31,629 nt of DNA, from positions 1 to 31,629 of the IMG/VR virus record IMGVR_UViG_3300048670_000254, one strand, 5' to 3'. This stretch comes from a virus. Taxonomy: Duplodnaviria > Caudoviricetes. Within the stretch, counting starts at the first letter, position 1. The number at the start of each line of letters is the position of its first letter. Below, piece after piece: positions 1 through 31,629 of the stretch. Under the pieces are notes generated by a model. It was given only the letters and a program-made list of their open reading frames with translations, ran no database searches and was not told the origin of the DNA. The translations under genes were made by a program, and so were the position numbers.

Positions 1-2
1 GT

Positions 3-480
3 AGAGCTTCCACCCGATGCGGTGTTGCCTTGCCCACCCGCCACCGTTGCGTAATTGGTTGATGTTCCATTTGAACTGCCGCCACCAATCGCACAATAAT
101 ATCCAGAAGAACTACTATTATATGCCCCGCCAGCAATAACTGATTTTTGTGATGAAGCTCCAATAGAATTTAGATGCCCACCTCCAATGGTTGATATAAA
201 TCCACTCACAATATTTTTATAACCACCGCCAACTGTTGCGTATTGACCCGATGCGGTGTTTTGTTCCCCGCCTCCAACCGTTGCACGACTAATTGAGGCG
301 ATGTTGCTTGTCCCACCGCCCACCGTTGCCCAAGAATCTGATGCCAAATTACCCACTCCACCACCAACCGTTGCGTAAAGACCCGATGCGGTGTTGGCAA
401 AACCGCCACCCACGGTTGTGTATTGAGCCGATGCAGTGTTAGCAAGCCCTCCACCAATTACAGAGCTTTCTCCAGAAGCA
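3..480 (-). repeat. Coding tandem repeat, about 42 bp unit (aacaccgcatcggg...gcaacggtggg)
   Basis: ccgatgc(g/a)gtgtt recurs near 15, 249, 383 and 428; it encodes the 14-aa repeats. Confidence 0.8.
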
Positions 481-656
481 ACTTGAGTTGCAGTATTTCG
501 ATACTGCTGTAAATCAACCGCACCAGTTCCACGGGCATTTCCCGTGACGGAAGCACCATTACGATAAGTAGCTTGCAAGCTACCTGCGCCCCCCTGAACT
601 GGAGGATTTTGTTTAGAGGAAACTAGTTGCGGAGAAGGTGCTTGAAATAATGGCAT
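3..656 (-). CDS. Tail fibre/adhesin-like protein with 14-aa NTASGxYATVGGG (YadA-head-like beta-roll) repeats; runs off the left edge
   Basis: Not in the ORF track. Read by hand from ATG at 656: MPLFQAPSPQ...GNARGTGAVDLQQYRNTATQVASGESSVIGGGLANTASAQYTTVGGGFANTASGLYATVGGG..., open to position 3. Confidence 0.75.
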   Translation of the reverse strand, partial: MPLFQAPSPQLVSSKQNPPVQGGAGSLQATYRNGASVTGNARGTGAVDLQQYRNTATQVASGESSVIGGGLANTASAQYTTVGGGFANTASGLYATVGGGVGNLASDSWATVGGGTSNIASISRATVGGGEQNTASGQYATVGGGYKNIVSGFISTIGGGHLNSIGASSQKSVIAGGAYNSSSSGYYCAIGGGSSNGTSTNYATVAGGQGNTASGGSS

Positions 657-666
657 CGTTTACTTT

Positions 667-900
667 CTAGCTAACTTGCGTTACTCTTGCAGTACCAGCC
701 GTTGCGAATACAGCAGAGTGCGTGATTGATGCTTGGTTTAGTGGTGCTTCGTAGTAGTCACCAGCGGATAGACGAACTTGGTAGGCAAGCGTGGTACAAG
801 TTGTTCCAACAGATATATGAAGGTTTCCGGCACCTTCGTTAAAAATTGTTAGAACTTCCCTTGTTGCATTAAATCCAGCAAGAACTGTCCTTGAATATTT
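667..900 (-). other. Out-of-frame (-1) C-terminal domain of the 849..1820 protein
   Basis: The -1 frame reads TVLAGFNATREVLTIFNEGAGNLHISVGTTCTTLAYQVRLSAGDYYEAPLNQASITHSAVFATAGTARVTQVS*. It has no start codon of its own and resembles a small beta-sandwich that caps many phage structural proteins. Confidence 0.65.
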
Positions 901-1820
901 GCGATTGTGATTGTATTTCCTATTGTGACGGATGAGATGCTAACTGGAACTGTTCCGCTGATGGATGCTGTGACGCTTCCGATCTGTGCTGTGCTTGCAA
1001 CTAAAGCTGGAAGAGTTGCAAGAGAAACTGGCTGTGTGGCTTGATAAAAAGTTCCGTTAACAGTGACGCTGGTATTTGCAATTGTAACTCCGTGAGTAGT
1101 GATTTGTGTAAAAGTAACGGTCTGGGTAGCTGGAAAGTTCAAAATTGAAGTAGAACCAGTAATGGTAGCAGTTCCAAATGTAACGGAAGCCTGTGTGAAT
1201 GTAACAGATGAAGTTCCAATAATACTTGTTGATCCAGTAATTACTGCCGTGCCAAAAGTTACTGGTGCTTGCGTAAAGGTAACTGTCTGTGTCGCTGGAA
1301 AATTAAGAATTGAAGTAGAGCCTGTAATTACTGCTGTTCCAAAAGTAACAGAAGGTGTTCCTGAAATGCTTGCGGTAACTGATCCGATCTGTGCTGTTCC
1401 CGCACCGATTGTTACACCATGCGTGGCGATTTGTGTAAAGGTTACCGAGGGAGTGCCAATAATGCTAGTTGAGCCTGTGATAACCGCTGTGCCGAAAGTA
1501 ACAGACGCTTGAGTAAATGTAACTGAAGGAGTTCCAGATATAGTAGCTGTAACGCTACCTCCAATCGTAACAGCAGATGCCCGAAGTTGTGTATCCGTAA
1601 GACCACCAGTAATTGTAACTTGACCCAGTGTAACCGTGATATTTTCAAGAGCGTTAAGAGTGTTTGGCCCAAGCTCCACTCCCGATACAGCCGTTGCTAT
1701 ATCTGTAATAGCCTGTGTGCCAAGCGATGTAACCGTGTGCGCTGGCACATGGGCGTTGCTAATAATAATAGTTGAAAGTGTCGTAGGTGACTGATTGCCG
1801 TCAAGAATAGGGAGTGCCAT
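849..1820 (-). CDS. Thr/Ser/Val-rich repetitive virion (fibre-like) protein, apparently frameshifted near its 3' end
   Basis: Four VTFGTA(V/T)ITGSTSI repeats, GLTDTQLRAS and GTFYQATQPVSLA motifs typical of phage fibre-like proteins; lies in the tail region. Confidence 0.7.
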   Translation of the reverse strand: MALPILDGNQSPTTLSTIIISNAHVPAHTVTSLGTQAITDIATAVSGVELGPNTLNALENITVTLGQVTITGGLTDTQLRASAVTIGGSVTATISGTPSVTFTQASVTFGTAVITGSTSIIGTPSVTFTQIATHGVTIGAGTAQIGSVTASISGTPSVTFGTAVITGSTSILNFPATQTVTFTQAPVTFGTAVITGSTSIIGTSSVTFTQASVTFGTATITGSTSILNFPATQTVTFTQITTHGVTIANTSVTVNGTFYQATQPVSLATLPALVASTAQIGSVTASISGTVPVSISSVTIGNTITIANIQGQFLLDLMQQGKF

Positions 1821-1834
1821 ATAGCTATCCTCTG

Positions 1835-1840
1835 TGTCAA
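1835..1840 (-). promoter_or_regulatory. TTGACA element 14 nt upstream of ATG 1820
   Basis: One of six TTGA(C/T)A-N13-17-ATG sites before structural genes. Confidence 0.5.
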
Positions 1841-2331
1841 AGTAGAGCCAAATACTGTGAGTTCAGATAATCGCTGAAGTCTAAACTCCTAGTTCCAGCA
1901 TTTGTGGATGGAGTGCAAATTACTGAAAGGACAAGCCCCCTATTCCAAGCTCTTTTAGCTATTTGTATAGTAGGAGTTTGAGAGGAAATCCTTGCCATAT
2001 AAGTCTTTAAATATACTGAATGACTTGTGATTTGATCAACCAAGGTGGTTGAGTTGTCGTATAAATGAGCAAAAATGTTAAGGTATTCAGCATCAAATGC
2101 ATCCCTGCTAATCAAAGCAGAACTATTGGAGTAATCGACGGCCACCTCCATTTCGTACACTCCGGAATATGGTGTAACCAATTGCCGAATGGGTTTTGTG
2201 GTTACCGTAACATATGGGAAAAGCTTGGCTCCTGTCCTGTTAGTTCCGTAAACATTCACGGTTGTTGAATCGTTTATAAGTGATGCAACAGCGTGTTCCA
2301 ACTGATAATCCGGCGACTGGGTAAGGCTCAT
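1837..2331 (-). CDS. Putative tail-completion/terminator-like protein (paralog of 2328..2753)
   Basis: Size, position after the head-closure gene, NVYGTNRTGAKLFPYV...TPYSGVYEM. Confidence 0.55.
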   Translation of the reverse strand: MSLTQSPDYQLEHAVASLINDSTTVNVYGTNRTGAKLFPYVTVTTKPIRQLVTPYSGVYEMEVAVDYSNSSALISRDAFDAEYLNIFAHLYDNSTTLVDQITSHSVYLKTYMARISSQTPTIQIAKRAWNRGLVLSVICTPSTNAGTRSLDFSDYLNSQYLALL

Positions 2332-2753
2332 GGAGTTGTTACCTTAATATCCATAATAATGTCTTTTGCCCAAGTGCGAGAAGGAGCCACGATCCGCTGT
2401 CCAATTCTGGCAATATCCGCAATATAAAATGTTAAATTTCCTGATGCCGTGGTCATCTGGGATGCGATGTTTGGATCTGTATAAAGCGACTGCTGAATGC
2501 TTGCAAACACAACATCGTATGATTGATCCGTTGAGGTATCAGCCCTAGCCACATAAGAAATTGTAGCCGTAAGATCAAAAACTCCGGTAAACGGAGCGAT
2601 CTCTTCAGAGTTGATCTGGGCTACAATTGACACAAACGGAAGAAGTCTTCCGGAGATTCTTTCGGATGTATAAATGTTAACGCCTGTAACGCCACCAGTG
2701 GTTAGGGCAGTGGCGAGGGCGTTTTCGACATCTCGCTCAATTGATGTGGTCAT
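2328..2753 (-). CDS. Putative tail-completion/terminator-like protein
   Basis: 141 aa, NIYTSERISGRLLPFV...APFTGVFDL; ATGA overlaps with both neighbours. Confidence 0.55.
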   Translation of the reverse strand: MTTSIERDVENALATALTTGGVTGVNIYTSERISGRLLPFVSIVAQINSEEIAPFTGVFDLTATISYVARADTSTDQSYDVVFASIQQSLYTDPNIASQMTTASGNLTFYIADIARIGQRIVAPSRTWAKDIIMDIKVTTP

Positions 2754-3073
2754 CCGGTAGTGATGTCTGCGACATCGATATTATAGGAAACACCGTCTGC
2801 CGAAATAGTCCAACGAGCTACCATTCTTTCAGTTCCACCAATAGTGCAAAGCGACCCAATTGTGGGAGGAGCCGAAATAGCCGTAGCTTGTACGATCAAT
2901 GTCTGGGTAATGGTATAAACTTCACCACCAACTTCAAGCTCTGAAGCAAAGGAAAGATCTGTAACTGAAGCAGATACGGTATTAATAGCAAGCCCAGTTA
3001 CGGTAGTGTACAGGTCAGAAATAAGCTCTGACAGGTCAGTGTTTAGTACATTTGTATCTAGACGGCCAGCCAT
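2750..3073 (-). CDS. Putative head-tail joining/head-closure protein
   Basis: 107 aa, beta-rich, PTIGSLCTIGGTERMV pattern, synteny. Confidence 0.55.
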   Translation of the reverse strand: MAGRLDTNVLNTDLSELISDLYTTVTGLAINTVSASVTDLSFASELEVGGEVYTITQTLIVQATAISAPPTIGSLCTIGGTERMVARWTISADGVSYNIDVADITTG

Positions 3074-3089
3074 ATTACATATATAGCTC

Positions 3090-3095
3090 TGTCAA
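3090..3095 (-). promoter_or_regulatory. TTGACA element 16 nt upstream of ATG 3073
   Basis: Member of the TTGACA-N13-17-ATG family. Confidence 0.5.
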
Positions 3096-3158
3096 GGAAT
3101 GCCACTGGTTGACCACAAAGACGCTTTAAAACGGCATTATAGAGCGATTTTAGGCCAT

Positions 3159-3821
3159 TTAAAGGTGTATAATATTTGCACCTAGCGTGTAATCATCCTG
3201 ATAATTGCCTGTGGGGATTAGGTCATAGGATTCCCTTACAGCAGATGCAATAACCGCCGGAGAAGAATTTATCCCCATAAAGTTCCTAGCGTTCTGAATC
3301 AAAAACGGCATATAGACAACAGAGCTACAACTGATCGCCGTGAGTCCGTTAATGTCCAGTTCCGGTGGGCATAAAACTACAAGATTGTCCTTTCCGTAAA
3401 TCGATATGGCTTTCTTGATAACATTCATCGGATCGTGACGCACGATCTGGCTTATCCCAAAAGGAGCAACCAGATCATAAACTCCTAGGTCTGGAGCCAT
3501 CCAAATATTATCCAAGACGATTCTTTCACCAACTGCGTCTGGAAACTCTCCCCCAAACACAAACTCTTCCCATCGTTTTTCGCTCTTCCTCCAATCATCA
3601 TAAAGCAACGGCCATATTTGCCTATTAAATACATAGTCAAATCTTTCATACGATTCATTAATTTTCTTATGCTTTACATAGGTTGTACATTTTAAAATAT
3701 CCGCATACTCATCTTTGCACTCAAAAAATACTTCGTCTCCTCTGTCTGCGAATAACTTTGCCAACGGCAACATCCGAAGGATATCTCCAAGTCTTTCGTG
3801 ATATTGTATAAGAACCTTCAT
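3159..3821 (-). CDS. GT9/heptosyltransferase-like glycosyltransferase (GT-B)
   Basis: N-terminal RLGDILRMLPLAK and C-terminal FMGINSSPAVIA match GT9-like patterns (xLGD; FxGxDSGxxHxA). Confidence 0.6.
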   Translation of the reverse strand: MKVLIQYHERLGDILRMLPLAKLFADRGDEVFFECKDEYADILKCTTYVKHKKINESYERFDYVFNRQIWPLLYDDWRKSEKRWEEFVFGGEFPDAVGERIVLDNIWMAPDLGVYDLVAPFGISQIVRHDPMNVIKKAISIYGKDNLVVLCPPELDINGLTAISCSSVVYMPFLIQNARNFMGINSSPAVIASAVRESYDLIPTGNYQDDYTLGANIIHL

Positions 3822-5671
3822 CCAGCGAAGTATTCAGTTACTTTATGATTTAAAGCCTCATCAGAATCTAGTAGCTTTATTTTTCTTCCTTTATTTTGCT
3901 CAGACTTTAGTGCTAGGTCTGCGTTGCTTTTTGTATATGTATCAATCTGTTCGTTATCCATGCTTCCACGAAGCCTTGCGGGTACTCCACATCCTGTGCA
4001 AAAGTGTTTAATCTGACCCTCAAATTCTCGGATTGGTTTTTTCCACCATCCCTCTACTACTGGATGTCCGTTATCTGTTCCCCTTGCAAGATCGAAAGAA
4101 GCGGCAACCTCGCAGAAATAGGCTCTTAAATTTCCATTGTTCTGCACAATAGATGCAGACCACTCCCTATTCACATCACACCCAGCGATCTTCTCCCACA
4201 TTTCTTTCTCTGGATATAGGTCTTTTACCGCTGTCAGGAGGGGTGCGTGACGAGAATTTCCCACATAGTATCCTCCATTAAATCCACGCTGATTCACCAT
4301 TACATTGTGAAGGTCTTTGAGCTTTTCATTCGCCCTTTCCTCGTTATGGGGGTTAAGGTTCAAACCACCAAATGTCTTTTCAATTATTTCCCTATGCTTG
4401 AAGTAGTTGTTCGTCCATAGCCCCCTTTGATGCTGGTTCGGAATCTCCTCACGAAATACCTCGCATAGCTTTTCAAACTGCGTATGTACGCAAGGATTCC
4501 CGCCGATCATAGCAATAATTCCCTTGAAGTCCTTAAGACTGCGAAGTGCCAAGCGGAAGTTTTCTGGGGTCATCTCCCATAGCGAGTCTTGGTTTTTTAA
4601 AAGGCGAGTGCAGTTAGAGCAAGCCAAGTCACATTTGTTTGTCACATCCACGCAGATAATCTGCATATGCTCTGGGCTTCTCATCTTGCCAATGGCAATA
4701 TCGGCATAGGATTGGCTCTCAAGATTTTCAGCTACTTTTTCCATGGTAAACTCCTTTTCAAATAAATGCCTATCCTTGGCTATGCTTTTCTGCTTTTCAT
4801 TGATTTCATCAATGGATAGACGCTGAATAAAGTCCGTCAAGCTAAACAAGTGGCGTTCCTCTGTGACATAGCAATATTTATTCCAGTCGATTTTGTCTGC
4901 AAATGGAAGCACATATTCATCTGATACCAATATCGGTATTGACCCATTCAGCAAAGCCTCAATAAACCTAAACGACCATCTTCCATATCCAGCAGGACAA
5001 AGACTAAATACCGACCTAGCCATTAGATCGTGATATGTAATTTCTCCTAGTTTTTTTGAAACTTCATCAGGAGATCCGACTACAATTTTATTGCTTTCAA
5101 ACCTTCTTTTAAACTCTAGTAGCCTACCCCCACGGATATGTTCTTGCGGAAGATGAAGATGCTTCATTCCACCCATAAATGATAGTAAAATATCCCTTTC
5201 AACATTTTGTTTTTTTGCTTCTTTATTTTGATAGGGGAGAATCGCTATGTCTTGCTTGTGAAGGCTCGCCAATGATTCAAGCACAATTAAGATAAAGCGG
5301 TCATCCATCCAGTTATACTTTTTATCGTAAGCTCGAAGTGGATTGGCTTCGTGCGTCATTTCGTGCTTTGATTCTTCCCTTTGTCCGACATCTCCAGTTG
5401 AAACAAGAATATGTTTTCCTCTGTGGAGATAGGCACAATGCTTTACCAAAAGCTCTGGATCGACATTTGCAAATTGTAGCCCAGCCATAAAGATAGGCAC
5501 AAAAAAGAAGTTTGCCTCGTCTGGGTCTTTCGTTTCAAACTTTTTAAAGAAATTATAAAAATCTATCAAATACTGAAGATGTGGATACAGGCGATTTAGC
5601 TGTGCATAAAACAAGTTTTTCTGCCATATCTCATTCGACAAAATGAGATCGTGGTAGATAAAAATCTTCAC
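3818..5671 (-). CDS. Exostosin (GT47) glycosyltransferase fused to a radical SAM domain
   Basis: N-half DPDEANFFFVP and SVFSLCPAGYGRWSFRFIEALLNGSIPILVSDEYVLPF (exostosin). C-half VTNKCDLACSNC (CxxxCxxC), GGNP, and further Cys (FCEV, CTGC). Confidence 0.85.
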   Translation of the reverse strand: MKIFIYHDLILSNEIWQKNLFYAQLNRLYPHLQYLIDFYNFFKKFETKDPDEANFFFVPIFMAGLQFANVDPELLVKHCAYLHRGKHILVSTGDVGQREESKHEMTHEANPLRAYDKKYNWMDDRFILIVLESLASLHKQDIAILPYQNKEAKKQNVERDILLSFMGGMKHLHLPQEHIRGGRLLEFKRRFESNKIVVGSPDEVSKKLGEITYHDLMARSVFSLCPAGYGRWSFRFIEALLNGSIPILVSDEYVLPFADKIDWNKYCYVTEERHLFSLTDFIQRLSIDEINEKQKSIAKDRHLFEKEFTMEKVAENLESQSYADIAIGKMRSPEHMQIICVDVTNKCDLACSNCTRLLKNQDSLWEMTPENFRLALRSLKDFKGIIAMIGGNPCVHTQFEKLCEVFREEIPNQHQRGLWTNNYFKHREIIEKTFGGLNLNPHNEERANEKLKDLHNVMVNQRGFNGGYYVGNSRHAPLLTAVKDLYPEKEMWEKIAGCDVNREWSASIVQNNGNLRAYFCEVAASFDLARGTDNGHPVVEGWWKKPIREFEGQIKHFCTGCGVPARLRGSMDNEQIDTYTKSNADLALKSEQNKGRKIKLLDSDEALNHKVTEYFAG

Positions 5672-6153
5672 TCTTTAAATCCAACTACTGAAAATGACCA
5701 ATATAGATCTCTCTCGCTATTTATAACATTTATAAATCCAATATCGTTTAGTGTTTTTGCTATGTCCTTTGGATGGAAAATGTGCTTATGTTTGCGATTA
5801 TTTTGAGGCAACCAATATTCCATATCTGGATGTGGCAAGTATAGGAATAGTGTTCCCTTTGGACGCAAGTGATCTTTCCAGCACAAAAGCGAATCAATGT
5901 AATTTTCTGTATGTTCTAGCGTATGAGAGCTAAATATAAAGTCATATGTTTCATCTGGAAGATTTGTTGCATTAAATCCATCATCTTTGCTTGTGTTTAT
6001 AGTCCTTGCATTCGGGAAATTCCACTTATCTGTTCCCCCTATATCTAGGCCATTCCCAACACAGAATTGCCTTGCAAATTCAATTATATATGAGCAAGCG
6101 TTTCCATTTTTAATATATTCTGGATATATTTTATCTTTATATTCAAAGATCAT
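5668..6153 (-). CDS. Class I SAM-dependent methyltransferase (Methyltransf_11-like)
   Basis: GLDIGG, YDFIFSSHTLEH, LRPKGTLFLYLP. Confidence 0.85.
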   Translation of the reverse strand: MIFEYKDKIYPEYIKNGNACSYIIEFARQFCVGNGLDIGGTDKWNFPNARTINTSKDDGFNATNLPDETYDFIFSSHTLEHTENYIDSLLCWKDHLRPKGTLFLYLPHPDMEYWLPQNNRKHKHIFHPKDIAKTLNDIGFINVINSERDLYWSFSVVGFKE

Positions 6154-7826
6154 GGGTTTCTTTCTTCAAAAATCTTCTTTCCAAGCTCATAGTTTGCCAT
6201 GGAATTATGAGTCCGAAATACGACATCCTTTTCTGCTCCGGTAAAGAACGGATTCTGGTGATTAAACACAAGATCTGTGGCATCCACCTGAATGTCCTTG
6301 GTTCTTTTTGTGAATTCGTTATCTGCGTAAATACCCGAACACTTTGTATATTCAGGTGCGTAAAAATGACCGCCAAGGTAATCTAGGGTTGGCTTGGTCA
6401 TAATTCCGATGCATAGCAGATCATCTTTACGGTGACCGTCCGATACCGCAAGAACTGCTGGCTTGGTGGGATCTGGAAGTCTGCGCCGGATCTCTTCATC
6501 CCATCCAACCGGAGGAACAAAATCGTCGGATACCTGAATGATGTATTTTCCTTTGGCTTGTTTCATGGTTTCGTTCCACGCACCGACACACTTGCCATCT
6601 GGTACGATCACTCTCTCGTTTCCGGCGTACTCATCTGCATCCACATCCACCCCTAAAAGATGCTGAATTTTGTTGGGTTGTTTGGCCATGGATAGCCAAG
6701 CCCACCGTGCAGACTGGAATCCATTCGGCCTAGCCGTGGCATGGCACAAAGTAATGTCGATTTCTCCAAAATTTTTTTCTTTGTCTTCTTGCAGAAACTT
6801 GACCAGATCCGTCATGCCTAATGCCCTAGCGCAACGCTGGTAAAGATCCGGAGCCTCCCACTTGTAGATTGCGTCTTTTGTAGTCCAGTAGGACTGATTT
6901 GGTAGCGGTATTGAACAGCAGGATCTAGCCAGTGCCAAAGCCTCGGTGTAATGCTTCCGGTTGTAGTAATCTTCCGCAATATAATACAGAGCCTCGATCC
7001 GTTGAGGCTGTAGGGCATATGCCTTGAAAAGCTCTTCTCTCTTGGCGACAGGATCAGCAAGAGATCTGCCGATGATTGTATGGCACTGAACCCGAAGAAT
7101 GATGTCCAGCTTGTCGTCGGCCAAGGCACATTTAGCGTGTTGAATCGCTTCCTGATATTGTCCGGACAGGAAATGCTCTTCTGCCTTGTAGAATCGAAAT
7201 AGCCAGTTTTCACGGAGCGACTCATCCAAAATTTTATGGTTACGGATGACGCTGGATTTCTTGTGATCGATTGGCGCATGAACAATGAGTCCGTGATGCG
7301 TTCCCATGGCTTTAGCCGAATCCTTGAGTGGCTTTAATTGTTCGTGAACTGGATACCGCCAGTGAAACTTGCCTTTTCTAGTGATTCTTTCACGCACTGG
7401 GCAAAGTCCGGCCAAAGGCACGGAATACCCAAAAAAAATGCAGTCATGGTCATCAACCCTAGAAGCCATCTCAAACAGCACCTTATCGGCTCCTTCAACC
7501 AGAAGGTCATCTGCATCAAACCACATGGCAAAGTCGCTTGTACAGGCATTTAAAGCGCAATTTCTGGCATCTGCGAAGCTATCCAGATGATCCCAGTCCT
7601 CGTTTCCGGACTTGTTTCTATAAACTACAACCTTTGCGCCGTACTTCTTGGCTATTTCCTCAAGGATAGGCAAACCCTCATCCGTATGCTTGCCCATGGC
7701 AGAACAAAGCACGATTTCATCCGGCTTTAGCTTTGAGAACGACTCAAGCGATCTGGCAATATATTTGGAGGCACACTCTCTGGAAACAATGGCGTACAGC
7801 GAAAAAGTAAATGGGAATTTGTCCAT
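6150..7826 (-). CDS. GT2-like glycosyltransferase - TPR - second GT-A domain
   Basis: SFADARN...WFDADD...VHEQL, TPR-like helices, then VGAWNE...QVSDDF...YADNEFT. Confidence 0.85.
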   Translation of the reverse strand: MDKFPFTFSLYAIVSRECASKYIARSLESFSKLKPDEIVLCSAMGKHTDEGLPILEEIAKKYGAKVVVYRNKSGNEDWDHLDSFADARNCALNACTSDFAMWFDADDLLVEGADKVLFEMASRVDDHDCIFFGYSVPLAGLCPVRERITRKGKFHWRYPVHEQLKPLKDSAKAMGTHHGLIVHAPIDHKKSSVIRNHKILDESLRENWLFRFYKAEEHFLSGQYQEAIQHAKCALADDKLDIILRVQCHTIIGRSLADPVAKREELFKAYALQPQRIEALYYIAEDYYNRKHYTEALALARSCCSIPLPNQSYWTTKDAIYKWEAPDLYQRCARALGMTDLVKFLQEDKEKNFGEIDITLCHATARPNGFQSARWAWLSMAKQPNKIQHLLGVDVDADEYAGNERVIVPDGKCVGAWNETMKQAKGKYIIQVSDDFVPPVGWDEEIRRRLPDPTKPAVLAVSDGHRKDDLLCIGIMTKPTLDYLGGHFYAPEYTKCSGIYADNEFTKRTKDIQVDATDLVFNHQNPFFTGAEKDVVFRTHNSMANYELGKKIFEERNP

Positions 7827-7832
7827 TTTTGA

Positions 7833-7860
7833 ACTCTAGGAATCTGGGTTAATCTGGCAA
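7833..7860 (-). promoter_or_regulatory. Sigma70-like promoter, likely leaderless (TTGCCA-16-TAGAGT-6-ATG)
   Basis: -35 at 7855-7860, -10 at 7833-7838, ATG at 7826. Confidence 0.55.
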
Positions 7861-7867
7861 GTAAAAT

Positions 7868-8008
7868 TTAAACTTTATAGTCTTCCCAAGCCCCCATGGT
7901 GGGAGTTTCTGGATACTTTGTTGGGTATTCTTCTACTGGCTTTGGTTTTGAGCATGAAGACAAAATCCAAAGCATTACTACAAATAAAAAGGGGGAAGGA
8001 ACTTTCAT
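7868..8008 (-). CDS. Possible 46-aa lipoprotein
   Basis: MKVPSPFLFVVMLWILSSCSKPKPVEEYPTKYPETPTMGAWEDYKV*: basic N-terminus, hydrophobic stretch, LSSC lipobox-like motif, G-rich SD-like sequence upstream. Below the ORF-track cutoff. Confidence 0.45.
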   Translation of the reverse strand: MKVPSPFLFVVMLWILSSCSKPKPVEEYPTKYPETPTMGAWEDYKV

Positions 8009-8021
8009 TCCCTCCCCCTTT
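7986..8021 (-). terminator. Intrinsic terminator after the major capsid gene
   Basis: AAAGGGGGAGGGAA-tgaaag-TTCCTTCCCCC-TTTTT on the minus strand, about 20 nt after the MCP stop. Confidence 0.7.
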
Positions 8022-8042
8022 CTACATGAACTAACCAACCAA

Positions 8043-9005
8043 TTACGAAGCAGAGTAGGAAGTCGTGATCAATTCGCAAGCAGTCGAATCAATGACCTTC
8101 GTAGTCCGGTTAGAGCGAACTCGGAGGATGTTTGACCGACGACCTTCGTCCCGATAGCTTTCGGCAACGAAGGGAGCAGAAGCATCTTCGCTCCAGATGA
8201 TCGTGCGACCCACACCACCAGCGGCGAAATCGCCACCCGCAGTTTGAGCAACCGCCACATAGGTTGTGGGGAAGATGAACGCACCGCTGAAGGTTTGACC
8301 TTTGGCCGCAGAATTTTTGGCCGCCTTGCCAACCAGAATTTTTTCAACTCCGGCCGCTTGAGCGATTTCAGCTTCCGACAGCAACCGACGACTGTCCGTG
8401 GCAACCACACCGAAGAATTGATTCTGGGTGAGGGGGCTACGACGAACCAGATCAAAGACCTCTTGGTTCATAATAACAGTGTTGGCGATGACACCTTTCT
8501 TCAGCAACCGCTGTTTGGCGGCCGCCACATCTGCCACGAAGTTAACCGTGGAGAGCGAGGAAACAGTGTAGTTAACCAGAGCGTTTGTCGCATTGAAAAC
8601 GCTGGCATCAAACAAGGTTGTAGCACATTCGGCTTCGTGACCAATCTGAATGTTGCGGAGAAGGATCTTTGCAGTTTCGGTTTCGAGGCCGAAAAAGCGA
8701 GACACATCTGACGCAAGTGCATCAGGTACAACCTCTTCCAAGCCGAACTCAACGCAGGTAAAATTATCATTATCGAATGCGCGGCTGGACCGTGGATATG
8801 CGGACCCCGGTGCCACTTTCGAGGCATCCGAATTCAACAATTCAGCGTTTCCAAGTTGCAATTTGAGGTACTGTCCGGCACGAACAGGGCTGTTATAGAT
8901 AGGGAATACATCGGTTCCGATGAACCCCTGATCCATTTGACTGGCCTGAATAAGAGCCGTTGTGATGTCGCCACGCAGGGTAGCGTTACTGGTGAGATAA
9001 GACAT
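8043..9005 (-). CDS. Major capsid protein (HK97 fold, GpE-like)
   Basis: 320 aa, FIGTDVFP, EFGLEEVVPD, ANTVIMN, YRDEGRRSNILRVR. Follows protease and decoration genes, has an AGAAAGGA SD and a downstream terminator. Confidence 0.85.
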   Translation of the reverse strand: MSYLTSNATLRGDITTALIQASQMDQGFIGTDVFPIYNSPVRAGQYLKLQLGNAELLNSDASKVAPGSAYPRSSRAFDNDNFTCVEFGLEEVVPDALASDVSRFFGLETETAKILLRNIQIGHEAECATTLFDASVFNATNALVNYTVSSLSTVNFVADVAAAKQRLLKKGVIANTVIMNQEVFDLVRRSPLTQNQFFGVVATDSRRLLSEAEIAQAAGVEKILVGKAAKNSAAKGQTFSGAFIFPTTYVAVAQTAGGDFAAGGVGRTIIWSEDASAPFVAESYRDEGRRSNILRVRSNRTTKVIDSTACELITTSYSAS

Positions 9006-9023
9006 TTTTTTCTTTTCCTTTCT

Positions 9024-9371
9024 TTAGCGGGTGATGAAGACTTCGATGACATCGGCAGTAACACCTTGGTTACGAGCAACGCCAAGAACAACCGTGCCAG
9101 CAGTGCTGGAACGGCCATTTGCGCCGACATAAAGAGTGTCAGATGCCGAAACAGTGGTTCCACCAAAAATGGTGAAATTCGATGGGTTCCAGAGCTTAAC
9201 GAAGCCCACAGATCCGCTAACCACATCCTGTTGAAGAACTCCGATTGATTTACCAGCAGTGGCACAAGCCTGTGCTGTGTTATCGGTTGAAGTCATGCTG
9301 ACGATGCTGTTCGCCGTCACCGTGGAGGCGAAAAGCAACGAAGCAAATCCAGAATCTAATTGAGTTGCCAT
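9024..9371 (-). CDS. Capsid decoration/cement protein (DUF2190-like)
   Basis: 115 aa, SIGVLQQD, LYVGANGR, VLGVA...ADVIEV; directly upstream of MCP. Confidence 0.7.
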   Translation of the reverse strand: MATQLDSGFASLLFASTVTANSIVSMTSTDNTAQACATAGKSIGVLQQDVVSGSVGFVKLWNPSNFTIFGGTTVSASDTLYVGANGRSSTAGTVVLGVARNQGVTADVIEVFITR

Positions 9372-9389
9372 AGTTTTGTTTACCTTTCT

Positions 9390-9860
9390 TTAGAAGCTTT
9401 TGAAGCCACCAGCGGAAAGCTCTTTCCGATATTGTTCAGTGTATTTACCGATGCAAAGACGAAGAGCTTCGCCCTTGGAGATGTTGCCATGCTTCATCTC
9501 GAAATTTACAAGTTCCGCAAAGGTTTCGGGTTTCTTGCTCTCGACAGCGGGAGCCGAGTGAGCAACAGGAGCCGATACCATCTTGGAAAGTTCGGTCTTG
9601 ATTTCATTCAAAACTCCGGAAAGCTCAATCTTGTTGGCTTCCACGGCAGACATATCCTCGGTGGGATTCCCCTCGCTACCTTTTTTATCAATGGTAGGAG
9701 TAGGAGCAGAAGCTTTTTCATCAACGGTAGCTTCGGGAGGATTCATTTTGGCTTCGAGGGCAGATAAACGGCTGGCAAATTCTTCCATGTGCTTTCCGTA
9801 ATCAGCCATGTTGTAAGAAGGTGCAACCTTCTTTTCAGTGGTATCAGGCGTAGTTTCCAT
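9390..9860 (-). CDS. Nested in-frame scaffolding protein (internal start METTPDTT)
   Basis: ATG 9860 follows the protease core and is preceded by TTGACA at 9878-9883, like other structural genes. Confidence 0.5.
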   Translation of the reverse strand: METTPDTTEKKVAPSYNMADYGKHMEEFASRLSALEAKMNPPEATVDEKASAPTPTIDKKGSEGNPTEDMSAVEANKIELSGVLNEIKTELSKMVSAPVAHSAPAVESKKPETFAELVNFEMKHGNISKGEALRLCIGKYTEQYRKELSAGGFKSF

Positions 9861-10856
9861 ATTACTCAAATTAACCTTGTCAACTACTATACGACCGGAA
9901 TCCGCTGAAAACAGACCTGTAGGGTTCGAAGCGGGATGTTGAACCAAATCAGCAGAGTACAATTCAGAGCATCTCGCAAGGTCAAAATTTGACCCATTTA
10001 GCTCTGATTCTCCACTGAACGAAATCGAAATCCCAAACGCATCTGGGATCTCGGAGGCAAGATCCATGTAGTATTTAGCACGATCTTGGCGACTCTTGAG
10101 AAAAGTCAAATCAGCGAGAAGCTTGCTTCCGCTTTCGTCAATTCTGAAGTTCGTGAGCTTGCCGATAATATCAGCAATCCCTGCTCCGTGATTTTCATTT
10201 ACCTTCACTCCACCCTTGAATTGTTCCGCACAATTCTTTACCTGTTCAAGTGTGGTTCCGTCGATTTCAAGCTGATGGCCTTTTGCCATGCCTGTAGTTA
10301 ACACCGAAACACCTTTAAGAGTCATATCGCCACCATCCTCATAGTTGTACTTTTTCTTTCCCTGTCCCTGAATAACTGCCGTGGGGATAGTTCCGGCTGG
10401 TGCGCCTCCACCGTTAACACCACCAGCAGAGGTCATCAAATCCTCTTGAGCGTCCTCTTCGTCTTCAGAGGTGGACTTTCCAATAGCTGGTTCGATGTCC
10501 GTAGAGTCGCTTCCGGATTCGCTGTTATTCTGGAGATCCTCTTCGTTATTATCGAAGATCTCGGATGCAATTTCAGCACGGTCAGAGGCATCTGGGAAAA
10601 GTCCAATCATGCCCTCGTCGGCCACAAAACGACCCATAAACTCTGCAAATGTCTCATCCTCGTTAGGGGTTAAAAGGGTACTATCAGAAGCCAAATTCTT
10701 CTTTTTCTGTTTTTTCTTGGTTTCCCTAAAGATGCTTGCCCCTACAGCATACCGCTGTTTGTTGTCCGTGTAATCCTTTACGGCTGTAGAGTTACCCATG
10801 AATTTTGACATGAAATCAGCAAGAGACTCGCCTTTTTTGGGTGTAGGTAGGGGCAT
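9390..10856 (-). CDS. Prohead protease-scaffold fusion with N-terminal extension
   Basis: GVSVLTTGMAKGH, NENHG, FGISISF, SADLVQHPASNPTGLF protease core; acidic coiled C-terminus; position before the capsid genes. Confidence 0.75.
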   Translation of the reverse strand: MPLPTPKKGESLADFMSKFMGNSTAVKDYTDNKQRYAVGASIFRETKKKQKKKNLASDSTLLTPNEDETFAEFMGRFVADEGMIGLFPDASDRAEIASEIFDNNEEDLQNNSESGSDSTDIEPAIGKSTSEDEEDAQEDLMTSAGGVNGGGAPAGTIPTAVIQGQGKKKYNYEDGGDMTLKGVSVLTTGMAKGHQLEIDGTTLEQVKNCAEQFKGGVKVNENHGAGIADIIGKLTNFRIDESGSKLLADLTFLKSRQDRAKYYMDLASEIPDAFGISISFSGESELNGSNFDLARCSELYSADLVQHPASNPTGLFSADSGRIVVDKVNLSNMETTPDTTEKKVAPSYNMADYGKHMEEFASRLSALEAKMNPPEATVDEKASAPTPTIDKKGSEGNPTEDMSAVEANKIELSGVLNEIKTELSKMVSAPVAHSAPAVESKKPETFAELVNFEMKHGNISKGEALRLCIGKYTEQYRKELSAGGFKSF

Positions 10857-10870
10857 ACACCATCGAAAAG

Positions 10871-10876
10871 TGTCAA
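10871..10876 (-). promoter_or_regulatory. TTGACA element 14 nt upstream of ATG 10856
   Basis: Member of the TTGACA-N13-17-ATG family. Confidence 0.5.
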
Positions 10877-10917
10877 CTGCTATATGTGTAGTAGGGAATG
10901 TTGCCGAACAGCGTAGG

Positions 10918-11013
10918 CTAGAATAGTTTAAATACGAAGTGGATCACCAGCATATAAAAGAAGCTGGCTAGAATCCACCCGATGCAGATGTGTTTCAGAT
11001 CTCGATAGTTCAT
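10918..11013 (-). CDS. Possible 31-aa membrane peptide
   Basis: MNYRDLKHICIGWILASFFYMLVIHFVFKLF*; ATGA overlap with the stop of 11010..11231. Confidence 0.45.
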   Translation of the reverse strand: MNYRDLKHICIGWILASFFYMLVIHFVFKLF

Positions 11014-11231
11014 GCTTCCTCCTGTATCGCCAGATCCGCTAGTTTGTTCTCGATCTTGGTCTTAACGGCAACGATTGCTCCGTACTCCGTATCAGACAGT
11101 ACCCTGTGAGGCCATACCTGTCTGCCGTCACGCCCTAGCAGTATCCAGCTATCCGTATCCACTTCTACTGCCCTGTCGCATTTAAGGACAGCCCTTAGAT
11201 CGTCTGGAAGGTTTAGAACGATTGTGTTCAT
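11010..11231 (-). CDS. Hypothetical protein
   Basis: GAGGAGG SD and ATGA coupling to the upstream ORF. Confidence 0.7.
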   Translation of the reverse strand: MNTIVLNLPDDLRAVLKCDRAVEVDTDSWILLGRDGRQVWPHRVLSDTEYGAIVAVKTKIENKLADLAIQEEA

Positions 11232-11437
11232 GTTAATGCCTCCTCATATAGTTTGACCGTCCTGTTGCACCCATAATAGTAGCCACCGCCCAAGTGTCGG
11301 GTTGGATAGCCAACTACCTCAACGCACTCTGCTTGCGTCTTATTGACCTTCTTCAAAACTTGGTAAGAAGCCTTATTATCAGAATACTGATAAAACCTCT
11401 CACCGATAGCTACATCTTTAAATAGCTTGATGTTCAT
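11228..11437 (-). CDS. Hypothetical protein
   Basis: AGAAAGGA SD; FKDVAIGERF is typical of small phage proteins. Confidence 0.7.
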   Translation of the reverse strand: MNIKLFKDVAIGERFYQYSDNKASYQVLKKVNKTQAECVEVVGYPTRHLGGGYYYGCNRTVKLYEEALT

Positions 11438-11464
11438 GGTTTTGTTTCCTTTCTTATTGTGGCA

Positions 11465-11983
11465 CTAGATTACATAATCCAGAGCCGTTTGGCAAGAAGA
11501 ATCTTTTTCACTTGGAATAAACTCCCATGCGTCCGTGATCCGCTGGCGAGGAGTGTTTGGAATGTTGTCGAGAATGATTCCATCAACTACCGCAAAGGCA
11601 TGACCGCTACGACGACAATAGAATCTCCCCTTCGAATGCTTTTGAATAAATTCACCAATCGTTACTGGGGCTGAAACAAGATTTAGACTTTTGTCTCTTC
11701 CAATAATTCTTGAAAACAAAATGTTGCTTTTTTCGGCTTGATCCAAGAGCGTCTGGCAGTGGAACCCCCGCCGTCTCTGCCGTCCTGCATCCTTGCCGAT
11801 TTTATGAGCCACGCTGTATTCGATGCTGGCCGATAAAGCCAAGGCACGAATGGTGCAATCACGATATTCTTTCAATCGTGTTTTACTTAACCCCCCATCG
11901 GTTTTGACTTGAGGAACGCCATACTTGTTTCCGACCGGATAACTTTTTCCGTCGATTTGGATTCTGGTTTGTTCATTTGTCAT
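11465..11983 (-). CDS. Conserved phage protein with DCxxRA...GHxxAV (papain/C39-like Cys-His pattern)
   Basis: DCTIRALAL and SGHAFAVVDG; has its own promoter. Confidence 0.65.
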   Translation of the reverse strand: MTNEQTRIQIDGKSYPVGNKYGVPQVKTDGGLSKTRLKEYRDCTIRALALSASIEYSVAHKIGKDAGRQRRRGFHCQTLLDQAEKSNILFSRIIGRDKSLNLVSAPVTIGEFIQKHSKGRFYCRRSGHAFAVVDGIILDNIPNTPRQRITDAWEFIPSEKDSSCQTALDYVI

Positions 11984-11989
11984 GGTGGT

Positions 11990-12018
11990 AATCTACATCA
12001 TTCCAACCCGCTTGGCAA
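11990..12018 (-). promoter_or_regulatory. Sigma70-like leaderless promoter TTGCCA-17-TAGATT-6-ATG
   Basis: -35 at 12013-12018, -10 at 11990-11995, ATG at 11983. Confidence 0.65.
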
Positions 12019-12066
12019 GCATTATTTAATCTTTTTTTACCCCCCTAAAATTATTTTATTTTTCTG

Positions 12067-12095
12067 TTGACTTCGAAGCCGTTTCGCATTACACT
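12067..12095 (+). promoter_or_regulatory. Sigma70-like leaderless promoter TTGACT-17-TACACT-6-ATG
   Basis: -35 at 12067-12072, -10 at 12090-12095, ATG at 12102; AT-rich tract upstream. Confidence 0.7.
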
Positions 12096-12101
12096 CCTCC
12101 C

Positions 12102-12956
12102 ATGATCAAAAACATTCAAGACATCCAAAAGCTGAAACCCACCGAAATTCGCAAACTCTCGAAAGCCGAACTTGAGGAGATCGTTCCTCTTCTTCGTGCC
12201 GAGTACAAAAGGTACGAATCGTTTGCCAGTGTTATTAAAAATGATTCTGAACGGCGTGAGGCTGTGAATACTGAATGGCGTTTAAGGGATTTGTATGACG
12301 CTGGCCGGAACCGCTTGGAGAAGTATGCCAAGGAGGAACGCAAAGCTCTCCGTGAGGCCAAGCAGAATTCCAAGCAGATTGAGCGTAAGCGGATTGAGGA
12401 TCTTGCCTCTACTCTCCGCAAGAACTTGGTTCCTGTTGAGAATGCTCTTGTTAAATCAATCATTGAGCGTGATAACTTCAGGCTCGAAAAACAGGACGAA
12501 TTCTTCAAGTCGCTCCCCACTCCGTATGTGTTCAACTTTACTTCTCGGTATTCTCAAGAAAAAGACGAAATTGAATACATCGAATTCAATCATCAGTATG
12601 GCCGTTTCTGGAGTTACGAAAGACTTGAAAACGATTATCGGCCTCATGCTCCCAAAAAAGCTTATCAAAAAGACAATCTTTCGGAACGGATTGAAAAAGA
12701 TGCCAAGGATTATGCCAAGACAGCCTGTGACGAGTTTGCTTTCAAGATCGTCCAGAAGACAGAGGAGGAAATCAAAAGCCGTGGCACTGATGACAAGATC
12801 GTTTCGACCTCCTACGAAGGTAATGTGAATCCTTGGGATGGCGGTCAGGTGATTGTCACGACGACCAAGGGCAAGTATGTCTGGAACACCAAGGTGATCC
12901 TGAACTTCTCAAAGTACGGACTCCCCTTCAACCAGTGGCCAACTCGGTTGGCCTAG
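12102..12956 (+). CDS. Hypothetical phage protein (only convincing plus-strand gene)
   Basis: 284-aa ORF with near-consensus promoter, coiled N-half and C-terminal TKVILNFSKYGLPFNQWPTR. Confidence 0.8.
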   Translation: MIKNIQDIQKLKPTEIRKLSKAELEEIVPLLRAEYKRYESFASVIKNDSERREAVNTEWRLRDLYDAGRNRLEKYAKEERKALREAKQNSKQIERKRIEDLASTLRKNLVPVENALVKSIIERDNFRLEKQDEFFKSLPTPYVFNFTSRYSQEKDEIEYIEFNHQYGRFWSYERLENDYRPHAPKKAYQKDNLSERIEKDAKDYAKTACDEFAFKIVQKTEEEIKSRGTDDKIVSTSYEGNVNPWDGGQVIVTTTKGKYVWNTKVILNFSKYGLPFNQWPTRLA

Positions 12957-13055
12957 TCCTTCTTGGACTCTCTGGATTTCTTGATCTCTTTAAGTGCTTG
13001 GATCATGTTGTCCAGAGATTGATCGTCACGGCTGGACATTTCGCTGGCTAGGGGA

Positions 13056-16000
13056 TCAGTCGAAGAGGTTTCCATGGGTTGCCTTTACTGGAGCCGTTCC
13101 TTGGCTCCTATCTGCGTTGCCGTCGATGGAATAGCCGATGTCGGCAATTCCTTCGGAGGTTAATTTAGTCCAAGTCTTTCTAGCCTGTTCAGCAGATCCC
13201 CTGATGTAGTCATATGGAACATACCGTCCGTTTGGCTTATTGAATCGCTTTGAGGCACGATCCAGAGCTACCTTGTCGTCCACATCCACATGAACTAGGC
13301 CGATTGTATATCCAACCGATTTCAGCGTTCTCGCCATTTCAGCAACTTTATTAGAGTTCTTTCCGGTAATGTCGATCAAAAGATTGTGGTTATTGCCCAC
13401 TGCTCTTGGGAATACAACCTTCTCGGATATAAGTGCGGATTCCTCATGGAACGCTCCGGCATTCCATCCTTCAAACCCTTTTGACTTTCCCTTAACCGAA
13501 TCCGGATCGATCTTGGTTGTCTCTTTTCCGTTCAGGATCTTTTCTGCAAATGGCCGTCCGGTGGTTGTTTTGCCACTGGCAGGAGATCCCATGAGGATAA
13601 CGGCAATTGGGTTAGTCGATTGCGCCTTGGGGTTTAATTCGCTATCAATAACAGCCTGTTTCCACTTTTCGTGTTCTGGGGTTGGGCTGTTGAAGGTTTC
13701 GATGAGATCCTTTTTCTGGATGTATCGCTTTGGATCTCGCAGTGACCAGTGGGTAACCGGAGCATTCTCCGATCCCTCTGCTTTGGCCACTTCCTTCTGT
13801 AGTTTGGCCATTTTATCCATAGCCATTTTTGCCTTTGGTTCTGCTTTTAGCTTTTGAACCATTTGATCAATTTCATCGCTTGTAGTGCTTGTTTCGGATT
13901 CTTTGTTTGCCTTGGTGGATTTCCCCTTTACCTTGCCCTTGCCACCTCCACCTCCCTTTCCAGACCAGCGACCATTTTCATCCCTTGGCTGGTTGGGATC
14001 GTAGAATTCAATAACCTTTCCGTTGTATTGGAAAACGAATGATTCAATGGCTACCTCCTCGTCAAACTGGAACCCCTCGGAGCCATCATCCGGTAACTGG
14101 ATAACGATAGGTACATAAATCAACTTGCTACCGTCTGCTAGTTGCTTGGTTGCTAGAGGCTTTGGCTTGGGGCCATTCTCGTACACATACTTCCGGATCG
14201 TATCGACCTCAAAAATTTGCATAAGCTTAATTGCAGTTGGAGGAACAACGCCATCCTTGGTAAAGATTTTGGATACGGCATTCAATCCAGTCTTGCCCAT
14301 CTTTTGAGCCTTGGTTGTGGGGATGTTATCGGCAACGCTCTTGAAGCCATCAGCCAGTACGCTGATAATCCCGATTAACTGCTTCCCACCAATCTTGGGG
14401 GCTGACCCAGAACGCAATACGCCATATTCCATGGCCAGATCTAGACTGTCGGTACTGTACACCTTACCCCCACCCCAAACGCCACTTTTAGAGGGTTTTA
14501 GGCCGTCTTTTCGTATGTCTTTAAGCACATCTGCCGAAGTTCCGTGATATAAAACCGTAGATTGGCCTGTTTTCTTGCTTGCCTCTGCCGGATTATCTTG
14601 CGCCCACTTTGGGGTTGGAGTTGTTCCAGAAGATCCTCCAGAGCCAGTCCATTTGCCAGAATCATCTCGCTTTTGAGATGGATCGTAAAAATCTATCGCT
14701 TGATAGCTCCGGTAATAATTACGCCCTCCCCTTCGTTGTACTCCGAGGCGAACACGATTCGGGAAAGATCGCTCATAGTTGTCGATGATTGATTTGTAGG
14801 CTTTTTTTCCTGCAATCCTTGTGTCTCCACCGATGAACTCTCCGACTCCCCTGACTGCTTCTGATTTTCCATTTATTGCTCCTAGAAATTTGGCAACATT
14901 AGCGGTCAACTGCGATCCTTGGTCTAGGATTGTTACGCTAGTCTTGGCTCTGTCACCTACCATTGTTCTAAAACTAATCCCATTCTCTGACAATATTTTT
15001 CTGACCTCATCCATTGGCCTGTCTGCTGATATTTTATGCAGGATGTCTGGGCCGTCCTTCTTTTTCTGAAATGCAACAACTGCTTTTTGGTTTAGACTCG
15101 CCCCTAGCTTGGATGCTGTGTATTTAAGTTGATCAAAGTCCTTCACTCCGTTTACATCGATTTTAATCGAATTCTCTGCGCCATCCTCCCAATCACCCAC
15201 CCCAGACTCGACCTTGCCATCCATGTCTTGCTTCTTGATGGCATCTTTTGCGATGCTCACGGCTCTAGCGTGTTCTGGCGAATCGATCATCTTTTTCGCC
15301 TCTTCGTAATTCATGTTCTCTTTGATGTTTGGAGAGACAAGGATTTCACCACCCAAACCACCCCCGCCAGTCCACTTGCCGGATTCGTCTCTTGCCTGTG
15401 ATGGATCGTAAAACTCTGTTTTGTCTGAAGAAAAATTATTTTTCTTTGGCTCTCGCTCTATTACATCAGATTTCTTTTCAGGCTCCATGGGATATGGTTT
15501 CCGAACAAAACCATTTTTTTTGTACCATTCGTGAAGCTTTGATTTGGATAAACCTCCGGTTCCGGTTGGGCTTACCGTTGCTGTTATTTTTGCGCCAATC
15601 TTGTCTGCTGAATCTGTAATTTCTTTTAGTGCTTTTGAAGCAATACCTTTCCCTCTAGACTCATCTTTTGTCTCTATATGAGAAATGCGAAGAGTATCGT
15701 CAAATGATGGCTTTAATTCTGCCGTAACTTCACCTTCAGAATATTGTTTTGAAAAGAATGGCCCGCCAATATTTTCCCAACCCTTTTTAGCCATATCGGA
15801 AAGAACTGATGTGGCCTTACTCCATTTTCCAGATTCGTCTCTTGGCTGTGAAGGATCGTAGAATGTGACAACCTGAAACTCTTTTTTCTTCTTGAGATAC
15901 TTCAGGATAGATACCCGCAATACATCGGTAAGGTAGTCTGCAACATCTGCAATATTGATGTCTTCCTGTAGCTCTGTGGGGTTAATGCTGGCCTCCATGG

Positions 16001-16940
16001 GCTTTACCCCTACCTGCTTTTCGACGGCAGACTTAATTTCCTGCCCTTTCTTGATCGATTGATACTCTCTAGTTGCGTTGCTTATGATTCCATGAATTGC
16101 GCTTCGAGTGGCTATAAATGGTAGTACCTGTGGAGCAAATATGGCATTCGTTAATATATCCGCTTGATCGTTTCTGATTCCCTTCAAAGCACCGATAGCA
16201 CCTGCTCCGGCAACCTTCAGTGTTTTATCTACTGCTCCAATTAGCTTCTGGCCATCTTCGGACTTGATCCAATTCGATATTTGCTTTGGAGTGAGATTTC
16301 CGTATTTGGTTTTAATCTTGGCATCTTTTAGGTTTTCACCCAAGGACTCTACGGCTTTCTTGAACTTTCCGTCCTCGATGTCGATCTCCGGATTCTCTTT
16401 TTGAATCCTGCTAATAATCCTTTGAGATATTTCATTTGGGCTTTCTACGCTAGAAACAAATCCTCCGCTAGTCCACTTTCCAGCCTCGTCTCTTTTCTGG
16501 CTAGGATCATAAAGCAGTGTTGCTCCTTGTTCCTTTAGGGCTATCAGATCTGCCTTTAGTTGTTCAAAGTTTGTCTTGTCCGTGATTGGGCCGCCCACGA
16601 TCCACGCATCACAGGTTCTTAAAGAGGCGCATTTGAAGTCGAAGATTTCGCAGTAGCCCAGATCGCCAGCTTGTTCAACTTCCTGTGCGTCTGATCCAAT
16701 GCCTTTACTGATGCAGTTTGTGAGCTTGGTTGTTTGGTTGAATCCGGCGCAGTTACCGCAACGCATGGTTTTTGCTTCTTTGACCGACCCGCCAAAGATC
16801 TTTGCTTTTGCTGTCCAGTATTCTTCATTTGGCTCCTTTGGATTGGCTGGGCCATAGTGTGCTACATCAATAGCTTTCGCTCTGTTGGCGAGATTGGTTT
16901 TGATGTCCTGTGTTGGTAGTGGACACTTACTCTCGGCCAT
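13056..16940 (-). CDS. Polyvalent head-associated protein: Cys-rich domain, unknown module, GNAT, SAM-lyase-like, ART-like and zeta-toxin-like P-loop kinase
   Basis: RCGNC...CEIFDFKC; RGKGIASKAL...WYKKNGF (GNAT); GDWEDGAENS...NQKAV; LYHGTS...VYST...AMEY (ART); MGSPASGKTT...IDPD...HEES...IDIT (zeta). Confidence 0.85.
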   Translation of the reverse strand: MAESKCPLPTQDIKTNLANRAKAIDVAHYGPANPKEPNEEYWTAKAKIFGGSVKEAKTMRCGNCAGFNQTTKLTNCISKGIGSDAQEVEQAGDLGYCEIFDFKCASLRTCDAWIVGGPITDKTNFEQLKADLIALKEQGATLLYDPSQKRDEAGKWTSGGFVSSVESPNEISQRIISRIQKENPEIDIEDGKFKKAVESLGENLKDAKIKTKYGNLTPKQISNWIKSEDGQKLIGAVDKTLKVAGAGAIGALKGIRNDQADILTNAIFAPQVLPFIATRSAIHGIISNATREYQSIKKGQEIKSAVEKQVGVKPMEASINPTELQEDINIADVADYLTDVLRVSILKYLKKKKEFQVVTFYDPSQPRDESGKWSKATSVLSDMAKKGWENIGGPFFSKQYSEGEVTAELKPSFDDTLRISHIETKDESRGKGIASKALKEITDSADKIGAKITATVSPTGTGGLSKSKLHEWYKKNGFVRKPYPMEPEKKSDVIEREPKKNNFSSDKTEFYDPSQARDESGKWTGGGGLGGEILVSPNIKENMNYEEAKKMIDSPEHARAVSIAKDAIKKQDMDGKVESGVGDWEDGAENSIKIDVNGVKDFDQLKYTASKLGASLNQKAVVAFQKKKDGPDILHKISADRPMDEVRKILSENGISFRTMVGDRAKTSVTILDQGSQLTANVAKFLGAINGKSEAVRGVGEFIGGDTRIAGKKAYKSIIDNYERSFPNRVRLGVQRRGGRNYYRSYQAIDFYDPSQKRDDSGKWTGSGGSSGTTPTPKWAQDNPAEASKKTGQSTVLYHGTSADVLKDIRKDGLKPSKSGVWGGGKVYSTDSLDLAMEYGVLRSGSAPKIGGKQLIGIISVLADGFKSVADNIPTTKAQKMGKTGLNAVSKIFTKDGVVPPTAIKLMQIFEVDTIRKYVYENGPKPKPLATKQLADGSKLIYVPIVIQLPDDGSEGFQFDEEVAIESFVFQYNGKVIEFYDPNQPRDENGRWSGKGGGGGKGKVKGKSTKANKESETSTTSDEIDQMVQKLKAEPKAKMAMDKMAKLQKEVAKAEGSENAPVTHWSLRDPKRYIQKKDLIETFNSPTPEHEKWKQAVIDSELNPKAQSTNPIAVILMGSPASGKTTTGRPFAEKILNGKETTKIDPDSVKGKSKGFEGWNAGAFHEESALISEKVVFPRAVGNNHNLLIDITGKNSNKVAEMARTLKSVGYTIGLVHVDVDDKVALDRASKRFNKPNGRYVPYDYIRGSAEQARKTWTKLTSEGIADIGYSIDGNADRSQGTAPVKATHGNLFD
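13962..16511 (-). repeat. Five dispersed YDP(S/N)QxRDxxG(K/R)W peptide repeats
   Basis: At about 16470-16511, 15819-15860, 15369-15410, 14646-14687 and 13962-14003. Confidence 0.9.
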
Positions 16941-18940
16941 TATTCGCTCCGTGCTTTGTCCAATTGACCGACAATTTTTTTAGCCCTTGCGAGTCCGGCA
17001 TCACCGCCCCACCCCATGTATGCTTGCCATCCCTTGCCGTGTTCGCTCCATGTCGAACCCTTCTTGTCCACCTCATGGCGGGACAGGAAGCTATAGATCC
17101 TGCGCCAAGTGCGGGGAGAAAGCTTTTTACGCCCGATAATGTCCCTAGCTCTTGCGATTCCGACCTGCGTCATTCCACGCTGGCTGGCTGGCTTTTCAGC
17201 CCTTACCCGCAAAGCAGATTTGGCCGCCTCGACCATGCCGTCACTGGGGTAAAGATCAATATCAGCGATGCCCTGCATTTCGATTGCATCCAATATCATT
17301 TCGGCATCCTGCTTGGTAAATTCTTTAGATGTGCTTGTACGCCTAGCTCTAGCCGGAACATAGTCGTCTTCTAGGTGCTGTTGCTGAATCTTTGCGATCT
17401 CTTGTTTGGGCTGTTCATCGGGAACCTGTGGTTGTTCCGGTGCTGGTGCTTGAGCCTGTGGGAACGATGGCATGGATGGCTTAAAAGCCTCGGAAATGGA
17501 TTCGATTGGAACACCCATTTCTTGTGCTAAATCCTTTGCGTATTTGACCTCGTAGGCTCGCTGACGCATGGCTTCTTCGTAGTCCTCGCCTTTGGTTCCA
17601 TATGCCTCGGCCGCAGTCATCAGTCCTGCTTTAAACATTGAGATATTTGCTTGCGAATCACGCCCTACATCTATGGTGCTGTCCGATGGATAGATCCACT
17701 TGCCCCTTGTAAAATTGCTGTGAGGGGGGATTTTACCCCTAGAGATTCCGTCTGCGATGACCAAGTTCTTGATCTTATCAAAGAATCGATCCTCTAGGAT
17801 AGTCTGCCAACGCCTGAAGGTGCGGGAAGCCAGTGCCATTTCAAGCCGGACTGTCGGGCCACCCAACTTGGACAAGTCGTAACAGAATCCAAAAGGCAGA
17901 TTGAAAGCCAAGGCAATCATGTGGACGATCAAATCGACATACCCTTGGAAAGCCGACGATGGGCGGTTGCTTTCAAACATCTTCATTTCTGAACCTGTGG
18001 GGATATAGTTGATCTGCCCCCTCTGCATATTTTCTAGGTTCATGCTGTTGCCATAAGAATCTGTTTCAGCCTGATTGAAGTAGGATGCGGGATCGTCGGA
18101 AGATCCGGTTGCATTTGAAATGGTCATAATCCGGAACGCCGCATTCTTAACGGCCAGATTCTCGGCATCCATGGTTTCGGCCAGATCCTTACAGTAGTTA
18201 ATTACAGAGGCCAGATGGCTACGACCACGAACCTCGTCCAGCCGGAGGGGATCATAAATAAACAGGAAAGAAGAGGCGGGAACTTCTTGTGCATCTGTAT
18301 AAAAGTTGCCCTGTGTCCGGCGATATACTTTGTAAGATTCCGTGCGTCCGTACTTATCAAACCTGACTCCACCAATGTATTCTTGGCTGGATGTTGGATT
18401 GTCGAACATACCACCAATACGATCTGCCTCTACAGCCTGAATTCGGATGTCGCTATTAGGATCTACCTGATCACCAATCGATCTCTCCCTAGTAATTACG
18501 AACCCAACATCGCCGTCACGAAGCACGGAACGAAGGGCAAGATGAGAAAGAGCATGAAAATTATTCCTTCCGAAGAAGTCGCACTTCCTGCACCAAGACG
18601 ACCAGTAATCCTCATACGACTGATCAATCGCCCTGTCTCCGGTGCGGGACATATATCTGAAATTACCAAGGGCATACTGCGAAAACTTCAGAAGGATTGA
18701 CCGGATGATTGGATTGTTATCCTCAAGATCACGACCAGCCTTAATCAATTCAATACGCTCGTAGGTAGAATTGTATCCTTCACCACCAGACAATGGCCGT
18801 GATGGTAGCCTATCACGAAGGGGATAAGCTCCGGCAAATCTGGTTAACTCTGTAAGCTTGCACTTATCGGCAAGTCTTTTAACCCCGAACTTGGGGTTAA
18901 TTGCAGTGATGGCTTTCTCAAGAAAATTCAGGCTAGGCAT
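16940..18940 (-). CDS. Portal protein, lambda family, with extra C-terminal domain
   Basis: GRDLEDNNP, VLRDGDVG, IQAVEADRI, GGVRFDKYGRTESY, DEVRGRS; synteny with terL and gpW. Confidence 0.9.
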   Translation of the reverse strand: MPSLNFLEKAITAINPKFGVKRLADKCKLTELTRFAGAYPLRDRLPSRPLSGGEGYNSTYERIELIKAGRDLEDNNPIIRSILLKFSQYALGNFRYMSRTGDRAIDQSYEDYWSSWCRKCDFFGRNNFHALSHLALRSVLRDGDVGFVITRERSIGDQVDPNSDIRIQAVEADRIGGMFDNPTSSQEYIGGVRFDKYGRTESYKVYRRTQGNFYTDAQEVPASSFLFIYDPLRLDEVRGRSHLASVINYCKDLAETMDAENLAVKNAAFRIMTISNATGSSDDPASYFNQAETDSYGNSMNLENMQRGQINYIPTGSEMKMFESNRPSSAFQGYVDLIVHMIALAFNLPFGFCYDLSKLGGPTVRLEMALASRTFRRWQTILEDRFFDKIKNLVIADGISRGKIPPHSNFTRGKWIYPSDSTIDVGRDSQANISMFKAGLMTAAEAYGTKGEDYEEAMRQRAYEVKYAKDLAQEMGVPIESISEAFKPSMPSFPQAQAPAPEQPQVPDEQPKQEIAKIQQQHLEDDYVPARARRTSTSKEFTKQDAEMILDAIEMQGIADIDLYPSDGMVEAAKSALRVRAEKPASQRGMTQVGIARARDIIGRKKLSPRTWRRIYSFLSRHEVDKKGSTWSEHGKGWQAYMGWGGDAGLARAKKIVGQLDKARSE

Positions 18941-18943
18941 AAA

Positions 18944-19369
18944 TTATTTTTTCTGGCAACTGCCCTTTTCGTATGGCTTCACGCCAGCAACAGGTTCGTA
19001 ACCTTCCCAGCATCTTCCTTCTTCTTTGCCCATGTTTTCGGTTGTCTCCTTTTTCCTTGGCAAATCGATATTGAATCCAAGTTTATCAATGTACTGGATT
19101 GCATCGTCGTAATAGTGAGCAACGATGTTTGTGTCGGTTGTAGAAGGGATCTTTGTGTTCACTTGGTAGGCTCTAGCAATAGCCTCTTTGGGTTGCTTTA
19201 AAAGCTCTTCTTTTATGCTGTAATATTGCGCTTTGTCTTCCTCGCTGGATGGATGCTCTGCCCTAGTGATCTTATGGGATAGATCCATCAGTTGCTTGAA
19301 CAGGTTGATTGCCTTGCTTGAGTCTGCAAGCATTTCAATTGCTTTATCGATAAGTTCTAGGATTTTCAT
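18944..19369 (-). CDS. Hypothetical head-region protein with C-terminal CWEGY...GSC motif
   Basis: RCWEGYEPVAGVKPYEKGSC; tightly packed between head genes. Confidence 0.7.
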   Translation of the reverse strand: MKILELIDKAIEMLADSSKAINLFKQLMDLSHKITRAEHPSSEEDKAQYYSIKEELLKQPKEAIARAYQVNTKIPSTTDTNIVAHYYDDAIQYIDKLGFNIDLPRKKETTENMGKEEGRCWEGYEPVAGVKPYEKGSCQKK

Positions 19370-19370
19370 A

Positions 19371-19844
19371 TTATTGCAGTGTTAATAGGTACTTTAGCCT
19401 GTTTAGTTCCCCGACAACTCCATCCCGAAGATTGAGTAGATCGGTATCGGATGCTTTTACGCTCTGTGTGAATTCTCCCATGAGAAAGTCGATTGCTTGA
19501 TTTGCCAGAGTGACTCCGGCTCCATCGACTAGGTTCATAAGAGAAATATTGAAGTTGTTTGTTGCGTAAGCTCTTCCATATCTACCAAAATATGTTTCAA
19601 GAAGCTCGTCAATTGAATTATCTAGGATCTCGTAAATCTTTCCAAAACTATTGTGATAGCTGTAACTTTTAGTCTGCCAGTGGTATATCCGGAACTGGTT
19701 TTGCACATAAAGTAGTTGAGCAACAATGATTTCTGCATTGTTCTTTAGTGAAATCTCTGTCAAAACCTCGACTGGTTCCTTCACTACCTCAAACTCGTTC
19801 TTGAGCTTGTCCACTTTTTCAATCATTTTGTCGAGGTGATTCAT
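19371..19844 (-). CDS. Ferritin/Dps-like four-helix protein (DUF5856-like)
   Basis: YHWQTKSYSYHNSFGKIYE...IDELLETYFG...DLLNLRD...LKYLLTL. Confidence 0.75.
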   Translation of the reverse strand: MNHLDKMIEKVDKLKNEFEVVKEPVEVLTEISLKNNAEIIVAQLLYVQNQFRIYHWQTKSYSYHNSFGKIYEILDNSIDELLETYFGRYGRAYATNNFNISLMNLVDGAGVTLANQAIDFLMGEFTQSVKASDTDLLNLRDGVVGELNRLKYLLTLQ

Positions 19845-19870
19845 ATTTATCGCTATTTATATCAACCAGT

Positions 19871-20128
19871 TTAATTCCGGCCACCCCTTGAATAATCTGG
19901 GAAAGTGCGATTGATCCTAGCCCTTGGGCCAGCAAGTCTATTGATCGCAACTGTACATTCCATTACAGTGTTCTGTAGCTCCTGTAAATTAGCCCTCGTA
20001 AGTTGCCTTCCACCAATGCTATAGGATGCACCAGTCTTTAGGATGGCTTCGATTGCTGTAAGGGCTTCTGTGCGAATCTGTGTAACCGTGGCCAGATCCA
20101 AACCGTAATATACACCCTGAATAGCCAT
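19871..20128 (-). CDS. gpW-like head-tail joining protein
   Basis: AIEAILKTGASYSIGGRQLTRANLQEL; lies between terL and portal. Confidence 0.75.
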   Translation of the reverse strand: MAIQGVYYGLDLATVTQIRTEALTAIEAILKTGASYSIGGRQLTRANLQELQNTVMECTVAINRLAGPRARINRTFPDYSRGGRN

Positions 20129-20141
20129 GCTTTTATATAGC

Positions 20142-20147
20142 TGTCAA
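20142..20147 (-). promoter_or_regulatory. TTGACA element 13 nt upstream of ATG 20128
   Basis: Member of the TTGACA-N13-17-ATG family; a TTGATA variant lies at 19860-19865 before ATG 19844. Confidence 0.5.
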
Positions 20148-20326
20148 CACTTGCGCCTATATTTACGCCGTTGTTTTACTCGCTTCCAGATAACTTCGTT
20201 TTTATCAAAATTGATCGATGCAAGCATCATTTTGTTATAAAATGCATATCCAATCCCTGTAACCATCATAAAATAGCTGAATACATGACCAATATAATAA
20301 AAAACATAAGCTAGAATTGTATTCAT
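20144..20326 (-). CDS. Small hydrophobic hypothetical protein
   Basis: ATGA overlap with terL; aromatic hydrophobic N-half and basic tail. Confidence 0.6.
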   Translation of the reverse strand: MNTILAYVFYYIGHVFSYFMMVTGIGYAFYNKMMLASINFDKNEVIWKRVKQRRKYRRKC

Positions 20327-22116
20327 TCTTTTGCCTGTTCAATTTCTATCTTGTCATCTTGAGGCACTGGCATACATCCGGACAGCATGGCTCCTACTAG
20401 ATTCATGCATTCTGCGTCCATTAAGTGGTTATCCTTGCGAATACGATGCCATACCATTTTAGTCCTTCCGGACAGGGGATTATACTTTGCCCTCTTTACC
20501 TCTGCGCTTAAATGGTTGTGCCACTCTTCGGGGCAGTCATCCGGTATCTCCCACTTCGACATTTTGCCAGTCTTTAACAAGCTCAACATATCCTTTACAG
20601 CGGGATTTGACCAGCGAATCACAGGACATTTAGACTTCATCAGCCCCTCTGCCTGTGCTGACCTTCCTGTTCCGGAAAGAGGATCTCCCCAGTTAATCGT
20701 GCTGAATGGGCGAATCATTCGTCCGGTAGGAGTCACATGAACGAATTGGGCAGAGTCAGAACCCAGAAGACAAGTCCACCCCCACTTACAGGCTTGGAAA
20801 TAAACCTCTCTGGTATTGGAGCCACTGTCGCAGAACACCATTTTATCGCCTACACCCCAGTCCAGTTGCAAGGCTCGTAGGGCATCCCATGATTCCAGTC
20901 TCCCACACCACTCCAGCTTGCTTTCGCCATTGTTTTTCCATCCACGCACGACCACCCACATATGGAATCCTTTGGCTTCTTGAATATCCGCTGTGATGAT
21001 TCGCTTTTCGCATTCCTCAAACTTCTGTCCCATCTTGTATCCGGAGCCGGATACCTTTGTCTGGTTCTCCTCCTCGATCTCTACCCAAGGCTGGGCAAGC
21101 ACTGAATTCACGAAATTCTGCAACCCCATGACGCTCTTTTTGTCGTTTAGGAACTGTACGCATAGCTTCCCAAAGGTTTCCCATGGTGAATATATGCCGG
21201 AAAGATGGTAGGACTTCACTTGAGGCTCTGGATTGAGGTTTGTTGGCTTCCATTTGCCCATCCTTAACATCTTTGTCTTGTGGCCATCAGTTATCCTTCC
21301 CTTGCACGAAATGCACTCATAATAGGCACTAGAACGCACTTTTTCGTTATCCCACTCGCCATCTGCATTCTTGGCATTATCATCCCATTTTACTTGTGGC
21401 CAAGTAAGAACCTGTTCCTCGTTACAAAAGGGACATGGCACATAGTAATACCTTTGGTCACCTCTCTTGAAGCTTTGCCAGATATGGCCATAATCTGTGG
21501 TTGGGGTGGATGTTTGTACAGTAAGGGATAGGGGGTAAGTCTTCGTCCTGACCTCTGCCAACTGAATAGAATTGGCTTCCTTGGATGTTGCCTCGGACAT
21601 CTTATCAGTTTCGTCGCAAATCAGTAAGCCTACGCTACGAGATGCAAGATTGGCCGGACTGTTACTGCCAAAAAACCATACCGACATTTTATCGAAATGC
21701 TGTTCCATGAGCTTGTATTTATCCAGATTCTTTGGCTTATGCCGTGCTAATGCCTCACAATCGTCCACCATGGGCAACCAGCGGTACTCGGAGAAGGATC
21801 TGGCTAGATTCTCGTTGGGCATGACCCACATCGTAGGAATGGGCTTTAAATCCAATCTGTAGGCTAGTCCGGCTAGGATCGATGTGGTCTTGGCGGTCTG
21901 CGCCCCCCAGCACAGAATCATGGTTCGCAGTCGCTCGTCCCTGAAGTTTTCCAGTGGTTCCCGAACATATGGGGTTAACAGGGTGGAGTATGGGCCAGCA
22001 GTCGAGGACACTCGCTCTGACAGGTACAGGTTCGTTTCAGCCCATTCTGTTACTGAAAGATCCTTTTTAGGAATCCAGAATGTCTGGGCAAGTATTTCTA
22101 GCTCCTGCGCCGTCAT
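20323..22116 (-). CDS. terL: Terminase large subunit, lambda GpA family
   Basis: GAQTAKT Walker A variant, LLICDETD Walker B, TSTPT, YYVPCPFC...CISC, FVNSVLAQPW, TADIQ, NHLMDAE. Confidence 0.95.
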   Translation of the reverse strand: MTAQELEILAQTFWIPKKDLSVTEWAETNLYLSERVSSTAGPYSTLLTPYVREPLENFRDERLRTMILCWGAQTAKTTSILAGLAYRLDLKPIPTMWVMPNENLARSFSEYRWLPMVDDCEALARHKPKNLDKYKLMEQHFDKMSVWFFGSNSPANLASRSVGLLICDETDKMSEATSKEANSIQLAEVRTKTYPLSLTVQTSTPTTDYGHIWQSFKRGDQRYYYVPCPFCNEEQVLTWPQVKWDDNAKNADGEWDNEKVRSSAYYECISCKGRITDGHKTKMLRMGKWKPTNLNPEPQVKSYHLSGIYSPWETFGKLCVQFLNDKKSVMGLQNFVNSVLAQPWVEIEEENQTKVSGSGYKMGQKFEECEKRIITADIQEAKGFHMWVVVRGWKNNGESKLEWCGRLESWDALRALQLDWGVGDKMVFCDSGSNTREVYFQACKWGWTCLLGSDSAQFVHVTPTGRMIRPFSTINWGDPLSGTGRSAQAEGLMKSKCPVIRWSNPAVKDMLSLLKTGKMSKWEIPDDCPEEWHNHLSAEVKRAKYNPLSGRTKMVWHRIRKDNHLMDAECMNLVGAMLSGCMPVPQDDKIEIEQAKE

Positions 22117-22640
22117 AGCCGGAAGTCCTCATGTATGGAAACAAGTTTAGTGCCTAATGGATAAAGAATTTTCTCGTCGTCTGTCTGGCAAATAACATTC
22201 CTAGCGTGTTTAAGATGCACGAATGCCCAATTCAAAAGCACATCATCCATCTTCATGTCCGTAAAAACAATATCTCTGGCTGGACGCATCTTCCACAGGA
22301 ATTTGATTCCCTCCCTGCTGATGTTGTACTTTTCAGGAAGATCCGGAGCAACACCTACCCAAGAACGCATTTTGAACTTTGAAAGCTTGTAGATTATATC
22401 CAAACAGGCTTGCTGTCCGTTTCCACAGAACCAGACAGGGTAGCCCTTGCCACTCAATATCCTAGTATTCTTCTTTTCGTTGCTGGTGTGGGGCGAGAAA
22501 AAGAACAGATGCGGGTAAATGGAATGACCCATGCAGTCGTCGGCAAGGAATACAGCAGAGTTTGCGTGTCTGCTTTTCGGATCTCCACAGCAGATGATGG
22601 CCGCCTCATCGGGCTTTTCATACTTATCCGAGGTTCCCAT
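22113..22640 (-). CDS. Hypothetical protein
   Basis: 175-aa ORF overlapping both neighbours in the operon. Confidence 0.65.
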   Translation of the reverse strand: MGTSDKYEKPDEAAIICCGDPKSRHANSAVFLADDCMGHSIYPHLFFFSPHTSNEKKNTRILSGKGYPVWFCGNGQQACLDIIYKLSKFKMRSWVGVAPDLPEKYNISREGIKFLWKMRPARDIVFTDMKMDDVLLNWAFVHLKHARNVICQTDDEKILYPLGTKLVSIHEDFRL

Positions 22641-23229
22641 GGGTTTCGTAAACAGATGCCAAGATGATGTTGGCGATTCCCTCGATCTTTTTGCTCTCCC
22701 CGATCTGCTTGACCTTCCCCATGAAATCCTTCAAATCCTTTTTTTCCACATAAAGGGGGATCATTTCCACATCGCCTGTCTCGATTTCCTCTTTTATGTC
22801 ATCAACTTCTGGTGGCGCACCAGTAAGCATCTTTTCGATCTCCTCTTTGGAGAATCCGGTCAGTTCAATGTTTAGCGGGGTTTGGTCAATTTCTTCAAGG
22901 AGGCTTTTGAGGGCTTCGTTGTCGAATTCCCCCGCAAGGTTGTTGAGTGCGAGGTTTGCGACTTTCTCTTTGTCTTCCGGCAAATCGACTGCCCACACAT
23001 CGACTTCATCACGCCCCATGGCTTGGTAAATTTTATACCTCTGATGCCCACCAATGATCCTGTTTCCAGTCCGAACATTGATCGTGATGGGTTGAATGTC
23101 TCCCAACTCTGTAAGACTTTTCGTGAGGCGACCCAACGCCTCTGGAGTAATCTTTCTAGGATTGTAACCAGCCCCTTGTATCTCATTCAGTTTTAACCTC
23201 AATATCTTGGGGTACTTGCTCATTTGCAC
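22624..23229 (-). CDS. ParB/Srx-like N-terminal domain protein
   Basis: YNPRKI...SLTELGDIQPITIN...IIGGHQR...ANLALNN. Confidence 0.8.
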   Translation of the reverse strand: MQMSKYPKILRLKLNEIQGAGYNPRKITPEALGRLTKSLTELGDIQPITINVRTGNRIIGGHQRYKIYQAMGRDEVDVWAVDLPEDKEKVANLALNNLAGEFDNEALKSLLEEIDQTPLNIELTGFSKEEIEKMLTGAPPEVDDIKEEIETGDVEMIPLYVEKKDLKDFMGKVKQIGESKKIEGIANIILASVYETHGNLG

Positions 23230-23878
23230 CTAAAATGGGTTCATTTTCTTCTAAGTCAACATCTTTCATATCCCCAAGCTTTCCACCTTTGGTTTTCTCA
23301 ATTACTGCTATGATTTGCTTTACCCCATCTGAAATCGCATCTTTCGCTAATTCCGGATCACTGGGGTTCGCCCTCCGGCAAACGCTCGACCCAAGTCCTT
23401 CCATAAGATTTCGAATGGTAATCATGTATCTGGCAAAGATGTTTCGCACCACATCTGCATCAATCTTTGCACCCATCGCAACCTGCAACGACTCGACTTT
23501 GATCTCTGCCTCCATCCTGCTTTTGACTGCTTCACGATGCGCCTTTACCAAGCTTGGCAGTTTATGAGTTTCGTTGTTCACCTGTGCATTGTGCAGAATT
23601 GCATACGCCACCTTTTCAGTATTCCTTGCTCTGGCCAAGCACCCATAGATGTCGTCTCTCGATAGGTCACCCTTGCTTACTGGAACTGAAGTATCCTTTG
23701 GAATGACTACACCTCCAGAGATGCTGTTGGATGGAAGCTTTCCGGATCGTTCCCTATTGTTCTCTCGCCAAGCAGTAGCGTTCTCGATTGTGTCTGTTGG
23801 CATTCCCTTATTTTTAAGCTTTGAAATATAGGGTTGAGAGCATCCCCAAGCGTCTGCTATTTCCTGAAGTGTTGCCAT
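23183..23878 (-). CDS. terS: Terminase small subunit (Nu1-like)
   Basis: N-terminal HTH TLQEIADAWGCSQPYISKLKNKGMP...W, coiled middle region, RRANPSDPELA; upstream of terL. Confidence 0.7.
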   Translation of the reverse strand: MATLQEIADAWGCSQPYISKLKNKGMPTDTIENATAWRENNRERSGKLPSNSISGGVVIPKDTSVPVSKGDLSRDDIYGCLARARNTEKVAYAILHNAQVNNETHKLPSLVKAHREAVKSRMEAEIKVESLQVAMGAKIDADVVRNIFARYMITIRNLMEGLGSSVCRRANPSDPELAKDAISDGVKQIIAVIEKTKGGKLGDMKDVDLEENEPILGANEQVPQDIEVKTE

Positions 23879-23883
23879 TTCAT

Positions 23884-23912
23884 TTTATACTTTGAATTTA
23901 TTTAGTGGGCAA
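23884..23912 (-). promoter_or_regulatory. Sigma70-like promoter TTGCCC-17-TATAAA-5-ATG
   Basis: -35 at 23907-23912, -10 at 23884-23889, ATG at 23878. Confidence 0.5.
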
Positions 23913-24013
23913 GCCTTATTGTATCTTATGTTATAACTTAATGTTCAGTAAGTTATGTAGTTAAGAATTTCGTCAGGGCTTCGCCAACCTGCAAAGCATT
24001 CCTAAAGTAAAAG

Positions 24014-24469
24014 TTATCTTAACTGTAGGGAGATCCTTCTCCTCATACGAGCCAGTCTGGATTGCTTACGAGCATTGAACTGCTTGTTATCCTTTGACCT
24101 TACATACCCATTGAGTGCTAGGTGGTAATAGATTGTATTGTGATCCTTCCTTAACGCCCTGCTGATAGCAAGTCCACTCATGCCTCGCTTGTATAGCTCG
24201 CATATCACATCGCCTCTAAACCTGCTTGTGTTCTCATCCCTCTTGCTAGATAGTACTAGATTGTATTGTTCTGGGGATAGCTGGTTCTTTAGGAATTCAT
24301 GCGCTTGCTCTTCTACTGTCCTGAACTTGGGCTTACCCTTGGCATCTGTGCTACCACCCCCTGTGTGTAGGGTGAGCCTGTCTAGTACCCCCATCACTCT
24401 CTTTAGCTCTATCTCTAATAGGGCTACTCTGTTGGTTACTACTGCTATGCTGTTGGTTGATTCGATCAT
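24014..24469 (-). CDS. DNA-binding protein with DnaA domain IV-like HTH
   Basis: GMSGLAISRALRKDHNTIYYHL resembles SLxxIGxxFxxRDHTTVxH. Confidence 0.65.
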   Translation of the reverse strand: MIESTNSIAVVTNRVALLEIELKRVMGVLDRLTLHTGGGSTDAKGKPKFRTVEEQAHEFLKNQLSPEQYNLVLSSKRDENTSRFRGDVICELYKRGMSGLAISRALRKDHNTIYYHLALNGYVRSKDNKQFNARKQSRLARMRRRISLQLR

Positions 24470-24978
24470 GGGCTTTCCTCCTTTGCCATTTTGTTGAATG
24501 CTACTTGTATAGTATCTGGTGCAGGTAACTTGAGTACACAGCTACCATATAGGTAAGTGCCACCTGTGTAGTAGCTTGGTGGGAATATTGTCCCCCTAGC
24601 TTTCTCCTTCATTACATCTACTTCTTTTAGTCCGGCCTTCTCTAGCTCAAGTATCCTGTCGTTGAATGGGGCATCCTGTAGTCCTGCATAGTATAGGCAC
24701 TGCTCCTGTTCTAGTGTTCCTATCCTTGCGCTGTTCTCATCCCAGAACTCGAACTGCTTTAGTTCCGGACAGAGTGCCACGAACTTCTTCCAGTTCTTTC
24801 CTTTGCTAGTCATGTAGTAATAATCACCACATACTTCGTCTTCGAAGACTGCGTGTTCGTTGCGCTTCTGTTTTGTCCTGATGCCCCAGATCCCAGCTAT
24901 TGAAATATAGCCATCGACCATGGAAGCACTGGCCAGCAGGAACTCATCTCCCACTGTTCTCCAGACTTGGAAGTTCAA
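24466..24978 (-). CDS. Hypothetical protein
   Basis: 170-aa ORF coupled to its neighbours. Confidence 0.7.
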   Translation of the reverse strand: MNFQVWRTVGDEFLLASASMVDGYISIAGIWGIRTKQKRNEHAVFEDEVCGDYYYMTSKGKNWKKFVALCPELKQFEFWDENSARIGTLEQEQCLYYAGLQDAPFNDRILELEKAGLKEVDVMKEKARGTIFPPSYYTGGTYLYGSCVLKLPAPDTIQVAFNKMAKEESP

Positions 24979-25250
24979 CTGTTTAATTCCCCCATAATCT
25001 CGCTAAAGCCTCGTTCTAGCCCTCTTTCTGTGGCAACAAGGAATTTATCCAGCTTGCCAAATGCACCCTTTATAATCGACCTTTCTGATCGACCATAGAA
25101 CTGATTCTTCTGCTGTAAGCCAGCTTTGACCAGTTGCCGGATGAACCCCATAGCCTCTTTGTCTGGGAATAGCAAACTGCATTCCATGGGGGTTTTGCGC
25201 CTCTTGGTTGGGTAATCTCCCTGCGTTCTTGCGATGCCTGATGAACTCAT
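24975..25250 (-). CDS. Hypothetical protein
   Basis: AAGGAGG SD upstream. Confidence 0.7.
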   Translation of the reverse strand: MSSSGIARTQGDYPTKRRKTPMECSLLFPDKEAMGFIRQLVKAGLQQKNQFYGRSERSIIKGAFGKLDKFLVATERGLERGFSEIMGELNS

Positions 25251-25260
25251 GTGTGCCTCC

Positions 25261-25371
25261 TTATACTTTGTGTACTACTGTGTGGAAGAGCCATACTACC
25301 AATGAGACTGGGTACAGCCACCAAGGTAGATTGTTTGCGTGGATAATCAGACAGGCTATGAACAGCGTCAT
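25261..25371 (-). CDS. Possible 36-aa membrane peptide
   Basis: MTLFIACLIIHANNLPWWLYPVSLVVWLFHTVVHKV*; ATGA overlap with the CmoA-like stop; fills the gap exactly. Confidence 0.5.
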   Translation of the reverse strand: MTLFIACLIIHANNLPWWLYPVSLVVWLFHTVVHKV

Positions 25372-26021
25372 CGCTTCTCCAAGATGTAGCCAGCGAATTC
25401 TCCAAGCCGGAAGAACTCGACTGCGTTGAATGGCATTTCATGTTTCATCACTGGCCTCTGGATGCCACATAGCTGTAGCTCCTTGGCTACGATGTCTGCT
25501 GGTTTGACTGCGTTCTGCATTTTCCAATCCATTGTGAGCCTCCTTATTGTTGTTCCTGCGTAACCTTCTTCTGCTTCCATTTTCTCCACCAAAATAATTG
25601 CCCCGCCATAGTTGCATTTCTGCATTAAATCGTCAAGAAATTTTCCTCTTTTATTCACAGGCATGAACATGAATGAAAGAAAGAAGATTGCCAAATCGAA
25701 TGGCTCGTACTCCACCTCCATCGCATCTTGGCAGATTAACTTTCCAATTCCTCCCTTGTAATTGTCTGCCAGTTCCTCGCTCTCTTCGATGGCAAAGAAT
25801 CGCAGATCTCTTTCCTCAATCAGTGGAGTGAGTGCCTTTCCAATATTTCCTGTGGATGCACCAATATCGTAGATCAATCCATCCTTGGGTGCGTAGCTTC
25901 TGGTTATAAAGGCTGTGGCTTGAGTTGCGAAATCATACCAAGGGAGTTGTTCCCTGACATGATTGTCGAAGTTTTGTGCCAGCTTTTCGTCTTTAAATGT
26001 CCAATCTTTAATACCATTCAT
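25368..26021 (-). CDS. CmoA-like carboxy-SAM synthase / SAM-binding protein
   Basis: DWTFKDEKLAQNFDNHVREQLPWY and YDIGASTG parallel the CmoA DWTFDE...FxDMxxRSVPGY and YDLGCSLG; also GGAIILVEK. Confidence 0.75.
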   Translation of the reverse strand: MNGIKDWTFKDEKLAQNFDNHVREQLPWYDFATQATAFITRSYAPKDGLIYDIGASTGNIGKALTPLIEERDLRFFAIEESEELADNYKGGIGKLICQDAMEVEYEPFDLAIFFLSFMFMPVNKRGKFLDDLMQKCNYGGAIILVEKMEAEEGYAGTTIRRLTMDWKMQNAVKPADIVAKELQLCGIQRPVMKHEMPFNAVEFFRLGEFAGYILEKR

Positions 26022-27000
26022 ATCCTAATTTCCTCCCTATTGCTTCTATGATTTGTATTGTTACTGTTCTACCGCATCTTTCGTATCGCTCGCTGTCTGT
26101 AGCCTGTTTGAGCGTCCCATCATCCATTTTCATCCACTTCGTAAAGTCATCCGGTAGCCCCTGTAGCCTCTCGCACTCCACGCAGGTCAGTTTCCGGATG
26201 TTTCTACCGTCCAATGATACCCCCATTTTGTTTTGTGGGGTTGAGTCGAGAGTCCAGATGTAATCGCTCTGCCTGTTGCGATCCACCATATTCGACTGGG
26301 TGTGGCTTCTGGCATGAATGAATGGCACATTACCACCTCCTGTACCCATATGGGCTAACAGAGTTGGGGAAATTCCATCTGTGAATCGTCTGAATTGGTT
26401 CTCTCGCCGGATGAACTGGAGGATTTCTGGCTGTCCACTGGCTCCTTCTCCAGCATCCTTTGCACCTGTTTCTCCGATAGGAAATACTTTTGGTCTGGGT
26501 TTTCCTCTAATATTTGCAATAAGGAACACCCTTTCTCTGTGTTGCGGGACTCCGAAATTTTTGCTGTCAAGTAGTTCCCATTGAGCGTCATACCCCAAGC
26601 CATCCAAGATTTCGAGTATGACTCCGAAGGTTCTTCCTTCATCGTGGTTGAGCAGTCCTTTAACATTCTCGAAAAGTATGTATGGTATTCCTCGATCCCT
26701 AGCCAATCGAAACATTTCAAAAGCGAGAGTGCCTCTGGCATCTTCCAGATCGAAACCCGATCTTTTCCCTGCAATTGAGAAAGTGGCACAAGGAAATCCT
26801 CCACAAATGAGATCTGCTTCTGGAAGTTCTGATCCGGAAACAGTTCGAATGTCTCGTCCGTCTGGTTGCTCTCCGAATTGTTTTGCATAGATTCTCCTTG
26901 GTTTTTCAAGCCATTCGTTTGCCCACACGCACTGATGCCCTGTTGCCTCCAATCCAAGCCGGAAACCACCGATTCCAGCAAAAAGCTCTATGAATTTCAA
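26008..27000 (-). CDS. C5 cytosine DNA methyltransferase family enzyme, candidate carboxymethyltransferase
   Basis: FAGIGG (I), GGFPC (IV), ENVKGL (VI), QHRER (VIII), ECERLQG (IX); motif X reads CGRTVT. Confidence 0.9.
   Translation of the reverse strand: MKFIELFAGIGGFRLGLEATGHQCVWANEWLEKPRRIYAKQFGEQPDGRDIRTVSGSELPEADLICGGFPCATFSIAGKRSGFDLEDARGTLAFEMFRLARDRGIPYILFENVKGLLNHDEGRTFGVILEILDGLGYDAQWELLDSKNFGVPQHRERVFLIANIRGKPRPKVFPIGETGAKDAGEGASGQPEILQFIRRENQFRRFTDGISPTLLAHMGTGGGNVPFIHARSHTQSNMVDRNRQSDYIWTLDSTPQNKMGVSLDGRNIRKLTCVECERLQGLPDDFTKWMKMDDGTLKQATDSERYERCGRTVTIQIIEAIGRKLGYEWY
26355..26888 (-). CDS. Nested +1-frame ORF inside the MTase (EcoHK31I beta-like)
   Basis: ATG 26888 has AAGGAG 5 nt upstream; 177 aa with WMAWGMTLNG...CSLLQILEENPDQKYFLS. 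Confidence 0.6.
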   Translation of the reverse strand: MQNNSESNQTDETFELFPDQNFQKQISFVEDFLVPLSQLQGKDRVSIWKMPEALSLLKCFDWLGIEEYHTYFSRMLKDCSTTMKEEPSESYSKSWMAWGMTLNGNYLTAKISESRNTEKGCSLLQILEENPDQKYFLSEKQVQRMLEKEPVDSQKSSSSSGERTNSDDSQMEFPQLC

Positions 27001-27845
27001 GCGTTTTCTAGCTCTTTTGCGATCTGATTATACAGTCCAATGATCGCTTTGTGGTTCTTGGTATTGTATTTTGACCTTAACAACTCGTCGTGGAACTGGT
27101 TTGTCCGTGAATTTATCTGGTATGATGAGTGCTTTCTATGCCCACCAACCCTATCGAAATACTCCGAAAAGGCTCTCGTAACTATGTTTTTGTGTGGTCT
27201 GATGATGTCTTTGAGCCTGAACTGAAGGAAAAATTCTTCAATCCTCTTGTCTGCATATGCATCCACCCATTTAACTCCGTAATCCAATGCTATTTTCTTG
27301 CTTAAAAGCTCCATAGAATCCTCCACATTATCCAGACTGACTCTTTTGCCAGCATCCAATACCGCAATCTCTCCCTTGGTTTTCAGCATTATATTAACTT
27401 TTCTCTTGTCCGGCTGGTAGTCATCAGCCGACAGCCCATTAAGCATTACAGAGGCATTACAGGCCGAAAATAGGTGCTTTAATGGCCTTAAAGTCTCTAT
27501 CTTGGTCTTTAATATCTTATTCCCACAGTATGGAATAATTTCCCTTGTTTCCCTGTAAATTGTATCAATGTCCGACGGCATTCTTACCTCTACAAGATTA
27601 ACCCCAAATTCAGCGCAATACTTCCTAGATTCCAAGAGATCATCGCTTTCGTATCCGTCTTGATAAAAAGTGTAACACTCAAAATCAATATCTAGTTCCT
27701 TTAGGCAAAAGAAGATTGATGCGCTATCAATGCCTCCAGACATGGCCAATGCAACTGGTTCTTGAGTCACTGACCTGTGAACGCTATCTATTAAAAGATC
27801 CCTGAAAGTCGATATGTCCGACTTCTCAATTGGCCTAAAATTCAC
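26997..27845 (-). CDS. Asparagine-synthase-like PP-loop ATP-dependent amide ligase (no glutaminase domain)
   Basis: VALAMSGGIDSASI and MLNGLSADD; 282 aa. Confidence 0.8.
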   Translation of the reverse strand: MNFRPIEKSDISTFRDLLIDSVHRSVTQEPVALAMSGGIDSASIFFCLKELDIDFECYTFYQDGYESDDLLESRKYCAEFGVNLVEVRMPSDIDTIYRETREIIPYCGNKILKTKIETLRPLKHLFSACNASVMLNGLSADDYQPDKRKVNIMLKTKGEIAVLDAGKRVSLDNVEDSMELLSKKIALDYGVKWVDAYADKRIEEFFLQFRLKDIIRPHKNIVTRAFSEYFDRVGGHRKHSSYQINSRTNQFHDELLRSKYNTKNHKAIIGLYNQIAKELENA

Positions 27846-28085
27846 TTATAGAATCTCTTCTTCTCGCTCGATAACTACCGTAAGCTCGATCTCACGGCTT
27901 GTGCCTCTGATGTCCATTACGAGTGGGAGCATTTCATGCAAAAGCTTCCCCTTTTTTGTTGCGTAGCTTCTGGCCAACTCAATTATGGCAGTCCTTGTGA
28001 CTAGGGGAATATCCCCAATGCGCCGGATCGGGTGAGTTGCCGTCTTGCACATATCCGCAAACTTTTTTCTGTTTAGTTTTCTCAT
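27846..28085 (-). CDS. Hypothetical protein
   Basis: Fills the operon gap with an ATGA overlap. Confidence 0.6.
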   Translation of the reverse strand: MRKLNRKKFADMCKTATHPIRRIGDIPLVTRTAIIELARSYATKKGKLLHEMLPLVMDIRGTSREIELTVVIEREEEIL

Positions 28086-28516
28086 CTGAACCAGTTCTCT
28101 AGGTCTTCCATGGTTGCTGTCCGTTTACGCAATTCACTTGAAGAGTAAATGTGCTTCCGTTTGTGATAGTGGATCTCGATCCCATTGTCCAGACAATACT
28201 GCTTTCCGGTGAAATCTTTTCCGATGTATTCCTCGCTCAAGAATCGTATGTCGATCTTCTGGGTTTTGATCAACTGCTCCAGATCAAATTCAGTCTCATA
28301 GACTAGGATTTCATCCACATACCTGCACCCTTGGAGTTGCACATAACGCTCGTAAAGGCTCTGTATTGGCTTGTTTTTAGTGTCCTGACGGTCAATCGAT
28401 GGATCTACCTGTAATGCCACCTTCAGGTAATCACAGAGATCTTTTTCCATCTTCAGCATGGTCACATGGCCAGCGTGAAGCAGGTCAAAGCAGGAGCAAT
28501 TGAATCCAATCTTCAT
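28082..28516 (-). CDS. TagD-like (glycerol-3-phosphate) cytidylyltransferase
   Basis: MKIGFNCSCFDLLHAGH (HxGH) and YSSSELR; start reassigned to ATG 28516 (ATGA overlap). Confidence 0.85.
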   Translation of the reverse strand: MKIGFNCSCFDLLHAGHVTMLKMEKDLCDYLKVALQVDPSIDRQDTKNKPIQSLYERYVQLQGCRYVDEILVYETEFDLEQLIKTQKIDIRFLSEEYIGKDFTGKQYCLDNGIEIHYHKRKHIYSSSELRKRTATMEDLENWFR

Positions 28517-29493
28517 GCTACCCACCATGGGTTCCAGAGCGTCCATACAACTACTTCTTTTAGCGAATCCTCGAAGTCCATCTCCTGCTTCCATCCAAGC
28601 GACTCAATCTTCGAGCCGTCCAGAGCGTACTTTTTATCGTATCCGGAACGCACTGATTCACCGTCAACAAGCTCTGTTTTTGCATCAAAATCCATTATTT
28701 TTGCTATTTTATTTACCAGATCAATATTGGTTACCTCATCCTGCCCTGCCACATTGTACCTGTCCGGAAGCTCCTCGTTCTCTGATCCGGAGTACATCTT
28801 CACATCCCTGCGAAGGATGAAAGAGATAGCCGATGATAGATTATCGACATGAATGTACTTTCTTGAGCCGGAATTGCCCTTATTTGAGTAGATTGGGATC
28901 GTCCTGCCCTCTGCTATGTACTTTATGGTCTTGGGGATCATTTTCTCCGGATTCTGGCTCTTTCCGAACATATTCTGCGAGTTAATGATGGCCAGCGGTA
29001 CTTGGTAGGTTCTCCAATAGGAAATGGCGATTGCCTCCTGACAGGCTTTCGATGCTGAATAAGGATTGGATGGAACGATCTTGTCCCATTCTTTATGGGG
29101 TTCGCCGTAGCACTGGCCATAGACTTCATCCGTGGAAAGGTGGATAAACTTCTTCACGCTTTTCTTTTTTGCGAGATCCAGAATGTTTAGCATCAGGTTA
29201 ACATTATTTGTGATGACGGCATCCGGCGACTTGATCGACCTTTCAATGGCCGACTCACTGGCAATATTGATTATGGCATCGATGCTTCCGATCTTGGCTG
29301 ATAGCACATCAGACACGGGCGCATTCAGATCGTGGGTTAGGTGAGTGAATCTTGGATCTTTTGAGATCCTCTGGGAATCTCCCATATGCCGTAACGAGTC
29401 TAATCCGATGACATTGTATGGTGTCTTTTTTAATAGATACTCAACGAAGTTTGACCCGACGAATCCTGCGCTTCCGGTTACCAGCACATTCAT
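28513..29493 (-). CDS. rfbB: dTDP-glucose 4,6-dehydratase (RmlB-like SDR)
   Basis: TGSAGFVG, STDEVYG, PYSASK, EKMIPK, RSGYDKKYALD. Confidence 0.85.
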   Translation of the reverse strand: MNVLVTGSAGFVGSNFVEYLLKKTPYNVIGLDSLRHMGDSQRISKDPRFTHLTHDLNAPVSDVLSAKIGSIDAIINIASESAIERSIKSPDAVITNNVNLMLNILDLAKKKSVKKFIHLSTDEVYGQCYGEPHKEWDKIVPSNPYSASKACQEAIAISYWRTYQVPLAIINSQNMFGKSQNPEKMIPKTIKYIAEGRTIPIYSNKGNSGSRKYIHVDNLSSAISFILRRDVKMYSGSENEELPDRYNVAGQDEVTNIDLVNKIAKIMDFDAKTELVDGESVRSGYDKKYALDGSKIESLGWKQEMDFEDSLKEVVVWTLWNPWWVA

Positions 29494-29780
29494 ACTGCAA
29501 GCTCTTCCTCGACCTCTTCCTCAACCTCGACTGCTGGCTCAAGCTCCCTGAACCTTTCGACCCTGAATCCCCTCTCCCGATGCGGAGGAGTCTTACTGGA
29601 TGGATTAGTAAGCTCAACAAGTGTAACAGCGATCTCACCCGCTTCTCCGTTCAGTCCTACTCCAACTTCTACATCCCTTACCGTATAAACCCTGTCTTTC
29701 AGGGGTAGATTCGTATAGTAAAGAAGGATCTCCGGAGGGAATCTGTCGTCCACGCATATTACTTTTGTGCCACTTACCAT
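29490..29780 (-). CDS. Hypothetical protein (KVICVDD...YTVR...RF family)
   Basis: Common small phage protein pattern; ATGA overlap. Confidence 0.75.
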   Translation of the reverse strand: MVSGTKVICVDDRFPPEILLYYTNLPLKDRVYTVRDVEVGVGLNGEAGEIAVTLVELTNPSSKTPPHRERGFRVERFRELEPAVEVEEEVEEELAV

Positions 29781-29812
29781 TTAATGTCTCGTAGGAATCT
29801 GGTTGATGGAAG

Positions 29813-30136
29813 TTATTCCATGGAAAGGGCATCTAGTGCCATCTTTCCTATCTTGGAGTCTGCTTCTGCTAGGACTTTAAGCTGTTCCTTGAGTCGTTTA
29901 TTGGATGCCTCTAGGTGCATGACCCTGAAGTACAGGGCTTCGTTCTTTTCACGCATCTGCTCTAGGCCGGATTTCAGTACCTCGACCACTGCGTTTTGTT
30001 TTGGCTGGATATTTGTCACGCTGTCCGTAATGCTCATGCGATAACAATTAGCATCTCCGAAACAGCTTTGGCAATCCTTTTTTTCGTCTTGTTTGATGTC
30101 GATAACTTCGATAATGGCTGGTGCGTCAATAAGCAT
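29813..30136 (-). CDS. Hypothetical coiled-coil protein
   Basis: AAGGAGA SD; heptad-rich C-half. Confidence 0.65.
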   Translation of the reverse strand: MLIDAPAIIEVIDIKQDEKKDCQSCFGDANCYRMSITDSVTNIQPKQNAVVEVLKSGLEQMREKNEALYFRVMHLEASNKRLKEQLKVLAEADSKIGKMALDALSME

Positions 30137-30243
30137 AATTTCTCCTTTTTGGTTTTGGGGTGCGAGTGTCGGATAATGTCAAACAGATCGCATCCGTCCA
30201 CAAAAAAGAAAAATATTATTCACCTTGGTTGATTCGAATAGCA

Positions 30244-30441
30244 CTACGCTGTAACACATTCTTTTACCGATTGAATTACCACATTCCCATAAAAAGATGG
30301 GCAAGATCCACCATTCTGTTCCGGTTGAAAATCCGAAATAATAGCATGGCCTTTATTGATTCCACGAACTAACTTTCTAGCCTCGCTTTCAGAAGATGCC
30401 TCTACCGAAAGCGTATAATACGCTTTCTCGTAAATCTCCAC
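30244..30441 (-). CDS. Hypothetical protein
   Basis: VEASSESEARK motif typical of small early phage proteins; start uncertain. Confidence 0.55.
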   Translation of the reverse strand: MEIYEKAYYTLSVEASSESEARKLVRGINKGHAIISDFQPEQNGGSCPSFYGNVVIQSVKECVTA

Positions 30442-30478
30442 TTTGAATGTTTTATTTATGGCTAATCTCCTTTCTTGG

Positions 30479-30646
30479 TTAGGCTGTTACCAGCCCTGCT
30501 TCGATTAGTTCCTTGGCCGTCCGGCCATAGCTACCCTGTAGCGACCAAGCCAGTCCAGTGTTAACTAGATTCTGGAATAGTTCGATCACTCCGGCTTCGT
30601 CTAGCTCTCCGTTCTCGTAGGCTAGGATTTGATTGATGTTGTTCAT
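30479..30646 (-). CDS. Small conserved phage protein, 55 aa
   Basis: Not in the track: MNNINQILAYENGELDEAGVIELFQNLVNTGLAWSLQGSYGRTAKELIEAGLVTA*, with AGAAAGGA SD. Confidence 0.8.
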   Translation of the reverse strand: MNNINQILAYENGELDEAGVIELFQNLVNTGLAWSLQGSYGRTAKELIEAGLVTA

Positions 30647-30672
30647 GGTTGGTTTCCTTTCTGGGTTAGTGG

Positions 30673-31068
30673 TTATTTTGCTGATTTTTTCAATGCCCTT
30701 TTCTTTGCGTCTTCCAAATACTTTTCAATCTTTTGTTTTCTTTCTTCATCCGTCTTGCACCAGTTCTCATATTGCCAAGCTCCGAAACTTTTGCCGTTCC
30801 TAGTCGCTTGCGCCCTATATGCGATATGCGTACCAATCTCCTCTGGCTTGCTTAATCTGTTTTCATCCTCGCAGTCAGTTTGAATTCTGGTCACCGTAAA
30901 TGTGGTGATTTTAGCTCCGATTTCCCTGCCCTTTTGGTCGAGAATTCCGAAACTATATTCCTTCCTCTCATGATCAGAATTGGTTTCAATACAACGCACA
31001 TACCCTTCCTGCACCCAATGGGGTACGGATTGCGTTTCGTTGGCTTCGGCTTCTGTTGTTGTTTTCAT
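30673..31068 (-). CDS. Hypothetical early protein
   Basis: 131 aa with its own promoter; QATRNGKSFGA motif. Confidence 0.75.
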   Translation of the reverse strand: MKTTTEAEANETQSVPHWVQEGYVRCIETNSDHERKEYSFGILDQKGREIGAKITTFTVTRIQTDCEDENRLSKPEEIGTHIAYRAQATRNGKSFGAWQYENWCKTDEERKQKIEKYLEDAKKRALKKSAK

Positions 31069-31074
31069 GCTCGT

Positions 31075-31103
31075 ACTCTACTATATGCTAACCAGCTTTG
31101 CAA
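31075..31103 (-). promoter_or_regulatory. Sigma70-like leaderless promoter TTGCAA-17-TAGAGT-6-ATG
   Basis: -35 at 31098-31103, -10 at 31075-31080, ATG at 31068. Confidence 0.65.
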
Positions 31104-31294
31104 GCTTTATTTTTAACTTTCTTTTTAGGCAATTCTTCTAGGAGCTTTCGGTACTGGTAGGAGTCCAGCCCCTTGTAGGCTACCTTGCGGATCTCCTCCA
31201 GCACTGCTCTGGGATCTTTTGCCTTCAGTCCCTCATCTGCCTTCGATGCGATCAAAAGCAGTGTTTTGTAGTAGCTTTCCTGTGAGTTGTTCAT
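31088..31294 (-). CDS. Hypothetical protein
   Basis: AGGAGG SD upstream. Confidence 0.7.
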   Translation of the reverse strand: MNNSQESYYKTLLLIASKADEGLKAKDPRAVLEEIRKVAYKGLDSYQYRKLLEELPKKKVKNKACKAG

Positions 31295-31334
31295 TATTGC
31301 CTCCTGTTTCGCTTTTAAATGCCCCTAGAACGCA

Positions 31335-31574
31335 TCAGGGGAGGACATACCGCCGTCCAATCGTTCCGGACTCTGTGACAGCCAGAAAGGGCAATAAACG
31401 CCGGAATGCCGTAAACCGGAACCGCTTATCCTTCTTTCCGTTCTTGTCGTAGAGTCGAGTCTTGAACTTCTGCCCTCCGTCTGTGAATGTCTCAATGCAG
31501 GATTGGAAGTACCCGCCGTCAGACAGGATTCCAAGTGCCTCTCGTAACTGTGATGGTGCGATTGCTGTGTTCAT
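31335..31574 (-). CDS. Hypothetical protein
   Basis: AAGGAGG SD upstream. Confidence 0.7.
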   Translation of the reverse strand: MNTAIAPSQLREALGILSDGGYFQSCIETFTDGGQKFKTRLYDKNGKKDKRFRFTAFRRLLPFLAVTESGTIGRRYVLP

Positions 31575-31629
31575 GTGACCTCCTTTATTTTGGTAGTGTT
31601 ACTGCGAAGACGATCAGATTTCCCAATAC

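Follow-up and report, generated by a model that had tools for sequence, protein, structure and literature searches.

A phage polyprotein with repeatedly tagged enzyme modules: candidate cargo of the phage head and putative substrate of its prohead protease

Introduction

Phage-type polyvalent proteins combine 2–15 unrelated domains in one chain and, in the accessible part of their description (Iyer, Burroughs, Anand, de Souza and Aravind 2017, PMC5512222), their release is ascribed to built-in metallopeptidases; that part uses the word "prohead" a single time, within a reference, and never "linker", and the FTP supplements of the article could show the tag described below. The internal proteins IPI-III and Alt of T4, in the portion of PMC9026906 available, carry a capsid targeting sequence and are processed by gp21. 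In SPN3US, one motif marks both the self-cut of the protease gp245 and the cuts that it makes in other head proteins (PMC10052503, accessible part), and the HK97 cut falls after K103 (PMC10275583).

Here we analyze a gene of an uncultured freshwater phage that strings six protein modules together beside the portal gene and bears on the release of portal-, MuF- and polyvalent-type cargo and on its selection for ejection. All coordinates refer to the window, i.e. the whole 31,629-nucleotide stretch (IMG/VR record IMGVR_UViG_3300048670_000254), and all features discussed lie on the minus strand. A first-pass annotation had proposed a capsid-packaged polyprotein cut by the prohead protease before each copy of a repeated motif, so that every effector would carry the same N-terminal tag.

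Results

A repeated tag in a gene adjoining the portal gene

The polyprotein ORF (13056..16940; 1,294 aa, six segments) lies directly after the portal gene, as first annotated, and shares one base at its start with the portal stop codon. The motif YDPxQxRDxxGxW has five matches, at aa 144, 361, 511, 752 and 980 (nt 16511, 15860, 15410, 14687 and 14003), and defines a 13-residue tag heading five of the six modules: tag 1 (aa 144–156, 16473..16511) follows TLL, tag 2 (aa 361–373, 15822..15860) VTF, tag 3 (aa 511–523, 15372..15410) TEF, tag 4 (aa 752–764, 14649..14687) IDF and tag 5 (aa 980–992, 13965..14003) IEF. The five repeats and the residues ahead of them were thus recovered exactly as first annotated. 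The annotated count of five modules holds for the tagged ones; there are six segments in all because an untagged 143-aa Cys-rich module precedes tag 1. Gly-rich linkers were described as following most repeats; tag 2 lacks one.

The looser pattern R[DNE]xxGx[WF] has no match outside the five tags in the six frames of the whole window. Not even one copy of the strict motif appeared in shuffled versions of the polyprotein (0/20,000), and in 20,000 shuffles RDxxGxW was present as one copy in 90, as two in 1 and as at least three in none. A search of openly accessible article texts found no paper on the tag. Neither this tag nor a second one, CGTGxGGFKxGNxC, which can head the same modules, matched Pfam or NCBIfam when one copy of each was scanned. 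The sole weak match of a tag profile in PDB, 9RKU_Af from the phage 7-7-1 baseplate (E 0.085; PMC12796354), lacks the Y/F-D-P start and was taken as chance.

Assignment of the modules

Segment 1 (aa 1–143, 16512..16940), untagged, Cys-rich and with a pI of 5.9, has no Pfam match; its relatives in phage records are annotated "high potential iron-sulfur protein", and one lies beside head-protease genes. Segment 2 (aa 144–360, 15861..16511) is helical, with a hydrophobic small-residue stretch, and has no significant match in Pfam, NCBIfam, PDB or Atlas. Segment 3 (aa 361–510, 15411..15860) is GNAT acetyltransferase-like (PF14542, E 1.8e-5, below the cut-off).

Segment 4 (aa 511–751, 14688..15410) comprises two ferredoxin-like domains and is SAM-lyase-like in fold and conserved residues (Atlas lead 0.82). 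Its AF2 model, a double ferredoxin fold (pLDDT 93.5), aligns with 6ZM9 at Z 7.9 (rmsd 2.4 Å, 96 of 129 residues) and with 7OCK_L at Z 6.3, level with RND pump subdomains (Z 7.7–8.0); solved SAM lyases were not among the Foldseek matches listed. An AF2 model of aa 144–979 from an 8-sequence alignment (pLDDT 37) was discarded. E589 and Q618, 29 residues apart, are invariant across 56 homologues and, judging from order and spacing, would be equivalent to E68 and Q94 of the T3 SAMase (bioRxiv 10.1101/2023.02.27.530186). The SAM lyase profile PF23780 did not match segment 4 of the window and matched 3 of the 56 homologues (best E 0.0014).

Segment 5 (aa 752–979, 14004..14687) has an ADP-ribosyltransferase-type fold with H799 and Y828, according to weak profile matches to PF00644 (PARP-like, E 1.6e-4) and to a KptA-like family (E 7e-4), both below cut-off. 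Among near-clade homologues H and Y are kept, and no third-position catalytic Glu is conserved in the last strand; an ART fold of H-Y-hydrophobic or KptA-like type describes the segment better than the PARP-type H-Y-E. By its profile score, segment 6 (aa 980–1294, 13056..14003) belongs to the zeta toxin family of P-loop kinases (PF06414, E 2.5e-19, 70 bits vs. a cut-off of 22.3), with a Walker A motif (GSPASGKT) and a predicted kinase activity; its counterpart in relative L002 is a separate tagged ORF. The module identities first given thus differ in standing: the zeta kinase passes its Pfam cut-off, the GNAT and PARP-like matches fall below theirs, and the SAM lyase is argued from fold and conserved residues.

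Head-gene surroundings and a putative prohead protease

The adjoining gene encodes a lambda-type portal with a C-terminal extension (16940..18940; PF05136, E 2.4e-48; phrog_21, phrog_2859). It is preceded by two small genes (18944..19844), for a CWxGY protein and a DUF5856 protein, and by the gene for a lambda gpA-type terminase large subunit (20323..22116; PF05876, E 1.8e-59). Relatives have fusions in which the first of the two small genes, or just the helical leader that it encodes, is joined to tag and cargo. The major capsid protein is encoded at 8043..9005 (phrog_1005, E 3.1e-27). The gene at 9390..10856 would, from its position before the capsid gene and its motif, encode a prohead protease-scaffold; the product has no match in Pfam, PHROG, NCBIfam or PDB sequences. 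Its H223 and S277, putatively catalytic by analogy with protease motifs, are invariant in 9 aligned relatives; the domain extends to F316, with a scaffold-like tail beyond it. The density of candidate F/L sites in this tail (4.1 per 100 aa vs. 0.9–1.8 in the capsid protein and four others) was set aside as support because the protease core is rich in them too (3.6). No S49/ClpP-type protease was found in 50 tag-bearing records, many of them fragments. Near-clade contigs occur among MAG records (L228, L313 and L314), which may be a matter of binning, and no RNA holder is listed.

Pre-tag residues and the head protease

Sequence comparison across many unrelated phages favors the proposed link to the protease: the amino acid just ahead of the tag tends to vary with the head protease that the phage encodes. 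The residue at the protease boundary, in alignment columns that were picked after examples had been viewed and that are putative self-cut sites, recurred at position −1 or −2 of the tag at a rate of 0.53 vs. 0.28 after shuffling (0/5,000 shuffles; 81 units in 37 protease clusters, with window-type and Mu-type proteases counted as one cluster each and 10 of 91 units dropped for having no aligned residue or an internal tag). There was no excess at positions −3 to −12, and omission of the window-type and Mu-type clusters left 0.51 vs. 0.30 (2/5,000 shuffles). The residue is K or R with HK97/XkdF proteases, D with DUF2213, A with Mu-like proteases and F or L with the window type. About half of the cluster score consists of misses, in part misaligned columns; real mismatches are found in L286, L062, L210 and L394, and in L191, L221, L254 and L388 the boundary residue of the protease is K, whereas R precedes the tag.

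In the near clade, F is the last residue of the protease domain, and the tag is preceded by F or L plus 0–3 small residues in 83 of 84 distinct contexts. Tags are preceded by F or W in three phages whose window-type proteases are distant (36–40% identity). The same module can be preceded by different residues: the SAM-lyase-like module by F in the window and by K in L105 and P0041, the GNAT module by F in the window and by K in L386, where K is also the final residue of the protease. In the long chain of L089, K occupies position −2 at 9/9 joints, as its protease predicts.

Spread of the tag and exchange of modules

Two strict DNA patterns of the tag match 121 and 119 stretches in IMG/VR, with some 310 estimated for GTDB genomes; the peptide is conserved in prophages of many phyla, and it comes after the putative cut site in phages whose proteases belong to five or more types. 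Tag-bearing prophages exist in cultured hosts, among them Sphingomonas gilva (L256; Mu-like, predicted cut after Ala), Methylobacterium (L281) and Paracoccus (L271; DUF2213, predicted cut after Asp), and Bradyrhizobium elkanii (L254; HK97-type, predicted cut after Arg/Lys). Pfam profiles for portal, MuF or capsid proteins match 18 of 58 distant tag-bearing proteins, and many of these proteins are MuF fusions. In relatives, the tag is also found once per gene, at the N-termini of stand-alone ORFs.

The tags coincide with domain boundaries, as anticipated, and both the order and the content of the modules vary, again as anticipated: modules are gained, lost and reordered at tags, and segment 3 is missing tag-to-tag in 7/7 aligned relatives. 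Domains found in relatives include ART-PolyVal (L009) and ADPrib_exo_Tox. Some tagged segments contain two domains, and in L074 and L105 Acb1 precedes the tag, so that this cargo domain is untagged there. The further suggestion that the repeats serve as recombination points is favored by indel breakpoints among relatives, which map into tags, and disfavored by the silent sites of the window tags, which are not homogenised (41/93 identical codons, 0.44 vs. 0.41 expected). The five copies share 22–34 of 39 nt, with a longest exact match of 7–14 nt, and in some relatives the tags have an excess of identical codons (up to 0.62 vs. 0.42 expected). The chance-level silent sites suggest that the window repeat is kept as protein.

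Homologues of segment 4 found without using the tag have an upstream tag in 15 of 59 clusters under a stricter pattern and in 34 of 59 under a broad one, vs. 6.9% of background windows; under the broad pattern, 25 of 59 clusters have none. Stand-alone relatives of segment 4, sought in the range of 125–399 aa, gave no scoring match in one search, although DNA searches did find some. Tagged cargo looks like a clade-level add-on because, among 65 partial loci with window-type proteases at ~50% identity, a clear tag is present in L670 only.

A leader ahead of the tag

The N-terminal leaders of relatives extend 13–19 aa ahead of the first tag, and 16 of 20 contain a Y-N-[GS] motif. The window ORF itself starts with the Cys-rich module and not with a short leader; a Y-N-G motif at aa 966–979 (14004..14045), ending at the putative cut, is the motif of the leaders on the stand-alone cargo ORFs of relatives. 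The upstream leader appears a better candidate for the packaging address than the tag, for which the packaging role first considered becomes less likely because the tag comes after the presumed cut and the leader lies upstream.

Discussion

We favor, at about 70%, a reading in which the polyprotein is head-packaged cargo that the prohead protease would cut, freeing enzymes each with the same N-terminal tag. The six-module chain would be loaded into the assembling head, probably via an upstream leader that resembles the capsid targeting sequence of T4 in its role; the prohead protease encoded by the phage would cut after the Phe or Leu preceding each tag, in the window after L143, F360, F510, F751 and F979, leaving 0–3 small residues; and five basic products of 17–34 kDa, enzymes or enzyme-like and identically tagged, would be released and ejected with the DNA. 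After entry, the SAM-lyase-like module may lower SAM, blunting SAM-dependent defences (type I restriction, BREX), and the GNAT, ART-like and zeta-like modules may modify host targets. Recombination between 39-nt tag copies would shuffle the modules as a side effect. The interpretation first proposed is partly supported: the three of its refuting conditions that sequence data can address came out in its favor, and the tag as a packaging signal became less likely; the idea of an anti-defence toolkit has a precedent for the SAM-lyase-like module and for no other. As for the job of the tag, we lean, at somewhat under even odds, toward tethering of the freed enzyme to DNA or the head interior through packaging, so that it leaves with the genome; engaging the ejection path is a weaker candidate, helping the protease or prohead to recognise the joint a slightly weaker one, and some other job would be rather surprising.

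The same observations could be accommodated by an ordinary polyvalent protein that is packaged and ejected whole or end-trimmed, the tags acting as repeated binding pegs and the pre-tag residues being relics of ancestral leaders. Whole packaging has precedents in the accessible parts of the literature, i.e. the N4 virion RNA polymerase, packaged unprocessed (PMC5512222), and the many SPN3US head proteins, about 80%, that are uncut (PMC10052503), and the occurrence of the same modules as stand-alone ORFs with short leader and tag implies that fused joints could be inherited leaders. However, F or L is kept at internal joints despite very different upstream sequences (the 83/84 contexts), and the internal joints of long chains track the protease, as in L089, so we consider whole ejection unlikely. 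The tracking of the head protease by the pre-tag residue, together with fusion of the same tag to portal, MuF and capsid proteins, also makes it quite improbable that the gene yields a late product which stays out of the virion, acts in lysis or against superinfection and is processed or broken down in the cell that makes it, although it would be translated together with late genes and zeta kinases block cell-wall synthesis (PMC5512222, accessible part), through which the kinase would weaken the wall. Slightly more improbable still is a repeat that is mainly a DNA recombination cassette for domain shuffling, with the peptide incidental: breakpoints within tags, the nucleotides shared among copies and the codon identity in some relatives are in its favor, whereas the chance-level silent sites and short exact matches in the window, the conservation of the peptide across prophages of many phyla and the single N-terminal tags, where a shuffling partner is unneeded, speak against it.

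Cleavage at the tags, if correct, would make domain boundaries and cut specificity readable from sequence, and that readability would extend to DUF2213, XkdF and the unclassified Phe-type proteases of the window. A broader proposal, which we advance tentatively and at less than even odds, is a portable "cut here, then tag" code common to tailed phages of many families, in which a site tuned to the phage's own head protease comes first and then a tag, drawn from a small interchangeable set, that keeps the freed enzyme with the genome into the cell. Under such a code, the cassette would suffice for any protein to be loaded, released and ejected; the tag, a would-be search handle for ejected counter-defence enzymes, would mark effectors, including unknown anti-defence proteins, straight from sequence. 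A virion-borne SAM lyase would act ahead of any phage gene expression.

Among known systems, phage SAM lyases (PDB 6ZM9; T3 SAMase) have a ferredoxin-like fold comparable to that of segment 4, which RND pump subdomains match equally well, and a Glu and Gln to which the invariant pair of segment 4 would correspond (bioRxiv 10.1101/2023.02.27.530186); segment 4 differs in its extra second ferredoxin-like domain, its place in a head-module polyprotein and a sequence match below the Pfam cut-off. MuF polymorphic toxins (Bxa, Apk2; PMC11699363) are likewise head-module genes with exchangeable enzyme domains, but have a single C-terminal toxin, whereas here there are several modules and no N-terminal MuF domain (no PF04233 match in the polyprotein at E 0.05).

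Like the T4 internal proteins, as covered by the accessible part of PMC9026906, the cargo is basic, with a short leader ending at a putative head-protease site; such a leader, common to unrelated cargo and ending at a putative protease site, is found in relatives and not at the start of the window ORF. ADP-ribosyltransferase and anti-restriction functions are delivered from the T4 head; the cargo here would include an ART-like domain and a candidate anti-restriction enzyme, the SAM-lyase-like module. Each T4 cargo is a protein of its own, with the cut after Glu, whereas here several enzymes are chained and the putative site is Phe/Leu, with no gp21-type L/I-x-E at the cut and F or L before the tag in nearly all near-clade contexts. 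The same part of PMC9026906 describes no shared tag on the mature T4 product; here a shared tag follows the site.

The match to the polyvalent proteins is also close: as in the accessible part of PMC5512222, unrelated enzymatic domains (GNAT, ART, zeta kinase) lie in one chain, encoded by a portal-terminase head-module gene of variable architecture, with ART-PolyVal itself in relative L009. The six segments, four of them with distinct enzyme-fold assignments, fall within the range of 2–15 unrelated domains, and the head-gene setting and the domain repertoire are both as described. The 2017 description, in that part, invoked built-in peptidases, and the window protein appears to be without any (Pfam shows neither a metallopeptidase nor a MuF domain in it); in contrast to the polyvalent proteins described there, its joints bear a conserved tag after a protease-matched residue.

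A tagged polyprotein in the head module

A lambda-type phage head module occupies the minus strand of the window, in the order terminase, head-tail adaptor, two small genes, portal (16940..18940), a 1,294-aa polyprotein ORF (13056..16940), a protease-scaffold candidate (9390..10856) and a capsid gene; the polyprotein gene lies directly after the portal, as the first-pass annotation stated. The polyprotein contains five copies of YDPxQxRDxxGxW (the tag), at aa 144, 361, 511, 752 and 980, and not even one copy of the strict motif arose by chance (0/20,000 shuffles). The tagged polyprotein is thus a real observation. The five repeats that the first-pass annotation described are all present, but its count of five modules gives way to six segments, because an untagged 143-aa Cys-rich module precedes tag 1. 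DNA of the window is present in public runs labelled freshwater or unspecified metagenomes.

Small genes, one of them on the opposite strand (12102..12956), separate the polyprotein from the protease, and this stretch (11010-12956) is highly variable among relatives. Several head proteins carry small untagged domains; the portal's C-terminal domain (16940-17320) is phrog_2859, also noticed by eye in a head gene of DSL-LC01, and the protease N-terminus (10330-10856) holds a small domain in two copies. At 18944-19844, a small CWxGY protein and a DUF5856 protein begin with similar amphipathic leaders, and loci L020, L022, L023, L028, L071, L086 and L037 show fusions of the CWxGY gene or its leader with tag plus cargo. 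Regions 3818-7826 and 26008-29493 encode glycosyltransferases (GT2 with TPR, GT47 with radical SAM) together with GDP-mannose dehydratase-like, cytidylyltransferase and methyltransferase genes, a set that suggests virion or DNA glycosylation.

The six modules

Segment 1, the Cys-rich module, is similar to phage proteins that carry the annotation 'high-potential iron-sulfur protein', one of which adjoins head-protease genes. Each of the five segments with a tag is basic, with a pI of 8.8-9.4 and a mass of 17-34 kDa. Segment 2 is helical, and searches gave it no family or function assignment; segment 3 is GNAT-like (E 1.8e-5, under the cut-off); segment 5 has the ART-type His and Tyr, and the conserved third-position glutamate was not found; segment 6 belongs to the zeta kinases (E 2.5e-19). 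A related zeta kinase is borne by the MuF protein of cyanophage PSS2 (L461:7783-12282), in whose translation, read by eye, the tag is not evident.

Segment 4 is probably a SAM lyase. Its fold, predicted from 56 homologues (pLDDT 93.5), comprises two ferredoxin-like domains. By VIA, the phage SAM lyase 6ZM9 ranked second (Z 7.9, rmsd 2.4 A, 96/129 residues, 17% identity), on a par with subdomains of RND pumps. The T3 SAM lyase scored Z 6.3; no SAM lyase was among the Foldseek matches listed. E589 and Q618 are invariant in the 56 homologues; the catalytic pair of the T3 SAMase is E68 and Q94, according to the available part of bioRxiv 2023.02.27.530186.

Tags as borders of exchangeable units

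Among 38 loci collected by portal search, 28 have a tag-bearing ORF and four more have a second tag, CGTGxGGFKxGNxC; five stop at or just past the portal, and L038, a distant locus, carries neither tag. The GNAT segment is absent exactly tag-to-tag in 7/7 aligned relatives, a different 139-aa unit is inserted at a tag in L009, and in X6, a contig from another run, the GNAT unit is missing while additional inserts stand at tags 1 and 4. P0026 and P0027 have GNAT after segment 4, the ART precedes it in L032/L033, and the zeta unit of L002 is a separate tagged gene. Module content and order thus vary among relatives, as expected for exchangeable modules. The proposal that the tags serve as recombination points holds insofar as units change at tags, but the window's tag copies show no homogenisation at the DNA level, so recombination there is best read, from sequence, as a by-product.

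As an independent check, segment-4 homologues were gathered without use of the tag (59 clusters). The tag lies just upstream in 15/59 clusters under a stricter pattern and in 34/59 under a broader one, written after seeing the data, which occurred in 85/1,235 background windows and in 1/59 clusters inside the segment-4 domain.

The second tag, found in 17 distinct contexts, heads segments 2, 4, 5 and 6, as the first does (L010, L011, L035, P0036-P0040); both are sometimes mixed within a single chain. It is preceded by L or F, then one to three small residues. The presence of two unrelated peptides in one slot argues for a slot that reflects peptide function rather than common ancestry of the joints.

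The second tag occupies the YDP-tag slot in L005, L009-L012, L016, L033-L035, L037, L086 and L670, and distant phages have other variants at the start of segment-4 homologues, aromatic-x-x-x-x-H-P-R...G-x-F and F-N-P-x-H-D-x-x-G-R-F. A 2,892-aa protein (L089:1411-10089) has nine tags, each with K two residues ahead, and related modules of 260-340 aa with no Pfam match. Anti-CBASS Acb1 domains occur in tag-bearing head-module proteins of L074 and L105, but before the tag; in L199, L203 and L573, tags lie inside or adjoin protease genes, e.g. directly after the DUF2213 domain.

The residue before the tag and the head protease

Near-clade tags are preceded by F (59/87) or L (18/87), and those of distant phages by A, K, G, D or N. 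When 50 tag-bearing records were searched for five protease families, K or K-A stood at tag-proximal positions in 12/12 XkdF records and A in 4/4 Mu-like records; DUF2213 records had D in 3/6 and N in 1/6, with 2/6 unclear. The set was enlarged by two further DNA scans, and local protease profiles were built over 461 loci, the protease residue being one alignment column at the domain boundary (C-terminal, except N-terminal for XkdF) and misaligned columns being scored as misses. This gave 91 protease-plus-tag units, of which 10 were dropped and 81 tested. With boundary columns picked after examples had been seen, and with some kinship remaining among the 37 clusters (45% clustering), the boundary residue recurred at tag positions -1/-2 with a score of 0.53 vs. 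0.28 for shuffled pairings (0/5,000), and 0.51 vs. 0.30 (2/5,000) without window-type and Mu-type clusters. A composition effect behind this match is disfavoured, since positions -3 to -12 showed no excess of the boundary residue and the signal is confined to -1/-2.

By cluster, K/R was found in 12/17 for S78 and 9/10 for XkdF, and D in 5/5 for DUF2213 with a D boundary; visual inspection shows agreement with the tags for DUF2213-like proteases ending in N and S78 proteases ending in R as well, and three distant window-type proteases are paired with F or W. Genuine mismatches occur in L286, L062, L210 and L394, and K vs. R mismatches in L191, L221, L254 and L388. Judged by these alignments, the pre-tag residue tracks each phage's head protease.

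Proposed mechanism and comparison with known systems

As far as the available parts of the sources go, a 10-residue leader targets T4 internal proteins to the prohead and is removed by gp21 after L/I-x-E (PMC9026906), self-cleavage of the SPN3US protease occurs at the motif that it also cuts in its substrates (PMC10052503), and HK97 is cut after K103 (PMC10275583). By analogy with these phages, the polyprotein would be loaded into the prohead through a leader and cut after F/L, releasing tagged modules. The motif Y-N-[GS], present in 16/20 N-terminal leaders and 16/64 internal joints, including the last joint of the window, and at the extreme ends of a few neighbouring proteins, may be an address for loading. 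Because the tag would remain on the product and is invariant with respect to the protease, its job probably comes after cutting; our best guess is that it tethers the product to DNA or to the head interior. The tag may resemble the short basic-Gly-aromatic motifs of terminase small subunits.

Near-clade portals keep a Phe then Ala near residue 35 (N-terminus, 18830-18940), a candidate site for the window-type protease, and distant portals have a similar Phe near the N-terminus; the lambda connector is cleaved (PMC3185693).

A literature search, supplementary files aside, found no published description of the tag or of a protease-matched joint. New here are the controlled test of protease against pre-tag residue across five protease types, the interchangeability of two tags on identical modules and the predicted fold of segment 4. 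By its proposed mechanism the polyprotein would work similarly to the T4 internal proteins, yet it is not a member of that group as the available portion of PMC9026906 presents it, nor one of the MuF toxins in the accessible text of PMC11699363. By testable features, as set out in the available sections of PMC5512222 and PMC9503650, it is a phage-type polyvalent protein.

Follow-up and report, generated by a model that had tools for sequence, protein, structure and literature searches.

The probable modification locus and its surroundings

The window (the whole stretch of DNA that was analysed, 31,629 nucleotides) is a virus record of 31.6 kb with a CheckV completeness of 87%, carrying terminase and portal genes of a lambda-like kind; its best-matching sequencing runs are mostly labelled as freshwater metagenome, and no RNA dataset is listed among them. 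Three ORFs on the minus strand (27845-26997, 27000-26008 and 26021-25368) encode a putative amide ligase, a C5 cytosine transferase and a CmoA-like protein, respectively. They overlap, as the sequence-only reading of this DNA had described; the first overlap is 4 nt long and the second 14 nt. The features of the locus are:

26997..27845, minus strand: CmoY-type ATP-dependent amide ligase, 282 aa (Pfam Asn_synthase, E 1.6e-11)
26008..27000, minus strand: C5 cytosine transferase alpha chain, 330 aa (Pfam DNA_methylase, E 1.8e-67)
25368..26021, minus strand: CmoA-like putative carboxy-SAM synthase, 217 aa (phrog_4752, E 1.1e-42; 4gek, E 1.8e-11)
26068..26070, minus strand: Arg311 codon AGA, aligned to M.HhaI Asn304 and SpCmoX Arg350
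26355..26888, minus strand: predicted beta chain in the +1 frame within the transferase gene, 177 aa from ATG (phrog_16143, E 9.6e-27)
26218..26373, minus strand: variable region with two target-recognition-like modules (PTLLAHMGTGGGNVP; SHTQSNM...WTLD), shuffled among relatives
22624..23229, minus strand: ParB-N protein ahead of the terminase (domain match; tie to the CmoX system putative)

The sequence-only reading had mentioned a similar cyanophage trio, and it exists as the CmoA/CmoX/CmoY system of Synechococcus phage S-B43, which was proven biochemically (Yang et al., Nat Commun 2025, PMC12783734; PDB 8YF3) and to which all three window genes are homologous. As described there, SpCmoA yields carboxy-SAM (Cx-SAM), SpCmoX sets a 5-carboxymethyl group on the C in GC, and SpCmoY attaches glycine. 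The same paper describes ParBc genes as frequent companions of CmoX loci (PMC12783734); the commonest neighbour among the 146 loci compared here is a ParB-like gene, judged from the start of its sequence (52/146). No further modifying enzyme is evident among the recurrent neighbours at these 146 loci, where clusters were judged by eye.

The motif X arginine and the CmoA-like protein

The alpha chain of the transferase carries motifs I (FAGIGG), IV (GGFPC, with Cys71), ENV, VIII, IX and X (YERCGRTV). Within the motif X stretch YERCGRTVT, the AGA codon picked out by the sequence-only reading encodes Arg311, whose counterparts in the alignments are the Asn in YKQFGNSV of M.HhaI and Arg350 in ERVGRMV of SpCmoX. 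An Arg occupies this position in 119 of the 120 best homologues, the remaining one being truncated, and the window protein and all 120 have GGFPC instead of SPPC. The catalytic residues of the SpCmoX type are kept (C71, ENV E111 and motif VIII R155/R157), and the SpCmoX cofactor contacts F25, E47, F48 and D69 correspond to F7, E29, W30 and D50; Arg311 is predicted from the alignment to lie near the cofactor. In SpCmoX, Arg350 replaces the Asn304 of HhaI, the R350N variant is inactive, and Cx-SAM is described as the sole accepted cofactor (PMC12783734). An Asn-to-basic change at this motif X site converts M.MpeI, as in its N374K variant, and M.CviPI to Cx-SAM use (PMC13288465).

The window transferase shares 29% identity with SpCmoX and, by both sequence and model, is nearer to M.HhaI (E 8e-46; model Z 25.5, rmsd 2.9, 259 aligned) than to SpCmoX (E 1e-13; model Z 22.2, rmsd 3.2, 249 aligned). 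This likeness favours a plain SAM methyltransferase producing 5mC, or a dual-cofactor enzyme, whose neighbours are hitch-hikers, however the coupling of the motif X Arg to a neighbouring CmoA makes such an enzyme very improbable. A CmoA gene neighbours 88 of 88 distinct Arg relatives (duplicates removed; genes followed by 1.5 kb or more of sequence) versus 0 of 95 Asn ones, many of which are near-copies of cyanobacterial chromosomal enzymes, with only 43 coming from viral, metagenome or phage loci. Beside these 43 controls, CmoA is found in none at any flank length. The motif X Arg and a neighbouring CmoA are strictly coupled, without exception, and CmoA remains adjacent whether it lies upstream or downstream of the transferase and despite exchange between three CmoA subfamilies.

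The best PDB match of the CmoA-like protein is E. coli CmoA (4gek), whose contacts Tyr39, Asp62, Gly64, Ser66, Asp117, Phe137 and Glu164 correspond to Y29, D52, G54, S56, D99, F119 and E146 in the window protein. Against TIGR00740, the window protein scores 61 bits (E 1.2e-16) with a cut-off of 193, and SpCmoA itself also falls below, at 116. The sequence-only reading had cautioned that the KRSML arginine region of E. coli CmoA reads KELQL here. Glu181 does stand at the position of E. coli Arg199, which forms a salt bridge to the carboxylate (PMC3663124), however the caveat is weakened by SpCmoA, biochemically proven, which reads KEKEL and also has Glu there. On the same ground, KELQL was not accepted as decisive evidence of an inactive CmoA.

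The window protein lacks both Arg199 and the Arg four residues on that is retained by SpCmoA-type enzymes, and has Arg161 on the neighbouring lid helix, a residue found in 116 of 120 homologues and replaced by Lys in the other four. Phage CmoA proteins fall into three types: type 1 with a basic residue at 199, type 2 (SpCmoA) with Glu at 199 and Arg four residues on, and type 3 (window) with Glu/Asp at 199 and Arg at window position 161. In nearly all rows a single basic residue occupies one of these three mutually exclusive positions, and this covariation points to Arg161 as the candidate substitute, to which the carboxylate-binding arginine has likely been relocated in the window subfamily. 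Beside GFPC-Arg transferases, type 1 occurs at 7 loci, type 2 at 64, type 3 at 57 and none of the three at 2, in counts that were not de-duplicated. In Moraxella phage Mcat8, a CmoA of the window subfamily (42% identity) stands beside a CmoX that has both SPPC and Arg. Viral contigs searched for close relatives with CmoA as the sole query gave no match.

The subfamily could instead make another SAM derivative, or act after the transferase, for instance by esterifying the carboxylate, with the host supplying Cx-SAM and the final base being neither 5cxmC nor its amide. The absence of both arginines, the subfamily's own invariant residues (W7, H21, Q188 and R189) and its separate long branch (100/100) lend weight to this possibility, which is nevertheless improbable: the three synthase types are interchangeable beside one transferase clade, the window type serves beside a CmoX of the SPPC+Arg kind in Mcat8, and the single basic residue keeps to its three exclusive positions.

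The overlapping beta frame and the origin of the transferase

Inside the transferase gene, in the +1 frame, lies an ORF (26981-26355) of 208 aa from a TTG, with an internal ATG start at 26888 and AAGGAG 5 nt upstream of it. The encoded sequence shares 45% identity across 127 residues with a protein annotated as 'C5 methyltransferase beta subunit' in phage MM1. It matches 206 phage records, and in each listed row that names the overlapped gene, this is a cytosine methylase gene. Of 128 distinct Arg genes, 126 are free of stops over approximately 157 codons of this frame; under synonymous shuffling 4.6 stops are expected, and a stop-free frame has a probability of 0.7%. In 97/114 genes an in-frame ATG follows an SD-like core, versus 265/2280 random windows, in a test that permitted more than one ATG per gene. 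The beta frame is under selection. The sequence-only reading had missed this fourth ORF, as well as the ligase indel described below.

A model of the alpha/beta complex scored 0.62, with the best of three controls at 0.00, and passed a mark that is reached by 116 of 157 solved pairs and 2 of 215 mismatched pairs; the runs had contact agreement of at least 70% and a partner pLDDT of at least 46. Modelled contacts join beta 93-104 with alpha 138-143 and pack beta 118-137 against motif IX, with the beta fold itself modelled at low confidence. Because the pass may mirror a resemblance to single-chain methyltransferase structures, the predicted binding is supported, short of demonstrated, and the transferase is a predicted two-chain (alpha/beta) enzyme. 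Such an arrangement is described for M.EcoHK31I, which requires both chains and whose second chain is read from a different frame within the alpha gene (PMC2836561). A codon-optimised clone would wreck the overlapping beta chain, probably yielding a false negative.

The nearest outside relatives of the window transferase are ordinary enzymes, since motif X of the 150 top-ranking representatives (50% clustering) has Asn in 119 and Arg in 6, with 4 other and 21 unparsed. In an initial tree (78 rows), in which the SPPC stem is long, the two Arg groups stood apart and a single clade was not rejected by an AU test (p=0.134). This result, together with the ERxGR held in common, would suit an Arg of single origin, in which the proposed chemistry is unchanged and the residue came by descent from CmoX or with a motif X acquired through recombination. 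A second tree of 82 rows was built with the 16 nearest plasmid/phage relatives of SpCmoX added, 12 rows removed (10 close relatives of retained rows and two long-branch staphylococcal rows) and trait columns excluded. Here the Arg-GFPC clade of the window (support 99/94) is nested within enzymes that have Asn, the SPPC clade groups with Asn sisters of its own, and a single clade with SpCmoX is rejected (AU test, p=0.0002).

The motif X flanks share 47% identity with the Asn sisters and 15% with the SPPC enzymes, and a swapped-in motif X is therefore disfavoured, although a conversion tract as short as approximately five codons would be compatible with these values. The beta frame also argues against a single origin, being common to the Asn sisters (eight of which have 0-3 stops) and missing from SPPC genes, none of which has a beta-like tail; the two SPPC genes with one stop in that frame have almost no stops in the +2 frame either. 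A single origin of the Arg is, on this evidence, unlikely; the transferase probably evolved from an ordinary alpha/beta methyltransferase of a phage and arrived at this chemistry separately from SpCmoX. To enter the published census of 5,615 CmoX proteins, a sequence needed SPPC together with R350 (PMC12783734); the window transferase has Arg311 at the R350 position and lacks SPPC round its catalytic Cys. Twelve contig identifiers looked up in the source data of that census gave no match, the three SPPC positive controls among them included, so that this look-up carries no weight. As SPPC is missing and common descent with SpCmoX is rejected in the second AU test, the window protein lies outside the published CmoX set: it would work like CmoX, yet is not CmoX by the published definition.

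The ligase cassette, the proposed chemistry and known systems

The putative ligase has the PP-loop SGGIDS at 27723-27740 and shares 23-25% identity with SpCmoY (24.9% in the match with E 2e-10), with the PP-loop and several motifs kept. An Asn-synthase ATP domain with a PP-loop, the absence of a glutaminase domain and a location next to CmoX/CmoA-type genes define CmoY proteins, and all are found here. The gene is present in only 9 of 121 distinct relatives, or 7 of the 72 with both flanks of at least 1.5 kb. Its carriers are scattered over branches and show four gene orders, which suggests that the ligase was gained repeatedly. In two relatives (L006 and L007), both flanks match the window at 96-97% identity and exactly the ligase gene is missing; at the junction, the transferase start directly follows the upstream stop. 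The gene is therefore a precise indel of ~845 bp relative to near-identical phages, and is also missing in run X5. In four runs, each from its own study, one contig jumps from 26996 to 27842 and another, a long one, includes the ligase; the remaining two runs cover the gene piecewise. Its GC content is 0.41 compared to 0.44-0.49 in neighbours. The amine is probably an alpha-amino acid here, by inference; in S-B43 the glycine is added by SpCmoY (PMC12783734).

The variable region of the transferase is modular, with modules shuffled among relatives, suggesting that they are target-recognition domains. Modular variable regions are also a feature of multispecific phage methylases. Several words are purged from the window (seen/expected: ACGT 0/63, CGCG 1/57, CCWGG 0/57, GCWGC 0/56, GGWCC 2/45, CTNAG 3/119), and GGCC, AGCT, CCGG, GATC and TCGA are retained. 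Blanket GC protection as in S-B43 is weakly disfavoured because GCWGC, CGCG and other sites are purged. The word counts single out no one target motif, and associations between modules and sites at 64 loci are confounded by kinship.

Cx-SAM, 5cxmC and amide chemistry by means of an independently derived two-chain transferase is the best explanation of the locus, with a probability of roughly 0.85 in our estimation. The CmoA-like protein would convert SAM and host prephenate into Cx-SAM, as shown for SpCmoA. Cys71 of the transferase would then attack C6 while Arg311 grips the Cx-SAM carboxylate, producing 5cxmC as shown for SpCmoX, in a fold completed by the +1-frame beta chain, whose reading frame and selection are observed and whose binding is predicted. 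The ligase would adenylate the carboxylate and join an amine to it, as shown for SpCmoY with glycine; the near-identical phages in which the indel removes this gene would end at 5cxmC. The modification likely shields a restricted number of motifs in the DNA against host nucleases. Formation and amidation of 5cxmC, the proposal of the sequence-only reading, is very likely on the basis of homology to the S-B43 trio and the Arg-CmoA coupling.

A broader reading, to which we give slightly better than even odds as a whole, is that carboxymethylation was invented at least twice in phages, in this lineage from two-chain, dual-frame, modular methyltransferases, drawing on any of three CmoA subfamilies and acquiring or losing the ligase as a clean cassette. 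It would entail convergence in motif X from YKxxGN to YERxGR, and each CmoA subfamily would hold its carboxylate-binding Arg at a different position. If true, the methyl-to-carboxymethyl switch would be a repeatable evolutionary step, paralleling the engineered M.MpeI N374K, and an SPPC-filtered census would omit a whole clade of freshwater-phage enzymes. One phage population would toggle between bare 5cxmC and an amidated mark, possibly with a non-glycine amine, and the near-twins with and without the ligase would provide a natural experiment on carboxylate capping by phages. The shuffled target modules would form a natural library of sequence-specific carboxymethyltransferases, and may give new specificities for 5cxmC-based sequencing tools.

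Among the titles and abstract openings covered, which exclude subscription journals, no paper on natural CmoX enzymes other than that on S-B43 was found. The S-B43 trio resembles the window in having three homologous genes in one operon, a motif X Arg at HhaI N304, the catalytic Cys, ENV and motif VIII, a ligase without a glutaminase domain, and a CmoA with Glu at the Arg199 position. The two differ in gene order (Y-X-A in the window, A-Y-X in S-B43), and S-B43 CmoX is an SPPC monomer, whereas the window transferase has GGFPC, stands on a separate C5 branch, is predicted to form an alpha/beta pair and has a modular variable region. The window CmoA belongs to a different subfamily than SpCmoA (23% identity), and the ligase is optional in the window lineage, unlike in the S-B43 system.

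Methylases of the M.EcoHK31I type and phage MM1 (DQ113772) are described, like the window, as having a second chain whose coding sequence lies wholly within the alpha gene, in a different frame. The alpha/beta methylases have a motif X Asn (shown for MM1) and no CmoA, whereas the window has Arg and CmoA; in EcoHK31I, motif IX is described as lying on the beta chain (PMC2836561), whereas it is on the alpha chain in the window. E. coli CmoA (PDB 4GEK; PMC3663124) shares the fold family and cofactor contacts of the window protein, however its Arg199, Asn132 and Asp89 are replaced by Glu181, Phe114 and Glu79, and it serves tRNA where the window protein would serve DNA. The M.MpeI N374K and M.CviPI enzymes (PMC13288465) also have a basic residue at the motif X Asn, where it gives Cx-SAM use, but are described as engineered, single-chain and specific for CpG or GpC. 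The locus is not a new kind of system, since its chemistry is already published for S-B43; new relative to that system are the probable separate origin, the predicted two-chain transferase, the third CmoA type and the switchable ligase.

Other genes and site content of the window

Outside the modification trio, the following genes were annotated in the window:
3818-7826 and 28082-29493, minus strand: sugar-handling genes
12102-12956, plus strand: phrog_4687 gene (284 aa), the lone plus-strand gene inside the head module
13056-16940, minus strand: polyvalent protein (1294 aa), directly after the portal gene
19371-19844, minus strand: DUF5856 gene lying between the terminase and portal genes, labelled a starvation-inducible regulator in PHROG

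The sugar-handling genes encode a GT2 with TPR, a methyltransferase, an exostosin-GT47/radical-SAM fusion, a cytidylyltransferase and a nucleotide-sugar dehydratase, and probably function in virion or surface glycosylation. The polyvalent protein contains GNAT-like and PARP-like stretches, both weak, and a C-terminal zeta-toxin-like kinase, with the short motif YDPSQxRDExGKW recurring between domains. Restriction-type sites ACGT, CGCG, CCWGG, GCWGC, GGWCC and CTNAG are almost completely purged across the whole window; the sets purged in relatives differ from this one.

Gene exchange upstream of the ligase

In the interval 27846-28121, where the window has a 79-aa gene upstream of the amide ligase gene, a relative that also carries the ligase (run X6 contig) has 238 unrelated letters in place of that gene, so this spot is a site of gene exchange.

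Related loci and motif X residues

In Erwinia phage Y3 (L005, 4965-7556), CmoA and CmoY are followed by an annotated oxygenase; no C5 transferase was found in the 10.7 kb of this phage that was covered. Five SPPC-type enzymes that group with the CmoX clade carry Met (L407, L412, L414 and L415) or Leu (L410) at the motif X position, and their 1-1.5 kb flanks contain no annotated CmoA. In staphylococcal phages vB-SscS-F1 and SPbeta-like, C5 transferases adjoin CmoA (L003:5494-6501 and L004:4681-5679). These form a separate long branch; they carry FGSPC, their motif X residue is Gly (YDVVGGVI), and they possibly represent a third solution for carboxy-SAM use.
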